NCBI RefSeq assembly: GCF_054482525.1 | Contig: NZ_CM137006.1 | Reading direction: 5' to 3' (one strand) | DNA: 64,000 nt | In this document: one piece after another, positions 1-64,000 of the stretch | Layout: each line of letters opens with the position of its first letter | Position numbering within the stretch: the stretch's first letter is position 1 | Notes under the pieces: model-generated | Seen by the model: the letters and a program-made list of their open reading frames with translations, nothing else | Database searches by the model: none | What the model was told of the DNA's origin: nothing | Program-made: the position numbers and the translations under genes

Positions 1-1
1 C

Positions 2-268
2 AATACTCAGAAAATTTTCCGCTGGGTGGAGAAAGACACCCCTGATGCGGTTAAAAAAATTCAGGCGTTGTTACCAGCTATCGAAAAAGCAATGCCACCT
101 CTGCTGGTGGCCCGAATGCGCAGTCATAGCTCAGCCTATTTTCGGGAACTAGTGGAGACGCGGGAACGACTGGTGAGAGACGCTGATGATTTTGTCGCAG
201 TGGCGATCGCTGGTTTCAACCAGATGAATCGTGGTGGCCCTGCAGGAAATATTGTGGCTGTGCATTGA
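2..268 (+). CDS. 3' end of a phage gene that is open at the window start; unknown function
   Basis: Reading frame is open from base 2 with no upstream stop; first in-frame start in window is GTG at 26. Confidence 0.3.
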   Translation, partial: NTQKIFRWVEKDTPDAVKKIQALLPAIEKAMPPLLVARMRSHSSAYFRELVETRERLVRDADDFVAVAIAGFNQMNRGGPAGNIVAVH

Positions 269-333
269 CTCGCAATATTCATACCGGATCACTTCCGGCA
301 ATTTGTGAGTAAAAAGATTCGGTATCAAAAGAG

Positions 334-1410
334 GTGAGTATGGCTAACGCCTGGCTCAGATTATGGCATGACATGCCAAATGACCCTAAGTGGCGAACAA
401 TTGCCAGGGTGTCAGGGCAGCCAATTGCAACAGTGATGGCAGTGTATATCCACCTCCTGGTGAGCGCGTCACGAAATGTCACGCGAGGTCACATTGATGT
501 CACGACAGAAGATTTGGCAAGTGCGCTCGACGTGACAGAAGAGGTAATTGATTCAATTTTGCAGACGATGCAGGGGCGGGTACTTGATGGTGATTTAATC
601 ACTGGATGGGAAAAACGCCAGGTGCTTAAAGAGGACAACGGCAATATTTCGCAAACCGCAAAATCTCCTGCAGAGCGCAAGAGGGCGCAGCGAGAGAGGG
701 AAAGAAAGCGGGAACAAAATGGCGATTGTCACGGCGCGTCACGAAATGTCACGCACATGTCACGACGAGTCACGACAGATAAAGATACAGATAAAGATAC
801 AGATCAAGAAGATCAAAACACTATGGTCCATGGCGTAAAAAACGCCACGAACCAGGCAGGGGATGTTCAGACCGTCAATCCTGGTCAGCCAGCAGGCACG
901 ACACCGGAAGCCGATTCAGCGTATGCGCTGAAAGCCGATTCGGGCGCTGTGCAGCAGGTGATGACCGCAAGGCCGGAGCAATCACACCAACTGCAGCAGC
1001 CTGAAGCCGATTCCGCCATTCAGCGGGAAGCCGATCGGGTAGTCCCGGAAAGCACCGGGCAGTCTGTGGGACGAGTGGATTATCCGGATGTGTTCGAACA
1101 GGTCTGGCGGGAGTACCCGTTGCGTGCTGGGGCAAACCCGAAGAAATCCGCTTTCAGTGCTTGGAAGGCCAGATTACGCGAGGGGGTGCCACCAGAGGCC
1201 ATGCTGGATGGCGTGAGGCGTTACGCAAGATACTTGGCGGCTACCGGGAAAACGGGAACGGAATTTGTTCAGCGAGCGACGACGTTTTTTGGACCGGATC
1301 GGAATTTTGAGAACCCCTGGTTGCTCCCGGTAAGCGGCACGAACAACCAGCGTTGTGTGAATCATATTTCTGAACCGGATAACGAAATTCCGCCGGGCTT
1401 CAGGGGGTAA
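334..1410 (+). CDS. Putative phage replication protein with DnaT-like C-terminal domain
   Basis: 358 aa; C-terminus ...SEPDNEIPPGFRG resembles the E. coli DnaT C-terminus as recalled; acidic DKDTDKDTDQEDQ linker; two clusters of GTCACG direct repeats inside the ORF. Confidence 0.5.
   Translation: MSMANAWLRLWHDMPNDPKWRTIARVSGQPIATVMAVYIHLLVSASRNVTRGHIDVTTEDLASALDVTEEVIDSILQTMQGRVLDGDLITGWEKRQVLKEDNGNISQTAKSPAERKRAQRERERKREQNGDCHGASRNVTHMSRRVTTDKDTDKDTDQEDQNTMVHGVKNATNQAGDVQTVNPGQPAGTTPEADSAYALKADSGAVQQVMTARPEQSHQLQQPEADSAIQREADRVVPESTGQSVGRVDYPDVFEQVWREYPLRAGANPKKSAFSAWKARLREGVPPEAMLDGVRRYARYLAATGKTGTEFVQRATTFFGPDRNFENPWLLPVSGTNNQRCVNHISEPDNEIPPGFRG
466..780. repeat. Two clusters of iteron-like direct repeats (GTCACG x4 each), candidate phage origin inside the replication gene
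   Basis: gcgcgtcacgaaatgtcacgc...gtcac..gtcacgacag occurs at about 466-510 and again at about 735-780. Confidence 0.5.
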
Positions 1411-1450
1411 GTGTTAATTTCTGGTCATGAGGTAATTTTCAGGAGGGCTT

Positions 1451-1876
1451 GTGGCAAAAGTTTTTACACAAGAAGAGCGGGAAAAAATTAAAGGGCAGGT
1501 TGTTGAACTTGTACGTCTGAGCGGTCGCGAGACGTTGCGGCAACTGGAAGCCAGGACAGGTGCGACAAGATATCTGATGAGTGTTCTCGCCAGAGAGCTG
1601 GTTGCCAGTGGCGATGTATACAACTCTGGTTACGGGTTATTCCCGTCTGAACAGGCGCGTAAGGACTGGCAAAATGCTCGCAAAAAACTCTCAAGGGCAA
1701 AGGTGAAGAAACCTGCAGTGGTTGATCCGGACCTTATCTGGTCGTTACCAGACGGCGAAATACGCCGCTACGACAGGCGCCTGAATATAATCTGTCGCGA
1801 GTGCCGGAAGAGCGAAGCTATGCAGCGTGTACTGGCATTTTATCAAGGAAATGTTAGGTATTTTAGACGTTACTAG
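1451..1876 (+). CDS. Hypothetical phage early protein
   Basis: 141-aa ORF directly downstream of the replication gene, same strand; no family recognised. Confidence 0.4.
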   Translation: MAKVFTQEEREKIKGQVVELVRLSGRETLRQLEARTGATRYLMSVLARELVASGDVYNSGYGLFPSEQARKDWQNARKKLSRAKVKKPAVVDPDLIWSLPDGEIRRYDRRLNIICRECRKSEAMQRVLAFYQGNVRYFRRY

Positions 1877-2029
1877 ATTAAAGAGCATTAGTTCAGATGT
1901 GAATTGACATTTTCATGGCGCAGGGTAGAGCCAGCGTGGTTGTCCGCTTTGCGTCAAAACCAGATATTACCAGATTTAGACATATATTCCCGATAGACCT
2001 GCTCTGATGCTACACTCTGTGCTATTTTC

Positions 2030-2716
2030 ATGACCCCAATAAAAATATTTATGACTATTGCTGATTTCAAACGGCCTAAATTGGAGCTCCCAAACGGGGC
2101 AAACAAACTACTACTGCACTCTTGCTGTGCTCCATGTTCCGGTGAAGTGATGGAGGCGCTTCAGGCCTCGGGAATCGACTACACCATCTTTTTCTACAAC
2201 CCGAACATTCATCCTCAGAAAGAGTATTTAATTCGTAAGGATGAAAATATTCGCTTTGCTGAACAACACGGCGTGCCGTTTATCGATGCTGATTACGACA
2301 CCGACAACTGGTTTGAACGTGCCAAAGGAATGGAATGGGAGCCTGAGAGGGGGATCCGTTGTACCATGTGTTTTGACATGCGTTTTGAGCGGACAGCGTT
2401 GTACGCTGCTGAAAATGGTTTCAGTGTGATCAGCAGTTCACTGGGCATTTCACGCTGGAAAAATATGCAGCAGGTTAACGAGTGTGGGCGGCGAGCTGTT
2501 GCGCATTATCCGGGTATGGTGTACTGGGATTATAACTGGCGCAAGCAGGGCGGCTCGTCCCGTATGATTGAAATCAGCAAGCGCGAAAAATTCTATCAGC
2601 AGGAATATTGTGGCTGTGTGTATTCTCTGCGCGATACCAATCTACACCGCAAATCTCAGGGACGCCCTCTTATCAAAATTGGCCAACTCCACTACGGAAA
2701 AGAAGAGAAGGAGTGA
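2030..2716 (+). CDS. queH: QueH-like (DUF208) epoxyqueuosine reductase
   Basis: 228 aa with [11 protein letters not shown] near the N-terminus, [20 protein letters not shown] and C-terminal QEYCGCVYS motifs, recalled as the QueH cysteine signature; own upstream TTGACA at 1904-1909. Confidence 0.6.
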
Positions 2717-2952
2717 TTTTATGGATCACCTTTCTGATTGATTTTATATTGGCGAGGTAACGGGAGTTAAGTAGAATGGCTGCGGGTGCTTGAGGCTATC
2801 TGTCTCAGGCATGAACACCAAAGGCAGATAGAGAAAAGCCCCAGTTAACATTACGCGTCCTGCAAGACGCTTAACATTAATCTGAGGCTCAATCTATGAA
2901 CGGCAAATCTAGGTTAGCCTCTTACGTGCCGAAAGGCAAGGAGAAGCAGGCT

Positions 2953-3108
2953 ATGAAGCAGCAAAAGGCGATGTTAATCGCCCTGATCGTCATCTGTTTA
3001 ACCGTCATTGTGACGGCACTGGTAACGAGGAAAGACCTCTGCGAGGTACGAATCCGAACCGGCCAGACGGAGGTCGCTGTCTTCACAGCTTACGAACCTG
3101 AGGAGTAA
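2953..3108 (+). CDS. hokD: Hok/Gef-family type I toxin; in-frame Mok-like N-terminal extension begins at 2896
   Basis: MKQQKAMLIALIVICLTVIVTALVTRKDLCEVRIRTGQTEVAVFTAYEPEE (51 aa) matches Hok/Gef/RelF as recalled; GCTTGAGGC leader motif at about 2788-2800. Confidence 0.7.
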   Translation: MKQQKAMLIALIVICLTVIVTALVTRKDLCEVRIRTGQTEVAVFTAYEPEE

Positions 3109-3251
3109 GAGACCTGGCGGGGGAGAAATCCCTCGCCACCTCTGATGTGTCAGGCATCCTCAACGCACCCGCACTTAACCCGCTTCGGCGTTTTTTCCGT
3201 TGATTAACTCTAGTTATTAGAGAACCGAACTTTTATTGATGGGGCAGGGAG

Positions 3252-3644
3252 ATGAAGAAACTTGTTTTAGTCGCAGGTGTAATGATTGCAACAGTAATGT
3301 TGGGAGGGTGTGCAGCAAAGATCGATCCAGCGTTGAAAGCAGAAGCAATGAAGCCACTAACATGTAATGATGAAAAGCAATGTGACTTTTATTGGAAACG
3401 AGCGCAATTCTGGTTGGCTAATAATTCCTCATGGAAAATTCAAACGGCGACAGACACGCTAATTTCCACTTATAATCCCTCTCCAAATAGTCCATTCCTC
3501 GCTTATCAAGTGAGTAAAATGCCAAATGAAGATGGATCCTCAAGAATTTTCATCAAGCCTTTTTGCGATAATATGTTTGGCTGTCAACCAAACCCCTATC
3601 AGGCAGTTGTTTCCTTTAAAAACTTCGTTAAAACAGGGCAGTAG
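3252..3644 (+). CDS. Predicted lipoprotein of unknown function
   Basis: 130 aa; signal peptide with lipobox (VMLGGCAA); four further Cys; RBS ggga 7 nt upstream. Confidence 0.55.
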   Translation: MKKLVLVAGVMIATVMLGGCAAKIDPALKAEAMKPLTCNDEKQCDFYWKRAQFWLANNSSWKIQTATDTLISTYNPSPNSPFLAYQVSKMPNEDGSSRIFIKPFCDNMFGCQPNPYQAVVSFKNFVKTGQ

Positions 3645-3843
3645 TGTATAGCTTGGACGATAAATTATTAGTGAAAACGCCGTAAACCCTCACCCAATGT
3701 GGACTAAGTCTATCAAACATGACTGTGATGATTAGTCCGTAGTTGTTGTCTATGAAATCTGGATTGAGTCAGGGTTTAATCCAATAATTATTCTATCGTT
3801 CCTTTACAAGTCCGGTATATTACTTTCAGTTTGTTTTAGCATA

Positions 3844-3868
3844 CCCGCTTCGGCGGGTTTTGTTTTTT
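3844..3868 (+). terminator. Rho-independent terminator
   Basis: cccgcttcggcggg hairpin followed by a T-run. Confidence 0.5.
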
Positions 3869-3940
3869 CCTGGCATTCTGGTTTACAATTCGCACGCCAG
3901 CCTGAACAACTGGCACCTGCTGCGCCAGCAGAGACAACCG

Positions 3941-4219
3941 ATGGCGCACGATACCAAATTACACAATTCTGATGATTCTGCCGTCTTTGCCAGCAGGCAC
4001 GGGCGGCGTTCCCGCACTTTCAAATCTGACTGGTTCCAGCATGACCCATGTACTGAAGAACAGGCCGAATGGCTAATTCATAACTATCGCAGACGCGGAT
4101 ACGAGATTAAGAAAGCCCTCAGCCTCGATTATCGTCACTGGATAATCTATGTCAGGCTCCCTTATTCCGAACGCCCACCGCGCCCATCCCGCACATACCA
4201 GCAACGGATCTGGAGGTAA
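3941..4219 (+). CDS. Hypothetical nin-region protein (possibly YbcO/DUF1364-like)
   Basis: ORF 3860-4219; internal Met at 3941 (MAHDTKLHNSDD...) chosen because a terminator occupies 3844-3868. Confidence 0.35.
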   Translation: MAHDTKLHNSDDSAVFASRHGRRSRTFKSDWFQHDPCTEEQAEWLIHNYRRRGYEIKKALSLDYRHWIIYVRLPYSERPPRPSRTYQQRIWR

Positions 4220-5270
4220 CGTGCGGATATTACTTCGACCTGTTCTGGTACCGGAACTCGGGCTGGTGGTCCTTAGGCCGGGCCGTGAATCCATGCAAGT
4301 ATTTCATAACCCTCGAGTGCTGGTGGAGCCTGAACCGAAAAGCATGCGCGGTCTGCCGTCCGGAGTCGTCCCTGCCGTTCGCCAGCCGCTGGCGGAGGAT
4401 AAATCATTACTGCCATTTTTCAGCGATGAGCGGGTGATTCGTGCTGCTGGCGGCGCTGGGGCGCTGTCTGACTGGCTGTTGCGTCATGTCAAATCCTGCC
4501 AGTGGCCTCATGGTGACTATCATCACAGTGAAATCGTCATACATCGTTACGGTACCAGCGCGATGGTGTTGTGCTGGCACTGCGACAACCAGTTGCGTGA
4601 CCAGACATCCGAATCACTCGGGCAACTTGCTCATCAAAACCTGTCAGCATGGATGATTGACGTCATACGCCATGCAATGAATGGCACGCAGGAGCGGGAA
4701 TTGTCGCTGGCTGAATTATCTTGGTGGGCGGTCTGCAATCAGGTGGCGGACGCGCTTCCGGAGGCAGTATTACGTCGTTCTCTGGGGGTACGTGCGGAAA
4801 AAATCCGCTCCTTGTACCGCGAAAGCGACATCGTACCGGGAGAGCAGACCGCCACCAGCATACTGAAGCAGCGCACAAAAAATCTTGCGCCGTTGCCTCA
4901 TGCCCACCAGCAACAGAACCCACCACAGGAAAAGACGGTGGTATGCATCACCGTTGATCCGGAGTCTCCGGAATCTTTCATGAGGCGACCTAAACGTCGC
5001 CGTTGGCTAAATGAGAAATATACGCGCTGGGTGAAGACACAGCCGTGTGCGTGTTGTGGTCAGCCAGCCGACGATCCCCATCACCTGATTGGTCACGGTC
5101 AGGGAGGGATGGGAACAAAGGCCCACGATATTTTCACGCTACCGTTGTGCCGGGAACATCACAACGAACTTCATGCGGATCCGCTGGCGTTCGAAGAAAA
5201 GCATGGTTCCCAGGTTGATTTAATTTTTCGTTTTCTTGATCACGCCTTTGCAACCGGCGTGCTCGGGTAA
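4149..5270 (+). CDS. DUF968-like protein with C-terminal HNH-type zinc motif
   Basis: C-terminus CACCGQPADDPHHLIGHGQGGMGTKAHDIFTLPLCREHHNELH; same position as ydfU-type genes upstream of rusA/Q in E. coli prophages; start ambiguous (4149 or 4290). Confidence 0.5.
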   Translation: MSGSLIPNAHRAHPAHTSNGSGGNVRILLRPVLVPELGLVVLRPGRESMQVFHNPRVLVEPEPKSMRGLPSGVVPAVRQPLAEDKSLLPFFSDERVIRAAGGAGALSDWLLRHVKSCQWPHGDYHHSEIVIHRYGTSAMVLCWHCDNQLRDQTSESLGQLAHQNLSAWMIDVIRHAMNGTQERELSLAELSWWAVCNQVADALPEAVLRRSLGVRAEKIRSLYRESDIVPGEQTATSILKQRTKNLAPLPHAHQQQNPPQEKTVVCITVDPESPESFMRRPKRRRWLNEKYTRWVKTQPCACCGQPADDPHHLIGHGQGGMGTKAHDIFTLPLCREHHNELHADPLAFEEKHGSQVDLIFRFLDHAFATGVLG

Positions 5271-5282
5271 AAGAGGTTACTG

Positions 5283-5642
5283 ATGCGTATAGAGTTTGTT
5301 TTGCCTTATCCGCCGACGGTGAATACTTACTGGCGACGTCGTGGCAACACATATTTTGTATCAAAAGTCGGTGAGCGTTATCGCCGTGATGTGGCACTAA
5401 TTGTTCGCCAGCAGCGGTTGAAATTAAACCTGTCCGGAAGGCTGGCAATAAAAATTATTGCAGAGCCACCGGATAAGCGCCGCCGCGACCTGGACAATAT
5501 CCTGAAGGCACCACTGGATGCGCTGACGCATGCCGGACTTCTCATAGACGACGAGCAGTTTGATGAAATCAATATTGTGCGCGGACTGCCTGTTCCTGGT
5601 GGTCGGCTGGGGATAAAAATCACAGAACTGGAGTGCGCATGA
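5283..5642 (+). CDS. rusA: Holliday junction resolvase RusA
   Basis: 119 aa; LPYPPTVNTYW, RRRDLDNILKAPLDAL and GGRLGIKITELE align with RusA as recalled. Confidence 0.8.
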   Translation: MRIEFVLPYPPTVNTYWRRRGNTYFVSKVGERYRRDVALIVRQQRLKLNLSGRLAIKIIAEPPDKRRRDLDNILKAPLDALTHAGLLIDDEQFDEINIVRGLPVPGGRLGIKITELECA

Positions 5643-6328
5643 ATAACCAGTATTTACAGTTTGTGCGTGAGCAGCTCATTATCGCCACCGCTGATTTGAG
5701 TGGGGCAACAAAAGGTCAGCTTGAAGCCTGGCAAGAGAATGCCATGTTCGATACAGGGCGTTACAGGCGAAAAAAAATCCGGTACCGCGATGAAGTGACT
5801 GGAAAAATGATAACGCGGGATAATCCACCAATCCCGGGAAAGCAATCGCTGGCGAAGGGGACGTCAATTCCTCTGGTCAGTCCGGTTGAGTTTTCGACAT
5901 CATCGTGGCGGCGGGCTGTTTTGTCTCTTGAAGAACATCATAAAGCCTGGTTGTTGTGGTGTTACAGCGGGAGTATTTGTTGGGAATATCAGATCGCGAT
6001 AACACAGTGGGCGTGGAATGAATTTAATACTCAATCCGGTACCAGAAAAATTGCAGGGAAAACGCAGGAACGCCTGAAAAAATTAATCTGGCTGGCGGCG
6101 CAGGCAGTAAAAGCAGAACTTTTTGGTGGGGAAGGTTATGAATACCAGGAGCTGGCATTACTGGCGGGAGTGACAACTAAAAACTGGTCCAAAACATTTA
6201 CTCGTCACTGGGTTGCAATGAAACACATTTTTCACCGACTTGATAGTGAGGCTTTATTGTTTGTAATGAGAACACGTTCAAAACAAAAGGCGGCATTTTC
6301 AAAGCAAAGTATTGCAAAAGTAGATTGA
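5633..6328 (+). CDS. Putative late-gene antiterminator (Q-like)
   Basis: 231 aa directly downstream of rusA and upstream of a terminator, tRNA cluster and lysis genes; assignment by position only. Confidence 0.45.
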   Translation: MRMNNQYLQFVREQLIIATADLSGATKGQLEAWQENAMFDTGRYRRKKIRYRDEVTGKMITRDNPPIPGKQSLAKGTSIPLVSPVEFSTSSWRRAVLSLEEHHKAWLLWCYSGSICWEYQIAITQWAWNEFNTQSGTRKIAGKTQERLKKLIWLAAQAVKAELFGGEGYEYQELALLAGVTTKNWSKTFTRHWVAMKHIFHRLDSEALLFVMRTRSKQKAAFSKQSIAKVD

Positions 6329-6393
6329 AAGGCATATATTTCATGCAAATCTGATATTTTGCCGATTTTGTACGTGATGGCAAAAGCAAACAA

Positions 6394-6418
6394 AACCCGC
6401 CCACAAGCGGGTTTTTTG
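6394..6418 (+). terminator. Rho-independent terminator downstream of Q-like gene (tR'-like)
   Basis: aacccgcccacaagcgggtt hairpin followed by tttttt. Confidence 0.55.
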
Positions 6419-6484
6419 TGCCACTTATCTCGGATAGACATGGTGAATGCGCTAGTGGAGGAGATAAGGGTGATTTTTGAATGC

Positions 6485-6513
6485 TTGCAACATTGATTTC
6501 GTAACGTTATTAT
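6485..6513 (+). promoter_or_regulatory. Candidate sigma70 promoter for the tRNA cluster
   Basis: TTGCAA, 17-bp spacer, TATTAT, then GC-rich discriminator cctgcgcc just before tRNA 1. Confidence 0.4.
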
Positions 6514-6522
6514 CCTGCGCCC

Positions 6523-6598
6523 GGCCCTTTAGCTCAGTGGTGAGAGCGAGCGACTCATAATCGCCAGGTCGCTGGTTCAAATCCAGCAAGGGCCACCA
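6523..6598 (+). tRNA. tRNA with CAT anticodon (Ile2/Met-type)
   Basis: 76 nt cloverleaf ending CCA; anticodon loop CTCATAA; close to E. coli ileX as recalled. Confidence 0.7.
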
Positions 6599-6599
6599 G

Positions 6600-6676
6600 C
6601 CGCCACTAGCTCATCAGGAAAGAGCGTCAACCCTTTAAGTTGAGTGTGCGAGGTTCGAGTCCCCGGTGGCGGTCCA
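6600..6676 (+). tRNA. Atypical tRNA-like gene (anticodon loop CCTTTAA, UUU with C33); possibly non-canonical or pseudo-tRNA
   Basis: 77 nt; acceptor CCGCCAC/GTGGCGG plus T-CCA; D-arm GCTC/GAGC; T-loop TTCGAGT; one A-C mismatch in T-stem. Confidence 0.4.
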
Positions 6677-6678
6677 GT

Positions 6679-6754
<76 letters not shown>

Positions 6755-6757
6755 TAT

Positions 6758-6832
<75 letters not shown>

Positions 6833-7037
6833 GTTAGAGTCTTTCAGTCTGCGATGATGGGAAATCCCGGAGTGACTGAAAGACGTTTAAGTTATGAATG
6901 ATCGCTTTTTTTGCAAAATTGCTGTGCAGAAATACTAACCTTCGGGCAGGCGATCATTCATAAGCACTCTGCTTTTATTCCGATTAACTGTGGGTGGTTT
7001 GTTGGATAGAGTGCTTCCCTTACTGTATATATCGTTT

Positions 7038-7063
7038 CGCCCGCTTTTGCGGGTTTTTCTTTT
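7038..7063 (+). terminator. Rho-independent terminator between tRNA cluster and holin
   Basis: gcccgcttttgcggg hairpin followed by a T-run. Confidence 0.5.
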
Positions 7064-7123
7064 CAAATCCCTTTCATTTCTCAGTGTAAAACTACGCCAT
7101 CCGTTATTTGCGGAGGTGAGGCT

Positions 7124-7339
7124 ATGAAATCCATGGACAAAATTTCAACGGGCATTGCCTACGGCACCTCCGCAGGCAGTGCTGGCTACTGGTTTTTACA
7201 GTGGCTTGATCAGGTCAGTCCGTCACAGTGGGCTGCGATTGGTGTACTGGGGAGTCTGGTTCTGGGCTTCCTGACTTATCTGACAAATCTGTACTTCAAA
7301 ATCAGAGAAGACAAGCGTAAGGCTGCACGGGGAGAGTAA
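7124..7339 (+). CDS. S: Class II holin (phage 21 S-like pinholin)
   Basis: 71 aa; [26 protein letters not shown]... with dual-start MKSM; matches S21 as recalled. Confidence 0.8.
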
Positions 7340-7343
7340 TTCA

Positions 7344-7694
7344 ATGACTCAAAACTATGAACTGATTGTGAAAGGGATCCGCAATTTTGAGAATAAAGTT
7401 ACGGTAACTTTAGCGTTACGGGACAAAAAACGCTTTGACGGCGAAATTTTTGACCTGGACATCTCGCTGGACCGTGTTGAAGGTGCCGCGCTGGAGTTTT
7501 ATGAGGCAGCAGCCAGAAGGAGCATCAGACAGGTCTTCCTGGATGTTGCTGCCGGGTTATGTGAAGGGGATGAGCAGTCGCCGGAAAAGCGCCCCGTAAT
7601 TTTAGAGGCGCAGAATGTGTGGATAACCTACAAAGGAAAGCTACCAGGAAGAATTACTGGTTCTCTGAAGACTCCTCCGGAATCACAACCTTAA
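7344..7694 (+). CDS. Hypothetical protein between holin and endolysin (YdfR/DUF1327-like by position)
   Basis: 116-aa ORF 4 nt after the holin stop; Qin prophage has ydfR in the same position. Confidence 0.4.
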   Translation: MTQNYELIVKGIRNFENKVTVTLALRDKKRFDGEIFDLDISLDRVEGAALEFYEAAARRSIRQVFLDVAAGLCEGDEQSPEKRPVILEAQNVWITYKGKLPGRITGSLKTPPESQP

Positions 7695-7757
7695 GTCACT
7701 GACCGGAACAGATAAACCTGTCCGTGGGCAGAAACCGATAAATCCTGATAAATATCC

Positions 7758-8291
7758 ATGAACGCAAAAATCAGATACGGCCTGTCGGCTGCCGTTCTGG
7801 CACTGATTGCCGTCGGTGCGCCCGCGCCTGATATTCTCGACCAGTTTCTGGATGAAAAAGAAGGTAACCACACAACGGCATACCGCGATGGTTCCGGCAT
7901 CTGGACCATCTGTCGGGGTGCCACGATGGTGGATGGAAAACCCGTTTTTCCCGGTATGAAACTGTCGAAGGAAAAATGCGACCAGGTCAACGCCATTGAG
8001 CGTGATAAGGCGCTGGCATGGGTGGAGCGCAATATTAAAGTACCACTGACCGAACCACAAAAAGCGGGTATCGCGTCATTTTGTCCCTATAACATTGGCC
8101 CCGGTAAGTGTTTTCCATCGACGTTTTATAAGCGGCTGAATGCTGGTGATCGTAAGGGCGCATGCGAGGCGATTCGCTGGTGGATAAAAGATGGTGGGCG
8201 CGATTGCCGCATACGTTCAAATAACTGCTATGGACAGGTTATTCGTCGTGACCAGGAAAGCGCATTAGCCTGTTGGGGAATAGATCAGTGA
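7758..8291 (+). CDS. R: SAR endolysin (T4-lysozyme-like, GH24)
   Basis: 177 aa; N-terminal hydrophobic signal-anchor-release stretch; catalytic motif [16 protein letters not shown]. Confidence 0.8.
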
Positions 8292-8755
8292 GCAGAGTCG
8301 CCGCGATTATTTATGCTCTGGTTATCTGCATCATCGTCTGCCTGTCGTGGGCGGTCAATCATTACCGTGATAACGCCATCACCTACAAAGAACAGCGTGA
8401 TAAAAAAGTCAGTGAGCTGAAGCAGCTGACCGCCACCATCGCTGACATGCAGCAGCGTCAGCGTGATGTTGCTGCGCTCGATGCAAAGTACTCGAGAGAA
8501 TTAGCCAATGCGAAAGCTGAAAATGAAACTCTGCGCGCTGATGTTGCCGCTGGTCGTAAGCGCCTGCGGGTCAATGCCAGTTGCTCCGCAGCCGTGCGTG
8601 AAGCCACCGGACCCACCAGCGTGGATAATGCAACCAGCCCCAGACTGGCAGACACCGCTGAACGGGATTATTTCACCCTCAGAGAACGGTTGATGACGAT
8701 GCAGAAGCAACTGGAAGGGGCACAGCTATACATTCGTGAGCAATGTCTCAGATAA
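8273..8755 (+). CDS. Rz: Spanin inner-membrane subunit (Rz-like)
   Basis: N-terminal TM segment, coiled-coil body, overlaps endolysin 3' end; Rz1 ORF embedded in +1 frame. Confidence 0.6.
8508..8693 (+). CDS. Rz1: Spanin outer-membrane lipoprotein (Rz1-like), embedded in Rz
   Basis: 61 aa; lipobox LVVSAC; proline-rich mature part. Confidence 0.7.
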
Positions 8756-8910
8756 AAACCGGCCAAGGATAATCCGCTAAAGATTCGCCGGTGGCGAAAG
8801 AGAGCCAAGGTGTCAACCTACGCTATTACTTATGATAATGCAACAGACGAAGCGGGACATATTGGCGCATAACAAATCAGTGCAGGCTAACTGCAGGAAG
8901 AACTTAGGGC

Positions 8911-9177
8911 GTGAACGTAGAAAACCTAAGTAACGCACATTACATCTATAACGAGATGAAAGAGCTACAGCGACAGAAAGGTATACTGGAAAGTGGTGCA
9001 GGGCTTGGTGTGACAATCCAGTCTGCCTATCAATATAGTGCTTTTCTTGAGGCCATACGCCCGCATGCAGTTGCTGAACTTAACAGCCGTATTGAGGAAA
9101 AGAAATCCGCGCTGGTTAATTTGGGTGCTTCCTTCTCTATATACGAGCATAATAAGGCGGGTTGGAAACCCGCCTAA
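8911..9177 (+). CDS. Hypothetical protein
   Basis: 88-aa ORF after Rz; ends in a bidirectional hairpin (ggcgggtt..aacccgcc, about 9152-9176). Confidence 0.35.
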   Translation: MNVENLSNAHYIYNEMKELQRQKGILESGAGLGVTIQSAYQYSAFLEAIRPHAVAELNSRIEEKKSALVNLGASFSIYEHNKAGWKPA

Positions 9178-9182
9178 AGCAC

Positions 9183-9722
9183 TTAGAAACTGCGTGGAGC
9201 TGTGGAAAGAATGGATGCCAGTTCTTCCTTCGATAAATCCCAGCTTCGATTTACAGCGTCAATTTTCTTAAACTCATCAAGCATTGCGTTATAGAGATGT
9301 TCTGTACGTGAATGAGTATTGGCAATGGGCTGTTTCTGTTCGGGGAAGCGATCAATTTTCTGATATGCCTCAATGATACTGAAGTAATCGCATTCATTAT
9401 TACCGTCGAAACCTGGGAGCTGAATTGCCCCATCATGTATTTTTAGATGATGGTCACGGACTAATTCTTTTTGCTCGTCATCACTAAGTTTCCTGAAAGC
9501 ATTGGAAAGTCCGCGATACATATTCAAGACAGCAGTAACAAAATCACGATCTTCTTTACTTGGTTCATCAACATCCAAATGTGAATATTCGGCCTTCATA
9601 ACCCAACCATTACCAGATGACACAGCATATTTAACAAGCTGTGGATCAATATCAGTTTCGATACCTAGGTGGATGGCAATGTCACATAACAAAATGGTAT
9701 TGATTTTATCTTTAATATCCAT
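9183..9722 (-). CDS. YfbU-family (UPF0304-like) protein, antisense to phage late genes
   Basis: 179 aa; by-eye alignment to E. coli YfbU as recalled (..NMY..L, GFD, THS, LSKEELASI); only credible minus-strand gene in the prophage part. Confidence 0.5.
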   Translation of the reverse strand: MDIKDKINTILLCDIAIHLGIETDIDPQLVKYAVSSGNGWVMKAEYSHLDVDEPSKEDRDFVTAVLNMYRGLSNAFRKLSDDEQKELVRDHHLKIHDGAIQLPGFDGNNECDYFSIIEAYQKIDRFPEQKQPIANTHSRTEHLYNAMLDEFKKIDAVNRSWDLSKEELASILSTAPRSF

Positions 9723-9860
9723 GAGTTAACCCTCTGAAGTAAAAAGTAATATCTACACCCGTTAGCTCATGAAGTCTATTGATCTGGCTCATATCAGCGG
9801 CAAATCTATTTCATGGAGATACTCAATGCAGGTCACTTTTGATTTATATAAGGGCGAAAC

Positions 9861-10211
9861 ATGCCAGCACTAATCCCACGAGCCTGCCGTAAACGTGGAT
9901 GTGCAGGTACAACCACAGACAGTTCTGGTTACTGCGATAAACATCGTGGCGAAGGATGGGTACAGCATCAGCGCGGACTGAGTCGCCACCAGCGTGGCTA
10001 TGGCTCGAAATGGGATGCCATACGTGCGCGCATACTGAAGCGTGATAATGATCTGTGTCAGAACTGCCTGCGCAATGGGAGAGCCGTTGAAGCCAGAACT
10101 GTGGACCACATCATTCCGAAAGCTCATGGTGGCTCGGATGCAGACAGTAACCTGCAGAGTCTGTGCTGGCCCTGCCATAAAGCAAAAACAGCGCGCGAAC
10201 GCATCAATTGA
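9861..10211 (+). CDS. HNH endonuclease (packaging-associated)
   Basis: 116 aa; CxxC...DHIIPKAHGGSDADSNLQSLCWPCHKAK; immediately upstream of terminase small subunit. Confidence 0.75.
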   Translation: MPALIPRACRKRGCAGTTTDSSGYCDKHRGEGWVQHQRGLSRHQRGYGSKWDAIRARILKRDNDLCQNCLRNGRAVEARTVDHIIPKAHGGSDADSNLQSLCWPCHKAKTARERIN

Positions 10212-10360
10212 TAACAGTTCCCATCTGTAGGGGAGGGGTGGGTCAAATCCCTGCAGCCCTGGCTGCTCAGTACCGCCGCCTGACCCTTCCTCACATCGCC
10301 GCAGGTTCGAAAACTTTTTTTTTGGAAATGTGAACAAACGATTGATAGGTAAGACCGATT

Positions 10361-10843
10361 ATGTCAGGACCTCCGAAAACCCCGCCACGCCTGCATTTGA
10401 TTCGAGGTAACCCCTCAAAGCGCCCCGTTAAAGACCACAAAAAAACCGCTAAAAAGGATGAAAAAGGTCTTCCTAAAATTCCGCAGCATTTAGGGGCTCA
10501 GGGGAAGTACTGGTTCAGGCGAATGGCGGAAGAGCTGAATGCGGAAGGGATCATTTCTCAGCTTGATGCGCGTGCGCTCGAGCTGCTGGTGGAAGCCTAC
10601 ACCGAATATCGGCATCACTGCGAAACACTCGATGTTGAGGGGTATACCTACCGCACGGAAACGCAGAGCGGTGATGTACTGATTAAGGCGCACCCCGCGG
10701 CGGCAATGAAAGCGGATGCCTGGAAGCGGATCCGGGCAATGCTTGCAGAGTTTGGTATGTCACCGGCAAGCCGGGCTAAAGTAAATATCGCCGGACCGGA
10801 TGATGTTGATCCGCTGGCGGAGCTTTTAAAAGCGAGAGACTGA
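10361..10843 (+). CDS. Terminase small subunit (P27-type)
   Basis: 160 aa basic N-terminus; stop overlaps start of large terminase. Confidence 0.7.
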   Translation: MSGPPKTPPRLHLIRGNPSKRPVKDHKKTAKKDEKGLPKIPQHLGAQGKYWFRRMAEELNAEGIISQLDARALELLVEAYTEYRHHCETLDVEGYTYRTETQSGDVLIKAHPAAAMKADAWKRIRAMLAEFGMSPASRAKVNIAGPDDVDPLAELLKARD

Positions 10844-12600
10844 TGGCAAAAGTGGCTGACGGGATCCGCTACGCCGAACGTGTTGTTGCAGGAGAAATTG
10901 TTGCTGGCGAATTTGTCCGCCTGGCCTGCCAGCGTTTTCTTGATGATCTGAAGTACGGCGAAGAGCGGGGGATTTATTTCAGTGAACCCCGTGCGCAGCA
11001 CATCCTGAATTTCTACAAATTTGTGCCTCATGTAAAAGGGGCGCTGGCAGGCCAGCCCATTGAGTTGATGGACTGGCATGTATTTATCCTCATTAATATT
11101 TTTGGTTTTGTCATTCCGCTGGTCAATGAAGAGACCGGGGAAGTTGTCATGCGCAGCGATGGCAGCGGACGTCCGGTGATGGTGCGCCGGTTCCGGACGG
11201 CGTACAACGAAGTCGCCCGTAAAAACGCAAAATCAACTCTGTCATCGGGTATCGGCCTGTATATGACGGGGGCAGATGGTGAAGGCGGAGCTGAGGTGTA
11301 TTCAGCCGCAACCACGCGTGACCAGGCCAGAATCGTGTTTGAAGACGCCAAAAATATGGTCAGAAAAGCCCGGTCGACACTCGGGCGGTTGTTTGATTTC
11401 AACAAGCTGGCGATTTACCAGGAGCAGAGCGCATCAAAATTTGAACCGCTTTCTTCGGATGCAAACAACCTAGATGGTCTGAACATCCACTGCGCCATTA
11501 TTGATGAGCTGCATGCACATAAAACCCGTGACGTGTGGGACGTTCTGGAAACGGCAACCGGTGCCCGTCTGCAGTCCCTTTTATTTGGTATCACCACGGC
11601 AGGGTTTAACAAGGAAGGGATTTGTTACGAGCAGCGTGATTACGCCATCAAGGTATTGCGTGGCTATAACAGCGACGTGGAGGGCGCGGTAAAAGACGAC
11701 TCCTACTTTGCGATTATTTACACCCTCGATGAGGGAGATGATCCGTTTGATGAAACGGTCTGGCAGAAAGCGAATCCCGGCCTGGGCATCTGTAAACGCT
11801 GGGATGATCTGCGTCGCCTGGCGAAAAAAGCGAAAGAACAGGTCTCTGCGCGGGTGAATTTTTTTACCAAACACATGAATGTGTGGGTAACAGCAGAGTC
11901 TGCCTGGATGGACATGATTAAGTGGGAGAAGTGCGAATACATTGCCCCACGACATGAGCTGAAAACGTATCCCATGTGGGTCGGCGTTGACCTTGCTCAT
12001 AAGATTGATATCTGTGCGGCGGCAAAACTCTGGCGAACGGATAACGGGCATGTTCATGCCGATTTTAAATTCTGGCTTCCGGAAGGACGGCTGGAACGAT
12101 GCTCGCGGCAGCAGGCAGAACTTTACCGGAAGTGGGCGGAGATGGATAAGCTGATTCTGACGGATGGTGATGTTATCGATCATGCTCAGATAAAAAGTGA
12201 CTTACTGGAATGGATTGGTGGTGAAAACCTCAGGGAACTGGGATTTGACCCGTGGAGCGCGATGCAGTTCAGCCTGGCACTGGCTGAAGAAGGGATACCG
12301 CTGGTGGAGGTTCCGCAGACGGTTCGCAATCTGTCAGAGGCCATGAAGGAAACGGAATCACTGGTCTATGCCGGGCGTTTCCATCACAGCAATCATCCGG
12401 TCATGAACTGGATGATGTCTAACGTTACGGTAAAACCGGACAAAAACGACAATATCTTCCCGAATAAATCCACGCTGGAAGCCAAAATCGACGGCCCTGT
12501 TGCGATGTTTACAGCAATGAGCCGGATGCTGGTCAATGGTGGTGAACCGGAGCTGGATCTGTCTGAACATCTGGTCAGCGTGGGCATCCGCTCGCTTTAA
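10843..12600 (+). CDS. Terminase large subunit
   Basis: 585 aa; ATPase Walker-like region and nuclease C-terminal half; position before portal. Confidence 0.85.
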
Positions 12601-12611
12601 CCGAGGTCATT

Positions 12612-12794
12612 ATGTTTCTGATAATTCTCGCGCCACTGGTGGGCGTGCTGGGTGCGCTTTTGCTGGCGTATGGTGCCTGGCTGATTTATCCCCCGGCGGG
12701 TTTTGTTGTTGCCGGGGTGCTGTGCCTGTTCTGGTCGTGGCTGGTGGCGCGATATCTCGACCGTACACAGCCGTCTGTCGGCGGAGGTAAATAG
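12612..12794 (+). CDS. Small membrane protein (2 predicted TM helices)
   Basis: 60-aa hydrophobic ORF between terminase and portal; stop overlaps portal start. Confidence 0.3.
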
Positions 12795-14035
12795 TGTTCT
12801 TTTCGGGATTATTTCAACGAAAAAGTGACGCACCGGTGACCACGCCAGCAGAGCTGGCGGATGCCATCGGGTTGTCTTACGACACCTATACCGGAAAGCA
12901 GATCAGCAGTCAGCGGGCCATGCGACTGACGGCGGTTTTTTCCTGCGTCAGAGTGCTGGCAGAGTCGGTCGGGATGTTGCCCTGCAATCTGTATCACCTG
13001 AACGGCAGCCTGAAACAGAGGGCCACCGGCGAACGTCTGCATAAGCTGATCTCCACGCATCCCAATGGCTATATGACGCCGCAGGAGTTCTGGGAGCTGG
13101 TGGTCACCTGTCTGTGCCTGAGGGGAAACTTTTACGCCTACAAAGTGAAAGCATTTGGCGAAGTGGCTGAACTGCTGCCCGTCGATCCCGGTTGTGTGGT
13201 ACCGAAGCTTAACAGTCGCTGGGAGCCGGTCTATCAGGTCACATTCCCGGACGGTTCCACGGATGTACTGAGCCAGGAAGATATCTGGCATGTGCGCACG
13301 CTGACGCTGGACGGTCTGGTGGGACTGAATCCCATCGCCTATGCCCGCGAGGCAATATCGCTGGCAGCAGCGACCGAAGAGCACGGGGCCAGACTGTTCA
13401 GCAATGGTGCGGTGACGTCCGGTGTGTTGCGTACAGAACAGACGCTGTCGGATCAGGCTTATGAGCGCCTGAAGAAAGATTTTGAGGAGCGTCACACCGG
13501 GCTTGGCAATGCTCACCGCCCGATGATCCTTGAGATGGGGCTGGACTGGAAGTCGATGGCGCTGAACGCCGAGGACAGCCAGTTCCTGGAAACCCGCAAG
13601 TTTCAGCTTGAAGAAATCTGTCGTCTGTTCCGGGTGCCGTTGCACATGGTGCAGAACACCGATCGCGCCACCTTCAACAATATCGAAGAGCTGGGGCTGG
13701 GATTTATCAACTATTCACTGGTGCCGTATCTGACCCGCATCGAACAGCGGATCAACACCGGACTGGTACGAAAAAGTAAGCAGGGCGTTTATTACGCCAA
13801 ATTTAACGCCGGGGCGTTACTGCGCGGGGATATGAAGTCCCGTTTTGAAGCCTACGCCACCGGGATCAACTGGGGAATTTACTCTCCCAATGACTGCCGC
13901 GACCTGGAAGATATGAATCCGCGTCCCGGTGGTGATGTCTATCTCACACCGATGAACATGACCACAAAACCCTCCGATGGCAGTAAAGCCGGTAAGCAGA
14001 AGGATAACGCCAATGCAGACGAAACAACGTCTTGA
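12794..14035 (+). CDS. Portal protein (HK97-type)
   Basis: 413 aa; gene order and HK97-portal-like sequence. Confidence 0.8.
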   Translation: MFFSGLFQRKSDAPVTTPAELADAIGLSYDTYTGKQISSQRAMRLTAVFSCVRVLAESVGMLPCNLYHLNGSLKQRATGERLHKLISTHPNGYMTPQEFWELVVTCLCLRGNFYAYKVKAFGEVAELLPVDPGCVVPKLNSRWEPVYQVTFPDGSTDVLSQEDIWHVRTLTLDGLVGLNPIAYAREAISLAAATEEHGARLFSNGAVTSGVLRTEQTLSDQAYERLKKDFEERHTGLGNAHRPMILEMGLDWKSMALNAEDSQFLETRKFQLEEICRLFRVPLHMVQNTDRATFNNIEELGLGFINYSLVPYLTRIEQRINTGLVRKSKQGVYYAKFNAGALLRGDMKSRFEAYATGINWGIYSPNDCRDLEDMNPRPGGDVYLTPMNMTTKPSDGSKAGKQKDNANADETTS

Positions 14036-14663
14036 TGTACCGCTGAGTCTGAAATCTGTCAGTGACTCCGGTGAGTTTGAAGGGTATGGCTCCGTCTTTG
14101 GTGTAAAGGACAGCCACGATGATGTGGTGATGTCCGGGGCATTTGCTGCTTCCCTGCGGGCGTGGAGTGACAGAAAAGCGTTACCTGCGCTGCTCTGGCA
14201 GCACCGCATGGATGAACCCATCGGTGTTTACACCGAAATGAAGGAAGACGATGTCGGGCTTTACGTCAGGGGACGGTTGCTTATTGATGATGATCCCCTC
14301 GCAAAACGCGCACATGCACACATGAAGGCCGGTTCGTTAACCGGCCTTTCTATTGGGTACGTCCTGAAAGACTGGGAATACGACCGGAGCAAAGAAGCCT
14401 TTCTGCTGAAAGAAATCGACCTCTGGGAAGTCAGCCTGGTGACGTTCCCGTCTAACGACGAGGCGCGGATCAGCGACGTCAAGAACGCACTGGCCCGCGG
14501 GGAAATCCCCGAACAGAAAAAAATCGAAAGAGTCCTGCGTGATGTCGGACTCTCCCGTACCCAGGCCAAAGCATTCATGGCCGGGGGCTATGGCGCACTG
14601 TCCCTGCGCGACGCTGAGGATGTGGGCTCTGCACTGAATGCACTGAAAAATCTAAACTTCTAA
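13977..14663 (+). CDS. Prohead protease (HK97-type)
   Basis: 228 aa between portal and capsid; start may be internal. Confidence 0.7.
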   Translation: MAVKPVSRRITPMQTKQRLDVPLSLKSVSDSGEFEGYGSVFGVKDSHDDVVMSGAFAASLRAWSDRKALPALLWQHRMDEPIGVYTEMKEDDVGLYVRGRLLIDDDPLAKRAHAHMKAGSLTGLSIGYVLKDWEYDRSKEAFLLKEIDLWEVSLVTFPSNDEARISDVKNALARGEIPEQKKIERVLRDVGLSRTQAKAFMAGGYGALSLRDAEDVGSALNALKNLNF

Positions 14664-14677
14664 TCAGGAGAAATACG

Positions 14678-15883
14678 ATGGCGGTTGATATTAAAGATGT
14701 CGAACAGGTCGCGCAGGAGCTGCAGCAGAAGTTTGACGACTTCAAAGCAAAGAACGACAAGCGCGTGGATGCGATTGAGCAGGAAAAAGGCAAACTTGCC
14801 GGGCAGGTGGAAACCCTGAACGGGAAACTCAGCGAGCTGGAAAACCTCAAAAGCGATCTTGAAAAAGAGCTGCTTGAGCTGAAACGTCCGGCAGGTGGTG
14901 CGCAAAATAAACTGGCCACCGAGCATAAAGAAGCGTTTGTGGGCTTCCTGCGTAAAGGCCGTGAAGATGGTCTGCGCGATCTGGAGCGCAAGGCATTACA
15001 GGTGGGCACCGATGAAGACGGCGGCTATGCCGTGCCGGAAGCACTGGATCGCAACATTCTCACCCTGCTGAAAGATGAAGTGGTGATGCGCCAGGAAGCC
15101 ACGGTGATCAGCGTTGGTGGTTCCGACTACAAAAAACTGGTGAATCTGGGCGGCACGGCTTCCGGATGGGTTGGCGAGACTGACGCGCGCTCCCAGACTG
15201 CCACCTCAAAACTGGGCCTGATTGAACCTTTCATGGGGGAAATCTACGGTAACCCGCAGGCCACCCAGAAAATGCTGGATGATGCCTTTTTCAACGTGGA
15301 AGCATGGATCAACAGCGAGCTGGCAACCGAATTTGCCGAACAGGAAGAAATTGCCTTTACCACCGGCGATGGTACCAAGAAGCCGAAAGGGTTCCTGGCG
15401 TATGAGTCCACGGATGAAACAGACAAGGTCCGGGCGTTCGGCAAACTTCAGCATATTGTATCCGGCGAAGCGACGGCGGTGACCGCAGATGCCATTATCA
15501 AACTGATTTACACGCTGCGTAAGGCACACCGCACTGGCGCGAAGTTCATGATGAACAACAACAGTCTGTTTGCCATCCGTCTGCTGAAAGACAGTGAGGG
15601 TAACTATCTGTGGCGTCCGGGGCTGGAGCTGGGGCAGCCGTCCTCTCTGGCGGGTTACGGTATCGCTGAAAACGAACAGATGCCGGATATTGCCGCTGAT
15701 GCGAAAGCCATTGCATTTGGTAACTTCAAACGGGGTTACACCATCGTTGACCGTATCGGTACCCGCATTCTGCGTGACCCGTACACCAATAAACCGTTTG
15801 TCGGTTTTTATACCACCAAGCGCACCGGCGGCATGCTGGTCGATTCGCAGGCCATCAAACTGCTGAAGATTGCAGCGGCGTAA
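14678..15883 (+). CDS. Major capsid protein (HK97 fold) with N-terminal coiled-coil delta domain
   Basis: 401 aa; N-terminal coiled coil, then HK97-like capsid body. Confidence 0.8.
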   Translation: MAVDIKDVEQVAQELQQKFDDFKAKNDKRVDAIEQEKGKLAGQVETLNGKLSELENLKSDLEKELLELKRPAGGAQNKLATEHKEAFVGFLRKGREDGLRDLERKALQVGTDEDGGYAVPEALDRNILTLLKDEVVMRQEATVISVGGSDYKKLVNLGGTASGWVGETDARSQTATSKLGLIEPFMGEIYGNPQATQKMLDDAFFNVEAWINSELATEFAEQEEIAFTTGDGTKKPKGFLAYESTDETDKVRAFGKLQHIVSGEATAVTADAIIKLIYTLRKAHRTGAKFMMNNNSLFAIRLLKDSEGNYLWRPGLELGQPSSLAGYGIAENEQMPDIAADAKAIAFGNFKRGYTIVDRIGTRILRDPYTNKPFVGFYTTKRTGGMLVDSQAIKLLKIAAA

Positions 15884-15934
15884 TCATTCAGGGGGCGCAG
15901 AAGTGCGCCCCCTGTTCTGACAGGTGAAAGAATC

Positions 15935-16123
15935 ATGATCCTGAAACAAGATCTGAAATGGTCACCGGACGGTATGCGTGTTGAGATTATTCGGGCCGGT
16001 GAGTATGAAGATAAAGAATTACCCGAACGGGTACGCGAAATTGCCACTGCAGCTGGGATTGTCTCTGATAAGAGAACACCTGTTGCGCGGGGGGCTGATA
16101 AGTCTAAAAAACAGCATTCATAG
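15935..16123 (+). CDS. Hypothetical small head-module protein
   Basis: 62-aa ORF with RBS, between capsid and connector genes. Confidence 0.3.
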   Translation: MILKQDLKWSPDGMRVEIIRAGEYEDKELPERVREIATAAGIVSDKRTPVARGADKSKKQHS

Positions 16124-16134
16124 AGGTTGCCCAA

Positions 16135-16440
16135 ATGATGCCCACTCTGGAAGAGCTTCGTGTTCAGTGCCGGATTGATGATGACAATGAACAGGAGAAT
16201 TCTCTTCTTATGATGTATCTGGCTGCTGCCAGGGAAGAGGCTGAAAAGTTTTTAAACCGGACGCTTTACGATGAAACTGTTTCTGAGCAGGATACGACCG
16301 GGCTTGTAATAACACCTCTGATAAAACTGCGTCTTATGCAACTGGTTGGCTACTGGTACGAGAACAGGGAAATGCAGGATGCAGTGCCTGATTTTTTCTA
16401 TACCGGACTGCGGATGTATCGATTTCATCCCGGAACATAG
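16135..16440 (+). CDS. Head-tail connector protein (gp6-like)
   Basis: 101 aa; position and size. Confidence 0.55.
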   Translation: MMPTLEELRVQCRIDDDNEQENSLLMMYLAAAREEAEKFLNRTLYDETVSEQDTTGLVITPLIKLRLMQLVGYWYENREMQDAVPDFFYTGLRMYRFHPGT

Positions 16441-16448
16441 GAGGATTC

Positions 16449-16787
16449 ATGCAGGCAGGAAGATTACGTGATCGTGTGGTTATTCTGAATGCCACCACCG
16501 TTCGGTCTCCGTCAGGGCACCCTGTGGAAACAATGACGGAGGGGGCAACCATATGGGCAGAAGTTAAGGGGATCAGTGGCAGGGAGAGAATATCCGGAGG
16601 CGCAGAAACTGCTCAGGCTACAGTGAGGGTCTGGATGAGATTCCGGCGAGATGTAACAGCAACTTCATGTCTGAAAGTGCTGACTGGTGCATTCAAAGGC
16701 GCGATTCTGAGTATAGACGGTCCGCCGATACCGGATGCTCGTGCCACACGGCTTGAGATACTCTGTTCTCAGAAGGGGAATGTGTGA
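16449..16787 (+). CDS. Head-tail adaptor
   Basis: 112 aa; gene order. Confidence 0.5.
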   Translation: MQAGRLRDRVVILNATTVRSPSGHPVETMTEGATIWAEVKGISGRERISGGAETAQATVRVWMRFRRDVTATSCLKVLTGAFKGAILSIDGPPIPDARATRLEILCSQKGNV

Positions 16788-17233
16788 TGGATTTCAGTCT
16801 TGATTTTTCAGGTCTGGCGGATATTGCACGGGATCTGGAGACGCTCAGCAGGGCAGAAAATAATAAGGTACTGCGCGATGCCACCCGTGCCGGTGCTGAA
16901 GTTATGCGGGATGCAGTTGTTGAACGTGCGCCGGAGCGAACCGGGAAACTGAAGAAAAATGTGGTTGTTCTCACTCAGCGTTCAAAGCGTCGCGGGGAAA
17001 TTATCTCGGGTGTCCACATTCGTGGACGGAACCTGCGAACCGGAAACAGTGATAACAGCATGAAAGCCAGTGATCCCCGAAATGCGTTTTACTGGCGCTT
17101 TGTGGAGCTGGGAACGATAAACATGCCCGCGCATCCGTTCATTCGCCCGGCTTTCGATACGACAGAGGAACTGGCAGCACAGATTGCCATACAGCGAATG
17201 AATCAGGCTATTGATGAGGTCTTAAGTAAATGA
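16784..17233 (+). CDS. HK97 gp10-like head-tail joining protein
   Basis: 149 aa; overlapping stop/start coupling. Confidence 0.5.
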   Translation: MMDFSLDFSGLADIARDLETLSRAENNKVLRDATRAGAEVMRDAVVERAPERTGKLKKNVVVLTQRSKRRGEIISGVHIRGRNLRTGNSDNSMKASDPRNAFYWRFVELGTINMPAHPFIRPAFDTTEELAAQIAIQRMNQAIDEVLSK

Positions 17234-17574
17234 GAGAGACCACACTGTATTCCCTGCTGTCTCAACTGGCCGGAGGACAGGTTTATCCTTATGTGGTCCC
17301 GCTGACGGAGGGAAAGCCTGCGGTATCTCCGCCATGGCTGGTATTTTCTGTGGTGTCTGACACTGCGTCTGATGTGCTTGATGGTCAGGCTGAATCCAGA
17401 ATTACCGTGCAGATCGATGTCTGGGCAACAGTACCTGATGACGCAGATGATATCCGTGAGCAGGCGCTTGATGCGGTAAGGCAACTTGCACCCTCCGTTA
17501 TTTCTAAAACTCAGGGTTATGATCCTGATTCCCGTCTGAGCAGAGCCACGCTTGAATTTCAGGTAATAGCCTGA
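17230..17574 (+). CDS. Tail completion-like protein
   Basis: 114 aa; gene order. Confidence 0.45.
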   Translation: MRETTLYSLLSQLAGGQVYPYVVPLTEGKPAVSPPWLVFSVVSDTASDVLDGQAESRITVQIDVWATVPDDADDIREQALDAVRQLAPSVISKTQGYDPDSRLSRATLEFQVIA

Positions 17575-17633
17575 GGTCGTTAATGATTTTACCCACCCGC
17601 CGCTGGCGGGTTTTTTATTTTCAGGAGACGAGT

Positions 17634-18338
17634 ATGTCCTCTAATTTTGAGCGTTCGCAACTGACGAAAATTATGATTTCGTCTGCACCGGTAACAGCAG
17701 AAACCCTGGATTCTGCCAGCTATCTTGGCCTGAGCTGTACAATCAAAGAGGTGCAGTTTACCGCAGGACAAAAGCAGGATATTGATGTCACCACGCTGTG
17801 TTCTGTTGAGCAGGAAAATATTAACGGCCTTGGTGCCGCGTCAGAGATTTCCATGTCAGGCAACTTTTACCTCAATGCTGCCCAGAACGCGTTGCGCAGT
17901 GCCTATGACAATGACACCACGTATGGCTTTAAAGTTATTTTTCCGTCAGGCAACGGATTTACCTTTATGGCAGAGGTGCGTCAGCATACCTGGTCTGCAG
18001 GAACTAATGGTGTTGTGGCTGCAACGTTTTCCCTGCGCCTGAAAGGTAAACCTGTGCTGACGACAGAGCCGCTGAAAGTGAAGGTCGATTTAAACAGCAC
18101 GCTGCAGGTTTCTGCCGGAGCGAAACTCGAAATGGTGGTTGAGGCTGCCGGTGGTGTGCCGCCTTATTCTTATGTCTGGAAGAAAGGTAGTTCTCCTGTT
18201 TCCGGACAGACGGCGGCAACATTCAGTAAGGCATCAGCAGCATCAGGTGATGCCGGTGCGTATACCTGCGAGATTTCTGATTCAGCAAGCCCTGTTAACA
18301 AGGTGACCTCCACTTCCTGCACTGTTACCGTCAGTTAA
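17634..18338 (+). CDS. Major tail protein with C-terminal Ig-like domain
   Basis: ATG at 17634 with RBS aggaga; preceded by hairpin plus T-run at 17598-17620. Confidence 0.7.
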   Translation: MSSNFERSQLTKIMISSAPVTAETLDSASYLGLSCTIKEVQFTAGQKQDIDVTTLCSVEQENINGLGAASEISMSGNFYLNAAQNALRSAYDNDTTYGFKVIFPSGNGFTFMAEVRQHTWSAGTNGVVAATFSLRLKGKPVLTTEPLKVKVDLNSTLQVSAGAKLEMVVEAAGGVPPYSYVWKKGSSPVSGQTAATFSKASAASGDAGAYTCEISDSASPVNKVTSTSCTVTVS

Positions 18339-18724
18339 TGAGGATAGATGTGATGACTAAAAATATCCGCAATCTGGCACTGGCAACGATGTCGGGGTTT
18401 CGCCATAAAACTGTTGATGTGCCTGAATGGGAAGGGGCAACGGTTGTATTACGGGAACCTTCTGCAGAAGCCTGGTTGCGCTGGCAGGAGATCGTTAAAG
18501 CAAAAGATGATGAGACACCGTTATCCGTTGCGGAGCGCGCCCGCCGAAATCTGGAGGCAGATGTTGAACTGTTCATTGATGTTCTGTGTGATACCGGACT
18601 GCAACCTGTATTTTCAGAGGATGATCGTGAACAGGTGATTGCCGTGTATGGCCCGGTGCATGCGCGGCTTCTTCGGCAGTCTCTGGAACTGATCAGTGAT
18701 GCCGGCGAGGTTAAAAAAAAGTAG
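18338..18724 (+). CDS. G: Tail assembly chaperone (lambda G-like)
   Basis: 128 aa; ends in slippery GTT AAA AAA AAG TAG. Confidence 0.7.
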   Translation: MRIDVMTKNIRNLALATMSGFRHKTVDVPEWEGATVVLREPSAEAWLRWQEIVKAKDDETPLSVAERARRNLEADVELFIDVLCDTGLQPVFSEDDREQVIAVYGPVHARLLRQSLELISDAGEVKKK

Positions 18725-19026
18725 AGCTTCCGGGGATGCGTTTTCTGATGATGCTGGCGCTCAGGATGGGGCGCACATTGTCAGAGTTACGCCGGGAAAT
18801 GTCCGCATCAGAAATCATGATGTGGGCAGAATTTGACAGGTTCAGCCCGCTGGGTGACGAGCGGGCTGATATCCGGGCTGCCCAGATAGTTTCTGCGGTT
18901 TACGGTGCGCAGGGTGTCAAAGTCCCACTGAATGATGCGCTTCTTCAGTGGGAACAAGAGCAGACAGAAGGCGTCTCAGATCCATTTGCCGGACTGGAAA
19001 ACGCGCTTTTAATAGTGTCTCAGTGA
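18715..19026 (+). CDS. Tail assembly chaperone extension (T-like), expressed as G-T fusion by -1 frameshift
   Basis: A AAA AAG at 18715-18721; the -1 frame is open from 18721 through ORF 18736-19026. Confidence 0.6.
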   Translation, partial: KKVELPGMRFLMMLALRMGRTLSELRREMSASEIMMWAEFDRFSPLGDERADIRAAQIVSAVYGAQGVKVPLNDALLQWEQEQTEGVSDPFAGLENALLIVSQ

Positions 19027-19065
19027 GTCAACATAACCGCTTCGGCGGTTTTTTTCGTCCGGAGA

Positions 19066-22000
19066 ATGAGTGTGGCGACATTACGTGAACTGATTATTAA
19101 AATCTCGGCAAATTCCCGGTCATTCCAGTCAGAGATCTCCCGGGCTTCGCGTATGGGGCAGGATTACTACCGTACCATGCAGAACGGAGGCCGGCAGTCC
19201 GCTGCTGCATCCCGTGAAATGCGGCGTGCACTGGCAGAAGTGACGGATCAGATAAATACAGCTAAATCTTCGGCACTGAATATGGCGGGGGCATTTGCCG
19301 GAGCTTTTGCTACCGGTCATCTTATTTCTCTCGCCGATGAGTGGAATTCAGTAAATGCCCGTCTGAAGCAGGCTTCACAGTCCAGTGATGATTTTCAGGT
19401 ATCACAACGTGAATTAATGGCAATCAGCCAGAGAACGGGAACGGCGTTTTCTGATAACGCCAGCCTTTTTGCCCGCTCTGCAGCTTCCATGCGGGAGTAT
19501 GGCTACAGTTCTGAGGAGGTACTGAAAGTCACCGAGGCGATCTCCACGGGCCTGAAATTATCCGGTGCCAGTACAGCAGAAGCCAGTTCGGTGATCACGC
19601 AGTTCAGTCAGGCACTGGCGCAGGGAGTGCTGCGCGGTGAAGAATTTAACGCTGTGAATGAGAACGGCGATCGTGTTATTCGTGCGCTGGCTGCGGGAAT
19701 GGGTGTTGCCCGTAAGGATCTGAAGGCCATGGCGGATAACGGAAAACTGACCGCCGATAAGGTTGTTCCTGCACTGATTAGTCAGCTTGGGGCGTTGCGT
19801 GATGAATATGCAGCAATGCCTGATACTGTTTCATCCTCTGCAACCAAAGTTGAAAACGCCTTTATGGCCTGGGTTGGTGGTGCGAACGAGGCAAGCGGAG
19901 TGACAAAGACACTCACCGGGGTGTTGAATGGTGTTGCAGACAATATTGATACCGTGGCTGCTGCAGCTGGCGCACTGGTTGCCGTCGGGGTAGCCCGATA
20001 TTTTGGCAATATGGCGTCGTCTGCTGGATCTGCAACTGCCGGATTAATTACTGCATCCAGAAACGAAGTGGCTCTTGCTGAAGCGCAACTTCGGGGGACA
20101 CAGATAGCAACCGCCAGGGCGCGTGCGGCGGTTTATCGTGCGCAACAGGCGGTTGTTGCTGCTCGCGGTACCGAAAGGCAGGCCGCAGCAGAAGCGAAGC
20201 TGACAGCTGCCCAGGCGTCACTTACCCGTAATATTGCGGCCAGAACAGCGGCACAGACAACGCTGAATACTGTCACGTCAGTGGGGAGTCGTCTGTTAAG
20301 TGGTGCGCTGGGGTTGGTTGGTGGTGTGCCGGGACTCGTCATGCTGGGGGCGACGGCCTGGTACACGATGTATCAGAATCAGGAGCAGGCCAGAGAATCT
20401 GCACGCCAGTATGCCGCAACAATCGACGAAATTCGCCAGAAAACGTCGGCAATGTCGCTTCCTGAAGCGTCAGATAATGAGGAAAAGACGCGGCAGGCAC
20501 TTGATGAGCAAAACAGGTTAATTGACGAGCAGAAAAGTAAGATTAAATCCTTACAGGAAAAAATTGCTGGCTATCAGTATGTGCTGGCAAACCCGGGCTG
20601 GACAACCGATAACGGTTTTATGATTAACCACATGACGTCGGTAAAAACTGTCACAGAAGGGCTTGCAGAAGCAACAAATCAACTGGCAGTTGAACAGTCC
20701 CGTCTCACACAAATGCAGGGCAAAGCGCAATCCATTCAGGATGTGCTTGCCGGGCTGGAGGAGCGACGGGTGGCGTTGATCCGTCAACAGGCCGCGGAAC
20801 AAAACAAAGCGTATCAGTCCCTGTTGATCATGAATGGGCAGCATACCGAGTTTAATCGCCTTCTCGGGCTCGGTAATGAATTACTTCAGCAGCGACAGGG
20901 GCTGGTGAATGTACCGTTACGGCTACCACAGGCAACCCTGGATGATAAACAGCAGACCGCACTGAATAACAGCGAGCGCGAACTGGCTCTGTCCCGCCTG
21001 AAGGGGGAAGCCCGTGAGCGTGCCCGCCTGGGTTATGCTGCGGATGATCTCGGCTTTGTGGGAGAGGCGTATCAGACAGCCAGACAGAATTATATCAATA
21101 CCTCACTGGATGCCTGGCGAAATAACCAGGTAAATAAACCCAAAGCGCATAAAAAGACCGAAGCGGAAAAAACAGAAGATATTTATAAACGGCTGATTAA
21201 ACAGCAAAAAGAACAAATAGCACTGGCAGGGCAGAATACTGAACTGGCTAAGATGAAATATCAGGTCAGTCAGGGCGAATTATCAACCCTGTCAGAAGCG
21301 CAGAAAAAAACGCTTTTGCAGAATGCAGCACTTATCGACCAGAAAAAGATTCGTGAGCAGCTTGCTGCGTATGAGAGCAGTCTGGCGGACAGTAATGCCA
21401 GTGCCCGGGCATCTGACGAAGCGCAGTTGTTGGGATATGGTGAAGGCTCACGGATGCGTGAACGACTCCAGGAAATGTGGAGTATCCGGCAGGCGTTTGA
21501 GCAGAAAAATAACGAGCTACTGAGACAGTATCAGGCCGGAGAAATTGAAGAAGCCCTGTGGAAACAGGAAAAATCGCTGAATGAAAAATATCTGGAAGAG
21601 CGTCTCAGCGATCAGCAGGATTATTATGCAAAGGCTGATGCTTTACGCAGTGACTGGAATGCCGGCCTCCAGGAGGGACTGACGAACTGGGCAGACAGTG
21701 CCACCGATTATGCTTCGCAGGCGGCAGATGCTGTCGTTTCCACTATGGACGGGCTGGTATCAAATATTTCCGATGCACTGGCCGGAAATGTTGTGGACTG
21801 GCGAAACTGGGGGAGTTCAATTCTCCAGGAAGTTTCAAAAATTCTGATGAACGCTGCCATCGTTAACGGGCTGAAGTCACTTTCCAAAAGCATGTCCGGT
21901 GCCGGAGGATGGCTTGGTACGGTCGGCGACTGGCTTTCCGGTGCAGTGGCAAACGCAAAAGGTGGTGTTTATACATCTGCAAATCTGAGTGCTTACAGTA

Positions 22001-22311
22001 ACACCATTGTGGATACCCCGACGTATTTTGCTTTTGCGAAAGGTGCCGGGCTGATGGGCGAGGCCGGGCCTGAAGCTATCATGCCACTGACCCGGGCAGC
22101 GGACGGCTCTCTTGGAGTCAGAGCCATTGGCAATGTGAATGGTGGCGGGGGATTTGTTTATTCTCCCGTGTATCACATCAGTATTCAGAATAAAGGGAGC
22201 AATGGCGAGATAGATACGCAGTCAGCCAGGGGGCTGGTGGATCTGATCGACAGCAGGGTTGTGTCAATTATGCAGTCATCACGTCGGGACGGAGGATTAT
22301 ACAGTGCCTGA
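19066..22311 (+). CDS. Tail tape measure protein
   Basis: 1081 aa, alpha-helical, follows the G/T chaperones. Confidence 0.85.
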   Translation: MSVATLRELIIKISANSRSFQSEISRASRMGQDYYRTMQNGGRQSAAASREMRRALAEVTDQINTAKSSALNMAGAFAGAFATGHLISLADEWNSVNARLKQASQSSDDFQVSQRELMAISQRTGTAFSDNASLFARSAASMREYGYSSEEVLKVTEAISTGLKLSGASTAEASSVITQFSQALAQGVLRGEEFNAVNENGDRVIRALAAGMGVARKDLKAMADNGKLTADKVVPALISQLGALRDEYAAMPDTVSSSATKVENAFMAWVGGANEASGVTKTLTGVLNGVADNIDTVAAAAGALVAVGVARYFGNMASSAGSATAGLITASRNEVALAEAQLRGTQIATARARAAVYRAQQAVVAARGTERQAAAEAKLTAAQASLTRNIAARTAAQTTLNTVTSVGSRLLSGALGLVGGVPGLVMLGATAWYTMYQNQEQARESARQYAATIDEIRQKTSAMSLPEASDNEEKTRQALDEQNRLIDEQKSKIKSLQEKIAGYQYVLANPGWTTDNGFMINHMTSVKTVTEGLAEATNQLAVEQSRLTQMQGKAQSIQDVLAGLEERRVALIRQQAAEQNKAYQSLLIMNGQHTEFNRLLGLGNELLQQRQGLVNVPLRLPQATLDDKQQTALNNSERELALSRLKGEARERARLGYAADDLGFVGEAYQTARQNYINTSLDAWRNNQVNKPKAHKKTEAEKTEDIYKRLIKQQKEQIALAGQNTELAKMKYQVSQGELSTLSEAQKKTLLQNAALIDQKKIREQLAAYESSLADSNASARASDEAQLLGYGEGSRMRERLQEMWSIRQAFEQKNNELLRQYQAGEIEEALWKQEKSLNEKYLEERLSDQQDYYAKADALRSDWNAGLQEGLTNWADSATDYASQAADAVVSTMDGLVSNISDALAGNVVDWRNWGSSILQEVSKILMNAAIVNGLKSLSKSMSGAGGWLGTVGDWLSGAVANAKGGVYTSANLSAYSNTIVDTPTYFAFAKGAGLMGEAGPEAIMPLTRAADGSLGVRAIGNVNGGGGFVYSPVYHISIQNKGSNGEIDTQSARGLVDLIDSRVVSIMQSSRRDGGLYSA

Positions 22312-22645
22312 GCCTGAAGTTTTTAACTGGATCCCCCGCGAGGGGATGGAGACGACACGAAAGCCATCTGTTATTACGGTAAAGTTCGGTGACGGATATG
22401 AACAGCGGCGGGCTGGTGGTCTGAATGCGGATCTGAAAACGTTTAAACCGGTGTTTCGTGTCACAGATGAATATTCCCGTGCTGCGCTGGACAGTTTTTT
22501 ATCCCGTCATGCCGGGATACGTGCTTTTTTGTGGCGTCCGCCAAAACACAACAGAACCGTCCGGGTTGTCTGCAGGGAGTGGAGTATTTCGGATAATGCC
22601 ATGTATACCGATTTTAACTGTACCTTTGAAGAGGTCACTCACTGA
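22304..22645 (+). CDS. M: Minor tail protein M
   Basis: KFGDGYEQRRAGGLNADLKTF... aligns with lambda M as recalled; GTG start at 22304 assumed. Confidence 0.75.
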   Translation: MPEPEVFNWIPREGMETTRKPSVITVKFGDGYEQRRAGGLNADLKTFKPVFRVTDEYSRAALDSFLSRHAGIRAFLWRPPKHNRTVRVVCREWSISDNAMYTDFNCTFEEVTH

Positions 22646-23343
22646 TGCAGGATATACAGCAGGAAACACTGAATGAGTGTACAAAAGCGGAGCAATCCGC
22701 GCTGGTCGTGCTCTGGGAAGTCGATCTGACAGAAGTCGGCGGAGAGCGTTATTTTTTCTGTAATGAGCAGAACGAAAAAGGTGAGTCAGTCACCTGGCAG
22801 GGGCGACAGTATCAGGCGTACCCTATTCAGGGAAGCGGCTTTGAGATGAACGGCAAAGGAGCCAGTGCAAGACCAACGCTGAAAGTCTCTAACCTGCACG
22901 GCATGGTCACCGGGATGGCGGAAGACCTGCAAAGTCTGGTCGGCGGAACGGTGGTCAGGCGTAAGGTTTACGCCCGTTTTCTGGATGCGGTGAACTTCGT
23001 CAACGGAAACAGTGACGCCGATCCGGAGCAGGAGGTGATCAGCCGCTGGCGCATCGAGCAGTGCAGCGAACTGAGCGCGGTCAGTGCCTCCTTTGTGTTG
23101 TCCACACCGACGGAAACGGATGGTGCCGTTTTTCCGGGGCGCACCATGCTGGCCAACACCTGCACCTGGACCTATCGCGGTGATGAGTGCGGTTATAATG
23201 GTCCGGCTGTCGCGGATGAATATGACCAGCCGACGTCCGATATCACGAAGGATAAATGTAGCAAATGCCTGAGTGGCTGTAAGTTTCGCAATAACGTCGG
23301 CAACTTTGGCGGCTTCCTTTCCATTAACAAACTTTCGCAGTAA
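22645..23343 (+). CDS. L: Minor tail protein L
   Basis: 232 aa, near-identical to lambda L as recalled. Confidence 0.9.
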   Translation: MQDIQQETLNECTKAEQSALVVLWEVDLTEVGGERYFFCNEQNEKGESVTWQGRQYQAYPIQGSGFEMNGKGASARPTLKVSNLHGMVTGMAEDLQSLVGGTVVRRKVYARFLDAVNFVNGNSDADPEQEVISRWRIEQCSELSAVSASFVLSTPTETDGAVFPGRTMLANTCTWTYRGDECGYNGPAVADEYDQPTSDITKDKCSKCLSGCKFRNNVGNFGGFLSINKLSQ

Positions 23344-23348
23344 ATCCC

Positions 23349-24092
23349 ATGACAGAGACAGAATCAGCGATTCTGGCGCACGCCCGGCGATGTGCGCCAG
23401 CGGAGTCGTGCGGCTTCGTGGTGAGAACGCCGGAGGGGGAAAGATATTTTCCCTGCGTGAATATCTCCGGTGAGCCGGAGGAGTATTTCCGGATGTCGCC
23501 GGAGGACTGGCTGCAGGCAGAGATGCAGGGTGAGATTGTGGCGCTGGTCCACAGCCATCCCGGTGGTCTGTCCTGGCTGAGTGAAGCCGACCGGCGGCTG
23601 CAGGTGCAGAGTGATTTACCGTGGTGGCTGGTCTGCCGCGGGGAGATTCATAAATTCCGCTGTGTGCCGTATCTCACCGGGCGGCGCTTTGAGCACGGGG
23701 TGACGGACTGTTACACGCTGTTCCGGGACGCTTACCATCTGGCGGGGATTGAGATGCCGGATTTTCACCGCGAGGATGACTGGTGGCGTAACGGCCAGAA
23801 TCTCTATCTGGATAATCTGGAGGCCACAGGGCTGTATCAGGTGCCGTTGTCATCGGCCCAGCCGGGCGATGTGCTGCTGTGCTGTTTTGGTTCATCGGTG
23901 CCGAATCATGCCGCCATTTACTGCGGCGACGGCGAGCTGTTGCACCATATTCCTGAACAACTGAGCAAACGAGAGAGGTATACCGACAAATGGCAGCGAC
24001 GCACACACTCCCTCTGGCGTCACCAGGCATGGCACGCATCTGCCTTTACGGGGATTTGCAACGATTTGGCCGCCGCATCGACCTTCGTGTGA
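23349..24092 (+). CDS. K: Tail assembly protein K (MPN/NlpC-P60 domains)
   Basis: 247 aa, near-identical to lambda K as recalled. Confidence 0.9.
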   Translation: MTETESAILAHARRCAPAESCGFVVRTPEGERYFPCVNISGEPEEYFRMSPEDWLQAEMQGEIVALVHSHPGGLSWLSEADRRLQVQSDLPWWLVCRGEIHKFRCVPYLTGRRFEHGVTDCYTLFRDAYHLAGIEMPDFHREDDWWRNGQNLYLDNLEATGLYQVPLSSAQPGDVLLCCFGSSVPNHAAIYCGDGELLHHIPEQLSKRERYTDKWQRRTHSLWRHQAWHASAFTGICNDLAAASTFV

Positions 24093-24637
24093 AAACGGGG
24101 GCTGAAGCCATCCGGGCGCTGTCCACACAGGTCCCGGCGTTTCGTCAGAAACTGAATGACGGCTGGTATCAGGTGCGCATTGCCGGGCGTGATGCAGGTG
24201 AAACCGAATTATCTGCCCGTCTTAATGAGCCGCTGGCAAATGGTGCAGTGATCCACATCGTGCCGCGTCTGGCGGGAGCCAAAAGTGGCGGTGTTTTTCA
24301 GGCGGTGCTGGGTGCGGCGCTGATTGCGGTGGCGTGGTGGAACCCCGCAGGCTGGCTGGGTGCCGCGGCTTTATCGGGCATGTATGCGGCTGGGGCCAGT
24401 ATGATCCTGGGTGGTGTGGCGCAGATGCTGGCACCGAAAGCCCGGACGCCCACGGCAGCCAGTACAGATAACGGCAAACAGAACACGTATTTCTCGTCAC
24501 TGGATAACATGGTTGCCCAGGGCAATGTTCTGCCCGTTCTGTACGGTGAAATGCGTGTGGGGTCGCGAGTGGTATCTCAGGAGATCAGCACGGCAGATGA
24601 AGGTGATGGTGGTCAGGTTGTGGTGATTGGTCGCTGA
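23990..24637 (+). CDS. I: Tail assembly protein I
   Basis: 215 aa; MAATHTLPLASPGMARICLYGDLQRFGRRIDLRVKTGAEAIRAL as in lambda I as recalled. Confidence 0.8.
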   Translation: MAATHTLPLASPGMARICLYGDLQRFGRRIDLRVKTGAEAIRALSTQVPAFRQKLNDGWYQVRIAGRDAGETELSARLNEPLANGAVIHIVPRLAGAKSGGVFQAVLGAALIAVAWWNPAGWLGAAALSGMYAAGASMILGGVAQMLAPKARTPTAASTDNGKQNTYFSSLDNMVAQGNVLPVLYGEMRVGSRVVSQEISTADEGDGGQVVVIGR

Positions 24638-24697
24638 TGCAAAATGTTTTATGTGAAACCGCCTGCGGGCGGTTTTGTCGTTTATGGAGCGTGAAGA

Positions 24698-27600
24698 ATG
24701 GGTAAAGGCAGCAGTAAGGGGCATACCCCGCGCGAAGCGAAGGACAACCTGAAGTCCACGCAGTTGCTGAGTGTGATCGATGCCATCAGCGAAGGGCCGA
24801 TTGACGGTCCGGTGGATGGATTAAAAAGCGTGCTGCTGAACAGTACGCCAGTGCTGGACACTGAGGGGAATACCAACATCTCCGGCGTCACGGTGGTGTT
24901 CCGGGCAGGTGAGCAGGAGCAGACTCCGCCGGAGGGGTTTGAATCCTCCGGCTCCGAGACGGTGCTCGGTACAGAAGTGAAATATGACACGCCGATCACC
25001 CGGACCATCACGTCGGCAAACATTGACCGTCTGCGTTTTACTTTCGGCGTGCAGACACTGGTGGAAACCACCTCAAAGGGGGACAGGAATCCGTCGGAAG
25101 TCCGCCTGCTGGTTCAGATACAGCGTAACGGTGGCTGGGTGACGGAAAAAGACATCACCATTAAGGGCAAAACCACCTCGCAGTATCTGGCCTCGGTGGT
25201 GGTGGGTAACCTGCCGCCGCGCCCGTTTAATATCCGGATGCGCAGGATGACGCCGGACAGCACCACAGACCAGCTGCAGAACAAAACGCTCTGGTCGTCA
25301 TACACCGAAATCATCGATGTGAAACAGTGCTACCCGAACACGGCACTGGTCGGCGTGCAGGTGGACTCGGAACAGTTCGGCAGTCAGCAGGTGAGCCGTA
25401 ATTATCATCTTCGCGGGCGCATTCTGCAGGTGCCGTCGAACTATAACCCGCAGACGCGGCAATACAGCGGTATCTGGGACGGAACGTTTAAGCCAGCATA
25501 CAGCAACAACATGGCCTGGTGTCTGTGGGATATGCTGACCCATCCGCGCTACGGCATGGGGAAGCGTCTCGGTGCGGCGGATGTGGACAAATGGGCGCTG
25601 TATGTCATCGGCCAGAATTGCGACCAGTCGGTGCCGGATGGCTTTGGTGGCACGGAGCCGCGCATCACCTGTAATGCCTGGCTGACCACACAGCGTAAGG
25701 CGTGGGATGTTCTCAGTGATTTCTGCTCGGCGATGCGCTGTATGCCGGTATGGAACGGGCAGACGCTGACGTTCGTGCAGGACCGACCATCAGATAAGGT
25801 GTGGACCTATAACCGCAGTAATGTGGTGATGCCGGATGATGGCGCGCCGTTCCGCTACAGCTTCAGCGCCCTGAAGGACCGCCATAATGCCGTTGAGGTG
25901 AACTGGATTGACCCGAACAACGGCTGGGAGACGGCGACAGAGCTTGTTGAAGATACGCAGGCCATTGCCCGTTACGGTCGTAACGTCACGAAGATGGATG
26001 CCTTTGGCTGTACCAGCCGGGGGCAGGCACACCGCGCCGGGCTGTGGCTGATTAAAACGGAACTGCTGGAAACGCAGACCGTGGACTTCAGCGTGGGCGC
26101 AGAAGGGCTTCGCCATGTACCGGGCGATGTCATTGAAATCTGTGATGATGACTATGCCGGTATCAGCACCGGTGGTCGTGTGCTGGCGGTGAACAGCCAG
26201 ACCCGGACGCTGACGCTCGACCGTGAAATCACGCTGCCATCCTCCGGTACCACGCTGATAAGCCTGGTTGACGGAAGTGGCAATCCGGTCAGCGTGGAGG
26301 TTCAGTCCGTCACCGACGGCGTGAAGGTAAAAGTGAGCCGTGTTCCTGACGGTGTTGCTGAATACAGCGTATGGGGGCTGAAGCTGCCGACGCTGCGCCA
26401 GCGCCTGTTCCGCTGTGTGAGTATCCGGGAGAACGATGACGGTACGTATGCCATCACCGCCGTGCAGCATGTACCGGAAAAAGAAGCCATCGTGGATAAC
26501 GGGGCGCACTTTGACGGCGACCAGAGCGGCACGGTGAATGGTGTCACGCCGCCAGCGGTGCAGCACCTGACCGCCGAAGTCACCGCAGACAGCGGGGAAT
26601 ATCAGGTGCTGGCGCGATGGGACACGCCGAAGGTGGTGAAGGGCGTGAGCTTCCTGCTTCGCCTTACCGTGGCAGCGGACGACGGCAGTGAGCGGCTGGT
26701 CAGCATGGCCCGGACGACGGAAACCACATACCGCTTCAGGCAACTGGCGCTGGGGCGTTACACGCTGACGGTCCGGGCGGTAAATGCGTGGGGGCAGCAG
26801 GGCGATCCGGCATCGGTATCGTTCCGGATTGCGGCACCGGCAGCGCCTGTCACTATTGAACTGATACCAGGGTATTTTCAGATAACAGCGGTCCCGAAAC
26901 TGGCTGTATATGACCCGACGGTGCAGTTTGAGTTCTGGTTCTCGGAAACGCGGATTACCGATATCAGGCAGGTTGAAACCACAGCCCGCTACCTTGGCAC
27001 GGGGCTGTACTGGATAGCCGCCAGTATCAATATCAAACCGGGCCATGATTATTACTTTTATATCCGCAGTGTGAACACCGTTGGCAAATCGGCATTCGTG
27101 GAGTCCGTCGGTCGGGCGAGCGATGATGCGGAAGGTTACCTGGATTTTTTCAAAGGCAAGATAACCGAATCCCATCTCGGCAAGGAGCTGCTGGAAAAAG
27201 TCGATCTGACGGAGGATAACGCCAGCAGACTGGATGAGTTTTCGAAAGAGTGGAAGGATGCCAACGATAAATGGAATGCCATGTGGGCTGTCAAAATTGA
27301 GCAGACCAAAGACGGCAAACATTATGTCGCGGGTATTGGCCTCAGTATGGAGGACACGGAGGAAGGCAAACTGAGCCAGTTTCTGGTTGCCGCTAACCGT
27401 ATCGCGTTTATTGACCCGGCAAACGGGAATGAAACGCCGATGTTTGTGGCGCAGGGCAATCAGATATTCATGAACGACGTGTTCCTGAAACGCCTGACGG
27501 CCCCCACCATTACCAGTGGTGGAAATCCACCGGCATTTTCCCTGACACCGGATGGGCGGCTGACGGCGAAAAATGCCGATATCAGCGGTAACGTGAATGC

Positions 27601-28093
27601 GAACTCCGGGACGCTCAACAACGTCACGATTAACGAGAACTGTCGGGTTCTGGGAAAACTGTCCGCGAACCAGATTGAAGGCGATCTCGTTAAAACAGTG
27701 GGCAAAGCTTTCCCCCGGGACTCCCGTGCACCGGAACGGTGGCCATCAGGGACCATTACCGTCAGGGTTTATGACGATCAGCCGTTTGACCGGCAGATTG
27801 TTATTCCGGCGGTGGCATTCAGCGGCGCTAAACATGAGAGAGAGCATACTGATATTTACTCCTCATGCCGTCTGATAGTGCGGAAAAACGGTGCTGAAAT
27901 TTATAACCGTACCGCGCTGGATAATACGCTGATTTACAGTGGCGTTATTGATATGCCTGCCGGTCACGGTCACATGACGCTGGAGTTTTCGGTGTCAGCA
28001 TGGCTGGTAAATGACTGGTATCCCACTGCGAGCATCAGCGATTTGCTGGTTGTGGTGATGAAGAAAGCCACTGCAGGCATCACTATTAGCTGA
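24698..28093 (+). CDS. J: Host specificity / central tail fibre protein J
   Basis: 1131 aa; lambda J-like size and position. Confidence 0.9.
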
Positions 28094-28111
28094 ATTTTAT
28101 AACCCAGATAC

Positions 28112-28138
28112 GGGCGCCAGAAATGGCGCCTTTTTTAT
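28112..28138 (+). terminator. Rho-independent terminator after J
   Basis: ggcgccagaaatggcgcc hairpin followed by a T-run. Confidence 0.55.
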
Positions 28139-28160
28139 TGCAGAAAAGCGAGAGGTAATT

Positions 28161-28760
28161 ATGCGTAAATTATGTGCTGTTATTCTGTCCGCAGTAGTCT
28201 GGCTGGTTGCCGCTGGTACGCCAGCGAGCGCAGCAGAGCATCAGTCCACACTAAGCGCCGGGTATCTTCAGACCCATACTGATATGCCAGGCAGCGATGA
28301 CCTGAAGGGCATTAATGTGAAATACCGTTATGAATTTACGGACACGCTGGGGCTGGTGACGTCATTCAGTTATGCCAATGCCAAAGATGAGCAAAAAACG
28401 CATTACAGCGATACCCGCTGGCATGAAGATTCAGTGCGTAACCGCTGGTTCAGCATGATGGCGGGGCCATCTGTACGCGTGAATGAATGGTTCAGTGCTT
28501 ATGCGATGGCAGGTGTGGCTTACAGCCGTGTTTCGACTTTTTCCGGGGATTATCTCCGCGTAACTGACAGCAAGGGGAAAACGAACGATGTGCTGACCGG
28601 AAGTGATGATGATCGCCACAGCAACACGTCTCTGGCGTGGGGAACTGGCGTGCAGTTTAACCCGACCGAATCCGTGGCCGTTGATATTGCTTATGAAGGT
28701 TCCGGCAGTGGCGACTGGCGCACTGACGGTTTCATCGTGGGTGTCGGTTATAAATTCTGA
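28161..28760 (+). CDS. lom: Lom-like outer membrane protein (Ail/Lom family)
   Basis: 199 aa; signal peptide, beta-barrel pattern, C-terminal GVGYKF. Confidence 0.8.
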   Translation: MRKLCAVILSAVVWLVAAGTPASAAEHQSTLSAGYLQTHTDMPGSDDLKGINVKYRYEFTDTLGLVTSFSYANAKDEQKTHYSDTRWHEDSVRNRWFSMMAGPSVRVNEWFSAYAMAGVAYSRVSTFSGDYLRVTDSKGKTNDVLTGSDDDRHSNTSLAWGTGVQFNPTESVAVDIAYEGSGSGDWRTDGFIVGVGYKF

Positions 28761-28786
28761 TTAGCCAGGTAACACAGTGTTATGAC

Positions 28787-28815
28787 AGCCCGCCGGTTCA
28801 GGCGGGCTTTTTTGT
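28787..28815 (+). terminator. Rho-independent terminator after lom
   Basis: agcccgccggttcaggcgggct hairpin followed by a T-run. Confidence 0.55.
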
Positions 28816-28818
28816 GGA

Positions 28819-31224
28819 GTGGATATGGCAGCAGTAAAAATCTCAGGTGTGCTGAAAGATGGTGCGGGAAAACCAATACAGAACTGCACTATTCAACTGA
28901 AGGCAAAGCGTAACAGCACCACGGTACTGGTGAACACGGTGGCCTCTGAAAATCCGGATGAAGCCGGGCGTTACAGCATGGATGTTGAGTATGGCCAGTA
29001 CAGCGTCATCCTGCTGGTTGAAGGTTTTCCGCCTTCACATGCCGGGACCATTACCGTCTATGAAGGCTCCAGACCAGGTACGCTGAATGATTTTCTCGGT
29101 GCCATGACGGAAGATGATGTCATGCCGGAGGCATTGCGTCGTTTTGAGGAAATGGTGGAAGAAGCGGCACGCAACGCTGAAGCCGCCTCTCAGAGCGCAG
29201 CGGCGGCAAAGAAATCAGAAACTGCAGCGGCATCATCGAAGAACGCGGCGAAAACCTCAGAAACGAATGCAGCTAACAGCGCACAGGCGGCAGCGGCCTC
29301 ACAGACTGCATCAGCAAACTCCGCGACAGCAGCCAAAAAATCAGAAACCAACGCGAAAAATAGCGAGACAGCCGCAAAGACGAGCGAAACCAACGCAAAG
29401 TCCAGCCAGACGGCAGCGAAAACCAGCGAAACGAATGCCAAAGCCAGTGAAACTGCGGCAAAAAACAGCCAGGTTGCAGCAGCCCAAAGCGAGAGCGCGG
29501 CAGCCGGTTCTGCGACTTCAGCAGCTGGATCAGCAACTGCTGCGGCTAACAGCCAGAAAGCTGCGAAGACGAGTGAAACTAACGCAAAGTCCAGCCAGAC
29601 GGCAGCGAAGACCAGCGAAACGAATGCCAAAGCCAGCGAAACTGCGGCGAAAAACAGTCAGGATGCAGCAGCCCAAAGCGAGAGTGCTGCAGCTGGTTCT
29701 GCAAGCGCGGCGGCTGCTTCTGCCACTGCATCAGCCAACAGTCAAAAAGCAGCAAAAACCAGTGAAACCAATGCAAAGACAAGCGAGACTGCAGCGGCGA
29801 ACTCGGCGAAAGCATCGGCAGCAAGCCAGACAGCAGCTAAAGCAAGTGAAGACGCAGCCAGAGAGTATGCAAGTCAGGCAGCAGAGCCGTATAAATATGT
29901 CTTACAGCCACTGCCTGATGTGTGGATACCGTTTAACGATTCACTGGATATGATTACGGGCTTTTCGCCGTCATATAAAAAAATTGTTATTGGTGATGAT
30001 GAAATAACGATGCCTGGCGACAAGGTTGTTAAGTTTAAACGCGCATCAACTGCCACATATATCAATAAATCAGGCGTATTTAGTGTTGCTAAAATTGATG
30101 AGCCACGATTTGAAAAAGAAGGTTTATTGATTGAAGGACAGCGCACTAACTATTTTGTTAAATCCAATACTCCCGCTGAATGGACGAGTACCAGCAATAT
30201 CGATAAAACTAATAATGGTGTTGATGAATTTGGTTTTTCATATGCCAAAATGCGAACAAAAGATAATATGACAGGACAATCATCTGCACTTAGTCTGCAT
30301 ACATGCAGTGCATCCCGGGGGATTGATGTTAGTGGCGATAATAAGTATTGCACTGTTTCATGCAGGGTTAAAGCTCCTGATGGTCTTCGTTGTCGTTTGC
30401 GTTTTGAAAAATACGATGGGTCGGTTTATACATTTTTAGGAGATGCTTATTTAACTTTCGGAACTCTGATAATAGAAAAAACTGGCGGAGCAGCCAATAG
30501 AATAGCAGCTACTGCAACTAAAGATCCGGTTACAGGGTGGATTTTCTATGAGGCAACTATAGAAGCTGTTGAAGGTGAAACCTTAATTGGCGCAATGATT
30601 CAGTATGCGCCGAAAAAAGGTGGTATAACTGAAGCGGGAGATTATATTTACCTTGCAACACCACAATTTGAAAACGGCGGATGTGCTTCATCTTTTGTTA
30701 TTACGACAACTGCACCCGCAACCCGCTCCAGTGATATGGTGACGATCCCAACTGAAAATAATATCTATAATAGACCGCTTACGTGTCTTGTCGAGGTTAA
30801 TAGAAATTGGGGCGATATTCCTCCTAATGTAGCACCGCGTATTTTTGATTTTTCTGGTGTGCCACCTATTGAGTCAATTACATACGCTTTTAACACAACT
30901 GAGAAATATTACGGTCAGCTTTATATGCAGACTTATAAAGCGTCGACAAGTACTTACGTTTCTAGTGTGTTTGCTGGTCGAACTGATGTTCGAAAATTCA
31001 TTGGTGGTTTTAATATTTATTCTGATGGTACTAAACGAGTAGTTTCTAACGGTGAGGCTACTAAAACTATGAAAACGGAGTGGACGGGCGTAAAAACACG
31101 GACCTTTATTCGAATTGGAGGTCAAGCCACATCGGGAACTCGTCATCTATTCGGCCATTTGAGAAATCTTCGTCTCTGGCATAAAGAATTAACTGATGCG
31201 CAAATGGGGGAGAGTATTAAATGA
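28819..31224 (+). CDS. stf: Side tail fibre protein (Stf-like) with Ala/Ser/Thr repeat stalk
   Basis: 801 aa; N-terminus like lambda Stf as recalled; central KTSETNAKxSxTAA repeats. Confidence 0.8.
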   Translation: MDMAAVKISGVLKDGAGKPIQNCTIQLKAKRNSTTVLVNTVASENPDEAGRYSMDVEYGQYSVILLVEGFPPSHAGTITVYEGSRPGTLNDFLGAMTEDDVMPEALRRFEEMVEEAARNAEAASQSAAAAKKSETAAASSKNAAKTSETNAANSAQAAAASQTASANSATAAKKSETNAKNSETAAKTSETNAKSSQTAAKTSETNAKASETAAKNSQVAAAQSESAAAGSATSAAGSATAAANSQKAAKTSETNAKSSQTAAKTSETNAKASETAAKNSQDAAAQSESAAAGSASAAAASATASANSQKAAKTSETNAKTSETAAANSAKASAASQTAAKASEDAAREYASQAAEPYKYVLQPLPDVWIPFNDSLDMITGFSPSYKKIVIGDDEITMPGDKVVKFKRASTATYINKSGVFSVAKIDEPRFEKEGLLIEGQRTNYFVKSNTPAEWTSTSNIDKTNNGVDEFGFSYAKMRTKDNMTGQSSALSLHTCSASRGIDVSGDNKYCTVSCRVKAPDGLRCRLRFEKYDGSVYTFLGDAYLTFGTLIIEKTGGAANRIAATATKDPVTGWIFYEATIEAVEGETLIGAMIQYAPKKGGITEAGDYIYLATPQFENGGCASSFVITTTAPATRSSDMVTIPTENNIYNRPLTCLVEVNRNWGDIPPNVAPRIFDFSGVPPIESITYAFNTTEKYYGQLYMQTYKASTSTYVSSVFAGRTDVRKFIGGFNIYSDGTKRVVSNGEATKTMKTEWTGVKTRTFIRIGGQATSGTRHLFGHLRNLRLWHKELTDAQMGESIK
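29180..29860 (+). repeat. In-frame tandem repeats within stf, including a direct duplication of about 120-190 bp
   Basis: gcaaagtccagccagacggcagcgaa... occurs at about 29395 and again at about 29581; many shorter related units. Confidence 0.7.
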
Positions 31225-31502
31225 AAGATTTAACACTCAAATTTGCAGACAGGGCCGACTTTTCGGCCTTTATGGAGAGCATTGGCTATTATGATGACGA
31301 GTCGATGCAGGATGATATTCTTATTGACGTGATAGGTAATGTGTACAAAGAAACCGGAGAACTTACTGAAGATGGCGAGCCGGTATGTGTTAAGGAGGAC
31401 GGATATTTTGTAAACGTGCGCATCATTAATGATTCGCAAATATCGTCATTATTCGATGAATACGCGGTTGCTGTTGAGCATCAACTTCGTGGCTGGATGT
31501 GA
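31221..31502 (+). CDS. Hypothetical acidic protein between the two fibre genes
   Basis: 93-aa ORF whose start overlaps the stf stop. Confidence 0.35.
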   Translation: MKDLTLKFADRADFSAFMESIGYYDDESMQDDILIDVIGNVYKETGELTEDGEPVCVKEDGYFVNVRIINDSQISSLFDEYAVAVEHQLRGWM

Positions 31503-31511
31503 GGAAGGAAA

Positions 31512-32552
31512 ATGGCTACATCGACAGTAATTCCTGATGATATCAAAACGCTAAAATCCGACGTTAGCAAATTAAAAAACGATCAAGGGAGCTACGCAAC
31601 AAAATCATATGTAGACAATAAAACAACATGGAATAGTTATTGCAATGTAATCTATGATCAAAAGACATTGCCGACCACTGGAACTATATTTAGCGGTAAG
31701 ATTCACTTGTCAAATAAGACAGGAGAAACCGAAAACGCTTATAGTGAGATGTACACCAGAAAAAATATTGACGGTACAAAAGATACAATGACAAGGATTG
31801 TCACACACAATGGAACAAAAGGTATCTTTTGGGATTTTAGCGATCTTTACGGCGGAACATTAATTTTTCCAGGCAGTGATGGTTACCTTAAGATGGGGAA
31901 CTGTCTCATGTCGTATGGTGTGCGGGGAAGTAACGCGCTTATTAAGTTTGACTGCACAGACACATTACAAATCAAATATGCCAATCATGGGTCAACCATG
32001 ACATTAAACACACAGGGGACCGCTCATTCTGGCGCTACTACTAGTTTGTGGGGTAACTCTACCCGTCCGGTTGTATATGAAGTTGGTGCTGATGGTGGCG
32101 CGTATATGTTCTATGCGCAGAAAAATACCGATAACACCTATATGTTAAGCGTTAATGGTGCATGTCATGCCACCGCATTTAACCAGCATTCCGACCGGGA
32201 TCTGAAAGACAACATTCAGGTGATCGATAATGCAACCGACCGCATCCGTAAAATGAACGGCTATACATACACGCTTAAAGAAAACGGTATGCCCTATGCA
32301 GGTGTCATTGCACAGGAAGCTCTGGAAGCAATCCCAGAAGTTGTAGGTTCCGCAATGAAATATCAGGACGGTGCAAGCGGATCGGAAGGTGAAGAAGGTG
32401 AACGTTATTACACAGTAGATTATTCTGGTGTTACTGGCTTGCTTGTTCAGGTAGCCAGAGAGTCAGACGACAGAATAACAGTACTGGAAGAAGAAAACGC
32501 AGAATTAAGGCAAAGATTATCTGCAATTGAGGCGACGCTTGCGTCTAAATAA
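31512..32552 (+). CDS. Second tail fibre/spike-like protein with C-terminal intramolecular chaperone (peptidase S74-like) domain
   Basis: 346 aa; C-terminal DRDLKDNIQVID...RIRKMNGYTYTLK...GVIAQEA plus terminal coiled coil. Confidence 0.6.
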   Translation: MATSTVIPDDIKTLKSDVSKLKNDQGSYATKSYVDNKTTWNSYCNVIYDQKTLPTTGTIFSGKIHLSNKTGETENAYSEMYTRKNIDGTKDTMTRIVTHNGTKGIFWDFSDLYGGTLIFPGSDGYLKMGNCLMSYGVRGSNALIKFDCTDTLQIKYANHGSTMTLNTQGTAHSGATTSLWGNSTRPVVYEVGADGGAYMFYAQKNTDNTYMLSVNGACHATAFNQHSDRDLKDNIQVIDNATDRIRKMNGYTYTLKENGMPYAGVIAQEALEAIPEVVGSAMKYQDGASGSEGEEGERYYTVDYSGVTGLLVQVARESDDRITVLEEENAELRQRLSAIEATLASK

Positions 32553-32587
32553 TATTAAGGGCTATGCGCCCCGTTTTATTGGGTAGG

Positions 32588-32881
32588 ATGAAAATGGATA
32601 TAACACCTTTTCTTCATGCGCTTTGTGCTGTGGCTGCGCAGGTACTGGTTGGTTTTTTTACCGGAAACTGGGCTTACGGGGCGATAGCCGGTTGTACATT
32701 CTTCATTGCGCGGGAACACACCCAGGCAGAATATCGCTGGATTGAAATGTTCGGGCATGGCAAGCGGATTAACATGCCGTGGTGGGGCGGTTTTGATCCA
32801 CGTGCATGGGATGTGGCAAGCCTGATGGATTTTGCTGTGCCGGTGGTGGCGTGTCTGCTGATCTGGATGTTGATCCGTTAA
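32588..32881 (+). CDS. Hypothetical membrane protein at prophage right end
   Basis: ORF 32564-32881; two hydrophobic segments; followed by a hairpin at about 32900-32935. Confidence 0.3.
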   Translation: MKMDITPFLHALCAVAAQVLVGFFTGNWAYGAIAGCTFFIAREHTQAEYRWIEMFGHGKRINMPWWGGFDPRAWDVASLMDFAVPVVACLLIWMLIR

Positions 32882-33228
32882 ATATAAAAAGTAAAAAGCC
32901 GCAGTAACTTGTCATGATAGGATACTGCGGCTGGCTGGTTAACTTTCGATAGTGCGAGTATTGAATGATTTCCAGCCGTTACCGATTTTATATAACTGCA
33001 GTGGAATTATTCAACACACAGGCAAAACGGAATAAGCTGAGAAAAAAGCGTGCTTACCCAATCTGGGGTAAATCACGTCTGAATGACACCTGAAAACAGG
33101 TGGTGGCCTCAAGAAGGCTTGGAATATTCTTCTTTAATGTTATGTAATTTATTGATTTTTCGTGTACGATTTTAAGACATTTATTCCAAGAAAAATTTTT
33201 AACTCTTTGATTTTTCGACTCTGTATCA

Positions 33229-33290
33229 TCGGTCTCGAAAACCGGAGTAGGGGCAACTCTACCGGGGGTTCAAATCCCCCTCTCTCCGCC
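33229..33290 (+). other. Prophage right attachment site: 3' 62 nt of tRNA-Ser (serU-like), not a complete tRNA
   Basis: cggtctcgaaaaccggagtaggggcaactctaccgggggttcaaatccccctctctccgcca matches the 3' part of tRNA-Ser(CGA) as recalled; 5' half absent. Confidence 0.7.
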
Positions 33291-33960
33291 ACTTTATCAA
33301 TGACTTATCTCCCGACTTCCCGCCTTGCTTTTCCTAAACAGAACAATCGTAGAATATTCTTGAAGGGTTAGATCGTCACTGTTTTCTGTTCGATACTGTG
33401 ACATTCAGCACTTGATTCGCTATGGATCTGACAGGAAGGTCTCGAGCGAAAATCTGCAGTTATTCAGTCGTTTTCTTATCGGTCACCATTATTCTTTTAG
33501 ACATTGATCCTACGAAGCTGCCGCAAAGTTGGTGGTGGGAACTGAATTTGCGTAGAGAAGGGGTCAATAATTGAGCCAAAAAAGGAACGCGGCCGTCAGA
33601 TTAAAGCCGCGGGACAAAGTCCATAATTTCCAAGAGTTGTTGAATTTCCCAGCTTTTTTGAAAGCCTTTGTATCATACTAACAAGTAAAAAAGGTTTAAA
33701 TACCAAAATTAACCTATATTTCTGGTTAGCTTTACCATGACAGATGACTTGCTCCTGGAGACATTGGCGCAGCCAGTCTGTATTGGTGAGTTGTGTATTT
33801 ATTGTTCGCCGTTTTCTCAGTTTTTTTCTACAGACATAATAAAAAAGACACGTCTCAAGCATGAGCGTGTCTGAGTTTGTCTTATTTATTTGTCTTGGTA
33901 AATTATTGTCGTTACTACCAGGCACTGTTCTGTTAAATAATTGAAGTCAGCGCAAAAAAA

Positions 33961-34611
33961 TCAATGAGACATCATTTCCTCGACCACTTCTTCGCTACTC
34001 AACTGATATGGATAATACGTTGGCCAGTTTTCCATTTCATTTAATAAAGATTGCTGTGAATCATTACCCATAAAAATGTGAAAATGAGATGATTTTCGTG
34101 GTGCAATTATATGATCGCTAAATTGTATATATTTAGGGGCTTTGCTTTTAGGATCTTTACATTCGAATAAGTAACGAACGCCTTTCTTGCCTGATTTATA
34201 GGTGAGTATTTTGTATCCATCGTAATCATATTTACAGGATGTTGTTTCATTATTTCTATGGAATTCAACAATGCCGTCCTCAATGCCAATCATCTCGATA
34301 TCTGTCACATAACCTTTGCGATAATAATCTTTAATTTCAGCAAATGTTTTAGTTTTATCTGCATCCGCTTTCTTCTGAAAGACGGGGTCAAGTTTGCCAC
34401 TTTGCAGTAAAGGATAAACGGATTGCCAGACTCCATCCCAGTCACTGAGCGTTCGGTTTTGTACATTGGCATCATCAAAAACACCATTAGCAGCTTTTTG
34501 TTCGACCTCTGTTAAGGGTTTGCCGTGTGAGTGATGACCATGCGAAAAGGCAGGAGCGCTAACAATAAAGACACCTAAAGCAACAGCCAGTTTATGAAGA
34601 CGAATCGCCAA
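33961..34611 (-). CDS. zinT: Metal-binding protein ZinT
   Basis: 216 aa; signal peptide and His-rich HGHHSHG motif; synteny with msrQP. Confidence 0.85.
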
Positions 34612-34819
34612 AACAGTTTCCTCCAGAGTTAATGTATATGATGTGTAATGTTATATTGTAACACATAAAAAAATGCAACAACTCTTAGGAGACAAGAGAA
34701 TAGTTCTCTCAGGTGTGCTTATCTATCTTATTGAAATAAAATAAATTATGTCGATGATTTGAGGTTGATGACAAACGAAACATAACCTAATGCGATCTGT
34801 GTATGCCGGATAAGGCGCT

Positions 34820-35574
<755 letters not shown>

Positions 35575-35678
35575 ATCAGCATACTTGTCCTTAGCCTTCT
35601 GCAGTGACAGCTGGTAGTACAGCGTGCTTCTGGCCAGCCCTGCAGCCTTTAACAGGTCAGACTGGCAGTGTCCGCACC

Positions 35679-36209
35679 TCAGGCTCCGGATGACTTTCGT
35701 TTTTTCTCCAGCTCCTGGCGCTTTTTTTCCAGGAGATGCTCCTGCATGGCTTTCAGATATGCATTTTCTGCGCGAAGATAACGCAGCTCATTCTTCATCT
35801 CTTCCGGCGTCATGTTTGCCTCGTTTTCATGGGTATCATCAGAACGGGTCATGCTTTTCTCCTTCCTGCGCCTGATAAAGGCCTCATTACCAGATTTGCG
35901 GTAGCCTTTTATCCAGTTTTTAACCGTGTTGTGGCTGGGAATGTTAAACCGGGCAGCTACCCGGGGTAGAGACTCAGAATGCCCGAGAGCATAAAGAACC
36001 ACGCAAAGTTTATCTTCAGGAGAATAGCTACGCTTGTGTCTGCAATCCAGTGCCCGAGGACCGTGAAGAAGAAAAAGATTAATCCAGTGTGAGAGGCTGG
36101 TGTGAGAAAGTTGAAAGAGTTTTGCCGTAGAAATGATGCCTGCATGACCAGCCAGGTAATGATTTACAGCGGCAAGTTTTACTTCAAATGAATGTTTCAT
36201 AAACTGCAC
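35679..36209 (-). CDS. IS3-family transposase OrfA (HTH)
   Basis: 176 aa with HTH N-terminus and leucine-zipper-like C-terminus. Confidence 0.8.
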   Translation of the reverse strand: MQFMKHSFEVKLAAVNHYLAGHAGIISTAKLFQLSHTSLSHWINLFLLHGPRALDCRHKRSYSPEDKLCVVLYALGHSESLPRVAARFNIPSHNTVKNWIKGYRKSGNEAFIRRRKEKSMTRSDDTHENEANMTPEEMKNELRYLRAENAYLKAMQEHLLEKKRQELEKKRKSSGA

Positions 36210-36302
36210 CTTCAGATGTCAGATTATGTCCAACATTTGGGGTGCAGTTCAGCTCGCGCCGCATCCGGCAGGGATAACGCGTACTTTGTCGGCAATATGA
36301 AG

Positions 36303-36938
36303 TTATAGAGATAATTTGTTGTGAACCTGCTTGCGTAACCGGTTGAAAAGGGAAAGCAACTTCTTATACCGTAAGGCTAAAAGCAGTACCGCCAGCCCAG
36401 CGTAGATGAGTGGCTGCGGTGAAATAATCTTCACTGACCACAGATAATGTATTGGGGCCAGGATCACGACAAGATAGACGAAGTTATGCAACTGTTGCCA
36501 GTGTTTGCCGAGTTTTCGCTGCATCGCCTGGGTTGAAGTGAACGCTAAAGCAAGCAAAATAACCCAGCTGATAATTCCTAACGTTAAATAAGGCCGGGTA
36601 ATTAACTCCTTGCCTAATAACGCCAGATTATTCACGCCCAGCTCCAGTAATGCGTAACTGGTTAAATGCAGTGTCGCCCAGGCAAAGCACCATAAGCCTA
36701 ACAGGCGGCGAGTGCGTATCAATAACGGCTGTTTTGCGTAGCGTGCCAGAGGTGTGATTAACAAGGCCGCCAGCAAAAATTTCAGTGCAGTGCGACCAGT
36801 AAAATGCTGAATATCTTTCACCGGATCGGCACCCAATCCACCGTGATTAATCGCCCAGACCAGCCAGAGAAACGGCAACAATCCGGCAAGATGCAGGCAA
36901 ACTTTCAGCCATGTCACCTGTTTTGCTGTCAGACGCAT
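36303..36938 (-). CDS. msrQ: Methionine sulfoxide reductase haem-binding subunit MsrQ
   Basis: 211-aa polytopic membrane protein immediately downstream of msrP. Confidence 0.85.
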
Positions 36939-37949
<1,011 letters not shown>

Positions 37950-38051
37950 TCACACTTTTTTGTCTTTAGCCAGCAAGAGCCGTTTACTGTTAATCTGTCA
38001 GGGAGTGTCCTCCCTAACAGTAGCAGAGATCTGCTTTTACATATTTATGCA

Positions 38052-38465
38052 TTAACTGCCACGATAGGTTGAATACCCATATTGGCTAAGTAATAAAGGC
38101 ACATGATAATGCTCGTTCACTTTATTAATATGAAATTCAACGGGGATCTCAGGGAAGAGACTTTCAAGATTTTGTTTCTTGAAATAGTCCCCGGTTTTAA
38201 ATACGACACGGTAATCGCCCGTAGTTGCAGTTTGCTCGGGCCACAGTGCCTTAATTCGTCCATCCTTATCTGTTTTGGCGGTATTAAGTTGTAACCAGCC
38301 GTTATCCGCTTTCTTTTCAAGAGTGACTGTCACGTCGGCAGCGGGTTTTCCTGTTTGCTGGTTCAAAATATGCACGCTAAGAATGTTTTGTTGTGCAGCA
38401 TAGACCAAAGAAGGTAATGAAAATGCAGCCGTTACTACGGAGAGTACTAAATAACGCTTTAACAT
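38052..38465 (-). CDS. hiuH: 5-hydroxyisourate hydrolase (transthyretin-like)
   Basis: 137 aa; signal peptide; C-terminal YRGS motif. Confidence 0.85.
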
Positions 38466-38597
38466 GTTTATATCCTTGTCATGTGAATGAGTTTTGAGGA
38501 TAGCGAAAAAGCGTCCAGGGTAACCTTACAGAAGCATTACAATTTTGTAATGAACCAGGCTGTTTCTATAACATATGATTTATGGCATATTATTTTC

Positions 38598-39269
38598 ATG
38601 AAGATTCTACTTATTGAAGATAATCAAAGGACCCAGGAATGGGTAACGCAGGGGCTTTCAGAAGCGGGTTATGTCATTGATGCCGTTACTGATGGCAGAG
38701 ACGGGCTTTATCTTGCGCTGAAGGATGATTATGCATTGATCATTCTGGATATTATGCTTCCGGGTATGGATGGCTGGCAGATCTTACAAACGTTAAGAAC
38801 GGCAAAGCAAACTCCTGTTATTTGCCTTACTGCAAGAGATTCTGTCGATGACAGAGTCAGAGGGCTGGACAGTGGGGCAAATGATTATCTGGTAAAACCT
38901 TTTTCATTTTCTGAGTTGCTGGCAAGGGTTCGGGCACAATTAAGGCAACATTACGCTTTGAATTCAACATTAGAAATCAGCGGCTTAAGAATGGACTCTG
39001 TTAGTCAAAGTGTGAGCAGGGACAATATCAGTATTACACTGACGCGCAAGGAGTTTCAGTTACTTTGGCTACTGGCCTCCAGAGCTGGCGAAATTATACC
39101 CAGAACGGTTATTGCGAGTGAAATTTGGGGAATCAACTTTGATAGTGATACCAATACGGTGGATGTCGCCATTCGCAGGCTCCGCGCAAAAGTTGATGAT
39201 CCTTTTCCTGAAAAGCTAATCGCCACAATCCGGGGGATGGGCTATTCATTCGTAGCGGTAAAAAAATAA
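38598..39269 (+). CDS. hprR: Two-component response regulator HprR (OmpR family)
   Basis: Internal ATG at 38598 (MKILLIEDNQ...) chosen as start; receiver plus winged-helix domains. Confidence 0.85.
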   Translation: MKILLIEDNQRTQEWVTQGLSEAGYVIDAVTDGRDGLYLALKDDYALIILDIMLPGMDGWQILQTLRTAKQTPVICLTARDSVDDRVRGLDSGANDYLVKPFSFSELLARVRAQLRQHYALNSTLEISGLRMDSVSQSVSRDNISITLTRKEFQLLWLLASRAGEIIPRTVIASEIWGINFDSDTNTVDVAIRRLRAKVDDPFPEKLIATIRGMGYSFVAVKK

Positions 39270-40627
39270 TGAAAAGATTATCTATAACCGTCCGTTTAAC
39301 CTTGCTTTTTATATTGCTGCTGTCTGTTGCTGGCGCTGGAATTGTATGGACTCTCTATAATGGCCTGGCAAGTGAGTTGAAATGGCGCGATGATACAACA
39401 CTCATTAACCGGACAGCGCAGATCAAGCAGTTGTTAATTGATGGGGTAAATCCAGATACGTTACCTGTGTACTTTAACCGGATGATGGATGTTAGTCAGG
39501 ATATCTTGATCATTCATGGTGATAGCATCAACAAAATTGTTAACCGGACGAATGTCAGTGATGACATGTTAAATAACATACCTGCTACTGAGACAATCAG
39601 CGCAGCTGGCATTTACAGAAGCATTATTAATGATACAGAGATAGATGCTTTACGAATTAATATTGATGAAGTTTCGCCATCATTAACGGTTACTGTGGCT
39701 AAATTGGCTTCAGCCAGACATAACATGCTTGAACAGTATAAAATTAATAGCATTATAATTTGCATTGTCGCCATTATACTTTGCTCAGTATTAAGTCCGT
39801 TGTTAATCAGAACGGGGTTACGAGAGATCAAAAAGTTGAGTGGTGTAACGGAAGCGCTGAATTATAACGATAACCGGGAGCCTGTTGAGGTTAGCGCATT
39901 ACCGAGAGAACTAAAACCTCTTGGGCAGGCGTTGAATAAAATGCACCAAGCCTTAGTCAAAGATTTTGAACGCCTAAGTCAATTTGCTGACGATCTCGCT
40001 CATGAACTTAGAACACCAATTAATGCATTACTGGGTCAGAATCAGGTTACGCTCAGTCAAACCAGAAGTATCGCTGAATATCAAAAAACAATTGCCGGAA
40101 ACATTGAAGAGCTGGAAAATATTTCGCGGTTAACAGAGAACATACTGTTTCTTGCCAGGGCAGATAAAAACAATGTTTTGGTGAAACTGGATTCGCTTTC
40201 TCTCAATAAGGAAGTCGAAAATTTGTTGGACTATCTTGAATACCTTTCAGACGAGAAAGAGATTTACTTTAAGGTCGAGTGCAATCAGCAAATTTTTGCG
40301 GATAAAATTTTACTGCAACGAATGTTATCGAATCTTATTGTTAACGCTATTCGATATTCACCAGAAAAATCGCGCATTCAGATAACCAGTTTTCTTGATA
40401 CCAACGGTTCTCTTAATATTGATATCGCCAGTCCTGGAACGAAAATTCATGAGCCTGAAAAACTCTTCCGTAGATTTTGGCGGGGAGATAATTCGCGTCA
40501 TTCCGTAGGTCAGGGACTTGGTCTTTCTTTAGTCAAAGCGATTGCCGAATTGCATGGGGGAAGTGCTACGTATCACTATCTCAATAAGCATAATGTGTTC
40601 CGGATTACGTTACCGCAAAGAAATTAA
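39269..40627 (+). CDS. hprS: Sensor histidine kinase HprS
   Basis: 452 aa; two TM segments, H-box (LAHELRTPINAL), ATPase G-boxes. Confidence 0.85.
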   Translation: MKRLSITVRLTLLFILLLSVAGAGIVWTLYNGLASELKWRDDTTLINRTAQIKQLLIDGVNPDTLPVYFNRMMDVSQDILIIHGDSINKIVNRTNVSDDMLNNIPATETISAAGIYRSIINDTEIDALRINIDEVSPSLTVTVAKLASARHNMLEQYKINSIIICIVAIILCSVLSPLLIRTGLREIKKLSGVTEALNYNDNREPVEVSALPRELKPLGQALNKMHQALVKDFERLSQFADDLAHELRTPINALLGQNQVTLSQTRSIAEYQKTIAGNIEELENISRLTENILFLARADKNNVLVKLDSLSLNKEVENLLDYLEYLSDEKEIYFKVECNQQIFADKILLQRMLSNLIVNAIRYSPEKSRIQITSFLDTNGSLNIDIASPGTKIHEPEKLFRRFWRGDNSRHSVGQGLGLSLVKAIAELHGGSATYHYLNKHNVFRITLPQRN

Positions 40628-40733
40628 CATAGGGCTTCAGTACGCCATAAATTAACCGTGAAAAACGCAGCCACGTCGTGAGTACTAACGCGGCTGCGAT
40701 TGATTATGTGCTTACATTCAAACGTAACAGGGA

Positions 40734-41585
40734 TTAACCCGCGTAAGCTGCCAGCATTTCCTGCGCCGCCAGTTTACCCAACGCATTCGCTGCGAAAGGA
40801 CTGTCGCCGGTGAGAACTTTACGGTCCTTATGTACTCGCCCGGTGATGTCGTCATTAATAATGTTCATGCCCATTTTCTTCAGCTCTTCGCCGAAGTACC
40901 AGGTGAGATGACCCGGCATATAGCCTATCTCTGGCGTTTGTTTGTCTGCGGCGTCTGGGAATGCGCAAATGGAATAACCATTCAGTGGGTTATCGCCGTG
41001 GCGAAGCGCCAGAAATGCCGCCGGGCCGTGGCAAAGGGAGATAACAAAACGGTCATTTTTGATTGCCCACTGTAAAGCGGCAGCCACGTTCTGGCTTTCT
41101 GGTAAACCAATAAGTGCGCCATGACCACCAGGAACAAAGATTGCTGCATATTCGCTGTCAGCGTTGAGGCTGGCGACAACATCCGCGAGTTTCTTCGGAT
41201 TGCGGAACAACGATTTATGCTGCTCAAAGAATGGCATTACTTTTTCATCTTTGTGCGGCATAGCCCAGTATTCAAACTTGGTCATCAGACCGGAAATGGT
41301 CGCCACTTCGAATTCGAAACCTGCAGCGTGGAGATGATACAACGGCAGCAACGTTTCAATCGGATGGTTACCGGTCGAGAACAGTTTTCCGTTATCGGTC
41401 GGCAAATAACGTTCGTCCGCGGCGATCACCAGAATTTTATGTTTACCGCGATACGGTTTTGGATAGTCCACGCCATCAAGATCAGAGACAGGACTGGTAT
41501 ATTGGCTAAGCGAATATTCTGAAGGGAAGAATGCATTATCTTCAGCAATATCGACCTGCGGATTTTTACTTGTTTGAACAGTCAT
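40734..41585 (-). CDS. hchA: Hsp31 glyoxalase/chaperone HchA
   Basis: 283 aa, DJ-1/PfpI fold motifs. Confidence 0.9.
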   Translation of the reverse strand: MTVQTSKNPQVDIAEDNAFFPSEYSLSQYTSPVSDLDGVDYPKPYRGKHKILVIAADERYLPTDNGKLFSTGNHPIETLLPLYHLHAAGFEFEVATISGLMTKFEYWAMPHKDEKVMPFFEQHKSLFRNPKKLADVVASLNADSEYAAIFVPGGHGALIGLPESQNVAAALQWAIKNDRFVISLCHGPAAFLALRHGDNPLNGYSICAFPDAADKQTPEIGYMPGHLTWYFGEELKKMGMNIINDDITGRVHKDRKVLTGDSPFAANALGKLAAQEMLAAYAG

Positions 41586-42176
41586 AGTGTATTCCTTATT
41601 GTTGCTTAGTTAGGGTAGTCACTATATTTGCGACTGAGCTGGTCGTTATTTTTACCCAGTCTGGAAAATTGAGTCAATATATCGAAAGCGGTAGTCGGCG
41701 GGCGTAAGTATGTAATGATGATGCTGCACTGGTGTTGAATATTATTCACGCCAAATTTTCCTTATGGAGCAACGCCGTCGCAAGTGGCCTCAATGATTTT
41801 AGACCATTATCAGAGGTCCGGGGCGGCAGGGAGAGATTTAATGTTGTGGAATATTGTGGTGCTGATGAATATTTATATCGCGGATTGGTAGAGAAAAAGC
41901 TTTTTTCATGCACTATTTTTGCAAATATTTCTATATGGACGGCGGTTTTGTTGCGGATTAATTCATAAAGAAATGCATTTGGGTGTTGGCTGGAAGAGAC
42001 GCTGGTAGATTTTATTGAGCCAGGAGGGGCGGGGTAATGTGCTGTATCGATATGCTTTGGCAATTGCGTGTGCCGCAGATGGAGATGAAATGCCAATAAA
42101 AAAGCCTGAGTTCGATGAGGGACGAACTCAGGCTATTGTTAAGTTTTACAGTAACACGCCACGGCGCGTTGGCTGA

Positions 42177-43292
42177 TTAGAACTGGTAGACGATACCAAC
42201 TGCAAACTGGTCATCAGCTGCTGCGCCAGTAATGGCGGCGTCATCTTTATCCAGCATGTTGAATTTGTATGCAGTATAAACGTTCATGTTCTTATTGAAG
42301 TAGTACCAGGTACCAACTTCAATGTAGTTCACACGGTCAGCGTCAACATATCTATGTCCAGGTACACCTTTGATATCTTTACCTTTAGAATACACATAAC
42401 CTAAGGACGGACGCAGACCAAAGTCGAATTGATACTGAACAACCGCTTCAAAGTTCTGGGTTTCATTGATAAGTTGATCACGCATTATTGTATTGCCTTC
42501 TCGATCGGCAACACCTGTATCAATAGAACTCGGAGTCATATTACGAGTTTCACCGTACATTACAGCTGCGTAGACATTGTTCGCGTCATACTTTGCAGCC
42601 AATGACCACAGTTCAGCATTTGAACCGTTTCCATCGGCAACTTGATCGTTGGTGCGATCAGATTTGCTATATGCACCAACGATACCAAAACCATTGATGT
42701 TATAGTCTACAGACAACGCATAGCCGTCACCATTTTGTTTCTTAGTGCTACGGTTGCTGTTTTTGCCTTGGTACTGAATCGCAAAATCAAGACCATCAAC
42801 CAGACCAAAGAAATCAGAGTTACGGTAGGTTGCAACACCGTTGGTACGACCGTTCATGAAGTTGTCAGCGGACGCCCAGGAATCACCACCCCATTCAACT
42901 AACATATCGGTATAAGCTGCGGCATCATAAGCAACACCGTAGTTACGACCATAGTCGAAAGATCCTAACTCGTTATATTTCAAACCTGCGAAGGTTAAAC
43001 GGGTTTTTTCCTGATTAGAGCCTTCGGGCTTGCTGGCGTCGAGGTTGTATTCAAACTGACCAAAACCAGTCAGTTCGCTGGTGATTTGGGTTTCACCTTT
43101 AACACCGAAACGAGCATAGGAGGTATCTTCGTTTTCGCTGTTATTATCATCAGTATTTGACCAGATGCGTTCGCCAACCATCTTGCCGTAGAAATCAACT
43201 TTATTGCCATCTTTATTATAAATTTCAGCCGCATTTGCTGCGCCAGCAACTAATAACGCCGGGACCAGCATTGCCAGAACTTTTCTTTTCAT
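42177..43292 (-). CDS. yedS: OmpC-family general porin (yedS locus), apparently intact
   Basis: Signal peptide [21 protein letters not shown]; porin motifs; C-terminal ...VYQF; lies between hchA and yedR. Confidence 0.8.
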
Positions 43293-43839
43293 TATGTATT
43301 CCCTTGTGATTATAATCTTCATGAATATATCAATAAGTGCTGTTATCCAAAAAAAAGCACATTTGGATACTATTCTATGAAGTTCATTTTATTTTAAAGA
43401 TTACATGTAACAAATGTATTTAAAAGATTTCAAAATGTTTCCAATCTATTTAATATAATTCAGAATTATGAATTCTAAATATAAGCATTCATGAAAATTA
43501 TAAATACATATCAATATGTTATGAGTTGAGCGGAAATATAGGGGGTATCAATGATTGTTGCGCCAAACGGCTGGTGTGATCACGCGCACATTAATGAAGA
43601 CATAAAAAAAGCCGGCATCATGCCGGCCCAAAAAATATAAACAAGACGATAAAAGGCTAATAACGGAAGCATCATGACACAGAATAATAAAAAGGGATAA
43701 TTGTAATCAGTGCTAATATATTGATCGAATGAATTAATAAAGCCGATATCAAAGATAAATAAAATCGCTCAAAACGATTTTTCCTGTATTCACTGCCATT
43801 GCGCAAAAATTATCTATTTGTTCAAAAAATGATTGAGTC

Positions 43840-44223
43840 TTGACTGGCTCATCCAATGTGGAAAAATGTGACTTTTATCACATAATAGTACTAAGTCTGA
43901 ATTTTCCGGGTTATCTCAAAATGGAATACGGTTCGACAAAGATGGAAGAGAGACTCTCTCGCAGCCCTGGTGGCAAATTGGCTTTGTGGGCTTTCTATAC
44001 ATGGTGTGGCTATTTTGTCTGGGCAATGGCGCGTTACATCTGGGTGATGAGCCGGATCCCCGATGCCCCCGTGTCGGGATTTGAAAGCGATTTAGGCTCT
44101 ACCGCGGGAAAGTGGTTAGGGGCACTGGTCGGCTTTTTATTTATGGCTCTGGTCGGGGCATTGTTAGGCAGCATTGCCTGGTACACCCGACCTCGTCCCG
44201 CACGCAGCAGACGCTATGAATAA
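43840..44223 (+). CDS. yedR: Inner membrane protein YedR (start uncertain)
   Basis: 127-aa ORF with TM segments; assigned by synteny. Confidence 0.5.
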   Translation: MTGSSNVEKCDFYHIIVLSLNFPGYLKMEYGSTKMEERLSRSPGGKLALWAFYTWCGYFVWAMARYIWVMSRIPDAPVSGFESDLGSTAGKWLGALVGFLFMALVGALLGSIAWYTRPRPARSRRYE

Positions 44224-44262
44224 AAACTGCTAATGTTGCGACTCTTTGGCAACGGAGCGCGT

Positions 44263-44958
44263 ATGGACTTACAACACTGGCAGACACAGTTCGAAAACTG
44301 GTTGAAAAACCATCATCAGCACCAGGACGCGGCCCATGACGTGTGTCATTTTCGCCGCGTCTGGGCTACGGCACAGAAGCTGGCGGCAGATGACGATGTC
44401 GATATGCTGGTGATTTTAACCGCCTGTTATTTTCACGATATTGTGAGCCTGGCGAAAAATCATCCACAACGGCAGCATTCTTCAATCCTGGCGGCAGAAG
44501 AGACGCGTCGCCTGCTCCGTGAAGAGTTCGTGCAATTTCCGGCGGAGAAAATCGAGGCCGTTTGTCATGCCATTGCCGCTCACAGTTTCAGCGCGCAAAT
44601 CGCCCCCTTAACAACGGAAGCTAAAATCGTCCAGGATGCGGATCGGCTGGAAGCCCTGGGGGCGATTGGCCTGGCGCGCGTGTTTGCTGTTTCAGGGGCA
44701 TTGGGCGTGGCGCTGTTTGATGGTGAAGATCCGTTCGCACAGCATCGCCCGCTTGATGATAAACGCTACGCGCTGGATCATTTCCAGACTAAGTTGCTGA
44801 AGCTACCGCAAACCATGCAAACCGCAAGAGGCAAGCAGCTGGCGCAGCACAACGCGCAATTTTTAGTCGAGTTTATGGCGAAGCTCAGTGCCGAACTGGC
44901 GGGGGAGAATGAAGGTGTCGATCACAAGGTGATAGATGCGTTTTCACCCGCGGGCTGA
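44263..44958 (+). CDS. yedJ: HD-domain phosphohydrolase YedJ
   Basis: HD motif (CYFHDIV); synteny upstream of dcm. Confidence 0.8.
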
Positions 44959-45024
44959 GCGCGTGGCCCTAAATGGCTGTAATTATGTTAACCTGTCGGC
45001 CATCTCAGATGGCCGGTTAAATCT

Positions 45025-46443
45025 ATGCAGGAAAATATATCAGTAACCGATTCATACAGCACCGGGAATGCCGCACAGGCAATGCTGGAGAAACTGCTGC
45101 AAATTTATGATGTTAAAACGCTGGTGGCGCAGCTTAATGGTGTGGGTGAGAATCACTGGAGCGCGGCAATTTTAAAACGTGCGCTGGCGAATGACTCGGC
45201 ATGGCACCGTTTAAGTGAGAAAGAGTTCGCCCATCTGCAAACGTTGTTACCCAAACCACCGGCACATCATCCGCATTATGCGTTTCGCTTTATCGATCTA
45301 TTTGCCGGTATTGGCGGCATCCGTCGCGGTTTTGAATCGATTGGCGGACAGTGCGTGTTTACCAGCGAATGGAACAAACATGCGGTACGCACTTATAAAG
45401 CCAACCATTATTGCGACCCGGCGACGCATCATTTTAATGAAGATATCCGCGACATCACCCTCAGCCATAAAGACGGCGTGAGTGATGAGACGGCGGCGGA
45501 ACATATTCGTCAACACATTCCTGAACACGATGTATTACTGGCCGGTTTCCCATGTCAGCCATTTTCGCTGGCTGGCGTATCGAAAAAGAACTCGCTCGGG
45601 CGGGCGCACGGTTTTGCCTGCGATACCCAGGGCACGCTGTTCTTTGATGTGGTGCGCATTATCGACGCGCGTCGTCCGGCGATGTTTGTGCTCGAAAACG
45701 TCAAAAACCTGAAAAGTCACGATAAAGGAAAAACGTTCCGCATCATCATGCAGACGCTGGACGAACTGGGCTATGACGTGGCTGATGCAGAAGATAACGG
45801 GCCGGACGATCCGAAAATCATCGATGGTAAACATTTCCTGCCGCAGCACCGTGAACGCATCGTGCTGGTGGGTTTTCGTCGCGATCTGAATCTGAAAGCC
45901 GATTTTACCCTGCGTGATATCAGCGAATGTTTTCCTGCGCAGCGAGTGACGCTGGCCCAGCTGCTGGACCCGATGGTCGAGGCGAAATATATCCTGACGC
46001 CGGTGCTGTGGAAGTACCTCTATCGTTATGCGAAAAAACATCAGGCACGCGGTAACGGCTTCGGTTATGGAATGGTTTATCCGAACAATCCGCAAAGCGT
46101 CACGCGTACTCTGTCTGCGCGTTATTACAAAGATGGCGCGGAAATTTTAATCGATCGCGGCTGGGATATGGCCACGGGTGAAAAAGACTTTGACGATCCG
46201 CTGAATCAGCAACATCGTCCACGTCGGTTAACGCCTCGGGAATGCGCGCGCTTAATGGGTTTTGAAGCGCCGGGAGAAGCGAAATTCCGCATTCCGGTTT
46301 CGGACACTCAGGCCTATCGCCAGTTCGGTAACTCGGTGGTCGTGCCGGTCTTTGCCGCGGTGGCAAAACTGCTTGAGCCAAAAATCAAACAGGCGGTGGC
46401 GTTGCGTCAGCAAGAGGCACAACATGGGCGACGTTCACGATAA
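45025..46443 (+). CDS. dcm: DNA-cytosine methyltransferase Dcm
   Basis: 472 aa; motif [13 protein letters not shown], motif IV PCQPFS. Confidence 0.9.
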
Positions 46444-46894
46444 GGCCACCCGCAGCAAAAATATGCGCGCGATTGCTACGCGTGATACGGCGATTGAGAA
46501 GCGCCTCGCCAGTCTGTTAACCGGGCAGGGCCTGGCATTTCGCGTTCAGGACGCGGATCTCCCCGGACGCCCGGATTTTGTCGTTGATGAATATCGCTGC
46601 GTGATATTTACCCACGGCTGCTTCTGGCATCATCATCACTGCTATCTGTTTAAAATGCCTGCGACTCGAACCGAGTTCTGGCTGGAGAAGATAGGTAAAA
46701 ATGTTGAGCGGGATCGCCGTGATATCAGTCGCTTGCAGGAGCTTGGCTGGCGTGTACTGATTGTCTGGGAGTGTGCGTTACGTGGGCGCGAGAAGCTGAC
46801 GGATGAAGCGCTTACCGAGCGTCTGGAAGAGTGGATCTGCGGCGAAGGTGCCAGCGCGCAGATCGACACGCAGGGGATTCATTTACTCGCTTGA
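46424..46894 (+). CDS. vsr: Very-short-patch repair endonuclease Vsr
   Basis: Internal ATG at 46424 ([17 protein letters not shown]...) overlapping the dcm 3' end by 20 nt. Confidence 0.85.
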
Positions 46895-47803
46895 TGCATC
46901 CTGAATAACTGGCGCAACTACGGGTTTTGCCGGGAAGAGATATTTTCCCAACGTGACCAGTACCACCGCGAAGACAATCACGCCGAGCGCCAGCCATTCA
47001 ATCTTCGACAGCGTCTCTCCGCCCAGTCCCGTACCCAGCAAGACCGCGACCACAGGGTTAACGTAGGCGTAGCTGGTGGCGAGAGCCGGACTGACGTTGC
47101 GGATTAAATACATATAAGCGTTAATGGCGATAATCGAACCAAACAGCGCCAGATAGCCGACCGCAAGGAAGCCTGAAAGGGAAGGGAGCGCCGTCAGTTT
47201 TTCACCCGCAATCATCGACGCGATCATTAACACCACGCCTGCCGCCAGCATCTCAATCGCACCCGCCATCATCCCTACAGGTAAGGTAATGCGCGAGCCA
47301 TAAACCGAGCCAAACGCCCAGCTAATCGAGCCGATTAAAATCAGAATCGCGCCCCACGGATTGCCGCTTAAATTTCCACCGCTATTGAGCATGATGATTC
47401 CGGCAAGCTCAATGGCGATACCCACCCATTCCAGTTTGCGCGTTTTAATGCCAAACAGGCGGCTGAAGCACAGGGTAAAAAGGGGCACGGTTGCAACCAC
47501 TACGGCGGCGATGCCGGAAGGAACATTTTGATGTTCGGCAACCGTCACCATGCCATTACCGACAGCCAGCAATAACAGGCCAATCAGCGCGGCATTGAGC
47601 AGCGGACGTAGCGGGGGGAGTTTGTGTCCGCGCAGTAGCAAAAATGCCAGCAATAAAATACCGGCTGCCAGGAATCGAACGCCCGCCATCATTAACGGAG
47701 GCCAGCTTTCCACGCCAATCCGAATGACAAAATAGGTTGAGCCCCAAATGATATACAACGCAAACAACGCGCCAAAAAGCGGTAACAACTGGCGGAAACG
47801 CAT
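46883..47803 (-). CDS. yedA: EamA/DMT-family transporter YedA
   Basis: 306 aa, 10 TM pattern; synteny. Confidence 0.8.
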   Translation of the reverse strand: MRFRQLLPLFGALFALYIIWGSTYFVIRIGVESWPPLMMAGVRFLAAGILLLAFLLLRGHKLPPLRPLLNAALIGLLLLAVGNGMVTVAEHQNVPSGIAAVVVATVPLFTLCFSRLFGIKTRKLEWVGIAIELAGIIMLNSGGNLSGNPWGAILILIGSISWAFGSVYGSRITLPVGMMAGAIEMLAAGVVLMIASMIAGEKLTALPSLSGFLAVGYLALFGSIIAINAYMYLIRNVSPALATSYAYVNPVVAVLLGTGLGGETLSKIEWLALGVIVFAVVLVTLGKYLFPAKPVVAPVIQDASSE

Positions 47804-47975
47804 AATCCCTCACGGTGGAAATAAAAAGGTGGTTCATAGTAAACGTGAAAATCATTCTGCTGGCGAGAGATATAATTGCACTTGATTGTTAAAAAAATGT
47901 TGACCTGTGAAGCAAGTATCAGAGGTGCCGTTTTTGCTTCATACTTACACCCTTCAACAATAAAAATGAGAGGGA

Positions 47976-48893
47976 ATGCTTTTGGCCGGGAGTAGTTTAC
48001 TGACGTTGCTCGATGATATCGCCACACTGCTGGACGATATTTCCGTGATGGGCAAGCTGGCGGCGAAGAAAACCGCCGGTGTATTAGGGGATGACTTATC
48101 GCTCAATGCGCAACAAGTTTCAGGCGTGCGGGCCAACCGGGAACTTCCCGTGGTCTGGGGCGTGGCGAAAGGATCGCTGATCAATAAAGTGATTCTGGTG
48201 CCGCTGGCGCTGATCATCAGTGCGTTTATCCCGTGGGCGATTACGCCACTGTTGATGATTGGCGGCGCGTTTCTCTGCTTTGAAGGGGTAGAGAAAGTGC
48301 TGCATATGCTGGAGGCGCGTAAACATAAAGAAGATCCGGCGCAGAGTCAGCAGCGTCTGGAGAAGCTGGCGGCGCAGGATCCGCTGAAGTTTGAAAAAGA
48401 CAAAATAAAAGGGGCGATTCGTACCGATTTTATATTGTCTGCGGAAATCGTCGCCATCACGCTGGGGATTGTGGCAGAAGCGCCGTTGCTTAATCAGGTG
48501 CTGGTGCTTTCAGGCATCGCGCTGGTAGTGACCGTGGGCGTCTACGGTCTGGTAGGGGTTATCGTTAAGATTGATGACCTGGGGTATTGGCTGGCGGAAA
48601 AATCCAGCGCGCTGATGCAGGCATTAGGTAAAGGGTTATTGATCATTGCGCCCTGGTTGATGAAAGCGTTATCGATTGTCGGCACGCTGGCGATGTTCCT
48701 CGTCGGCGGCGGGATTGTGGTACATGGTATTGCGCCGCTGCATCACGCCATTGAACATTTCGCCGGGCAGCAAAGTGCAGTGGTGGCGATGATATTACCG
48801 ACTGTTTTAAATCTGATTCTTGGATTTATCATCGGCGGCATCGTGGTGCTGGGAGTGAAAGCAGTAGCGAAAATGCGCGGTCAGGCACATTAA
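47976..48893 (+). CDS. yedI: Inner membrane protein YedI (DUF808)
   Basis: 305 aa; synteny. Confidence 0.75.
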
Positions 48894-48971
48894 TACTCGC
48901 ACTGGCTATTATGCAAAATTCGCCATCTTCAACTAAGGTGAACAAGTTTCACTCGAAAAAAGGAGGCGAGT

Positions 48972-49154
48972 ATGAGCTTTATGGTTAGTGAGGAAGTTAC
49001 GGTTAAAGAGGGCGGCCCGCGGATGATTGTCACCGGATACTCCAGCGGTATGGTTGAGTGTCGTTGGTATGACGGTTACGGGGTCAAGCGGGAAGCTTTT
49101 CATGAAACCGAGCTTGTTCCGGGGGAGGGGAGTCGTTCTGCGGAAGAAGTTTGA
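48972..49154 (+). CDS. yodC: Small protein YodC
   Basis: 60-aa ORF with RBS aggagg; synteny. Confidence 0.7.
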   Translation: MSFMVSEEVTVKEGGPRMIVTGYSSGMVECRWYDGYGVKREAFHETELVPGEGSRSAEEV

Positions 49155-49324
49155 AAGGGTATCATTAACACCAGGCCGGATCACATCCGGCCTGGTGTGC
49201 CAATGCCTGCAATGAATGATAGTCGCGTCTTATCATGCCACCATTATAAAATTATCGCTGTTTTGCGGTACGTTATCGCCGGGTTATGCCAGAATCATAA
49301 AAAAGCAGGTTGGGAGTCGTCAGG

Positions 49325-51849
<2,525 letters not shown>

Positions 51850-52028
51850 TTACCAGGATGATTCTTAAAACAGCACAAATTATCAAAGATGATTTTTTCG
51901 GGAGCGATCCCGTTGACGCCAGAGCCACCAAGGGGTGACGCGCGTCACATTTCTATTCATAAGTAGCGTTAATCATTCATATCACGAATATTTTCTTGTC
52001 AGCGAAAAAAATTGCGGATAAGGTGATG

Positions 52029-52115
52029 AACACATCAGATTTCCTGGTGTAACGAATTTTTTAAGTGCTTCTTGCTTAAGCAAGTTTCATCCCGACCCCC
52101 TCAGGGTCGGGATTT
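52029..52115 (+). ncRNA. dsrA: DsrA small regulatory RNA
   Basis: aacacatcagatttcctggtgtaacgaattttttaagtgcttcttgcttaagcaagtttcatcccgaccccctcagggtcgggattt matches DsrA as recalled; ends in a terminator. Confidence 0.85.
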
Positions 52116-52128
52116 TTTTATTGTGCAT

Positions 52129-52356
52129 TCAACGATTCACTTCAGAGACGCTGAAGTCATGAATATCCAGTTCGAAGGCATCCGCCAATTCACGCCATGT
52201 ATGATATTCACGTCCATCGACGCTAACGTGTTCAGAATCGTTCTGGCTGCGATGAACTTCGCTTTCGCTAATTTCATTGATCGCCGCCAGCAGGGCATCG
52301 ACATCGACGCTGACCTCACGTTTTGCGGTATCGCTGTACTCTTTTGCGGTTTTCAT
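52129..52356 (-). CDS. yodD: Small stress protein YodD
   Basis: 75 aa from internal Met (MKTAKEYSD...). Confidence 0.75.
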   Translation of the reverse strand: MKTAKEYSDTAKREVSVDVDALLAAINEISESEVHRSQNDSEHVSVDGREYHTWRELADAFELDIHDFSVSEVNR

Positions 52357-52428
52357 CATCTTTCCTCGCAACCGTTACTCTGTTGTTGCCGCCAGTCGTT
52401 AAGTCCGCCTGGCATCTCTTAAGTATAG

Positions 52429-52707
<279 letters not shown>

Positions 52708-52750
52708 TCTAATTCAGCCTGACTGGTGGGAAACCACCAGTCAGAATGTG

Positions 52751-53374
52751 TTAGCGCATGTTGACAAAAATACCATTAGTCACATTATCCGTCAGTCGGA
52801 CGACATGGTAGATAACCTGTTTATTATGCGTTTTGATCTTACGTTTAATATTACCTTTATGCGATGAAACGGTCTTGGCTTTGATATTCATTTGGTCGGA
52901 GATTTGAATGGTTCCCTGACCTGCCATCCACATTCGCAACATACTCGATTCGGTTCGGCTCAATGATAACGTCGGCATATTTAAAAACGAGGTTATCGTT
53001 GTCTCTTTTTTCAGAATATCGCCAAGGATATCGTCGAGAGATTCCGGTTTAATCGATTTAGAACTGATCAATAAATTTTTTCTGACCAATAGATATTCAT
53101 CAAAATGAACATTGGCAATTGCCATAAAAACGATAAATAACGTATTGGGATGTTGATTAATGATGAGCTTGATACGCTGACTGTTAGAAGCATCGTGGAT
53201 GAAACAGTCCTCATTAATAAACACCACTGAAGGGCGCTGTGAATCACAAGCTATGGCAAGGTCATCAACGGTTTCAATGTCGTTGATTTCTCTTTTTTTA
53301 ACCCCTCTACTCAACAGATACCCGGTTAAACCTAGTCGGGTGTAACTACATAAATCCATAATAATCGTTGACAT
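52751..53374 (-). CDS. rcsA: Capsule regulator RcsA (LuxR-type HTH)
   Basis: 207 aa; C-terminal LuxR HTH. Confidence 0.85.
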
Positions 53375-53663
53375 GGCATACCCTCACTCAATGCGTAACG
53401 ATAATTCCCCTTACCTGAATATTTCATCATGACTAAACGGAACAACATGGGTCACCTAATGCGCCACTCTCGCGATTTTTCAGGCGGACTTACTATCCCG
53501 TAAAGTGTTGTATAATTTGCCTGGAATTGTCTTAAAGTAAAGTAAATGTTGCGATATGTGAGTGAGCTTAAAACAAATATTTCGCCGCAGGAGTATCCTG
53601 GAAGATGTTCGTAGGTATTATTTTTCGGATAATCCTTAGGATAACATGATAAACGTTACGGAA

Positions 53664-54449
53664 TTATATTAATGGCAATTCACTAATAATATCAGCCAGC
53701 AAATTAAACATCTCACTGAATAAATGTTCGCAAAAAGGCGCAATTAACGGCATTAATGCCGCCATTAAAGAGATACCGACAGTCAGAGTTAATGGAAATC
53801 CAATAACAAAAATGGATAATTGCGGGGCCATACGATTAAGTAAACCTAATGCCAGATTCAGGGTCAGCAGCAGAGTAATGAGCGGTAACGCCAGCATCAG
53901 CCCGTTAAGGAAAATCAAACTCCCTGCTTTGGTGAGTGCCAGAAACGCATTGCTGTTCAACGGTTCGCCACCAATTGGCAGGGTGTGAAAGGTATCGACC
54001 AGCAGTGAAATCAACCATAAATGACCGTTAAATGTCAGGAACAGCAATAATGCCAGCATATCCATGATACGCGCTAGAACGGGCATATTGAGATGGCTGG
54101 CCGGATCGACAAACGTCGCAAATGACAGCCCCATTTGCAGACCGATAATTTCGCCAGCGGTTCGTACAGCGGCAAAGGCAAATTGCATGGTAAAACCAAG
54201 CGCAATGCCGATCAGGATCTGCTGCACGGCCAGCCACAGAGCAAAGAACGAAAAAACAGGAACATCGTTGGCAGGTAATGATGGGGCAATAGCGAACGTG
54301 ATCATCATTGCCAGACCCAGTTTTACCCGTTTCGGCACGCTGCGTTCGCTCAGAATTGGCGCGGTAGAAATGAGCGCCAGCACGCGCAGTAACGGCCAGA
54401 AGTACAGACTTAGCCAGGAAAGCCATTGATCGCTTGTCACCTGCATCAT
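53664..54449 (-). CDS. fliR: Flagellar export apparatus protein FliR
   Basis: 261 aa polytopic; operon order fliLMNOPQR. Confidence 0.9.
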
Positions 54450-54457
54450 TGTACGGG

Positions 54458-54727
54458 CTACCCGATGATATACGGCAGGTTAGTGAACAAGGTGCGGACG
54501 TAATCCAGCAACAGATTGAGCATCCACGGTCCGGCAATAATAATGGCGATAAATACGGCGATGATTTTCGGAATAAACGACAGCGTCATTTCGTTAATCT
54601 GTGTGGCGGCCTGCAAAATACTGATGATAAGGCCCGTGACCAGCGCCACCAGCAACAGCGGGGCAGCCAGTGCCAGCGCGACTTTCATCGCTTCAGTCCC
54701 CATCATCATGACCGATTCAGGTGTCAT
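54458..54727 (-). CDS. fliQ: Flagellar export apparatus protein FliQ
   Basis: 89 aa, two TM helices. Confidence 0.9.
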
Positions 54728-54736
54728 TTTGCCTCT

Positions 54737-55474
54737 CTAGCTGTAAAAGCTCTGCGCCAGCGAACCGACCAGCAATTGCCAGCCATCCACCAGTACAAAC
54801 AGCATCAGTTTAAAGGGCAGAGCAATAGTGGCTGGGGGAACCATCATCATCCCCAATGCCATCAACACGCTGGCAATCACCAGGTCGATAATCAAAAAAG
54901 GAATGAAAATCGTGAAGCCTATCTGAAATGCGGTTTTCAACTCGCTGGTCACGTAAGCCGGGAGCAAAATGCGCATCGGCACGGCTTCAGGTCCCTGCAA
55001 CGGGCCAGTATTTGCCAGTCTGGCAAACAACCCTAAATCCGCCTCACGGGTCTGACGCAGCATAAACTCACGCAGCGGCTGCGCCCCTTTTTCCAGCGCC
55101 TCCTGCATTGATATTTTCTCTTCGCTGAATGGCTGGTACGCATCGACATAAATTTTGTCGATCACCGGTGACATAATAAAAAAGGTCAAAAACAGTGCCA
55201 GCCCCAGCAATACCTGGTTAGGTGGCGCGGAGGGCGTTCCCAGCGCGTTACGCAATAAACCAAAAACAATGATGATGCGGGTGAAACTGGTCATCATCAG
55301 TAAAATTGCCGGAATAAACGTCAACGAGGTGATGAATACCAGCGTCTGCACCGGGAGCGACCAGCTTTGTCCACCGCCAGGCAGCGGCTGGCTGGTGATA
55401 CCCGGCAGTTGCGCGAAGGCGAGGGGCGTAATCAGCCAGAGAAGGACAGGTGCGACAGACAACAAACGACGCAT
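54737..55474 (-). CDS. fliP: Flagellar export apparatus protein FliP
   Basis: 245 aa with signal peptide. Confidence 0.9.
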
Positions 55475-55842
55475 CAGGATCTCCCGCTACGCTTAAGCAA
55501 GTTTTTCATGACCGACTGAAAATCGGTCTGCGGTATCTCTTCCGTTGGTGCTGAAGGGGGAAGTTTATGCAGCAGATTGATTTGCCCAGCGGTAACGCCG
55601 AGCACCAGCCGTGCATCTTCCACATCGACCACCACGACCCGTTCACGCGCGCCCAGCGAAGCACTGGCGCTAATTTTCAGACCGTTAACGCCAGTGCGTT
55701 TCTGGGCAAATCCCAGCCGTTTTACCAGCCAGGCAGCAGCGAGGATCAGGGCAATAATGGCGATGAGTGCGCCGCTCACCTGCAGCAGTGGCGCAGCAGA
55801 AACCGGCGCGGAAGATTGCACAGTAGCGTGGTTATTCATCAC
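55474..55842 (-). CDS. fliO: Flagellar protein FliO
   Basis: 122 aa, single TM. Confidence 0.85.
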
Positions 55843-56255
55843 TAACGGCTCAGGCGGCGCATCCGCTCAGACGGAGTAATGATATCGGTGATCCGCACGC
55901 CATATTTATCAGCGACTACGACAACTTCGCCCTGAGCAATTAAATAACCGTTGATCAGAATATCCAGCGGTTCGCCCGCCAGACCGTCCAGCGCCACGAC
56001 TGATCCTTGCGTCAGACGCAATAACTCTTTGATGGTCATTCGTGTGCGGCCCAGCTCGACGGTCAGCTTGACCGGAATATCCATAATCAGGTCGATATCC
56101 TGTAACGTTCCGCTGACATCACCACCGCCAAATTGCTGGAACACCGCGTCGGCAGCGCTTTTGCTGCTGGTTGATTTTTGTTCGCTCAACGCTTCAGCCC
56201 ACAGATCGTCCATTGCGCCGTTGTTGTCATCGGCCGGATTATTCATGTCACTCAT
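55842..56255 (-). CDS. fliN: Flagellar motor switch protein FliN
   Basis: 137 aa. Confidence 0.9.
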   Translation of the reverse strand: MSDMNNPADDNNGAMDDLWAEALSEQKSTSSKSAADAVFQQFGGGDVSGTLQDIDLIMDIPVKLTVELGRTRMTIKELLRLTQGSVVALDGLAGEPLDILINGYLIAQGEVVVVADKYGVRITDIITPSERMRRLSR

Positions 56256-57256
56256 TTGGGCTGTTCCTCGTTCAGAGAATTTAAAATCGGGTTAATCAAA
56301 TGTTCTATCCGTAACGCATATTGACCGTTGAGTGTGCCGTACTGACTGGTCAGCACCGGGACGCCGTCAACATGGGCGATGATGCGGTCGGGTTTTTCTA
56401 TCGGCAGGACGTCGCCGGGTTTCAGTTTTAAAATCTGCGACAGGCGTAGCGAGATATCGGCAAAGTTGGCGACCAGCTCCAGCTGTGAATGCTGCACCTG
56501 GCGCACCAGGTTATCGCGCCAGTTCTGATCTTCATTACGCGAGTTTTCCAGCGGCGGGTTAACCAACAATTCCCGTAGCGGCTCGATCATGCTGAATGGC
56601 AGGCAGATATTAAATTCGCCGGTCAGGTTGCCAATCTCCACATGGAACGGCGTGTTAACCACGATGTCGTTCGGCGAGGTGGTGATATTGGTAAATTTCA
56701 CCTGCATTTCCGAACGTACGTACTCAACTTCCAGCGGATTAATCGCCTTCCAGGCATCGCTATAGCCTTCAAGCGCCAGCTTTAACATGCGGTTGATGAC
56801 GCGCTGTTCGGTATGGGTAAACTCGCGACCTTCCACTTTAGTCGGGAAGCGTCCATCGCCGCCAAACAGGTTATCCACGGCGATAAACACCAGACTCGGT
56901 GAGAACACCACCAGCCCTGTGCCGCGCAGCGGTTTCAGATGGATAAGGTTCAGGTTGGTCGGCACCGGCAGGTTGCGGGCAAATTCATGGTACGGCTGAA
57001 TGCGGATGGCCCCGACGGTTATATCCGGGCTACGGCGCAGCAGGTTGAACAGCCCCATACGAAAATGGCGAGCAAAGCGCTCATTAATGATTTCCAGCGC
57101 CTGCAAACGTTCGCGCACAACCCGTCGTTGGGTATTCGGATCGTACGGACGAATGTCACTTTCGCCGCTTACACTGGCTGTCGGTTCGTCTTTGACTTCG
57201 CTGTCACCATTCAACAGCGCATCAATTTCAGCTTGAGAAAGAATACTATCGCCCAT
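56252..57256 (-). CDS. fliM: Flagellar motor switch protein FliM
   Basis: Internal start MGDSILSQAEIDALL chosen (334 aa). Confidence 0.9.
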   Translation of the reverse strand: MGDSILSQAEIDALLNGDSEVKDEPTASVSGESDIRPYDPNTQRRVVRERLQALEIINERFARHFRMGLFNLLRRSPDITVGAIRIQPYHEFARNLPVPTNLNLIHLKPLRGTGLVVFSPSLVFIAVDNLFGGDGRFPTKVEGREFTHTEQRVINRMLKLALEGYSDAWKAINPLEVEYVRSEMQVKFTNITTSPNDIVVNTPFHVEIGNLTGEFNICLPFSMIEPLRELLVNPPLENSRNEDQNWRDNLVRQVQHSQLELVANFADISLRLSQILKLKPGDVLPIEKPDRIIAHVDGVPVLTSQYGTLNGQYALRIEHLINPILNSLNEEQPK

Positions 57257-57260
57257 GTCG

Positions 57261-57725
57261 TTATCGCAGAATAAAAGCGGTATACAGCACGTCGGTGACA
57301 TCCTGTTTCGGTTGCCCGGCAACAAGCGGGGTGGAAAGTGTGGTTTTAATCTCGGCAATCAGTTTTTTCTTGCCTTCTTCTGTCGCCAGTACGGCAGCAT
57401 CCTGACGCGAAAACAGTAACAGCAAACGGCTACGGACTTCCGGCAAATACTCACTCAGCCGCGAGCGGGTAGCTTCATCTTTCAGTCGCAGGGTTATGCC
57501 GATATAAAGCACGCGATCCGCATCGCCCAGATTGACCGTAAAGGTATCCAGCGCATAGAAGACCGGGGAGGGCACGACGCGTTGCTGTGCTTTGTCTTCA
57601 GCGGCAACCTGATGCGAATGCCAGTAGCTGTAACCTGCGCTGGCACAGGCCGCGAGGGTAATGAATACCAGAATCGGGATCCAAAGCGATCGCTTGCTTT
57701 TCTTGCTTATCGCGTAATCAGTCAT
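57261..57725 (-). CDS. fliL: Flagellar basal-body protein FliL
   Basis: 154 aa, single TM. Confidence 0.9.
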
Positions 57726-57829
57726 GTGTTGCGGTCTTCCTGTGTCGCTACTGCTTATCGGCTAATTATCCTGCGTCTTGAGCGCAACAAAGCGGGGAAA
57801 AGACGCGGATTACGGTGCTACCTCTGACG

Positions 57830-58957
57830 TTAGGCGAAAATATCAACGCCGCTGTTGCCTGTTACACGCCCTTGTAAAGAGACGGGAACCGGAAGCGTAT
57901 CGTCGTCTTCCCCCGCCAGAGGTTCATGGTTTGCTGTGCGTTGGCTTTGCTGTTGCTGGGAAGCGGCCTGCTGCTGACCACTAAAGCTTTCGCCACTAAT
58001 GTTGCTTTGCCCTAACTGAATGCCACTTTCGGCCAGCTGCGTACGCAGTACCGGAAGCGCTGCTTCCAGGGCGGCGCGTACGTGCTGATGCGGTGAAACC
58101 ATCTGGATTTGCGCCTGGTTATCATCCACTTTGAGGGAGATTTGCACTTCACCTAAATCCTGCGGGTGCAGACGCAACTCTGCACTTTGTTGCCCCTGGC
58201 GGGTTAACAGCGAAATATGCTGGCTTAATGATTGTTGCCATTCGTGAGAACCCAGCGGTGCACTCAAAACAGGCGCGGCGACGGTGGGCAGTGGCTGTGT
58301 CTGGTGTGGAGTGATTAGCGGGCTGGCGGCAGCGGTCACCGACGAAGGCGTGCTGATGACTTCCGCTTTACTCTGGGCTTCTGCTACCAGCGGTGTTAAT
58401 GGCTGAGCTGGTGTGCCGGGGGCGTCATCAGGCTGTGCTGTTGTGAGTTGCTCAGAAGTCAGTTTTGTGAAGAGCGTTGGTTTCTCTGTCGGTAATACGG
58501 TTGACGGTGCATCAGTCACTTTGGGCGTATTGTCAAAACCCGGCAACATCGCAAAAAGGGCACTCAGGCTGGCGGTGACGTCTTCATTCAGATCATCCGC
58601 TTTTTCGTCTTTTGCCGTATTGTTGTCAGCCGCCGCAGCCAACGTTATCGTCTGAGCGGTGGTTAACGGTGTTGATGTGGATTGTTCGTCGTTGATGACA
58701 GGCAGTGTTTCATCCACGGGGATCAGTAAATCCGCTTGGTGCGCGTCGGAAACAATATCGCTGACCAGCGGCTCGCCTTTTGTCGTGGGCTTATCTGTTG
58801 CCACCAGCAGCTGGGGGGCCGCTTTGTCGGTAGTTGCCTCGCCTGCTAATGCTTCGCTTAACAACGCGAGAAAATCTTGTGCAGCATCGCTGGCTTTGCC
58901 GCCAGGCAATGTGGTGGTGTCAACGTCGGCGGTAATCAAGGGCGCTAAGCGAATCAT
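57830..58957 (-). CDS. fliK: Flagellar hook-length control protein FliK
   Basis: 375 aa, Pro/Gln/Thr-rich. Confidence 0.9.
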
Positions 58958-59397
58958 TCAGGTTTCCTCATGGCGGCGCGCTGGGCGAACTCATCCATCT
59001 TTTTCTGATCGAGGCGGTTTTCTGCAAGCAGTGCCGCCGTGGATTGCCGTTCCTGCAGTGTCTGCCAGGCCTGCAAACGTTGTTTCTTTTCTCGCCAGCT
59101 GTTCAGGGCAATGTCAACTTTCTGCGTCCACTGATTAAGTTGCTGGCGATGCTGAGTAATGGCTTTTTCCAGCGTCTGGATAAACTGCTGATAGTTGATC
59201 CAGCGGTTGCTGGTCATCCCGGCACTCATATCGCTATTGAGGTTATTGCGATATTCATTCTGATAATCGATCAGCATTTTGAGCTGTTCTTCCGCCTGCT
59301 GACATCCGCGACGCATTTCACCCAGCAGGCGCGCGGCATCCTCTACCTCTTTTTCTGCCAGATCTTTCAGGGTCGCCAGCGCACCATGTTCTGCCAT
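58954..59397 (-). CDS. fliJ: Flagellar export chaperone FliJ
   Basis: 147-aa coiled coil. Confidence 0.9.
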
Positions 59398-59415
59398 CTG
59401 CCGTTATCTCCTGGG

Positions 59416-60788
59416 TTATGACACTGTCGGGAAAATACGCTCCAGCCCCTGGAGAGACGCTTCCCAGTCCGCGCGTTCAAAAATGCCTTGTTGCAAATAG
59501 CCCTCCAGCTGCGGCCACAGGGCGATGGCTTTGTCGAGCATCGGATCGCTGCCTTTGGCATACGCGCCGACGCTAACCAGATCGCGGTTACGCTGAAAAC
59601 TCGACAACAGCTGTTTGAAGGTGCGCACTCGCGCGTAATGTTGCTCACTGATCAACGCCGTCATTGCGCGGCTGATCGACGCTTCAATATCGATAGCCGG
59701 ATAGTGCCCGGCTTCCGCCAGTCGGCGAGACAGCACAATGTGACCGTCGAGGATGGCCCGCGCGGAGTCGGCAATGGGGTCCTGCTGGTCATCGCCCTCG
59801 GTGAGCACGGTATAAAACGCGGTAATCGAGCCGCCGCCGCTAATGCCATTTCCGGCACGCTCGACCAGTGCCGGTAATTTGGCAAACACCGACGGGGGAT
59901 AACCTTTGGTGGCGGGTGGTTCGCCAATCGCCAGCGCAATTTCACGCTGGGCCATCGCGTAGCGGGTGAGGGAGTCCATAATCAGCAACACATGCTGACC
60001 ACGATCGCGAAAATCTTCGGCAATGCGCGTGGCATAGGCGGCACCCTGCATTCGCAGGAGCGGAGAAACATCCGCCGGAGCGGCAATCACCACGGAGCGT
60101 GCACGTCCTTCGGCACCGAGGATATTCTCAATAAAATCTTTTACTTCGCGCCCACGTTCACCAATCAAACCCACGACAATGACATCGGCGCGGGTGTAAC
60201 GTGCCATCATCCCCAGCAGCACACTTTTACCAACGCCGGACCCGGCAAACAGCCCCATACGCTGCCCACGCCCAACGGTAAGCAGGGCATTGATTGGGCG
60301 CACGCCGGTGTCCAGCACATGTTCAATCGGTGTACGTTGCAACGGGTTAAATGGCGGGGTAATCAGCGCACCGGTTTCCGTCGTATCGGGGGAGGGGAGG
60401 CCATCGAGCGGTTTACCGCTGCCGTCCAGAACGCGACCTAATAACGCCGGACCGAGCGGCAACTGCTTGCCGCTTTGCAGCCCTTCAGCCGAAATGTTTT
60501 TGGCATAAACACGCGCGCCGGGCAGGACACCTTCCACTTCCTCCAGCGGCATTAAAAACAGCCGTTGACCGTTAAAGCCAACGACTTCGCTTTCTACTTC
60601 GTGCGTTTCGCTGCCGTTCTGGCGTTCAATGACACAGGTTGCGCCGAGCGGCAATTGTAATCCGGTGGCTTCCAGCACCAGCCCGGTAGCGCGGGTTAAT
60701 CGCCCGTAGCGACGTACCGCAGGCAACTGCGCCATTTTGGCTTCAAAGTTATCCAGCGTGGTTAGCCAGCGAGTCAGACGCGTGGTCA

Positions 60789-60789
<1 letters not shown>
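59416..60789 (-). CDS. fliI: Flagellum-specific ATPase FliI
   Basis: 457 aa; Walker A GSGVGKS. Confidence 0.95.

Positions 60790-64000
<3,211 letters not shown>

What the first reader, a model, noticed from the sequence alone, without database searches (positions are those of the whole stretch)
18700..19060. Programmed -1 frameshift site for tail chaperone G-T, followed by an unexpected terminator before the tape measure gene
Seen: gene G ends GTT AAA AAA AAG TAG and the -1 frame is open from 18721 through ORF 18736-19026, the conserved G/G-T arrangement. A hairpin plus T-run at about 19035-19056 sits between T and the tape measure gene, which is unusual inside a late operon and might attenuate downstream expression.
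Basis: partly seen in the sequence, partly recalled or inferred. Interest (0 to 1): 0.3.

Follow-up and report, generated by a model that had tools for sequence, protein, structure and literature searches.

The report
Tail chaperone frameshift plus resident terminator
An E. coli prophage of the HK97 type carries the standard slippery site that makes two tail-assembly chaperones from one gene, followed by a small transcription terminator that is a regular fixture of this phage family (the spot where relatives carry extra "moron" genes), so the finding is real but ordinary.

Summary
Both observations are in the sequence. Gene G (18353-18724) ends GTT AAA AAA AAG TAG. The -1 frame opens at 18715, just after its own TAA stop, and runs to 19026. 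The two frames therefore overlap by exactly 7 nt, the heptamer A AAA AAG. G matches Pfam Phage_TAC_1 (E 2e-58) and the -1 segment matches Phage_tail_T (E 3e-19). Conservation of T starts at the slip site, upstream of any Met in relatives. This is the known lambda/HK97 G/G-T programmed -1 frameshift, though neither PGAP nor the close phage records annotate it here.

The hairpin AACCGC-UUCG-GCGGUU with a U-run (19035-19055) is also real, but it is not unusual. The HK97 record annotates four putative terminators inside its late operon, one directly before the tape measure gene. A hairpin with a U-run sits at this junction in 13 of 18 lineages compared, with about eight different stems. In relatives, AT-rich cargo genes (HK97 gp15 and at least three other kinds) lie between the T stop and this terminator. 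The window is an empty copy of that slot.

A Q antiterminator (5633-6328) is present. Tail-fibre genes lie beyond two stronger terminators that flank lom. Read-through during lytic growth is therefore expected. Attenuation remains untested.

The parts
5633..6328 (+). Q-type late antitermination protein gene
   Evidence: Pfam PF06323 Phage_antiter_Q, E 8.6e-92. It lies upstream of the tRNA cluster, the lysis genes and the whole late operon.
17595..17621 (+). Terminator-like hairpin ACCCGCC-GCT-GGCGGGT followed by TTTTTATTTT, between the tail-terminator gene (ends 17574) and the major tail gene
   Evidence: It sits at the same position as the 'putative terminator' annotated at 6692-6719 in HK97 and in HK446.
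17634..18338 (+). Major tail tube protein gene (V equivalent) with a C-terminal Ig-like domain
   Evidence: Weak Pfam matches to Phage_TTP_11, Phage_tail_2 and Ig_2. The start follows PGAP.
18353..18724 (+). Gene G, tail assembly chaperone, 123 aa, zero frame
   Evidence: Pfam PF06222 Phage_TAC_1, E 2.4e-58, residues 1-123 against profile positions 1-124. Translation.
18715..18721 (+). Slippery heptamer A AAA AAG, which is the entire 0/-1 frame overlap. It is bounded by the -1-frame TAA (18712-14) and the 0-frame TAG (18722-24), and lies within a run of 8 A (18713-18720).
   Evidence: The same GTT AAA AAA AAG TAG occurs in 58 of 79 IMG/VR relatives. A AAA AAG also occurs in phage 2851 and Stx phages, phi1026b and PHB09.
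18721..19026 (+). T segment, read in the -1 frame as the C-terminal 101 aa of a 224-aa G-T fusion
   Evidence: Pfam PF06223 Phage_tail_T, E 3.1e-19. Protein conservation (KKVxxPGxRFLMxLALR) begins at the slip site, before the first ATG (18736). HK97 and 2851 have no Met at that column.
18728..18797 (+). Predicted stem-loop 6 nt downstream of the heptamer; a possible frameshift stimulator, not established
   Evidence: -31.7 kcal/mol, z -3.5, 0 of 200 shuffles as good. The apical helix is invariant but lies in a conserved protein motif. The extended helix is only 76% paired across relatives.
19035..19055 (+). Intrinsic-terminator-like element: 6-bp stem AACCGC/GCGGUU, C(UUCG)G tetraloop, and a run of 7 U
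   Evidence: It is identical in 57 close relatives, with T7, T8 or T9 runs. The identical hairpin sits behind four kinds of cargo gene in other relatives. Different stems occupy the same junction in 2851, Stx2_EH1910, mEp390, PHB09, Mcat23, HK97 and Klebsiella phages.
19061..22311 (+). Shine-Dalgarno GGAG (19061-64) and the tape measure gene H (GTG 19072 to 22311)
   Evidence: Pfam TMP_3, Phage_HK97_TLTM and Tape_meas_lam_C. PGAP places the start at 19072.
28112..28813 (+). Second example in the same operon: a Lom/Ail-like moron gene (28161-28760) bracketed by two strong terminators (28112-28131 and 28787-28808), with tail-fibre genes downstream
   Evidence: 8-bp stems with 6-7 GC pairs, followed by T5. 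PGAP annotation.

Best explanation
The window carries the late operon of an HK97-like lambdoid prophage of E. coli.

(1) Frameshift. Ribosomes translating the tail assembly chaperone gene G mostly stop at TAG 18722, giving the 123-aa G protein. A minority slip back one base on A AAA AAG (18715-18721), where tRNA-Lys re-pairs from AAG to AAA. They then read GTA GAG CTT ... to 19026 and make a 224-aa G-T fusion. As in lambda, G and G-T would coat the tape measure protein and recruit the major tail protein in a fixed, G-rich ratio. The anatomy is shown here. The slippage itself and the ratio are inferred from the family.

(2) Terminator. The hairpin and U-run at 19035-19055 is a Rho-independent terminator that belongs to the region just upstream of the tape measure gene in this phage family.
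- In the prophage state, with no Q, it would stop any transcript entering from upstream. That includes transcripts of the AT-rich cargo ('moron') genes that many relatives carry between the T stop codon and this hairpin. The tape measure and tail-tip genes therefore stay silent.
- In lytic growth, RNA polymerase modified by the phage Q protein would read through it, as it must also read through the terminators before the major tail gene and around lom.
- The window is an empty version of the slot: the terminator is present without cargo or promoter.

Any residual attenuation, or stabilisation of the 3' end of the V-G-T message, is possible but not shown.
For: Frameshift:
- Pfam assigns G to Phage_TAC_1 (E 2e-58) and the -1 ORF to Phage_tail_T (E 3e-19). 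Both lie between the major tail gene and the tape measure gene.
- The two frames overlap by only the 7-nt heptamer.
- tblastn with the fused 224-aa protein finds two-piece, two-frame matches covering at least 80% of the query in 198 phage records.
- The A-site codon is always AAG preceded by A. The heptamers seen are A AAA AAG, G GGA AAG and G GAA AAG.
- T-frame conservation starts at the slip site, and HK97 and 2851 lack a Met there.
- The HK97, HK446 and Bcep176 records annotate the -1 frameshift.
- The mechanism and the 30:1 ratio in lambda are described in PMC5009743.

Terminator:
- The fold is -8.5 kcal/mol, z -2.7.
- HK97 and HK446 annotate a terminator immediately before H and two or three others in the late operon.
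- A hairpin with a U-run lies directly before H in 13 of 18 lineages, with about eight different stem sequences, including phages of Bordetella and Moraxella.
- In cargo-bearing relatives, homology with the window resumes exactly at the hairpin. The cargo has GC 0.29-0.39 against 0.50-0.58 in the flanks.
- HK97 gene 15, between the chaperone and tape measure genes, is the founding moron (PMC3594210).
- Q is present in the window.
- Lambda Q, of the same functional class, blocks formation of terminator hairpins in RNA polymerase (PMC9388147).
- The lom-like gene is flanked by terminators, with tail-fibre genes downstream.
Against: - There are no expression data. Neither the frameshift efficiency nor termination at 19055 has been measured.
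- The hairpin is short (4 GC + 2 AU pairs) and at the weak end for terminators.
- The loose terminator pattern is frequent by chance in this region.
- HK022 and three Burkholderia relatives have no hairpin at this junction, so it is not essential to the tail module.
- The A8 run could also yield G-T through transcriptional slippage.
- The close relatives are nearly identical at both sites and add no independent support. That support comes from the more distant lineages.
Confidence: 0.78

Rival explanations
1. T is a separate gene translated from its own start (ATG 18736, or ATG 18748 as PGAP annotates), and no frameshift is involved.
For: PGAP and the close phage records (Evi, 606R7) annotate a free-standing T ORF. 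An ATG exists at 18736.
Against: Conserved T residues, including an invariant Pro and the KKV/GKV motif, lie upstream of that ATG. HK97 has Val and 2851 has Ile at the Met column. No usable Shine-Dalgarno is present: GGGG abuts the ATG at 18736. The -1 frame opens exactly at a slippery heptamer in all lineages. In lambda the T domain only functions when fused to G (PMC5009743).
Confidence: 0.04
2. G-T arises mainly from transcriptional slippage. RNA polymerase adds one extra A on the A8 run (18713-18720), and normal translation of that mRNA then gives the fusion.
For: A run of 8 A is present, and two relatives have 9 A (AAA AAA AAA TAG). Homopolymer length varies among contigs (A7 in L022 and L066). 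It is established that slippage on runs of about 9 A or T is used in bacteria and IS elements (reviewed in PMC5009743).
Against: Relatives that make the same fusion use G GGA AAG or G GAA AAG, with only 3-4 A. Those sites cannot support polymerase slippage, so the family mechanism is ribosomal. A AAA AAG is the classic high-efficiency ribosomal site of E. coli dnaX. A run of 8 A is below the length at which transcriptional slippage is usually efficient (own knowledge).
Confidence: 0.1
3. The hairpin is a functional attenuator even in lytic growth. Partial termination, or stabilisation of the 3' end of the V-G-T message, would lower tape measure and tail-tip transcripts relative to the high-copy tail tube and chaperone genes.
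For: The position fits the stoichiometry: V and G are needed in large amounts, H to J in few copies. The element is kept in cargo-free lineages from E. coli to Bordetella and Moraxella phages, with different stems. Hairpins also follow the major capsid gene (15888-15911; HK97 5192-5213).
Against: Q-loaded polymerase is terminator-resistant (PMC9388147). A similar or stronger terminator sits before the major tail gene (17595), which would lower V and runs against a pure stoichiometry logic. HK022 and the Burkholderia relatives do without the element. There are no expression data.
Confidence: 0.2
4. The hairpin is a scar. An ancestor carried a complete moron (promoter, gene, terminator) and lost the promoter and gene, leaving a functionless terminator.
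For: Morons are defined as carrying their own terminator (PMC3594210). The identical hairpin follows cargo genes in relatives with 81-89% identical T. The same 21-mer follows small lipoprotein or membrane ORFs in about 28 unrelated phage contexts.
Against: The hairpin type tracks the 5' flank of H, not the cargo. Four unrelated cargo genes share one hairpin, and HK97 (with cargo) and mEp390 (without) share a flank and a similar stem. Cargo-free lineages with other stems exist down to 37% protein identity. A control hairpin of the same design is equally widespread, so recurrence of the 21-mer does not prove mobility.
Confidence: 0.25

Closest known systems
Lambda G/G-T (and HK97 gp13/gp14) tail assembly chaperone programmed -1 frameshift (Levin et al. 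1993; Xu, Hendrix and Duda 2004, 2013, 2014)
   Same: The gene order is major tail, then G, then T in the -1 frame, then tape measure. A slippery heptamer ending in A AAG lies near the end of G. T has no start of its own. Both halves match the Pfam families Phage_TAC_1 and Phage_tail_T.
   Different: The heptamer is A AAA AAG rather than lambda's G GGA AAG. HK97 reads G GAA AAG in its zero frame. The overlap is the minimum possible, 7 nt, with the zero-frame stop directly after the heptamer. T does not overlap H as it does in lambda; a 45-nt gap with a terminator follows instead.
E. coli dnaX gamma/tau -1 frameshift site
   Same: The heptamer A AAA AAG is identical and is decoded by the single tRNA-Lys(UUU). 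A predicted stem-loop begins 6 nt downstream.
   Different: There is no Shine-Dalgarno-like stimulator at about 10 nt upstream; the only GAGG lies 4 nt upstream. The downstream structure is not supported by clear covariation. Here the product is extended, whereas in dnaX it is truncated.
HK97 gene 15 moron (Juhala et al. 2000; Cumby et al. 2012) and its terminator before the tape measure gene
   Same: The junction is the same, between the T stop and the start of H. An intrinsic terminator lies 10-20 nt before H. Relatives of the window carry AT-rich, prophage-type cargo at exactly this place.
   Different: The window has no cargo gene and no promoter. Only 8 nt separate the T stop from the hairpin. 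The stem sequence also differs: AACCGC/UUCG here against ACCCGC/UAUCAA in HK97.
Lambda lom and bor type morons flanked by terminators, and Q-dependent read-through of the late operon
   Same: Terminators lie inside a Q-controlled late operon of about 26 kb. A lom-like gene bracketed by terminators is present in the same window.
   Different: Lambda itself has no terminator between T and H, because those genes overlap.

Membership tests
G/G-T tail assembly chaperone -1 programmed frameshift (Xu et al. 2004) | Two ORFs between the major tail gene and the tape measure gene, with the second in the -1 frame relative to the first | tested here: met
   V 17634-18338, G 18353-18724, -1 ORF to 19026, H from 19072.
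G/G-T tail assembly chaperone -1 programmed frameshift (Xu et al. 2004) | Slippery heptamer X XXY YYZ, in the zero frame, within the frame overlap | tested here: met
   A AAA AAG at 18715-18721 is the whole overlap. Equivalent heptamers occur in relatives.
G/G-T tail assembly chaperone -1 programmed frameshift (Xu et al. 2004) | Homology of both halves to the chaperone G and T families | tested here: met
   PF06222 E 2.4e-58 and PF06223 E 3.1e-19. Two-frame tblastn matches in 198 phage records.
G/G-T tail assembly chaperone -1 programmed frameshift (Xu et al. 2004) | The downstream segment has no independent initiation, and conservation extends to the shift site | tested here: met
   Alignment A1: conserved KKVxxPG lies upstream of the first Met, and HK97 and 2851 have no Met at that column. 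No Shine-Dalgarno precedes ATG 18736.
G/G-T tail assembly chaperone -1 programmed frameshift (Xu et al. 2004) | The fusion protein is actually produced at a low, fixed ratio | not testable with these tools
   This needs mass spectrometry, a western blot or a reporter assay.
dnaX-type stimulated frameshift cassette | Internal Shine-Dalgarno-like element about 10 nt upstream of the heptamer | tested here: not met
   The only candidate, GAGG at 18707-18710, is 4 nt upstream.
dnaX-type stimulated frameshift cassette | Stable stem-loop 5-9 nt downstream of the heptamer | tested here: inconclusive
   Predicted structure at 18728-18797: -31.7 kcal/mol, z -3.5. Across 14 relatives only the apical helix is kept, without covariation and inside a conserved peptide motif. 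The extended helix is 76% paired.
Rho-independent (intrinsic) terminator | GC-rich hairpin immediately followed by a U-tract, in an intergenic position on the coding strand | tested here: met
   19035-19055: 6-bp stem with 4 GC pairs, a UUCG loop and 7 U, in the 45-nt T-H gap.
Rho-independent (intrinsic) terminator | Conservation of structure rather than sequence at the same site in relatives | tested here: met
   About eight different stems lie directly before H in 13 of 18 lineages.
Rho-independent (intrinsic) terminator | RNA 3' ends form there, and termination efficiency has been measured | not testable with these tools
   This needs Term-seq or in vitro transcription.
Moron (Juhala et al. 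2000; PMC3594210) | An extra gene absent from related phages, with deviant GC content | tested here: not met
   The window has only 8 nt between the T stop and the hairpin. Relatives have cargo of 367-414 nt with GC 0.29-0.39.
Moron (Juhala et al. 2000; PMC3594210) | Own promoter | tested here: not met
   There is no room for a promoter and no promoter-like site between 19027 and 19034. The nearest hit (19075-19103, 9 of 12 matches) lies inside H, and promoter-like sites in the region are fewer than the shuffle expectation.
Moron (Juhala et al. 2000; PMC3594210) | Own terminator | tested here: met
   The hairpin at 19035-19055 is identical to the one that closes the cargo cassettes in L069, L074, L076 and L080.

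The most novel reading that the evidence does not exclude
The terminator in front of the tape measure gene may not be baggage brought in by morons. It may instead be a resident, positionally conserved element of HK97-type tail operons, kept with or without cargo in phages of Escherichia, Klebsiella, Bordetella and Moraxella.

On this reading it would do two things:
- It would create a safe landing site where AT-rich, prophage-expressed genes can be inserted without switching on the tail-tip genes.
- It would trim or stabilise the V-G-T message relative to the H-J message during lytic growth, despite Q.

This would mean the founding example of a 'moron' borrowed its terminator from the host phage.
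Probability: 0.25. Interest if true: 0.4.

Novelty: new member of a known kind. Interest (0 to 1): 0.15.

Why it matters
This matters mainly for annotation. RefSeq/PGAP and the deposited close phage genomes (Evi, phi467 and the vB_Eco series) list G and T as separate genes, and some place the starts of the major tail or tape measure genes across or next to terminators. The G-T fusion should be annotated as a ribosomal-slippage product.

The comparative result has modest biological interest. It shows the T/H junction as a recurrent cargo slot closed by a shared terminator, carrying at least four unrelated cargo genes as well as an empty state. This gives a simple natural system for asking whether moron terminators are imported or resident. 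It also marks a place to look for new prophage-expressed membrane proteins of the superinfection-exclusion type.

Tried and rejected
1. SD-sequestering alternative fold. In the window, CUUCGGCGG (19040-48) can pair with UCG.CCGGAG (19055-64) and hide the tape measure Shine-Dalgarno (MFE -13.6). The region's z-score is only -0.64, and the alternative fold does not appear in any other hairpin type. Rejected.

2. Downstream frameshift-stimulating stem-loop (18728-18797). It is significant in the window alone. The consensus fold keeps only an invariant apical helix inside the conserved LALRLGR coding motif, and the rest is 76% paired. Left as inconclusive.

3. The hairpin as a mobile 'moron terminator'. 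The exact 21-mer occurs in at least 120 IMG/VR stretches, about 40 of them in unrelated contexts behind small lipoprotein or membrane ORFs. A control hairpin of the same design (AAGCCC-TTCG-GGGCTT) is just as widespread, while another control (AACGCC...) is rare. Recurrence therefore cannot separate mobility from a generic minimal design.

4. Upstream Shine-Dalgarno-like stimulator. GAGG lies only 4 nt from the heptamer, which is the wrong spacing for -1 stimulation.

5. Rfam gathering scan of the window. It returned only sok, DsrA, rseX and four tRNAs, with nothing at the site.

6. A promoter restarting transcription after the terminator. Only a 9-of-12 match was found, inside H, and promoter-like sites in the region are below the shuffle expectation.

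7. Cumby et al. 2012 (PMC3430355) is not held in the library. Juhala et al. 2000 was not consulted directly; its content was taken from the HK97 GenBank features and from PMC3594210.

Full report
WHAT THE REGION IS

Window 8000-30000 is 100% identical to a prophage in the chromosome of E. coli strain 405. The region 17500-19400 is 96-99% identical to temperate coliphages Evi, phi467 and several vB_Eco phages.

Pfam places the surrounding genes in an HK97-type late operon (PGAP annotation). In order, these are:
- head completion, an HK97-gp10-like gene and tail completion gp17;
- a major tail protein with an Ig-like domain;
- Phage_TAC_1 and Phage_tail_T;
- a tape measure protein with the HK97_TLTM domain, and minor tail protein M.

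A Q antiterminator (PF06323, E 9e-92) lies upstream at 5633-6328.

CHECKING THE OBSERVATION

- Gene G (ATG 18353, 123 aa) ends GTT AAA AAA AAG TAG.
- The -1 frame carries a TAA at 18712-18714.
- The two frames overlap by 7 nt, and those 7 nt are A AAA AAG.
- The hairpin is 19035-19050 (AACCGC, UUCG, GCGGUU). It has a run of 7 T at 19049-19055, folds at -8.5 kcal/mol, and has z = -2.7.
- The tape measure gene most likely begins at GTG 19072, 7 nt after GGAG, and not at ATG 19066.
- Neither motif is rare on its own. AAAAAAG occurs 28 times in the window. The loose terminator pattern occurs 25 times in 19 kb, against 18.8 expected. The case therefore rests on context and conservation.

THE FRAMESHIFT

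A 224-aa fusion built by a -1 slip at the heptamer finds two-piece, two-frame tblastn matches covering at least 80% of its length in 198 phage records. These include HK97-like coliphages, Stx phages, and phages of Klebsiella, Cronobacter, Bordetella and Burkholderia.

I located the frame overlap in thirteen loci. Every lineage has a codon AAG preceded by A at the shift position:
- A AAA AAG in the window clade, in 2851 and Stx phages, in phi1026b and in PHB09;
- G GGA AAG in HK022 and mEp390;
- G GAA AAG in HK97, HK446 and ENT39118;
- A GCA AAG in a Klebsiella phage.

Of 79 IMG/VR relatives, 58 have the window's exact GTT AAA AAA AAG TAG.

An alignment of the -1-frame products shows conservation (KKVxxPGxRFLMxLALR) starting at the slip site. 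That is upstream of the window's first ATG, and HK97 has Val and 2851 has Ile at that column. Independent initiation is therefore not a family property.

The HK97, HK446 and Bcep176 records annotate the -1 frameshift explicitly. PGAP and the close phage records do not. The function of G and G-T and their 30:1 ratio in lambda are reviewed in PMC5009743.

A stem-loop is predicted 6 nt downstream (-31.7 kcal/mol, z -3.5). Across relatives, only an invariant apical helix inside a conserved peptide motif survives. A stimulatory structure is therefore not established.

The A8 run leaves room for a contribution from transcriptional slippage. Relatives with only 3-4 A make the same fusion, so the family mechanism is ribosomal.

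THE TERMINATOR

The HK97 record annotates putative terminators at four places: after the major capsid gene, before the major tail gene, after it, and immediately before the tape measure gene. HK446 annotates three of these.

The window has counterparts:
- a 10-bp hairpin after the capsid gene (15888-15911), though without a U-run;
- a strong terminator at 17595-17611 before the major tail gene;
- the element in question.

Folding the gap between T and the tape measure gene in 18 lineages gives the following:
- 13 lineages have a hairpin with a U-run directly before the tape measure start, with about eight different stems. Examples are AACCGC, ACCUGC, GCCCGC, GGCCCGC, ACCCGC, GCCCCAC, GCCUGC and GCCCAG. 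Two of these lineages are phages of Bordetella and Moraxella.
- ENT39118 has only a weak, long-loop hairpin.
- HK022 and three Burkholderia phages have no hairpin at all.

Such an element is therefore typical of this family, not unusual. Late gene clusters delimited by predicted terminators are also described for SPP1 (PMC6316719).

THE SLOT

In HK97 the space between T and this terminator holds gene 15. This was the first element to be called a moron and is a superinfection-exclusion gene of the YebO family (PMC3594210; Pfam).

Relatives of the window carry other cargo at the same place:
- a 113-aa membrane protein with a zinc ribbon;
- a 123-aa lipoprotein-like protein;
- a 99-aa secreted protein;
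- a YebO-like gene in Klebsiella phages.

The cargo is 367-414 nt long and AT-rich (GC 0.29-0.39 against 0.50-0.58 in the flanks). Homology with the window resumes exactly at the hairpin.

Four unrelated cargo genes share the window's identical hairpin. HK97 (with cargo) and mEp390 (without) share both the 5' flank of the tape measure gene and a similar stem. The hairpin therefore tracks the tape measure flank rather than the cargo.

A scan for the exact 21-mer found at least 120 stretches:
- about 45 empty junctions like the window's;
- about 35 junctions with cargo;
- about 40 in unrelated contexts, usually behind a small lipoprotein or membrane ORF and just before a late structural gene.

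Control scans showed that a hairpin of the same design with another core is equally widespread, while a third is rare. Recurrence of the 21-mer therefore does not prove that it is mobile.

HOW IT MOST LIKELY WORKS

Without Q, in the prophage state, the terminator would stop any transcript coming from upstream, including moron transcripts in relatives. The tape measure and tail-tip genes would stay off.

With Q, the polymerase is made resistant to terminator hairpins (PMC9388147) and would read through. The window gives internal support for this. A lom-like gene at 28161-28760 is bracketed by two stronger terminators, and tail-fibre genes follow them. The operon therefore cannot be expressed without read-through.

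Residual attenuation, or stabilisation of the V-G-T message, would fit protein stoichiometry. It is contradicted in part by the terminator that precedes the major tail gene, and it cannot be tested here.

VERDICT

The frameshift interpretation is correct and is a known kind, unannotated in this clade. The terminator is real, but it is a regular feature of the family and marks an empty moron slot. Interest is low. The only mildly new point is that the terminator appears to be resident rather than imported with the cargo.

Noticed in passing
window 6523-6832: Four tRNA genes lie between Q and the lysis genes: CAU (Met, or Ile2 as PGAP calls it), Lys-UUU, Thr-UGU and Gly-UCC. The phage-borne tRNA-Lys(UUU) reads the codons of the A AAA AAG slip site and would be made in late infection. 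Whether it alters frameshift efficiency is unknown.
   Followed up: partly
window 17583-17634: The mechanical ORF, and the phage records for Evi and 606R7, start the major tail gene at 17583. That places the strong terminator hairpin (17595-17611) inside the gene. PGAP starts it at 17634, after the hairpin and a GGAG, which fits HK97's layout. The earlier start is probably a misannotation.
   Followed up: partly
window 15884-16123: A 10-bp GC-rich hairpin (AGGGGGCGCA-GAAG-UGCGCCCCCU, 15888-15911) follows the major capsid gene, where HK97 annotates a terminator. Here it has no U-run. A 62-aa ORF with no Pfam match (15935-16123) then sits between the capsid and connector genes. HK97 has no such ORF, so it may be another inserted gene.
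   Followed up: partly
window 28112-28813: A Lom/Ail-family outer-membrane gene (28161-28760) is bracketed by two strong terminators (28112-28131 and 28787-28808), between gene J and the tail-fibre genes. This is a classic moron arrangement in the same operon.
   Followed up: partly
L003 (HK97) 2833-2841; L006 (Klebsiella P7641) 1896-1905; L008 (ENT39118): Counting from the annotated G start, the zero-frame codons at the HK97 shift site are CGG GAA AAG. The heptamer is therefore G GAA AAG, not lambda's G GGA AAG. Klebsiella phage P7641 has a 7-nt overlap reading A GCA AAG, which is not a canonical tandem-slippery site and suggests single-tRNA-Lys slippage.
   Followed up: no
L022, L066 (A7); L059, L067 (A9) at about 1490-1510: The homopolymer length at the slip site varies among near-identical contigs. 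Two have 7 A, which puts T out of reach of a -1 shift; this is either sequencing error or an inactivated prophage. Two have AAA AAA AAA TAG. The terminator T-run also varies (T7, T8, T9).
   Followed up: partly
L094-L213 (IMG/VR), e.g. L107, L173, L200, L121, L155: The exact 21-mer terminator recurs in about 28 unrelated sequence contexts. It usually lies 4-25 nt after a small lipoprotein, membrane or zinc-ribbon ORF, and 10-20 nt before a late structural gene (gpI-like, side tail fibre, or other tape measure proteins). It is often followed by YYGGAG and a start codon.
   Followed up: partly
window 3843-3863: A second hairpin of the same design (ACCCGC-TTCG-GCGGGT followed by TTTGT) lies in the early region, about 900 nt downstream of the sok match at 2784-2958.
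   Followed up: no
window 5283-6379 versus L013: The window's Q gene (231 aa, PF06323) does not correspond to the 273-aa 'antitermination protein' annotated at the equivalent offset in strain 405. Translating those coordinates in the window gives stop codons. The 100% identity was only established for 8000-30000, so there may be a mosaic boundary upstream of the tRNA cluster.
   Followed up: no
window 2784-2958, 43604-43693, 52029-52115: Rfam finds a sok antitoxin RNA in the prophage early region, beside a hokD-type toxin. It also finds the host sRNAs rseX and DsrA in the chromosomal flank.
   Followed up: no

What the first reader, a model, noticed from the sequence alone, without database searches (positions are those of the whole stretch)
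28112..28815. lom is bracketed by its own terminators
Seen: strong terminators immediately after J and after lom isolate the Ail/Lom-family outer membrane protein gene as a separate unit, consistent with lysogen-expressed conversion cargo.
Basis: partly seen in the sequence, partly recalled or inferred. Interest (0 to 1): 0.2.

Follow-up and report, generated by a model that had tools for sequence, protein, structure and literature searches.

The report
Terminator hairpins flanking prophage lom gene
Both hairpin terminators around the lom outer-membrane gene of this E. coli lambda-like prophage are real, but only the downstream one belongs to lom, no lom promoter is detectable, and the arrangement is the ordinary, already sequenced one found in thousands of E. 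coli prophages.

Summary
Canonical intrinsic-terminator hairpins sit at 28112-28139 (T1, after J) and 28787-28813 (T2, after lom). Under strict criteria the late operon has 5 such sites against 0.3 expected.

- Lom-less relatives, including phage 21 and the prophages of 1224 of 5426 complete E. coli genomes, carry the same T1 directly in front of the stf ribosome-binding site. T1 is therefore the resident J-stf terminator, not lom's own.
- The lom indel is 28140-28812. It holds a 21-nt leader with the RBS, lom and T2.
- It has no room for a promoter, and no sigma-70-like site stands out within 560 nt upstream.
- lom shows no GC anomaly.
- Similar hairpins bracket core late genes: the tail tube and chaperone genes here, and gene E in lambda. 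Bracketing is therefore not a cargo signature.
- Published RNA-seq of the LF82 prophage Perceval, which has the same T1/T2 layout and an 84% identical Lom, shows lom at background in lysogens.
- Lambda lom is reported as strongly expressed in lytic growth.

Most likely lom here is a passenger of the Q-antiterminated late operon and is insulated in the prophage state. The architecture is already known, so interest is low.

The parts
24698..28093 (+). J (tail tip / host specificity protein) gene, 1131 aa
   Evidence: ORF; Pfam GpJ domains including the C-terminal receptor-binding domain
28112..28139 (+). T1: intrinsic-terminator hairpin (28112-28131) with its T-run and ATT. It is the resident J-stf terminator and is shared with lom-less phages.
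   Evidence: fold of the 52-nt context -15.7 kcal/mol, z = -3.3; covariation; identical sequence in lom-less phage 21, annotated there as a terminator
28140..28812 (+). lom cassette as defined by the indel against lom-less phages (673 bp): 21-nt leader with RBS, lom, 3'UTR and T2
   Evidence: Junction comparison of the window with phages 21, 1W and 2G7a. The boundaries are ambiguous by 1-2 T.
28150..28155 (+). lom ribosome-binding site GAGAGG
   Evidence: Read from the sequence; conserved in the lambda and L094 leaders
28161..28760 (+). lom, Ail/Lom family outer-membrane beta-barrel protein, 199 aa
   Evidence: Pfam PF06316 at E = 4.7e-126 over the full length; 45% aa identity to lambda Lom
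28770..28782 (+). Perfect 13-nt palindrome TAACACAGTGTTA (small hairpin) in the lom 3'UTR, function unknown
   Evidence: identical in lambda
28787..28813 (+). T2: intrinsic-terminator hairpin (28787-28808) with its T-run. It is the terminator that travels with lom.
   Evidence: -17.6 kcal/mol; homologous in lambda and behind all three lom alleles examined; absent from lom-less junctions
28816..31224 (+). stf (side tail fibre) RBS GGAG at 28816-28819 and CDS from ATG 28825
   Evidence: Pfam phage_tail_N; the same start as lambda orf-401
17595..17616 (+). Comparable late-operon internal terminator hairpin between the tail completion gene and the tail tube gene (ATG 17634)
19035..19055 (+). Comparable late-operon internal terminator hairpin between the tail chaperone G/T genes and the tape measure gene
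5633..6328 (+). Q antiterminator gene of this prophage. It sits upstream of the same-strand late operon that contains J, lom and stf.
   Evidence: Pfam PF06323 at E = 8.6e-92

Best explanation
lom here is a 673-bp passenger cassette (short leader with RBS, lom, and its own terminator T2). It lies directly behind a terminator (T1) that exists after J whether or not lom is present.

The cassette has no promoter of its own. In lytic development, RNA polymerase modified by the prophage's Q protein at the late promoter reads through T1 and T2, as it does through the other internal hairpins of this operon. lom is therefore made together with the tail genes.

In the repressed prophage, unmodified polymerase stops at T1 and T2. 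This keeps stray transcription out of lom and out of stf, so lom is silent or nearly so.

Shown: the anatomy, the cassette boundaries, the conservation of the hairpins and the lack of a recognisable promoter. Inferred: Q read-through (from established lambda biology) and silence in the lysogen (from the transcriptome of a relative).
For: - Lom-less junction: J stop, T1, TTTTTTATT, then directly TGTGGAGTGAATATG(stf) in phages 21, 1W and 2G7a. It is present in 1224 of 5426 E. coli genomes.
- Three diverged lom alleles (window type, L094 type, lambda type) each follow a different T1 stem that ends in TTTT(TT)ATT. All share a homologous roughly 21-nt leader and the same T2.
- No promoter: the best PWM score is 5.9 against a window median of 7.7, and the tool scan gives no + strand hit upstream of lom.
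- A Q gene is present, and the late genes from the lysis genes to stf are all on the + strand.
- Other strong internal terminators lie at late-gene boundaries here and around lambda gene E.
- Perceval prophage, with the same T1/T2: lom 10.7 against a prophage median of 7.1 and a moron cut-off of 35.6, and log2(5+fpkm) of 2.3-3.6 in all ten samples.
- Lambda lom is transcribed and strongly expressed in lytic growth.
- lom has no GC anomaly.
Against: - Lambda lom is repeatedly described as expressed from the prophage, which implies some promoter or leakage in lambda.
- Lambda has a better -10-like TATTAT over its T1 T-run.
- Weak, activator-dependent or alternative-sigma promoters would escape my PWM.
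- The Perceval data cover only three growth conditions, and Perceval's Lom is 84% identical, not the same.
- No experiment here shows termination or read-through.
Confidence: 0.6

Rival explanations
1. lom is an autonomous, lysogen-expressed conversion unit (a classical moron). An unrecognised promoter overlaps or lies just upstream of T1, T1 shields the unit from upstream transcription, and T2 ends its transcript.
For: - Literature describes lambda lom as prophage-expressed and as a moron.
- lom is a presence/absence gene with its own terminator.
- Other phage Lom homologues (VT2-Sakai, Gifsy-2, SJ46) have AT-rich upstream spacers of 90-120 nt plus a downstream terminator, the typical moron layout.
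Against: - Only 21 nt separate the end of the T1 T-run motif from the ATG (29 nt from the hairpin stem), and no sigma-70-like site scores above background.
- A promoter upstream of T1 would be terminated by T1.
- T1 exists without lom.
- There is no GC anomaly.
- Perceval lom is at background in lysogens, whereas bor in the same prophage is induced.
- One lambda array study did not detect lom and noted that little is known about the lom promoter.
Confidence: 0.25
2. The hairpins work mainly at the RNA level in lytic growth. They would act as 3' barriers that stabilise processed segments of the long late mRNA and set relative amounts of gene products, or they would give rise to Hfq-binding RNAs derived from 3' ends. 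Termination would be secondary.
For: - The same hairpin, T-run and RBS layout flanks highly expressed structural genes: the tail tube gene here and capsid gene E in lambda.
- Lambda's tL2a terminator yields the Hfq-dependent sRNA PreS inside an antiterminated operon.
- The lom 3'UTR is 90-100% identical between lambda and this prophage, although most of lom itself is only about 35-60% identical at the DNA level.
Against: - The conserved block continues into stf at 80-95% identity. It looks like a shared mosaic segment rather than a conservation peak on the UTR alone.
- No Rfam family matches.
- The RIL-seq study reported lambda sRNAs elsewhere, not at lom.
- This model does not exclude the termination role.
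Confidence: 0.15

Closest known systems
Bacteriophage lambda J-lom-stf region (NC_001416, 18904-19649)
   Same: - Same gene order.
- A hairpin with a T-run after J (CGTCCGGGAACGGGCG-TTTTATT).
- A homologous T2 after lom (AGCCCGCCGGAACCGGTGGGCT-TTTTTT).
- A homologous short leader with GAGAGG, and the same stf start.
   Different: - Lom is only 45% identical in amino acids.
- The T1 stem has an unrelated sequence and goes with a different J C-terminus.
- Lambda has a TATTAT -10-like hexamer over its T-run, which this prophage lacks.
Phage 21 (OL657228.1) J-stf intergenic terminator, a lom-less arrangement
   Same: T1 is identical base for base, and it is annotated as a terminator in that record. 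It is followed by the same stf RBS and start.
   Different: Phage 21 has no lom and no T2. The 673-bp cassette is absent.
Morons as defined for HK97 and HK022 (for example HK97 gene 15)
   Same: An extra gene sits inside the late operon, is present in some relatives only, and has its own downstream terminator.
   Different: The definition includes an own promoter and usually a deviant GC content. Neither is found here.
Lom homologues of Stx phages of the VT2-Sakai/933W type, Gifsy-2 and SJ46
   Same: They belong to the Ail/Lom family, and each has a downstream intrinsic terminator.
   Different: - Only 30-33% amino-acid identity, in different genomic positions.
- AT-rich upstream spacers of 90-120 nt with room for a promoter.
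- No upstream terminator, and non-homologous downstream terminators.

Membership tests
Intrinsic (Rho-independent) terminator | GC-rich stem-loop immediately followed by a U/T-run on the transcribed strand | tested here: met
   T1 has 8 bp (6 G-C) followed by TTTTTATT. T2 has 8 bp (7 G-C) followed by TTTTTG. Hairpin energies are -15.1 and -17.6 kcal/mol.
Intrinsic (Rho-independent) terminator | Structure maintained in relatives (compensatory changes or replacement by another hairpin) | tested here: met
   For T1, 13 variants pair in 100% of cells, 2 pairs change on both sides, and G-U intermediates occur. Three unrelated T1 stems occupy the same position. T2 is mostly invariant, so it carries little covariation information.
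Intrinsic (Rho-independent) terminator | Stops unmodified RNA polymerase in vivo or in vitro | not testable with these tools
   This needs Term-seq or in vitro transcription.
Moron (autonomous lysogen-expressed cargo unit) | Gene present in some and absent from otherwise collinear relatives | tested here: met
   Lom-less junctions occur in phages 21, 1W and 2G7a and in 1224 of 5426 E. coli genomes. The lom+ region matches in 4905 of 5426 genomes.
Moron (autonomous lysogen-expressed cargo unit) | Own promoter | tested here: not met
   The cassette has only 21 nt upstream of the ATG. No sigma-70-like site scores above background within 560 nt. Non-canonical promoters are not excluded.
Moron (autonomous lysogen-expressed cargo unit) | Own terminator | tested here: met
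   T2 lies inside the indel and accompanies all three lom alleles.
Moron (autonomous lysogen-expressed cargo unit) | Base composition different from its neighbours | tested here: not met
   lom has GC 0.49-0.54, the J 3' end 0.48-0.56 and the stf 5' end 0.51-0.56.
Moron (autonomous lysogen-expressed cargo unit) | Transcribed from the repressed prophage | not testable with these tools
   The literature is mixed. Lambda lom is reported as expressed in lysogens, but it was not detected in one array study. Perceval lom is at background.
Ail/Lom outer-membrane protein family (PF06316) | Full-length match to the family profile above the curated cut-off | tested here: met
   418.6 bits, E = 4.7e-126, residues 1-199 matching profile positions 1-199 of 199.
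Lambda-type Q-antiterminated late operon | Q antiterminator gene upstream of a long same-strand block of lysis, head and tail genes | tested here: met
   Q (PF06323, E = 8.6e-92) lies at 5633-6328. Lysozyme, Rz, terminase, tail genes, J, lom and stf are all on the + strand.
Lambda-type Q-antiterminated late operon | Late promoter with a Q-utilisation site and a tR'-like terminator, and read-through of downstream terminators | not tested
   I only noted promoter-like sites at 6312-6773 and a terminator-like hairpin at 7039-7054. I did no functional or comparative test.

The most novel reading that the evidence does not exclude
In the J-lom-stf context, lom would not be a lysogenic-conversion gene at all. 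It would be a late (lytic) gene, and its product would act in the outer membrane of the cell that is producing phage. Separately or in addition, T1, T2 and the highly conserved lom 3'UTR would yield stable RNAs derived from 3' ends with a regulatory role. A lytic role for Lom has already been suggested from its co-transfer with holin genes, so even this reading is only partly new.
Probability: 0.15. Interest if true: 0.4.

Novelty: already known. Interest (0 to 1): 0.12.

Why it matters
It matters little beyond careful annotation. The region is 97.9% identical to a sequenced phage, and its architecture is that of lambda itself.

The useful point is a caution. A gene flanked by terminators inside an antiterminated late operon is not thereby an independent, lysogen-expressed unit.

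- The upstream terminator here pre-exists without lom.
- Core structural genes are bracketed in the same way.
- The cassette carries no promoter.

This sharpens a small open question, namely where lom transcription in lysogens would come from, if it occurs at all. It also suggests that annotating lom as lysogenic-conversion cargo in E. coli prophages rests on thin evidence.

Tried and rejected
- **Rfam scan of 24000-33000.** It gave only chance-level hits: Trp_leader over T2 at E = 0.97 and a eukaryotic lncRNA.
- **The 24B_1 microRNA-size RNA downstream of lom in phage Phi24B.** It belongs to the unrelated lom context of short-tailed Stx phages, and its authors say it is absent from lambda. 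It is not relevant here.
- **Lambda sRNAs PreS and LPR2.** They map elsewhere, at tL2a and near the 6S RNA. They serve only as a precedent.
- **Sigma-70 promoter search.** Neither the tool scan nor my own PWM found anything above background. The best site near lom (score 4.8) has a -10 that overlaps the ATG, so it could not give full-length Lom.
- **SigmaE-like and PhoP-box-like motifs.** I looked by eye in the J-lom spacer and saw no convincing match. This was an inspection, not a test.
- **Apparent mosaic junction right after T2.** Five IMG/VR loci looked like evidence for a module boundary, but the junction is an IS200C insertion.
- **GC-content anomaly as a sign of foreign origin.** There is none.
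- **Papers I could not read.** Liu et al. 2013 (ribosome profiling of lambda) and Casjens & Hendrix 2015 were not held. What they say about lom is cited only second-hand.

Full report
**Context**

The window holds a lambda-like prophage of E. coli next to chromosomal genes.
- A 1.7-kb stretch around the finding is 100% identical to strains XH992 and 405, and 97.9% identical to phage 2G7b.
- On the + strand lie a Q antiterminator gene (5633-6328, PF06323), lysis genes, terminase, head and tail genes, J (24698-28093), lom (28161-28760) and the side tail fibre gene stf (ATG at 28825).
- Host genes follow from about 33.9 kb: zinT, an IS3-family element and msrPQ-like genes.
- lom is a full-length member of the Ail/Lom family (PF06316, E = 4.7e-126).

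- T1 is GGGCGCCA-GAAA-TGGCGCCT at 28112-28131, followed by TTTTTATT. It starts 18 nt after the J stop codon.
- T2 is AGCCCGCC-GGTTCA-GGCGGGCT at 28787-28808, followed by TTTTTG. It starts 26 nt after the lom stop codon.
- Both fold as predicted. The T1 context gives -15.7 kcal/mol with z = -3.3, and the T2 hairpin gives -17.6 kcal/mol.
- Neither has a T-run on the opposite strand, so both act only on rightward transcripts (read from the reverse-strand sequences).
- With the tool's permissive rule, terminator-like sites are not enriched.
- With a strict rule, the + strand from 8 to 33 kb has 5 sites against 0.3 +/- 0.5 in shuffles. The four strong ones all sit in short spacers directly before a ribosome-binding site.
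- Across 13 distinct T1 variants from IMG/VR loci and phages, every cell of the 8-bp stem pairs. Two pairs show changes on both sides (G-C to A-U, C-G to U-A), and G-U intermediates are present.
- In lambda and in an Stx1 phage, different stems occupy the same place and end in the same TTTT(TT)ATT.
- T2 is nearly invariant, so it offers little covariation evidence.

**What belongs to lom**

I searched with the J 3' end joined to the stf 5' end and found lom-less relatives.
- In phages 21, 1W and Lambda_2G7a the spacer reads: J stop, ATTTTATAACCCAGATAC, T1, TTTTTTATT, and then immediately TGTGGAGTGAATATG, which is the stf RBS and start.
- The phage 21 record annotates this hairpin as a terminator.
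- In the window the same left and right sequences are separated by 28140-28812. This 673-bp segment holds a 21-nt leader (GCAGAAAAGCGAGAGGTAATT), lom, a 26-nt 3'UTR and T2.
- T1 is therefore a resident feature of the J-stf junction, and only T2 travels with lom.
- The polymorphism is common. The lom-less junction is contiguous in 1224 of 5426 complete E. coli genomes, and the lom+ region matches in 4905. Strain LF82 carries one prophage of each kind.
- Three lom alleles share the same left boundary, a homologous leader and the same T2. These are the window type, an Stx1_14040 type, and the lambda type at 45% amino-acid identity.
- Against lambda, homology is low through the J C-terminus, T1 and most of lom. 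It rises to 90-100% over the last roughly 90 nt of lom, the 3'UTR and T2, and stays at 80-95% into the stf N-terminal domain. That pattern fits a shared mosaic block.

**No promoter is visible**

- The tool scan finds no + strand promoter-like site upstream of lom.
- My PWM scan of the 560 nt upstream gives a best score of 5.9, below the window-wide median best score per 540 nt of 7.7. Lambda gives 7.5, about the median.
- Any promoter upstream of T1 would run into T1.
- lom also lacks the compositional signature of a recent import.
- Lom homologues elsewhere (VT2-Sakai, Gifsy-2, SJ46) look different. Each has an AT-rich upstream spacer of 90-120 nt, no upstream terminator, and its own non-homologous downstream terminator.

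**Bracketing by hairpins is not specific to cargo genes**

- In this prophage, equally canonical hairpins lie at 17595-17611 and 19035-19050. The first is between the tail completion gene and the tail tube gene. The second is between the tail chaperone genes and the tape measure gene.
- In lambda the same strict scan finds hairpins on both sides of the major capsid gene E (6098-6117 and 7164-7179), in addition to those after J and lom.

**Expression data from the literature**

- Lambda lom is widely cited as one of the few prophage-expressed genes and as a moron.
- One array study did not detect it in lysogens and states that little is known about the lom promoter.
- Lambda lom is transcribed in lytic growth, because a Cas13a guide against it restricts the phage. 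It is described as strongly expressed in the lytic cycle, citing ribosome profiling.
- For this architecture specifically, prophage Perceval of E. coli LF82 has the same T1 (an A-U variant), leader and T2, and a Lom 84% identical.
- In the published RNA-seq table, Perceval lom scores 10.7 against a prophage median of 7.1 and a moron cut-off of 35.6.
- It stays at log2(5+fpkm) of 2.3-3.6 in all ten samples (LB, DMEM, macrophages). In the same prophage, cI, sitABCD and bor are clearly expressed.

**Interpretation**

The best-supported reading is that lom is a passenger of the Q-antiterminated late operon.
- It is transcribed by terminator-resistant polymerase during lytic development. That step is inferred from established lambda Q biology and the presence of Q here.
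- It is insulated by T1 and T2 in the repressed prophage.

However, it lacks its key element, a promoter, and it assigns T1 to the wrong owner.

A third, compatible reading is that the hairpins serve mainly as RNA 3' barriers or as sources of small RNAs. The precedent is PreS, made from lambda's tL2a terminator.

**Novelty**

None of this is new in kind. The sequence, the gene order and the terminators are all present in lambda and in annotated phage records. The exact cassette boundaries and the absence of a promoter are a modest clarification.

Noticed in passing
window 17595-17616 and 19035-19055: Two further canonical terminator hairpins lie inside the late operon, each followed directly by an RBS. 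They bracket the tail tube and tail chaperone genes. In lambda, similar hairpins flank capsid gene E (L093 6098-6117 and 7164-7179).
   Followed up: partly
window 28770-28782: A perfect 13-nt palindrome, TAACACAGTGTTA, sits in the lom 3'UTR between the stop codon and T2. It is identical in lambda, and two loci carry a T-to-A change. Its function is unknown: it could be a small RNA hairpin or a protein-binding site.
   Followed up: no
L004 2516-3600 (also E. coli JJ1887, O25b:H4, and strain W46 = H34): In five of the IMG/VR loci fetched here and in 153 complete genomes, an IS200C element is inserted immediately after the T2 T-run (TTTTTTGTG|CACAG...), between lom and stf.
   Followed up: partly
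L086 1118-1327 (phage D2, OM475427.1): Only the last roughly 120 nt of lom, plus T2, remain, joined to a J-derived reading frame. This looks like a deletion that removed the J end, T1 and most of lom. The record is partial and contains an N nearby.
   Followed up: no
L005 about 3818: One IMG/VR contig has a lom-less T1-stf junction about 1.2 kb downstream of its lom and T2. That suggests a rearranged or duplicated J-stf region.
   Followed up: no
PMC9928086 supplementary table S1 (prophage Perceval, LF82_180-183): In macrophage samples, stf and the two genes after it rise to log2 values of 5-7 while lom stays at zero. Transcription of that block must therefore start downstream of lom or T2, or on the other strand.
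   Followed up: no
window 2030-2716: The early region of the prophage encodes a full-length QueH-like epoxyqueuosine reductase (PF02677, E = 1.1e-65).
   Followed up: no
window 33964-37943: The prophage's right end abuts zinT, an IS3-family element (34855-36209) and msrPQ-like genes. I did not locate the attachment site.
   Followed up: no

What the first reader, a model, noticed from the sequence alone, without database searches (positions are those of the whole stretch)
31221..32881. Right-end fibre module: acidic small ORF, second fibre with S74-type chaperone domain, small membrane protein
Seen: where lambda has tfa after stf, this prophage has a 93-aa acidic ORF, a 346-aa protein whose C-terminus resembles the self-cleaving intramolecular chaperone of fibres and endosialidases, and an approximately 98-aa membrane protein followed by a hairpin just before the att site. 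Inference: an exchanged receptor-binding module; the terminal membrane protein is in the classic right-arm cargo position.
Basis: partly seen in the sequence, partly recalled or inferred. Interest (0 to 1): 0.35.

Follow-up and report, generated by a model that had tools for sequence, protein, structure and literature searches.

The report
Modular second tail-fibre locus, lambdoid prophage
The three genes are real and form the outer end of a common, mix-and-match side-tail-fibre locus of E. coli lambda-like prophages: a small partner protein of the main fibre, an optional second receptor-binding fibre that folds with a self-cleaving chaperone domain, and a highly conserved small membrane protein of unknown function that is switched on with the fibre genes, not in the dormant prophage.

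Summary
Window 31221-32881 holds three intact genes. They lie after a lambda-Stf-like fibre and about 350 bp before the serU attachment site.

- **The 346-aa protein** has a Peptidase_S74 chaperone domain (Pfam E=6e-14, Ser227/Lys232 dyad).
- **The module is common.** It occurs in 630 of 5,426 complete E. coli genomes and in the plaque-forming phage Tritos.
- **The middle gene is an exchangeable cassette.** It is absent, about 230 aa or 346 aa, with at least three tip alleles, between conserved flanks. All forms share the N-terminal peptide MATSTVIPxDIxxLK.
- **The 93-aa acidic protein** is the constant partner of this Stf C-terminal domain. It is found in temperate and virulent coliphages and in Comamonas prophages, so it probably replaces Tfa.
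- **The 95-aa membrane protein** is under purifying selection and has a very confident three-helix model. It matches no known family. It sits just after receptor-binding genes in temperate sipho-, podo- and myoviruses, and is a core chromosomal gene in Aeromonas.
- **Published RNA-seq of homologues** shows late co-expression or silence, not lysogen expression, so the "cargo" reading is only positionally right.

The finding is mostly ordinary. The membrane protein and the small partner are modest open leads.

The parts
28825..31224 (+). Context: primary side tail fibre (Stf-like, about 799-801 aa). It has a lambda-Stf N-terminal anchor, an Ala/Ser/Thr-rich repeat shaft and a lectin-like C-terminal domain.
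   Evidence: PF08400 phage_tail_N E=6e-67 at residues 5-134. phrog_1419 over the full length and phrog_5939 over residues 370-798. NCBIfam GTA_spike_fiber E=1.6e-15 at residues 437-637. Weak hit to the RcGTA head spike fibre 6tb9. PGAP start taken from W46.
31221..31502 (+). orf93: small acidic protein (pI 4.05). It is the constant partner of this Stf C-terminal domain type and a probable fibre assembly or tip accessory factor standing in for Tfa.
31512..32552 (+). fib346: secondary receptor-binding fibre. Sub-parts are a conserved N-terminal peptide (residues 1-20, nt 31512-31571), a tip domain (residues ~39-226, nt 31626-32189) and an S74 intramolecular chaperone (residues 227-346, nt 32190-32549). 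The predicted self-cleavage site is Ser227 (nt 32190-32192).
   Evidence: Pfam PF13884 E=6.4e-14. phrog_4563 over residues 1-346 of 346. The tip plus chaperone aligns with the C-terminal ends of 1210- and 1567-aa fibres (phrog_6578, phrog_5668). The profile hits S16 gp37 (6f45, E=5e-7) and MYRF ICA (7dc3, E=9e-6). S227, R229 and K232 are invariant, as are 10 of the first 15 residues (M1 A2 T3 T5 I7 P8 D10 I11 L14 K15).
32559..32580 (+). Short GC hairpin followed by GUUUUAUU, between the fib346 stop and the mem95 start. It is a degraded copy of a terminator-like element that travels with the 346-aa cassette.
   Evidence: At least 18 long-cassette loci carry GGGGC-CGAGC-GCCCC + GUUUUAUU. The window copy keeps a 4-bp stem and is not better than shuffles (z=-0.13). 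Short-cassette and phage-21-type loci instead have AAGGAGG directly upstream of mem95. TRITO_22 is not induced when TRITO_19-21 are.
32594..32881 (+). mem95: 95-aa three-helix inner-membrane protein (PHROG 1443) with a near-invariant segment AREHTQAEYRWI...GKRxNMPWWGGFDxRxW. Function unknown.
   Evidence: phrog_1443 E=2e-57. 576 90%-identity clusters and 435 50%-identity clusters. 24 invariant columns. AlphaFold2 pLDDT 97.8. No Pfam, NCBIfam or PADLOC hit. dN/dS 0.05-0.27. GC 52% against 42% for the two upstream genes.
32897..32932 (-). Stem-loop with a 10-bp outer stem. Its U-tract (UUUUUACUUUUU) is on the minus strand, so it is a probable terminator for leftward transcription entering from the b-region or host side.
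   Evidence: Folding -21.4 kcal/mol on the + strand and -17.4 on the - strand, z -3.6 and -4.0. No T-run follows it on the + strand. Conserved, with paired substitutions, downstream of mem95 in other prophages.
33230..33291 (+). attR core: a duplicated 3' portion of tRNA-Ser (serU).
   Evidence: Aligns with the intact serU beside the integrase of the W46 prophage, with 2 paired differences. ARAGORN finds no complete tRNA here. zinT follows at 33961-34611.

Best explanation
Window 31221-32881 is the distal part of a widespread, modular side-tail-fibre locus of E. coli lambdoid phages.

1. **Primary fibre.** The upstream Stf anchors to the tail through its lambda-type N-terminal domain. It ends in a lectin-like domain of the 'head-spike-fibre' type rather than a Tfa-dependent tip. 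This is shown by domain hits.
2. **orf93.** It is translationally coupled to stf and is that domain's constant small partner. I infer that it assists folding or assembly of the Stf tip, or stays bound to it, and so takes the place of Tfa.
3. **fib346.** This is an optional second receptor-binding protein.
   - Its invariant about 15-residue N-terminal peptide is inferred to dock it onto the primary fibre or orf93, giving a two-component or branched fibre.
   - Its tip domain is homologous to the C-terminal tips of long tail fibres.
   - By homology with endosialidase, T5 pb1 and MYRF, the C-terminal S74 domain trimerises the tip and then cuts itself off at Ser227 using Lys232.
   - Recombination between the conserved flanks swaps tips. 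The left flank is orf93 plus the N-terminal peptide. The right flank is the S74 C-terminus plus mem95. The cassette polymorphism is shown.
4. **mem95.** This is a conserved three-helix inner-membrane protein that closes the receptor-binding gene block in temperate phages. I infer N-out/C-in topology with the conserved Trp-rich loop facing the periplasm. It is expressed with the late genes, not in the lysogen. My best guess is an envelope-level role during lytic growth, such as limiting re-adsorption or DNA entry, or altering a surface glycan. This last step is conjecture.
For: - **Genes are real and intact.**
- **S74 membership.** Pfam 52.4 bits against a cut-off of 22. The profile hits the solved S74/ICA domains 6f45 and 7dc3. 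S227, R229 and K232 are invariant across six divergent homologues.
- **Viable phages carry the same four-gene block.** Tritos, a plaque-forming LF82 prophage imaged by electron microscopy, has it. 630 of 5,426 complete E. coli genomes carry at least 80% of the three-gene stretch.
- **Cassette polymorphism between conserved flanks.**
- **orf93 is tied to the Stf C-terminal domain.**
  - It is present with phrog_5939-type domains in phage 21 and Perceval, which have no second fibre.
  - It is also present in virulent KarlJaspers and ESCO3, and as a remote homologue (phrog_18574) after a separate phrog_5939 protein in Comamonas prophages.
  - Its start overlaps or abuts the stf stop in all loci examined.
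- **mem95.**
  - Adjacent to receptor-binding genes in sipho-, podo- and myovirus temperate phages.
  - Absent from the virulent KarlJaspers and ESCO3 loci.
  - Late or lytic expression pattern of PERCE_24 and GALLYPH_17.
Against: - No experiment or complex model shows that fib346 is a virion component or where it docks.
- No branching domain was found in Stf. Pfam gave only phage_tail_N and CarboxypepD_reg.
- Most cassettes (about 47 of 80) are the short 227-234-aa form with no obvious receptor-binding domain. The BASEL authors annotated the KarlJaspers homologue as 'putative lateral tail fiber chaperone'.
- mem95 is a syntenic core chromosomal gene in Aeromonas. It is more than 80% identical next to quite different receptor-binding proteins, which argues against a receptor-specific role.
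- In the cassette type found here its homologue TRITO_22 was transcriptionally silent.
- The W46 copy of this prophage has a frameshifted integrase, so this particular prophage may be defective.
Confidence: 0.6

Rival explanations
1. The S74-domain protein is not a fibre. It is a trans-acting chaperone that helps the primary Stf fold, as the BASEL annotation 'putative lateral tail fiber chaperone' implies.
For: - The commonest variants (227-234 aa) consist only of the N-terminal peptide, a short coiled-coil, a small beta region and the S74 domain.
- The KarlJaspers homologue is annotated that way.
- The gene always lies in the Stf operon.
Against: - Characterised S74/ICA domains act in cis on the segment immediately N-terminal to them. 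This is established knowledge for endosialidase, T5 pb1 and MYRF, and the matching solved domains appear.
- The 346-aa form carries an extra domain of about 135-150 aa that aligns with the distal tips of 1210- and 1567-aa fibres.
- Phage 21, Perceval and about 10 of 80 prophage loci have homologous Stf and orf93 but no such gene. It is therefore not required for Stf.
Confidence: 0.15
2. mem95 is classical right-arm cargo. On this reading it is a lysogenic-conversion or superinfection-exclusion gene expressed from the prophage to protect or alter the lysogen.
For: - It is the last gene before att.
- Its GC content is 52%, against 42% for its neighbours.
- It occupies the same slot as P22 gtr (tailspike to int in Gally) and P2 Z/fun (after the fibre assembly gene in phiHAP-1). 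Those two slot identities are from my own knowledge of P22 and P2.
- It is present in temperate phages but absent from the two virulent relatives examined.
- It is a membrane protein, like many exclusion factors.
Against: - Published LF82 RNA-seq shows that none of the three homologues passes the authors' moron threshold in the lysogen.
- Two of them follow the adjacent late genes, and one is silent.
- No promoter-like site lies in the 41-nt gap upstream.
- There is no PADLOC hit.
- Near-identical copies sit beside unrelated receptor-binding proteins.
- It is a vertically inherited core gene in Aeromonas.
Confidence: 0.2
3. mem95 is a lysis-related protein, holin-like or a lysis regulator. It has three transmembrane helices and about 95-105 aa, as class I holins do.
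For: - In Comamonas and Acidovorax prophages it lies directly upstream of a small membrane protein, an endolysin and Rz/Rz1-like genes.
- It shows a late expression pattern.
- One family member gave a marginal Phage_holin_8 hit (E=0.0036).
Against: - The E. coli prophage has its own holin, endolysin and Rz cassette about 24 kb upstream. W46 annotation shows a class II holin, RrrQ and Rz1.
- mem95 lacks the charged C-terminal tail typical of holins.
- Its loop is far more conserved than holins usually are.
- It is a core gene in Aeromonas.
Confidence: 0.1
4. The module is a decaying, non-functional remnant at the edge of a defective prophage.
For: - The integrase is frameshifted in the near-identical W46 prophage.
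- Only about 350 bp lie between mem95 and att, with a pseudogene scrap in between.
- The hairpin upstream of mem95 is degraded here.
Against: - All three ORFs are full length against their PHROG profiles.
- mem95 is under purifying selection.
- The same block occurs in plaque-forming Tritos and in 630 complete genomes.
Confidence: 0.05

Closest known systems
Peptidase S74 / intramolecular chaperone (ICA) domains of phage fibres and spikes: K1F endosialidase, T5 L-shaped fibre pb1, S16/T4-like gp37, and human MYRF
   Same: C-terminal domain with a Pfam PF13884 match. A Ser-x4-Lys dyad at the domain boundary. A following helical coiled-coil. A position directly after a fibre tip domain.
   Different: The carrier is only 346 aa and has no tail-anchoring domain of its own. 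It is encoded as a separate gene after a complete Stf. Cleavage itself is untested.
Lambda Stf-Tfa side tail fibre (also P2 H-G and Mu S-U)
   Same: The same locus position after J and lom. The same Stf N-terminal anchor domain, PF08400. A small protein is encoded immediately after the fibre gene.
   Different: The Stf C-terminus is a different, lectin-like ('head spike fibre') domain. The small protein, orf93, has no sequence or fold similarity to Tfa. Two extra genes follow.
Two-component or branched receptor-binding systems: T5-like DT57C LtfA/LtfB, IrisVonRoten proximal fibre plus T-shaped RBP with IMC (PMC11990801), and Klebsiella KP32-type RBP1 branching domain plus RBP2 docking peptide (PMC13352976)
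   Same: A secondary receptor-binding protein without its own virion anchor. It has a short, strongly conserved N-terminus and a variable tip, and is encoded next to a primary fibre.
   Different: No T4gp10-like branching domain was detected in Stf. A small acidic protein lies between the two fibre genes. The interaction is inferred only.
Receptor-gene-adjacent accessory genes of temperate phages: P22 gtrABC, P2 Z/fun, phi80/N15 cor, T5 llp
   Same: mem95 occupies the same genomic slots. These are after the tailspike and before int in Gally, after the fibre assembly gene in phiHAP-1, and after the fibre genes in lambdoids.
   Different: No homology to any of them. The expression pattern of homologues is late or lytic rather than lysogenic. 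It is also a core chromosomal gene in Aeromonas.

Membership tests
Peptidase S74 / intramolecular chaperone auto-processing domain (PF13884) | Match to the family profile above the curated threshold | tested here: met
   52.4 bits against a gathering score of 22, E=6.4e-14, residues 227-278 covering profile positions 1-57 of 58.
Peptidase S74 / intramolecular chaperone auto-processing domain (PF13884) | Catalytic Ser-Lys dyad (Ser, then Lys five residues on) at the N-terminal boundary of the domain | tested here: met
   S227-D-R-D-L-K232. S227, R229 and K232 are invariant in an alignment of six homologues down to 20% identity. They align with the SDR..K motifs of 6f45 and 7dc3.
Peptidase S74 / intramolecular chaperone auto-processing domain (PF13884) | C-terminal location after a trimeric fibre or spike domain, followed by a helical bundle | tested here: met
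   The domain is the last 120 residues. Residues 148-343 align with the C-terminal ends of the phrog_6578 and phrog_5668 fibres. The C-terminal coiled-coil region aligns with 6f45. Trimer state was not modelled.
Peptidase S74 / intramolecular chaperone auto-processing domain (PF13884) | Autoproteolytic release of the chaperone after folding | not testable with these tools
   Needs protein expression with an S227A control or virion mass spectrometry.
Lambda-type Stf + Tfa fibre system | Stf N-terminal tail-attachment domain (PF08400) in the fibre gene after J/lom | tested here: met
   Upstream 801-aa protein, E=6e-67. None of the three genes of the finding carries this domain.
Lambda-type Stf + Tfa fibre system | A Tfa / Caudo_TAP family assembly protein encoded after stf | tested here: not met
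   No Pfam or NCBIfam hit for orf93, and no Tfa family hit for fib346 or mem95. The orf93 fold has no chaperone neighbour.
Branched / two-component receptor-binding protein systems | Secondary RBP lacks a virion anchor but has a conserved N-terminal docking peptide and a variable distal part | tested here: met
   Of the first 15 residues, 10 are invariant across six homologues, including one from a virulent Drexlerviridae phage. The same peptide heads the 227-, 234- and 346-aa variants in 66 loci. The tip is 64-99% identical.
Branched / two-component receptor-binding protein systems | Primary RBP carries a recognisable branching or attachment domain for the secondary RBP | tested here: inconclusive
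   No T4gp9/10-like or other branching domain in Stf by Pfam. The last 40 Stf residues are conserved at 52-100% regardless of whether a second fibre gene is present. No complex prediction was possible.
Moron / lysogenic-conversion cargo (for mem95) | Autonomous expression in the lysogen (own promoter, transcript above prophage background) | tested here: not met
   By proxy from published RNA-seq of homologues. PERCE_24, GALLYPH_17 and TRITO_22 are all below the authors' moron cut-off in LB. Two of them co-vary with the adjacent late genes. No promoter-like site lies upstream in the window. This strain itself was not measured.
Moron / lysogenic-conversion cargo (for mem95) | Compositionally distinct insertion at a module boundary | tested here: met
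   GC 52% against 42% for orf93 and fib346. Last gene before att.
Class I holins (for mem95) | Three transmembrane helices, about 95-110 aa, a charged cytoplasmic C-terminal tail, and location in a lysis cassette | tested here: not met
   Three helices and 95 aa are met. There is no C-terminal tail, since the protein ends at the third helix plus Arg. In E. coli it lies about 24 kb from the lysis cassette. It is adjacent to lysis genes only in Comamonadaceae.

The most novel reading that the evidence does not exclude
mem95 (PHROG 1443) defines an unrecognised family of late-expressed inner-membrane proteins. They have a near-invariant, probably periplasm-facing Trp-rich loop. Temperate sipho-, podo- and myoviruses of several proteobacterial orders keep the gene immediately after their receptor-binding genes, and Aeromonas keeps it as a core gene. 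On this reading it acts on a conserved envelope step during lytic growth, for example by blocking re-adsorption or DNA entry, or by modifying a lipid-linked glycan. Alongside it, orf93 would be a new class of fibre-tip accessory or chaperone that replaces Tfa for lectin-type Stf tips.
Probability: 0.25. Interest if true: 0.55.

Novelty: new member of a known kind. Interest (0 to 1): 0.3.

Why it matters
The practical value lies in annotation and engineering.

- **A natural swap site.** The conserved flanks mark where receptor-binding tips of lambdoid phages are exchanged. These flanks are orf93 plus the N-terminal peptide on one side, and the S74 C-terminus plus mem95 on the other. That is useful for host-range prediction in the roughly 12% of complete E. 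coli genomes that carry the module, and for designing chimeric lambda-type delivery particles.
- **Two named candidates.** Two widespread 'hypothetical proteins' now have concrete, testable roles.
  - orf93 appears to be the Tfa substitute for lectin-type Stf tips across temperate and virulent coliphages.
  - mem95 is a very strongly conserved small membrane protein linked to receptor-binding genes across phage morphotypes. No function has been reported for it.

Nothing here overturns current understanding.

Tried and rejected
- **Family searches for orf93 and mem95.** Pfam, NCBIfam and PADLOC gave nothing for either protein. A Pfam scan of 96 diverse mem95 relatives gave only scattered marginal hits.
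- **Sequence searches against solved structures.** orf93 and mem95 returned only chance-level hits.
- **Structure searches.**
  - The afdb50 library was unavailable.
- **Profile search of 1.84 billion representatives with the mem95 alignment.** It found only small stand-alone relatives of about 63-146 aa. There were no fusions to informative domains.
- **Co-variation of orf93 type with the Stf C-terminus or the second fibre's N-terminus.**
  - Identity to the Stf C-terminus is not tightly coupled to orf93 type.
  - The 89-aa variant always pairs with MVTKTVIP instead of MATSTVIP. The two sequences are only 10 nt apart, so simple linkage explains this.
- **Stf C-terminal tail as a docking site.** I rejected this because the tail is equally conserved in phages that lack the second fibre.
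- **The search for related loci with the diverse alignment A4.** It failed for lack of a conserved stretch, so A1 was used instead.
- **Literature searches.** I found no study of this module. The searches covered lambdoid Stf with S74, the ECOR13 prophage papers and phage 21.

Full report
**Setting**

The window carries the late region and right end of an E. coli lambdoid prophage.
- J is at 24698-28093, lom at 28161-28760 and an Stf-like fibre at 28819/28825-31224.
- The prophage is inserted in tRNA-Ser serU. Window ~33230-33291 matches the 3' 62 nt of serU, with two paired differences. ARAGORN finds no complete tRNA there, and zinT follows.
- In strain W46 this stretch is 100% identical. There the intact serU lies beside a frameshifted integrase at the other prophage end, next to mtfA.

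**Checking the observation**

The three ORFs exist as described.

- **orf93 (31221-31502).**
  - It is acidic (pI 4.05), has a good Shine-Dalgarno sequence, and starts with an ATGA overlap on the stf stop.
  - It matches phrog_1361 at E=5e-46.
- **fib346 (31512-32552).**
  - It is full length against phrog_4563 'tail fiber protein'.
  - It has a Pfam Peptidase_S74 domain well above threshold: 52.4 against 22 bits, residues 227-278.
  - The Ser227-x4-Lys232 motif is present.
  - A profile of six homologues hits the solved S74/ICA domains of phage S16 gp37 (6f45, E=5e-7) and human MYRF (7dc3, E=9e-6).
- **mem95.**
- It most likely starts at 32594 (95 aa), which is PGAP's choice. Homologues start MD, and AGGA lies 8 nt upstream.
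- **Hairpin (32897-32932).** It is real, but its U-tract lies on the minus strand.
- **No Tfa.** No Tfa-family protein is present.

**How common the module is, and how it varies**

- Some part of the 1.66-kb stretch occurs in 1,899 of 5,426 complete E. coli genomes. At least 80% of it occurs in 630.
- The same four-gene block (stf, orf93, 346-aa fibre, membrane protein) is in phage Tritos. Tritos is an LF82 prophage that forms plaques and has been imaged as a siphovirus (PMC9928086).
- I examined 80 IMG/VR prophage loci retrieved through mem95. The gene between the small ORF and mem95 falls into these classes:

| Middle gene | Approximate number of loci |
|---|---|
| 227-234 aa | 47 |
| 345-346 aa | 17 |
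| Absent (phage-21 type) | 10 |
| Truncated | a few |

- All middle-gene forms share the N-terminal peptide MATSTVIPxDIxxLK, or MVTKTVIP in one lineage. All end in an S74 domain.
- The long form equals the short form plus an insert of about 135-150 residues. That insert, together with the S74 domain, aligns with the C-terminal ends of 1210- and 1567-aa fibres (phrog_6578, phrog_5668).
- The tip varies from 64 to 99% identity, while the S74 part stays at 87-98% and mem95 at 91-100%.

This pattern is what a recombinational receptor-binding cassette between conserved flanks looks like.

**The small acidic protein belongs with Stf**

orf93 homologues directly follow Stf-type genes in several settings:
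- phage 21 and Perceval, which have no second fibre;
- the virulent Drexlerviridae phage KarlJaspers and the Nonagvirus ESCO3;
- many other T1-like phages.

A divergent 89-aa variant fills the same slot in loci where BLAST first missed it.

In Comamonas prophages the arrangement is split across separate genes. A 401-aa protein matches phrog_5939, the same profile that covers residues 370-798 of the window's Stf. It is followed by a 95-188-aa protein matching phrog_18574, which orf93 also hits, and then by a mem95 homologue.

The constant association is therefore between orf93 and this lectin-like Stf C-terminal domain. That domain also matches NCBIfam GTA_spike_fiber and weakly matches RcGTA 6tb9.

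**The second fibre**

- By homology, the S74 domain should promote trimerisation of the segment before it and then release itself at Ser227.
- The protein has no tail-anchor domain. The invariant N-terminal peptide is therefore the obvious candidate for docking onto the primary fibre or onto orf93.
- This resembles secondary receptor-binding proteins in T5-like phages (PMC11990801) and in Klebsiella podophages (PMC13352976).
- I could not test the interaction. Pfam finds no known branching domain in Stf.
- The rival view holds that this protein is a trans-chaperone for Stf, as annotated in KarlJaspers. That view is weakened because phage-21-type phages keep homologous Stf and orf93 without it. 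The abundance of short forms keeps the rival alive.

**The membrane protein**

*Conservation and structure*
- The family is large: 576 clusters at 90% identity and 435 at 50% identity. Members are always small and stand-alone.
- Conservation is striking. There are 24 invariant columns, concentrated in AREHTQAEYRWI...GKRxNMPWWGGFDxRxW.
- The AlphaFold2 model is exceptionally confident (pLDDT 97.8, three helices).
- Nothing informative matches it in Pfam, NCBIfam, PADLOC, PDB or BFVD.
- Basic C-terminal tails in many homologues suggest N-out/C-in topology, with the conserved loop in the periplasm. This is inference.

*Genomic context*

Its context is the most telling feature. It lies immediately after the receptor-binding genes in several kinds of temperate phage:
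- lambdoid siphoviruses;
- the P22-like podovirus Gally, between the tailspike and int, 82% identical;
- the P2/VP882-like myovirus phiHAP-1, overlapping the fibre-assembly gene stop, 40% identical;
- Comamonas and Acidovorax siphoviruses, between the fibre genes and a holin-like/endolysin/Rz block.

It is absent from the virulent KarlJaspers and ESCO3 loci. In five Aeromonas species it is a syntenic chromosomal gene with no phage neighbours.

*Expression of homologues*

Published LF82 RNA-seq (PMC9928086 tables S1/S4) bears on the 'cargo' reading.
- PERCE_24 (91% identical) and GALLYPH_17 are at background in the overnight LB lysogen. They rise together with the neighbouring fibre or tailspike genes.
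- TRITO_22 stays at background while TRITO_19-21 rise by 6-8 log2 units.
- The authors list none of the three among morons.

*The element upstream of mem95*
- The long cassette carries a GC hairpin plus UUUUAUU and a weaker Shine-Dalgarno sequence just before mem95. Short and phage-21-type loci have AAGGAGG there instead. This fits the drop in Tritos.
- In the window this hairpin has decayed to a 4-bp stem.

mem95 is thus a real, conserved gene in a cargo-like slot. The available evidence points to late expression, or none, rather than lysogenic conversion. Its function is unresolved. An envelope-level role during lytic growth is my best guess, with low confidence.

**The hairpin before att**

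- The stem-loop at 32897-32932 is preceded by AAAAAGUAAAAA on the + strand and followed by no U-run. On the minus strand it therefore reads as hairpin plus UUUUUACUUUUU.
- It is conserved downstream of mem95 in other prophages, with paired substitutions. A second class of downstream sequence has the same A-run-plus-hairpin layout.
- In phage 21 and Perceval the leftward sitABCD operon ends right there.
- It is best read as the terminator of leftward b-region transcription. In this prophage almost the whole b region is missing.

**Verdict**

It needs correction on three points:
- the role of the small ORF, which is a partner of Stf;
- the nature of the membrane gene, which is not lysogen-expressed cargo in its homologues;
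- the orientation of the hairpin.

The module is common and already annotated in outline ('tail fiber domain-containing protein', 'hypothetical protein'), so interest is modest. The two uncharacterised partner families are the only real leads.

Noticed in passing
window 6523-6832: Four clustered tRNA genes inside the prophage, between the Q antiterminator and the holin. ARAGORN calls them Met(CAT), Lys, Thr and Gly. PGAP annotates the first as tRNA-Ile in strain W46.
   Followed up: no
window ~34852-36209: An IS3-family element (two overlapping transposase ORFs on the minus strand) sits between zinT and msrQ. It is absent at this spot in strain W46. Conversely, W46 has an IS200/IS605 tnpA between lom and stf that the window lacks.
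   Followed up: partly
L092 16009-17176 (W46 prophage left end): The integrase of the near-identical W46 prophage is annotated as frameshifted, next to the intact serU. This prophage lineage may be unable to excise. The window does not include that end.
   Followed up: no
window 32922-32990: PGAP annotates a 69-nt 'capsid protein' pseudogene scrap in the ~350-bp gap between mem95 and attR. This suggests that the b region was deleted or replaced.
   Followed up: no
window 29100-29950, both strands: The Ala/Ser/Thr/Lys-rich repeat shaft of Stf (residues ~115-350) produces many long overlapping ORFs in other frames and on the opposite strand. These are artefacts of the repeat composition.
   Followed up: no
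L009 6896-7486 (Tritos); also HannyBb: Some phages with this fibre module carry a PinR-type DNA invertase just downstream of the membrane gene. I did not examine whether it inverts any fibre segment. There is no invertase in the window.
   Followed up: no
L005, L095, L097, L098, L101 (Aeromonas chromosomes), match at ~5940-6310: The mem95 homologue is a conserved chromosomal gene between a pirin gene and a RIO1-type kinase, near two lipid A acyltransferase genes, in five Aeromonas species. No phage genes are nearby.
   Followed up: partly
BFVD hit A0A6B9XIW9 (Escherichia phage anhysbys); phrog_34165: Fragments of mem95 of 42-46 aa, covering only the C-terminal half, exist as separate small ORFs or PHROG families in some phages. 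tblastn also finds unannotated partial matches in several virulent or jumbo phages. They may be remnants.
   Followed up: no

Follow-up and report, generated by a model that had tools for sequence, protein, structure and literature searches.

An attachment site of a lambdoid prophage in serU, adjacent to a common yodB-less allele of the serU-zinT region

The 64,000-nucleotide stretch of DNA analysed here (contig NZ_CM137006.1 of assembly GCF_054482525.1), which we call the window, contains the right end of a prophage, and a 62-nt fragment of a tRNA-Ser gene found at this end is the attR site of a lambdoid prophage integrated in serU. There is very little doubt in our view that this attR is an ordinary one, and that the DNA to its right is native chromosome carrying a common allele without yodB, part of an older difference between strains of which the phage is not the cause.

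Results

The tRNA fragment at the right end of the prophage

The window starts inside the prophage, in its early/replication region. At the right end, the tail-fibre genes extend to 32552 and are followed by a small hypothetical gene (32564-32881), after which the features of the junction are the following:

1-33229, plus strand: right-hand 33 kb of the lambdoid prophage (HK97-type head, lambda-type tail), with 99.8% identity to the strain 405 prophage in serU from 6485 onward
32882-33229, plus strand: non-coding phage arm of attR, the equivalent of the lambda P arm, 36% GC
33230-33291, plus strand: core of attR, made of the original serU 3' part, now displaced; exact and unique match, identity with SCU-102 beginning exactly at 33230

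The 62-nt core, CGGTCTCGAAAACCGGAGTAGGGGCAACTCTACCGGGGGTTCAAATCCCCCTCTCTCCGCCA, has a single exact occurrence in the window (33230-33291, plus strand, no mismatch), and none was found in 100 shuffles. It corresponds to positions 29 to 90 of the K-12 serU gene for tRNA-Ser(CGA), which begin on the 5' side of the anticodon stem and include the CCA end. The 30 bases upstream of it are phage DNA unrelated to the 5' part of serU, and no copy of this 5' part was detected in the whole window when up to 4 mismatches were allowed. ARAGORN called no tRNA at the fragment. An earlier note on this DNA had described a 3' fragment of tRNA-Ser(CGA) without its 5' half; this description holds, with 62 exactly matching nucleotides, but the start that it gave, 33229, is one base too far to the left. 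The tail-fibre genes lie directly on one side of the boundary, identity with the prophage-free chromosome of strain SCU-102 starts on the other, and the tRNA segment is placed exactly between the two.

The left end of the prophage in related genomes

Within the window, neither a second copy of the 62-nt core nor an integrase with attL was found. The prophage is collinear with that of strain 405, which would put attL some 8 kb to the left of window position 1 and explains why no second core copy lies inside it. The structure of this end is presumably similar to that of strains 405 and XH992; what follows describes these two related genomes rather than the source genome.

Positions 6485-34742 of the window are 99.8% identical to strain 405, whose serU prophage measures about 41 kb. 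The order in strain 405 is asnT, mtfA, intact serU, tyrosine integrase, early genes and a cluster of four tRNA genes, then lysis genes, HK97-type head, lambda-type tail, tail fibres, the 62-nt fragment and zinT. Both prophage ends are laid out in the same way in XH992. At the left end in both strains, serU is intact, 60 of the 62 core positions are identical, and the tyrosine integrase gene follows directly. These layouts support the suggestion of the earlier note that integration took place in serU, with an intact tRNA gene and an integrase at the other end. In both strains, the integrase adjoining the rebuilt serU is annotated as frameshifted by RefSeq:

7262-8312 of the strain 405 stretch: frameshifted integrase (RefSeq annotation)
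2567-3617 of the XH992 stretch: frameshifted integrase (RefSeq annotation)

Because of this annotation in both relatives, the element may no longer excise, and prophages of this lineage may be fixed in the chromosome.

Some additional properties of the prophage were recorded. Its early/replication region (window 1-5612) is mosaic relative to strain 405, with blocks of 90 to 97% identity separated by gaps. A cluster of four tRNA genes (CAT, Lys-TTT, Thr-TGT and Gly-TCC) occupies 6523-6832, and in the strain 405 prophage this cluster is located just downstream of the late antiterminator gene; the tRNA with anticodon CAT is Met according to ARAGORN, and its homologue is Ile according to RefSeq. 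The side tail-fibre protein (801 aa, 28819-31224) includes a long low-complexity run of repeats rich in Ala, Ser and Thr (...KTSETNAKSSQTAAKTSETNAKASETAAKNSQ...). Directly beyond mtfA-serU, strain 405 carries the yersiniabactin island (HPI, at asnT; positions 1-6153 of the strain 405 stretch).

Position of the crossover and candidate integrase sites

Compared with K-12 serU and with the attR fragment, the tRNA gene at attL in strains 405 and XH992 carries a compensatory pair of changes in the variable arm, A48G with T59C. This pair is the signature of the phage-supplied 3' part of the tRNA. It implies that the DNA from position 48 onward is of phage origin, and would place the strand exchange within tRNA positions 29 to 47 (CGGTCTCGAAAACCGGAGT), in the anticodon stem-loop.

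The phage arm at attR contains two copies of CTTGGAATA in inverted orientation (33118-33126 on the plus strand, 33182-33190 on the minus strand), as well as an 18-nt direct repeat (33145-33162 and 33200-33217, 83% identical) with the shared core TTGATTTTTCG. On the arm adjoining attL in strains 405 and XH992, CTTGGAATA is present in three copies, in direct order. The CTTGGAATA motifs and the 18-nt repeats of the attR arm are candidate arm-type integrase sites. An attP combining arm and core in a free phage was absent among the best phage-collection matches, whose coverage ended near 32990, about 240 bp before the core.

The sharing of CTTGGAATA by the two arms also bears on whether the fragment belongs to the present prophage at all. 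It might instead be the relic of an earlier, different element in serU, tandem or decayed, as several elements use this gene (for instance a P4-like integrase island in Escherichia sp. MOD1-EC7003) and some genomes carry up to four copies of the core region. We consider this very unlikely, given the common motif and three further observations: phage DNA is unbroken to 33229 and chromosomal identity begins at the next base; the identical junction of phage arm, core and chromosome recurs in 838 of 5426 complete E. coli genomes (15%); and in the stretches from the relatives, the only other serU sequence is the intact tRNA gene of attL, next to the integrase.

The DNA between the fragment and zinT

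To the right of the core, the following features are found:

33292-33738, no strand: native DNA downstream of serU, common to both E. coli alleles and without genes
33739-33960, no strand: 222-bp segment specific to the yodB-less allele, which replaces 995 bp (yodB and flanks) of K-12-type strains
33846-33872, minus strand: intrinsic terminator hairpin of zinT, with a stem of 10 to 11 bp, a one-base bulge and U6 at 33840-33845
33961-34611, minus strand: zinT (yodA), periplasmic zinc-binding protein (Pfam PF09223 ZinT, E = 3e-85; annotated by RefSeq in SCU-102 and 405)
34820-36251, minus strand: IS1397 (IS3 family, 1432 bp), between zinT and msrQ, outside the junction

The spacer that separates the core from zinT (33292-33960) is 669 bp long and has a GC content of 39.5%, compared to 50.4% for the whole window. 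The neighbouring chromosomal genes are equally AT-rich (38.2% GC for zinT, 42.2% for K-12 yodB), so the composition of the spacer is a trait of this chromosomal neighbourhood and not a mark of foreign DNA. Thirty of the 5427 matching records, taken at even intervals along their ranking, all contain the first part of the spacer, 33292-33738, whole or partly. A phage origin of the spacer, as AT-rich foreign DNA, was therefore rejected, since all E. coli in this sample have it and its composition is shared by zinT and yodB.

Open reading frames in the spacer are short (31 to 109 aa). Three of them (45, 50 and 109 aa) were compared to Pfam and gave no match below E = 0.1; the protein of the 45-aa frame (33737-33874) is not conserved in E. 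albertii, as judged by reading the sequence by eye. An Rfam search of 32500-35000 with a permissive threshold returned nothing at gathering score, and its sub-threshold matches (a plastid 3'UTR family on the opposite strand, the T-arm of tmRNA, and sX4) were rejected as echoes of the tRNA fragment. In the RefSeq annotation, the identical SCU-102 spacer is free of CDS, and so is the interval from the last gene of the prophage to zinT in strain 405. A protein or RNA gene in the spacer is thus unsupported, in agreement with the earlier description of this segment as about 670 bp of AT-rich DNA devoid of convincing genes.

The zinT gene and its terminator, which the earlier note also listed, are attested by the Pfam match and by the folding of the hairpin (-17.9 kcal/mol, z = -3.1), which is bulged and has UUUUUU next to it on the zinT strand. 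A simple terminator scan did not report this hairpin, presumably because its stem contains the one-base bulge. Related hairpins occur at the same place, some 90 nt from the stop codon of zinT, in the yodB-less allele, in K-12 and in E. albertii.

On the other side of zinT, the two open reading frames of IS1397 are on the minus strand (34852-35574 and 35679-36209). The element sits in the middle of a REP palindromic unit, between GCCGGATAAGGCGCT and CGCGCCGCATCCGGC, and the same insertion is present in SCU-102 and absent in K-12. IS1397 has a known preference for palindromic units, which the insertion site at 34820-36251 fits.

Two alleles between serU and zinT

K-12 has the order zinT-yodB-serU, as the earlier note had stated, and a tblastn search of the entire window confirmed the absence of yodB that it had suspected. 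When the spacer was aligned to K-12, the match covered 33230-33738 (96.7% identity) and resumed at the zinT stop codon, 33961 (98.4%). Between these two matches, the window has 222 bp and K-12 has 995 bp including yodB (positions 3510-4504 of the K-12 stretch). The distance from the att core to the breakpoint at 33738/33739 is 447 bp, and the other end of the replaced segment coincides exactly with the zinT stop codon. The sole similarity between the 222-bp and the 995-bp segments is a block of 37 nt around the terminator hairpin, so that a simple deletion cannot derive either one from the other.

Among 5426 complete E. coli genomes, the 222-bp segment was found in 2292 (42%) and the 995-bp yodB segment in 3114 (57%), and the two alleles jointly cover 5406 of them. 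The yodB difference is a common strain polymorphism that has already been noted in the literature: presence or absence of yodB separates the ST410 sub-clones B4 (present) and B5 (absent), and in clone B5 the absence of yodB goes together with the presence of fyuA (PMC10786849). The window carries the 'absent' state of this marker. The ST410 paper gives no structure for the alleles (PMC10786849), for which we describe here a 222/995-bp replacement that ends at the zinT stop codon, the yodB-less state being as in E. albertii. The yodB-less allele may travel with the HPI through recombination in the flanks, although strain SCU-102 lacks yodB and yet has no HPI at asnT.

The absence of yodB is independent of the prophage

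Strain SCU-102 has no prophage and shows the order mtfA, intact serU, the 669-bp yodB-less spacer, zinT, IS1397, msrQ. This strain is near-isogenic to the source of the window on the chromosomal side: identity is 100% over 33230-34700 and 99.987% over 33230-64000 (4 mismatches in 30,771 bp). With its uninterrupted serU and the same flanks, SCU-102 is an empty site in a background already without yodB. The reciprocal situation was found in XH992 and Ecol_545, where yodB is present beside the same prophage junction. All four combinations of prophage and yodB thus exist: neither prophage nor absence of yodB in K-12 (prophage absent, yodB present), both absent in SCU-102, both present in XH992, and prophage present with yodB absent in the window.

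The earlier note had attributed the missing yodB to a deletion or replacement that came with the integration into serU. The proposal draws on the presence of yodB between zinT and serU in K-12, on its absence from the window, and on the position of the gap, within 700 bp of the prophage end. It is, however, contradicted by the identical spacer in the prophage-free SCU-102, by the retention of yodB next to the same junction in XH992 and Ecol_545, and by the 447 bp of native serU-downstream DNA that separate the core from the breakpoint. Moreover, the yodB-less allele (42% of genomes) is far from confined to the junction (15%), and E. albertii also lacks yodB. We find an integration-linked loss scarcely credible, and conclude that the loss of yodB is independent of the integration of the prophage.

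Which of the two alleles is older

The polarity of the yodB difference was assessed with two outgroup species, E. albertii and the cryptic species Escherichia sp. MOD1-EC7003. The E. albertii locus was obtained via an exact-protein look-up. It reads mtfA, serU and zinT without yodB, serU and zinT being 564 bp apart. In Blast comparisons, E. albertii aligned with the yodB-less allele continuously from window position 33689 through zinT, at 81% identity, whereas with K-12 it aligned only up to the breakpoint and then again within zinT. The 81% block, which includes zinT, is comparable to the mtfA-serU block (83.6%) and below zinT alone (88.5%). Next to zinT, the E. albertii sequence is similar to the 222-bp allele (z = 7.4 for the local score) but not to the 995 bp of K-12 (z = 0.4); the likeness to the 222 bp is weak outside the hairpin, with 45 of 62 aligned positions identical in the best local block.

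MOD1-EC7003 also has no yodB between the end of serU and zinT. Its locus (positions 3890-5485 of its stretch) represents a third state, in which the P4-like integrase island abuts the last 14 nt or so of serU. Only about 150 bp separate the end of serU from the zinT stop codon in this genome, and most of the 669-bp spacer is missing.

The absence of yodB from both outgroups suggests that the yodB-less arrangement is the older one, and that yodB was probably gained within E. coli. Our confidence in such a gain is moderate, because only two outgroups support it. A wider set of zinT loci was collected by scanning a genome collection with a degenerate zinT motif, in a sample that did not include E. 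coli, E. fergusonii or Salmonella; none of the 28 loci from other genera had a YodB match nearby, many of these loci being short.

Conversely, the yodB arrangement could be ancestral, with the 222-bp allele arising by a loss of yodB unrelated to phage, followed by divergence of the flank, or by import from another Escherichia lineage. The yodB allele is indeed the majority one (57%), and the related terminator hairpin lies at the same distance from zinT in both alleles, which indicates that part of the segment is positionally homologous. Nevertheless, the 222 bp and the 995 bp cannot be aligned apart from the hairpin, as a simple deletion would require, the yodB-less allele aligns collinearly with E. 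albertii (about 81% identity), and neither the two outgroup species nor the 28 loci, short as many of them are, have yodB. We regard an ancestral yodB as unlikely, though it keeps some weight.

The gain can be set in a wider scenario, an old two-allele polymorphism between serU and zinT in which about 1 kb containing yodB would have replaced some 220 bp of ancestral DNA up to the zinT stop codon. Both alleles would have persisted throughout the species (42% and 57%), possibly alongside recombination imports of the adjoining asnT/HPI region, and the prophage junction would be adjacent by coincidence. To this scenario taken as a whole we give an even chance. No scar of a mobile element was noticed at the yodB replacement.

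Discussion

The history of the junction can be pictured as follows. A lambdoid temperate phage, whose attP would carry a copy of the 3' part of the tRNA-Ser(CGA) gene, integrated into serU by site-specific recombination mediated by a tyrosine recombinase. With strands exchanged within the anticodon stem-loop part of the 62 nt common to phage and host, a tRNA gene would be rebuilt at attL, about 8 kb outside the window, from the 5' part of the host gene and the 3' part brought by the phage. The original 3' part of the host gene was left behind at attR, as a dead fragment at 33230-33291. Everything to the right of 33291 is the untouched chromosome of a strain that already had the yodB-less allele; the other allele probably acquired yodB later, in exchange for some 220 bp at the end of zinT.

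Such a junction is ordinary and of a kind known before. P4, P22, HP1, 21 and many islands are tyrosine-integrase elements that insert into the 3' part of a tRNA gene and supply a replacement for it from attP, and exchange in the anticodon stem-loop is the standard mechanism of their integrases. A sublocation scheme for these elements was reportedly proposed by Williams in 2002. The serU junction shares with this class a core that spans the anticodon stem-loop to the CCA end, a dead fragment at one end with a tRNA gene that, as in strains 405 and XH992, would be rebuilt at the integrase end, and a crossover that the phage-specific pair 48/59 would confine to the anticodon stem-loop; no departure from the class was found at this junction.

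The target gene is also that of known lambdoid prophages, such as CP-933U/Sp14 of O157:H7. The Stx1d prophage of O121:H7 strain RM8082 is published as located 'serU ... yodB' (PMC9729726). Compared with serU lambdoid prophages such as the latter, the prophage described here uses the same target gene and, judging by strains 405 and XH992, has the same layout, with the intact tRNA gene and the integrase at one end, the 3' fragment at the other, and yodB/zinT beyond the fragment. It differs in two respects: its portion within the window showed neither stx nor any other notable cargo, and the first chromosomal gene after attR is zinT instead of yodB, owing to the yodB-less spacer. On the whole, it behaves as the well-known lambdoid prophages that target tRNA genes.

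In annotations, the proper label for the 62-nt fragment is an attR remnant of serU and not a damaged tRNA gene, and the missing yodB should not be counted as collateral damage of the prophage. Beyond this, the serU junction matters little; the clean description of the zinT-serU dimorphism is a modest by-product, whose breakpoints, frequencies and outgroup state may be of help where yodB serves as a lineage marker, as in ST410.

Follow-up and report, generated by a model that had tools for sequence, protein, structure and literature searches.

The porin locus

The window, by which we mean the whole stretch of 64,000 nucleotides that was analysed (contig NZ_CM137006.1 of RefSeq assembly GCF_054482525.1), carries a porin gene between hchA (40734-41585, minus strand) and drpB, also named yedR (43942-44223, plus strand). 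An initial annotation of this DNA had placed a full-length porin open reading frame between hchA and yedR, and its coordinates proved exact. The list of open reading frames and the translation give 371 codons and a TAA stop at 42177-43292 on the minus strand, and the reading frame contains no frameshift or internal stop. The chromosome of E. coli PCN033 (NZ_CP006632.1) is 100% identical to the window and annotates the gene as "porin" (WP_000824360.1). The features of the locus are collected in Table 1.

Table 1. Features of the porin locus, in window coordinates
Feature	Position	Strand	Description and evidence
Porin intrinsic terminator	42103..42134	-	12-bp stem with 7 GC pairs, followed by TTTTTATT; terminator scan
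Porin CDS	42177..43292	-	371 aa + TAA; PGAP "porin", WP_000824360.1; Pfam Porin_1 match; PCN033 annotation; AF2 barrel
Hyper-divergent mature-porin segment	42177..43194	-	pi 0.18-0.45 vs 0-0.12 in flanks (50-nt bins, 9 strains)
Loop L6 codons, aa 254-276	42465..42533	-	14-aa extension without class B counterpart; class A/B alignment indel
Intragenic recombination breakpoint (approximate)	42790..42803	-	CDS nt ~490-503; 5' part class B, 3' part class A
Loop L3 codons, aa 121-152	42837..42932	-	motif VEWGGD (OmpK35 type), not PEFGGD; porin alignment
Signal-peptide codons, aa 1-21	43230..43292	-	residue 22 aligns to residue 1 of mature chains 5o77_A and 1opf_A
Porin promoter/leader region	43293..43603	-	27.7% GC; candidate sigma-70 promoter 43413-43386, TTGTTA-16-TAAAAT
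CRP-like palindrome	43575..43590	.	TGTGATCACGCGCACA; pattern match; between rseX and porin promoter
rseX sRNA gene	43604..43693	-	Rfam RF01401, full length, 97.7 bits (gathering 50), E 1.4e-13
rseX intrinsic terminator	43609..43629	-	9-bp stem with 6 GC pairs, T7 run; terminator scan; 3' hairpin of the Rfam alignment

An alternative in-frame ATG lies at 43322, 10 codons upstream, but the start at 43292 is favoured by an AAGGGA Shine-Dalgarno sequence 7 nt before it, by the choice made in PGAP and by the alignment of the mature N-terminus to solved structures. The signal peptide and C-terminal phenylalanine described in the initial annotation were both borne out. Residue 22, the first of the mature N-terminus AEIYNK, lines up with residue 1 in the crystal chains of mature OmpK35 and OmpF, and cleavage would occur at an A-x-A site, between ANA and AE (...AGAANA/AEIYNK). 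The protein ends in ...VGIVYQF, in which the terminal Phe is the aromatic residue expected of a BAM beta-signal. The intrinsic terminator of the gene is kept across strains (pi 0.012).

Family, fold and predicted pore

The match to Pfam PF00267 (Porin_1) spans positions 1-337 of the 337 in the profile and scores 399 bits (E 2.8e-119; gathering score 23.7), well outside what chance would give. Scores against the more specific NCBIfam models fall below the cut-offs for the OmpC subfamily (NF007841, 418.9 bits vs 484), the OmpF equivalog (NF007446, 454 vs 583) and the PhoE equivalog (NF007544, 416.9 vs 599). The label "OmpC-family" in the initial annotation was therefore too specific: sequence and structure matches put OmpK35 and Omp35 nearest among characterized proteins, PhoE and OmpF next, and OmpC further away. 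The best sequence match to a solved structure is OmpK35 (9hn1, E 4e-146), and identity is 63-66% to OmpK35, 60.3% to OmpF and 57.2% to OmpC.

The AlphaFold2 (AF2) model of the protein is a 16-strand barrel with an internal loop L3 (pLDDT 78.6), in which some loops are of moderate confidence and residues 240-287, in the L6 region, form a long beta-hairpin. A Foldseek search with this model gave TM scores of 0.93 to OmpK35 (5o77) and 0.89 to OmpF (1opf), with Omp35 (5o78) among the best PDB matches. In an alignment to OmpF, OmpC, PhoE and OmpK35 all six residues of the constriction zone are kept: K37, R61, R98 and R149 correspond to K16, R42, R82 and R132 of OmpF, and D129 and E133 to its D113 and E117.

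OmpK35 of Klebsiella pneumoniae (5o77, 9hn1) and Omp35 of K. aerogenes (5o78) are OmpF-type general porins with solved structures. The window porin resembles OmpK35 in being its best match in sequence and fold, in the L3 motif, in the constriction residues and in its predicted 16-strand barrel. It differs in having longer L1 and L6 loops, the latter including the 14-aa extension that class B alleles lack, and in its position: OmpK35 occupies the ompF locus, between asnS and aspC, whereas the window porin lies between hchA and drpB, not in the asnS-ompF-aspC context. With E. coli OmpF, OmpC and PhoE it shares the Pfam family, predicted topology, constriction residues and a C-terminal YQF, but at 57-60% identity it falls below the three NCBIfam cut-offs, lies at another locus and is probably regulated differently.

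Taken together, these results make it very probable that the gene at the hchA-[porin]-rseX-drpB locus, the position of yedS in K-12, codes for a functional-looking general-diffusion porin of the classical kind, with a barrel of 16 beta-strands. The protein would be exported by Sec and inserted by the BAM complex, presumably as a trimer, to form a non-specific hydrophilic channel like that of OmpK35 or OmpF. As the initial annotation proposed, an additional porin at this site could plausibly affect permeability and serve as a phage receptor.

Upstream region, rseX and regulation

The region upstream of the porin gene (43293-43839) is AT-rich, as had been noted, at 29.4% GC compared to 50.4% for the whole window. 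It also holds a separate gene, the sRNA gene rseX, which has its own terminator; this terminator sets rseX apart from the porin transcription unit. The gene shares the strand of the porin, lies on its upstream side and is the counterpart of K-12 rseX (b4603), which is found between drpB and yedS. A search of 41500-44300 with Rfam at a permissive threshold returned nothing credible besides rseX, the STnc430 and RyhB hits being sub-threshold overlaps of the rseX terminator. RseX is an Hfq-binding sRNA reported to repress ompC and ompA (PMC8313858, PMC3617542). It is undetectable in wild-type K-12, where H-NS represses "RseX and surrounding areas" (PMC8313858).

The leader of the porin gene is strongly conserved. 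Nucleotide diversity among nine strains is 0-0.012 over 43393-43245, so that the ~100 nt nearest the porin are nearly invariant in E. coli, and of the 4879 genomes that match region 43230-43400, 4877 do so at 95% identity or more. Transcription would start in this 28% GC leader. The candidate sigma-70 promoter listed in Table 1 was chosen only because it lies on the border of the invariant leader; a scan for such promoters found seven sites where 7.0 were expected, which is not above chance. At 43438-43428 the leader agrees over 11 nt, without a mismatch, with the core of the ompC C1 box, and the best match to a 20-mer OmpR box is 13/20, a value reached by 458 of 1000 shuffles of the AT-rich sequence. 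A preprint (PMC12871828) lists the K-12 site equivalent to the CRP-like palindrome (2033766, labelled yedS) among in-vitro CRP footprints, and the mRNA of K-12 yedS, under the name ompS1, is among the outer-membrane protein transcripts repressed upon sigma-E induction (PMC2731931).

Pairing of the MicF 5' seed (nt 1-40, K-12) with positions -120 to +60 of the porin gene was not significant (-12.6 kcal/mol, z = +0.55; of 300 shuffles, 204 did at least as well), while the positive control, ompF, gave -27.4 kcal/mol (z = -4.6, 0 of 300 shuffles). Folding of full-length MicF or RseX with the porin region produced unrealistic long-range duplexes and no signal. A functional YedS under MicF and MarA control reportedly affects carbapenem susceptibility, in work of 2013 by Warner and colleagues; since the leader shows no significant pairing with the MicF seed, the MicF control reported for YedS was not reproduced in silico. 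The YedS of that work may have belonged to the K-12-type lineage described below.

The arrangement recalls quiescent porins with linked anti-porin sRNAs (ompN-micC and ompC-micF, and OmpS1 and OmpS2 of Salmonella), in that a minor porin adjoins an sRNA that represses outer-membrane proteins and has an AT-rich upstream region, plausibly an H-NS target. Unlike micC and micF, rseX precedes the porin and points the same way, so that the two genes are not divergent. Quiescent porins are characterized by low expression in standard culture, which is relieved when H-NS or StpA is lost or through LeuO or OmpR. LeuO, OmpR and H-NS may control the window porin gene. Its leader is probably silenced by H-NS in laboratory culture, as is reported of K-12 for rseX and the DNA next to it, and a gene silenced in this way would supply a spare or alternative porin of importance in cells with little OmpF and OmpC.

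Two porin lineages at one site

The initial annotation gave yedS as a disrupted pseudogene in K-12, and this is correct: gene b4496 of NC_000913.3 carries the PGAP note "frameshifted; internal stop". It also implied that the window gene is the intact form of yedS. An intact general-porin gene does occupy the same position, but its equivalence to K-12 yedS is positional only. When the mature window porin was aligned to a reconstructed K-12 YedS and to OmpF and OmpC, it proved to be of another lineage than K-12 YedS. Identity to the reconstruction is 59.9%, and the two proteins fall in separate clades by the identity matrix and an NJ tree. They also differ in length (371 aa vs ~396 aa) and in the L3 motif (VEWGGD vs PEFGGD).

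Intact alleles of the K-12 type, 395-404 aa long, are found elsewhere: strain 19AR0254 has one of 404 aa, and a form of 395 aa is very common. The reconstruction is 86.5% identical to one of these, intact allele F. Proteins of this type, also annotated as "outer membrane protein S1" or "porin OmpC", are OmpN/OmpC-like, carry PEFGGD and pass the OmpC cut-off of 484 (542 and 520 bits), and the window porin differs from them in these respects.

Divergence between the window and K-12 is confined to one part of the locus, with ~60-70% identity in the segment encoding the mature protein and 95-100% outside it. The signal-peptide codons are identical in nine of the nine strains compared (pi = 0). The window gene thus shares with K-12 yedS its slot, leader, signal peptide, terminator and rseX neighbour, and since leader, terminator and neighbour are shared, regulation presumably is as well. 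The locus holds two deep porin lineages in E. coli, one OmpK35-like (the window porin) and one OmpN/OmpC-like (the K-12 pseudogene), which share a near-invariant leader and signal peptide, with the mature-protein segment alone swapped.

Mosaic alleles and selection

Variation within the OmpK35-like genes points to recombination. Over the 760 nt that were compared, the window CDS has two differences from that of RM10466 (class B) in nt 1-503 and 54 in nt 504-760, whereas 18 of its 19 differences from that of EC476 (class A) fall within nt 171-489 and one after. The PCN033 allele is thus a mosaic in which a class B 5' part is joined to a class A 3' part.

The divergence of these genes is accompanied by signs of constraint. 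The dN/dS ratio of the window porin is 0.081 against a class A allele and 0.143 against class B, and 0.078-0.119 against orthologs from E. fergusonii, Citrobacter, Enterobacter and K. oxytoca; overall the values span 0.08-0.18, a range that indicates purifying selection. Amino acid identity is 0.42 in loops vs 0.81 in strands. Loops L4-L8 account for most of the variation, and L6 is only 12% identical, with 53% gaps, among 34 homologs of the window lineage (lineage 1). Such loop diversification would reflect selection by phages, colicins or antibody.

Occurrence in E. coli and other species

An intact gene at the yedS site is common in E. coli and not exceptional. A segment specific to class A is present at 95% identity or more in 900 of 5426 complete genomes, including ST131 and O104:H4 strains, these allele frequencies being estimates from BLAST summaries. 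The exact protein occurs on 288 contigs, within a cluster of 1321 members. The locus is also disrupted in various ways in this species, by K-12 and O157-type pseudogenes, an IS110-family insertion, deletion and prophage insertion, and the leader is absent from ~10% of genomes.

Both lineages are also found at the site in other Escherichia species: E. albertii has the K-12-type lineage (lineage 2), and E. fergusonii and an E. marmotae-type contig have lineage 1. Lineage 1 is also the syntenic occupant in Citrobacter, Enterobacter and K. oxytoca, where the genes adjoin yedJ, drpB, dcm and vsr instead of occupying the ompF locus. Outside Escherichia, the closest relatives come from Citrobacter (77.7%), E. 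hormaechei (77.4%) and K. oxytoca (72.9%). The rseX gene was found only in Escherichia (E. coli and E. fergusonii), with none at the Citrobacter, Enterobacter and K. oxytoca loci. Judging from only five loci outside E. coli, the OmpK35-like lineage may be ancestral at the locus. An origin of the two lineages by tandem duplication and differential loss found no support: E. fergusonii does have a second porin downstream, but its signal peptide is of the NmpC/Lc type, and its identity to the porins compared is 54-65% throughout (63% for reconstructed K-12 YedS).

Alternative explanations

The simplest explanation, that the window gene is K-12 yedS without its frameshift and stop, is very improbable and in its strict sense refuted. 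It accounts for the common position, the identical upstream region and signal peptide and the 95-100% identity of the downstream flank, but the mature protein is about as far from K-12 YedS as from OmpF and OmpC, belongs to another clade and differs in length and L3 motif. A grossly wrong reconstruction of the K-12 protein is disfavoured by its similarity to allele F, and true intact K-12-type alleles pass the OmpC cut-off that the window porin fails. We also regard as unlikely the recent import of a foreign ompF/ompK35-type gene, for example from Klebsiella, Citrobacter or Enterobacter, in which homologous recombination at the conserved ends of the porin would have displaced native yedS. Such an event is suggested by the cross-genus relatives just named, by the sharp boundaries of divergence at conserved N- and C-terminal codons, by the mosaic alleles and by the GC content of the CDS (43.5%, vs 50.4% for the window). 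Against it, the relatives in other genera occupy the same syntenic locus, the lineage is present in E. fergusonii and on the E. marmotae-type contig, and true OmpK35 sits at asnS-porin-aspC; moreover, the best cross-genus match is ~78% with saturated dS (1.5-1.8), and so no recent donor is visible.

That the gene is intact but dead, a permanently silent relic without a role, still whole only because its inactivation was recent, is quite unlikely. The AT-rich leader, the frequent loss or disruption of the locus in E. coli (including the genomes without the leader) and the silence of rseX, undetectable and H-NS-repressed in wild-type K-12 (PMC8313858), would agree with such a history. The low dN/dS, however, holds across divergences up to saturated dS, the pore-lining residues and beta-signal are fully conserved, the leader is nearly invariant, and the allele class is retained in ~900 complete genomes of unrelated lineages. 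In addition, surface proteomics of an O26:H11 strain detected a putative porin, given as 50% homologous to K-12 YedS (PMC9731836), which may be of this lineage. A substrate-biased channel, such as a PhoE-like anion/phosphate porin, is very improbable. PhoE-annotated structures are among the top sequence matches (5o78_A) and the PhoE score (417) is near that for OmpC, but the PhoE cut-off of 599 is missed, a Gly (FMNGRTN) aligns with the L3 lysine of PhoE (FMTKRAS), and the remaining constriction is of the OmpF/OmpK35 type. That lysine, K125, has a role in anion selectivity.

For the locus as a whole, a long-lived, possibly trans-species balanced polymorphism is a further reading, possible though less likely than not. 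At the hchA-[porin]-rseX-drpB site, beside an sRNA that represses OmpC and OmpA, two ~60%-identical lineages and several sub-classes shuffled by intragenic recombination would be exchanged as cassettes for the mature protein, with promoter, leader and signal peptide held invariant. If this balanced polymorphism is real, strains carry different reserve porins under common control, and the allele sets their susceptibility to phages, colicins and beta-lactams once the major porins are down-regulated.

Significance

The window porin is an ordinary, annotated and common E. coli gene at an unusually variable locus. As a single gene it matters little; a link between a functional YedS and carbapenem susceptibility has been reported before. 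The more general point is that "yedS" is not one gene: use of K-12 YedS as the reference mis-describes about half of E. coli strains, among them ST131, O104:H4 and porcine ExPEC, whose OmpK35-like protein shares only 60% identity with that of K-12. This choice of reference affects work on resistance, vaccines and phage receptors. In Klebsiella, channels of the OmpK35 type are the wide ones that let beta-lactams through, and the cassette that a strain carries could therefore affect residual permeability where OmpF and OmpC are missing. With hyper-variable loops and mosaic alleles behind an invariant leader, the locus offers a natural system for diversifying selection on outer-membrane proteins in which regulation is held constant.

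An intact porin gene at the yedS locus

The window matches the chromosome of E. coli PCN033 at 100% identity. That strain is a porcine extraintestinal pathogen (serotype O11, phylogroup D; PMC4578781). The initial annotation had described an intact, full-length porin between hchA and yedR, and both the feature and its location proved genuine; the strand, which it did not state, is given with the other features in the table below. A search for an overlooked frameshift or stop in the 371 codons found the ORF uninterrupted. The protein matches the entire Pfam Porin_1 profile (399 bits) and has the signal peptide (21 aa, followed by AEIYNK) and C-terminal Phe (VGIVYQF) that had been described. As the initial annotation also stated, yedS in the same slot of K-12 is a pseudogene, with a frameshift and an internal stop. 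The window gene carries the PGAP (NCBI) label "porin" (WP_000824360.1); it is an ordinary, already annotated, common gene whose product, itself uncharacterized, belongs to the general porin family.

Features of the porin locus (window positions)
Feature	Position	Strand	Remarks
hchA	40734-41585	-	flank of porin
Porin terminator	42134-42103	-	porin's own
Porin ORF	42177-43292	-	371 codons + stop
Invariant leader motif	43343-43330	-	14 nt, ACAGCACTTATTGA
Candidate promoter	43413-43386		upstream edge of invariant leader
CRP-like imperfect palindrome	43575-43590		TGTGATCACGCGCACA
rseX sRNA gene	43604-43693	-	same strand as porin; Rfam 97.7 bits, E 1.4e-13
rseX terminator	43629-43609	-	strong; ends rseX
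Perfect CRP-type palindrome	43867-43882		TGTGACTTTTATCACA, ~60 nt upstream of annotated drpB start
drpB/yedR	43942-44223	+	flank of porin

The region between hchA and the porin (41586-42176) contains 166 G versus 90 C. Strand asymmetry is strong at 41700-42100 (GC skew up to +0.44), where no Rfam match was found. Only short, poorly conserved ORFs are present; the PGAP annotation of strain EC476 has a hypothetical protein of 95 aa in this region, which is cut short in the window by an earlier stop.

Two porin lineages at one locus

When the window was aligned to the K-12 locus, both flanks and the signal-peptide codons were 95-100% identical, whereas the mature-protein codons shared only ~60-70% identity, with many indels. 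Protein identity is 59.9% to the reconstructed K-12 YedS, 60.3% to OmpF, 58.4% to PhoE and 57.2% to OmpC; by this measure K-12 YedS is no nearer to the window protein than the other three. In a neighbor-joining tree, the alleles from this single locus form two deep groups. We define "lineage 1" as the OmpK35-like alleles: class A (the window protein, 371 aa), class B (357 aa, 90.8% identical to the window protein), class P0016 (80.6%) and classes D and E (352 aa, 68%). "Lineage 2", which is OmpN/OmpC-like, holds the K-12 and O157-type pseudogenes, intact alleles of 387 and 404 aa, and a 395-aa form from a protein search. Intact K-12-type proteins of 395 aa were very common in that search, under the names "yedS", "outer membrane protein S1" and "porin OmpC".

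NCBI curated models divide the alleles in the same way as the tree. Lineage-2 alleles pass the OmpC subfamily cut-off of 484 (542 and 520 bits), whereas the window protein (419), class B (432) and class D (388) fail it, and also fail OmpF and PhoE. The name "OmpC-family" therefore suits the K-12-type allele only. The earlier reading of the gene as an OmpC-family porin, the intact form of the K-12 pseudogene, holds for chromosomal position but not for the protein, which belongs to the other lineage.

Outside E. coli, the closest relatives all occupy the equivalent syntenic position, adjoining yedJ, drpB, dcm and vsr (E. fergusonii, 85% identity; Citrobacter, 77.7%; E. hormaechei, 77.4%; K. oxytoca, 72.9%). 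True OmpK35 is found at the ompF locus (asnS-porin-aspC) rather than between hchA and drpB, and is thus the closest characterized relative, not a positional ortholog. At the yedS locus the allele of E. albertii is of lineage 2 and that of an E. marmotae-type contig is of class A, so both lineages occur at the site across the genus.

Between its yedS-locus porin and hchA, E. fergusonii (L025, 6663-9688) has a second porin gene (369 aa; signal peptide of NmpC/Lc type, beginning MKKLTVAVSAVAAS) and a TrkH-family gene, both missing from the examined E. coli loci. K. oxytoca (L023) lacks hchA-hprSR, and its porin is followed by two tRNA genes (6289-6375, 7367-7439) and a Peptidase_M90 (mtfA-like) gene, so where the locus ends on the right depends on the genus. 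One Citrobacter genome (L020) has an integrase gene on that side.

Upstream region and putative regulation

The upstream region (43293-43839) had been described as AT-rich, and its GC content is 29.4%, with a minimum of 22% among 200-nt bins, compared with 50.4% across the window; the porin leader is 27.7% GC. It holds more than a promoter, since the sRNA gene rseX lies inside it. Because rseX stops at a strong terminator, the porin needs a promoter of its own within 43293-43603. The candidate promoter falls in this interval, and promoter-like sites in the upstream region were no more frequent than chance in a promoter scan. E. fergusonii likewise has the sRNA gene upstream of its porin (L025, 4588-4686); no copy was detected at the porin loci of Citrobacter, Enterobacter or K. 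oxytoca. This pairing of a minor porin with an adjacent sRNA repressing other outer-membrane proteins has parallels in ompC-micF and ompN-micC (PMC3617542).

Absence of H-NS in K-12 is reported to de-repress "RseX and surrounding areas" (PMC8313858), and yedS mRNA (labelled ompS1) is reported to fall, with that of other porin genes, on sigma-E induction in K-12 (PMC2731931). A preprint lists an in-vitro CRP footprint at K-12 yedS (PMC12871828), the counterpart of the imperfect palindrome. Neither MicF seed pairing with the porin gene nor OmpR boxes in its upstream region gave a significant signal. The invariant leader motif matches the ompF 5' UTR sequence ACAGAACTTATTGA at 13 of 14 positions; with a blastn-short E-value of 0.19 the match may be due to chance, or it could reflect a shared sRNA or protein target.

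Evidence for function

Several results indicate a working porin gene. Comparison with another class-A allele gives a dN/dS of 0.08; class B gives 0.14, and the cross-genus orthologs, for which dS is saturated, give 0.08-0.12. An AlphaFold2 model is a 16-strand barrel (pLDDT 78.6) whose best solved-structure matches are OmpK35 (5o77, TM 0.93) and Omp35 (5o78). The constriction residues are all conserved (K37, R61, R98 and R149 opposite D129 and E133), and the L3 motif is VEWGGD, of the OmpK35 type, rather than PEFGGD. Among 34 lineage-1 homologs, identity to the window protein is 81% in strands and 42% in surface loops, with 12-16% in L6 and L7; L6 has a 14-aa extension that class B lacks and that is modelled as a long hairpin. 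Conserved strands and constriction with variable loops are the pattern that would be expected of an exposed, selected outer-membrane protein. A functional YedS, which may be of either lineage, reportedly affects carbapenem susceptibility, a result attributed to Warner et al. 2013. Surface proteomics of an O26:H11 strain is reported to have picked up a putative porin with a stated 50% homology to K-12 YedS (PMC9731836).

Prevalence and loss

The class-A-specific central segment is present at 95% identity or more in 900 of 5,426 complete genomes, including O25b:H4-ST131, O104:H4 and the porcine ExPEC strain PMV-1, and the exact window protein is found on 288 contigs. Roughly 55% of genomes matching the gene carry a lineage-1 "cassette" (the mature-protein coding part) and ~42% a lineage-2 cassette, as estimated from an evenly spaced ranking rather than a count.

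The locus is frequently damaged. Besides the K-12 and O157-type pseudogenes, examples include insertion of an IS110-family element, a deletion that extends to hprS, and a P2-like prophage lodged in the signal-peptide region. In E. coli 2012C-4502 (L017, 1798-3686) the prophage (ogr/Delta, late control D and tail genes) is inserted ~90 nt into the porin gene and leaves a signal-peptide stub only, which suggests that the conserved 5' end can act as a phage attachment site. The IS110-family case is Z1322HEC0010 (L010, 512-2401), where the porin has lost its 5' end to the transposase, and the deletion is that of 23CRST001 (L015, 1501-2362), which joins the truncated porin directly to hprS and removes hchA. 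Adjacent drpB is annotated as a pseudogene in FDAARGOS_943 (L012, 572-853; internal stop) and in O157-type FORC_044 (L013, 570-850; frameshift).

A variable cassette behind an invariant leader

Nucleotide diversity (pi) in a nine-strain alignment from hchA to drpB is 0-0.12 in the flanks and 0-0.012 over 43393-43245, which spans the proximal promoter, 5' leader and signal peptide; values of 0.18-0.45 occur solely within the cassette (43194-42177). A 171-nt leader and signal-peptide segment was found in 4,879 of the 5,426 complete genomes; in 4,877 of these its identity is 95% or higher, irrespective of cassette. Alleles at the locus are mosaic: the PCN033 gene has two differences from class B over CDS nt 1-503 and one from class A over nt 504-1116. 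This mosaic structure accounts for the small number of whole-gene matches at 99% or more (5 genomes) relative to matches of the central segment at that level (669).

What the locus shows is a porin cassette of two lineages, mosaic and variable in its loops, that follows an invariant leader. Among 35 papers mentioning yedS, none takes the two-lineage structure as the subject of its title or abstract. This cassette polymorphism goes beyond the original claim of an intact porin and is the more interesting point.

Follow-up and report, generated by a model that had tools for sequence, protein, structure and literature searches.

The window, a 64,000-nucleotide stretch of contig NZ_CM137006.1 (RefSeq assembly GCF_054482525.1), contains on its plus strand dcm (45025-46443), encoding the DNA cytosine-5 methyltransferase of CCWGG sites (472 aa), and vsr (46424-46894), encoding the very-short-patch repair T:G mismatch endonuclease (156 aa). 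The dcm gene, delineated by the ORF list, family profiles and alignment to K-12, ends with the TAA codon at 46441-46443; vsr starts with the ATG codon at 46424-46426. The sequence and the ORF list give an out-of-frame overlap at 46424-46443 (plus strand), whose length is 20 nt with the dcm stop codon and 17 nt if only sense codons are counted. Since (46424-45025) mod 3 = 1, vsr is in the +1 frame relative to dcm. The common segment is read (C)AT GGG CGA CGT TCA CGA TAA in the dcm frame, which corresponds to the Dcm tail HGRRSR and the stop, and ATG GGC GAC GTT CAC GAT AA(G) in the vsr frame, which corresponds to vsr codons 1-7 (MGDVHDK); codons 6-7 (GAT AAG) contain the dcm stop codon. This is the geometry of the K-12-type overlapping operon, with the vsr ATG 20 nt inside dcm, the +1 frame, and the dcm stop in vsr codons 6-7. 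The statement of the earlier note that the vsr start codon lies 20 nt inside the 3' end of dcm in another frame is correct to the base.

The first six codons of vsr and its Shine-Dalgarno sequence are situated within the 3' end of dcm. The candidate Shine-Dalgarno box AAGAGG (46412-46417, plus strand) is embedded in the dcm codons for Q-E-A, 6 nt upstream of the vsr ATG, and is the same in K-12; its function is putative, and its predicted duplex with the 3' end of 16S rRNA has the energy of -5.8 kcal/mol. At the other end, vsr and the convergent gene yedA (46883-47803, minus strand) overlap by 12 nt (46883-46894), as they do in K-12. Thus vsr is overlapped at both its ends, by dcm at the 5' end and by yedA at the 3' end, which leaves no intergenic space for a terminator.

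The region upstream of dcm contains a perfect 9+9 palindrome CGGCCATCT-c-AGATGGCCG (44997-45015) ending 9 nt 5' of the dcm ATG (45025), and the same palindrome is present in K-12. No Shine-Dalgarno sequence is obvious for dcm. The palindrome may represent a remnant of the yedJ terminator, a site for a regulator, or a hairpin limiting translation of dcm. Further upstream, in the region 43840-44958, the start of yedJ is ambiguous, as the ORF begins with ATG 44233 (241 aa) and the RefSeq gene begins at 44263 (231 aa). The drpB gene is annotated as 282 nt long here (43942-44223) and 303 nt long in K-12.

Several other features lie elsewhere in the window. A tyrosine integrase gene (6404-7666) adjoins a tRNA-Asn gene (6167-6242) and is followed by integrase and HTH fragments and then by an Rhs core protein gene (11804-15985). 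Together they form an island beside one of the window's four tRNA-Asn genes; the coordinates were converted from the RefSeq annotation. A single 8.6-kb gene (23210-31822) encodes a giant adhesin-like protein with Ig-like domains and is located between a tRNA-Asn gene (beside mtfA) and a gene for a family-9 glycosyltransferase. Between msrQ and zinT there is an inserted transposase gene of IS1397 (IS3 family) with a programmed frameshift (34852-36200).

Dcm methylates the inner cytosine of CCWGG, and Vsr nicks DNA next to the T of the T:G mismatch that arises from deamination of the resulting 5-methylcytosine. The assignment of Dcm is based on the profile NF007772 of NCBIfam (951.6 bits, cut-off 710) together with the presence of motifs I (FAGIGG, 93), IV (PCQ, 176, with catalytic Cys177), VI (ENV, 224) and X (GNS, 435). 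The protein also matches the Pfam domains DNA_methylase (PF00145, 260.9 bits) and DNA_meth_N, and PDB entry 3ME5 along the full length. Vsr scores 133.3 bits with Pfam Vsr PF03852 (cut-off 27), residues 3-74 being aligned with profile positions 2-73, and 181.6 bits with TIGR00632 (cut-off 97.85), residue 1 being aligned with profile position 1. It is 98% identical to chain A of the PDB entry 1CW0 (E=4e-105). All residues that we take to be functional in the E. coli Vsr of 1CW0 are in place: catalytic D51, H64, H69 and D97, zinc-binding C66, H71, C73 and C117, and intercalating F67, W68 and W86. Given the identity of 153/156 residues with the characterised K-12 enzyme, the protein probably acts on T:G mismatches within CTWGG/CCWGG, nicking on the 5' side of the T.

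The ATG codon at 46424 is the real start of vsr. For comparison, 42 loci were gathered from contigs of one genome per species by a degenerate DNA pattern for a Vsr motif. In 36 of the 39 loci with enough upstream sequence, an ATG codon occurs exactly 189 nt 5' of this motif. In ten related loci, including those of Salmonella and E. albertii, the vsr frame is closed by a stop codon 0-24 nt 5' of the ATG, and in Salmonella the stop directly precedes it. In the 21 loci where the genes do not overlap, the sequence 5' of the vsr ATG has a nucleotide diversity of 0.69-0.71 in each of the three phases, with no periodicity; in vsr codons 2-13 the diversity is 0.18/0.20/0.55 by codon position, similar to codons 15-20. 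Thus conservation at the protein level begins exactly at the ATG, and the Vsr family profiles (Pfam and TIGR00632) align from residues 1-3. The in-frame upstream codon TTG 46262, which would open an ORF of 210 aa, was rejected as the start, both because ATG 46424 is where conservation and the profiles set in and because a stop 0-24 nt upstream closes the frame in the ten related loci.

Another potential start is the in-frame ATG of Met14 (46463-46465, plus strand). If it were used, there would be no functional overlap at all. Indeed, all evaluable loci have an ATG at +39, and the N-terminal 20-22 residues are missing in the crystal structures 1VSR and 1ODG. However, codons 2-13 are under protein-level selection in the non-overlapped loci, starting precisely from the first ATG; residues 1-13 are covered by the Pfam and TIGR00632 profiles; and residues 2-156 are contained in 1CW0. 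Moreover, removal of 14 N-terminal residues lowers the activity of Vsr and abolishes its stimulation by MutL (PMC2715241). Initiation at Met14 is thus highly improbable, and it was rejected as an alternative start on the coding periodicity of codons 2-13; Met14 is a conserved internal codon. The only match to the Vsr-motif pattern outside Proteobacteria comes from a Sedimentisphaerales MAG (JANQGW010000175.1). The ORF there begins no earlier than the counterpart of Met14 and lacks the first ATG, and hence it is a shorter or truncated Vsr-like gene.

The junction is that of an ordinary E. coli. The 2.1 kb around it match the E. coli PCN033 chromosome (NZ_CP006632.1) at 100% identity, and the RefSeq annotation of this chromosome gives the same gene coordinates (dcm 3126-4544 and vsr 4525-4995 of the extracted locus). 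In K-12 MG1655, dcm (b1961, 2030899..2032317) and vsr (b1960, 2030448..2030918) likewise overlap by 20 nt, and the overlap is annotated in the same way in all E. coli RefSeq records sampled. Alignment with the K-12 dcm-vsr region, proposed in the earlier note as a check, showed identical ATG, TAA, frame relation and Shine-Dalgarno sequence, with one substitution in the overlap; a different vsr start was looked for, and none emerged. The note had also considered the host segment to be typical, and this is so, as the gene order drpB-yedJ-dcm-vsr-yedA-yedI is that of K-12. At identity of at least 90%, the junction was found in 5,367 of 5,426 complete E. coli genomes. Five divergent E. coli have the same overlap geometry, and even strain N96, whose junction (90% identity) diverges most among the E. 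coli sampled, retains both the ATG and the TAA at unchanged spacing.

The only strain-specific detail of the junction is the substitution at 46428 (plus strand), where the window has G, K-12 has C and strain JJ2434 has T. This is the third position of the Dcm Gly470 codon (GGN) and the second position of vsr codon 2. Therefore all three alleles are silent in Dcm, whereas Vsr residue 2 is Gly, Ala and Val, respectively. The G allele is rare: it was found in 12 of the 5,426 complete E. coli genomes by megablast with a 55-nt query centred on the polymorphic position, a design in which only carriers of G can seed a match.

The remaining 59 of the 5,426 genomes had no dcm-vsr match. Strain CM13 (NZ_CP114893.1) retains vsr and yedJ and matches only 36% of the query; hence most of dcm is gone and vsr is left without its methylase. 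Two E. coli matches to dcm-vsr are located on plasmids.

Outside E. coli, dcm stops at the same TAA codon within vsr codons 6-7 in 17 loci of other species and genera: E. albertii, E. whittamii and other Escherichia, two Salmonella subspecies, Citrobacter, a Klebsiella MAG, Raoultella, Enterobacter and a proteobacterial MAG. The Dcm orthologues in these loci are 76-97% identical. In 15 of the 17, the ATG is at the same position, that is, the overlap is again 20 nt. The start codon lies a few bases away from it in Raoultella and Enterobacter sp. 10-1, where the overlap is probably 17-26 nt. The recurrence of the same dcm stop in the 17 loci, together with the 5,367 of 5,426 E. coli genomes, shows that the overlap geometry is more than chance.

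The arrangement is different in more distant Enterobacterales. In Cedecea and Shimwellia, dcm ends 10 nt 5' of the aligned position of the vsr ATG; in Shimwellia there is no ATG at this position, and the likely vsr start is GTG 3 nt downstream. The genes are separated by 30 nt in Erwinia mallotivora, by 35 nt in one Buttiauxella, and by 118-206 nt in Erwinia psidii and Mixta. In other Buttiauxella dcm is approximately 0.9-1 kb from vsr, and in two Pantoea the genes are divergent. No Dcm-like sequence was found in the available DNA of 12 of the gathered vsr loci, several of these loci being short or cut. Thus the overlap is a feature of core Enterobacteriaceae, as far as the sampled genera represent them, rather than of Vsr in general.

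Across the 18 junctions sharing this dcm stop (that of the window and the 17 loci above), the diversity falls from 0.34 over the 60 nt of dcm preceding the overlap to 0.12 in the overlap itself, and it is 0.17 over the following 40 nt of vsr. By vsr codon position the overlap shows 0.10/0.06/0.21; in the dcm frame its least variable positions are the third ones (0.06). The Vsr N-terminus MADVH is conserved in loci without the overlap as well, and the Dcm residues encoded in the overlap are beyond the Pfam domain of Dcm, which ends at residue 448. These observations, taken together, indicate that the Vsr frame dictates the sequence of the overlap. The Vsr N-terminus is thus the constrained partner, and the Dcm tail a passenger that follows the vsr frame.

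We consider it very likely that the locus is the canonical enterobacterial dcm-vsr operon, and no observation speaks against this arrangement. In the most likely mechanism, one mRNA from the dcm promoter would produce two separate proteins; ribosomes translating or terminating dcm would deliver or expose the vsr start, which lies 17 nt 5' of the dcm stop, so that a terminating ribosome would adjoin it; and Vsr would be made only alongside Dcm, at a low level. The location of the vsr Shine-Dalgarno sequence and ATG in translated dcm RNA is compatible with such coupling. In K-12, dcm and vsr are reportedly transcribed together, Dcm and Vsr are said to be made as separate proteins, and translation of vsr is reported to be poor unless the upstream dcm sequence is translated. 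Because the junction is nearly identical in sequence to that of K-12, co-transcription and translational coupling are expected here as well. A scan of 44100-48000 for consensus promoters and terminators yielded no promoter inside dcm, but none upstream of dcm either, and is therefore uninformative. A single operon with vsr co-transcribed with dcm is also described in PMC12907096. The mutation dcm-6, a nonsense mutation at dcm codon 45, abolishes the vsr activity too (PMC4444293), but this polar effect could alternatively be caused by transcriptional (Rho-dependent) polarity.

One possibility is that the overlap is incidental to the loss of an earlier dcm stop, and that ribosomes reach vsr independently through its own Shine-Dalgarno sequence, with a minor role for coupling. 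AAGAGG with the 6-nt spacer and the duplex energy given above is usable as a Shine-Dalgarno sequence, and some independent initiation of vsr is possible. The absence of the overlap in Cedecea and Shimwellia, where dcm stops 10 nt early, and the gapped, distant or divergent genes in other Enterobacterales mean that the overlap is not needed for the Vsr function. The fact that the Dcm tail follows the vsr frame also speaks for this possibility. On the other hand, this explanation is at odds with the loss of the vsr activity in dcm-6 and with the reportedly poor translation of K-12 vsr when dcm is not translated, and the geometry is fixed across several genera. Besides, the overlapped loci have weaker vsr Shine-Dalgarno sequences. 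The median energy of pairing between the 16S 3' end and the 18 nt 5' of the vsr ATG is -5.55 kcal/mol in overlapped loci (n=16) and -8.1 in non-overlapped ones (n=21), with p=0.003 in a one-sided Mann-Whitney test; as the test ignores shared ancestry, the difference is only suggestive of dependence of vsr on dcm translation. On balance, independent translation of vsr is unlikely to be the main mode. Still less credible is a +1 ribosomal frameshift joining Dcm and Vsr into a fusion protein. It would be in line with the +1 frame relation, and with that relation alone, but 46405-46443 contains no evident slippery or shifty motif, and vsr is equipped with an ATG and a Shine-Dalgarno sequence of its own. 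Furthermore, the 156-aa Vsr stands alone both in structures and in genomes with non-adjacent dcm, and K-12 reportedly makes separate polypeptides. The probability of such a fusion is negligible.

The coupling itself might be based on RNA structure. A candidate stem formed by 46393-46400 and 46445-46453, with an inner helix formed by 46402-46408 and 46430-46443, would enclose the vsr ribosome-binding site and be melted by ribosomes translating dcm. Both helices occur in the minimum-free-energy fold of 46364-46483, a 5-bp core (columns 33-37 with 82-86) is kept by RNAalifold across 18 sequences, and the pair of third codon positions in columns 35/84 occurs as GC, CG, UA, GU and UG. However, the folding energy is no different from that of shuffled sequence (z=-0.62), and the covariation term of alifold (+0.23) provides no support. 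The 35/84 pair is broken in 6 of the 18 sequences, and its covariation score (0.087) is exceeded by a control slid by +2 columns (0.107). Conservation of amino acids, Val-Ala in Dcm and Ala-Thr in Vsr, accounts for the invariant pairs. We regard this stem, which gained no convincing support from covariation, as an improbable basis of coupling.

Returning to the coupled operon, we tentatively suggest how it could have arisen, in a scenario that is somewhat more likely to be wrong than right. The overlap may be derived and restricted to core Enterobacteriaceae (Escherichia, Salmonella, Citrobacter, Klebsiella, Raoultella and Enterobacter). In this lineage dcm would have lost an earlier stop codon, such as the one still present 10 nt 5' of vsr in Cedecea and Shimwellia, and its frame would have been extended to the TAA in vsr codons 6-7. 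Constrained from then on by the coding sequence of dcm, the Shine-Dalgarno sequence of vsr could have weakened, and vsr could have come to depend on translation of dcm, with a possible additional contribution of a weak stem around the ribosome-binding site.

The dcm-vsr overlap of the window is the already known textbook arrangement in an ordinary E. coli core chromosome. It is useful only as a control, indicating that there is nothing unusual about the dcm-vsr part of the window. As both members of the methylation and repair pair are intact, Dcm methylation of CCWGG and very-short-patch repair should work as in K-12. A small descriptive addition is that fixation of the 20-nt overlap among the sampled genera of core Enterobacteriaceae does not extend to other Enterobacterales, and that the sequence of the overlap is dictated by the Vsr frame and not by that of Dcm.

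The closest known system is the K-12 operon, with the same neighbours, the same 20-nt overlap in the +1 frame, the same ATG, TAA and Shine-Dalgarno sequence, and the same 12-nt convergent overlap with yedA. The proteins differ slightly: Dcm is identical to that of K-12 at 469/472 positions (99%), with E150D, A155T and Q234K here, and Vsr at 153/156 positions (98%), with Ala2Gly, S45D and V78M here. The dcm-vsr pairs of Salmonella, Citrobacter, Klebsiella, Raoultella and Enterobacter also have the dcm TAA in vsr codons 6-7; however, their Dcm proteins are 76-88% identical to the one considered here and the tails differ, e.g. DGGRSR in Salmonella and HGRRSR in the window. A non-overlapping pair of a cytosine-5 methyltransferase gene and vsr is described in Neisseria (PMC12907096). 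The non-overlapping pairs of Cedecea, Shimwellia, Erwinia, Mixta and Buttiauxella share with the locus the linkage of vsr to the methyltransferase gene, and the Vsr N-terminus MADVH is conserved in them; they differ in the layout, with gaps of 10-206 nt, approximately 0.9-1 kb between the genes or divergent orientation, and in the stronger Shine-Dalgarno sequences of vsr.
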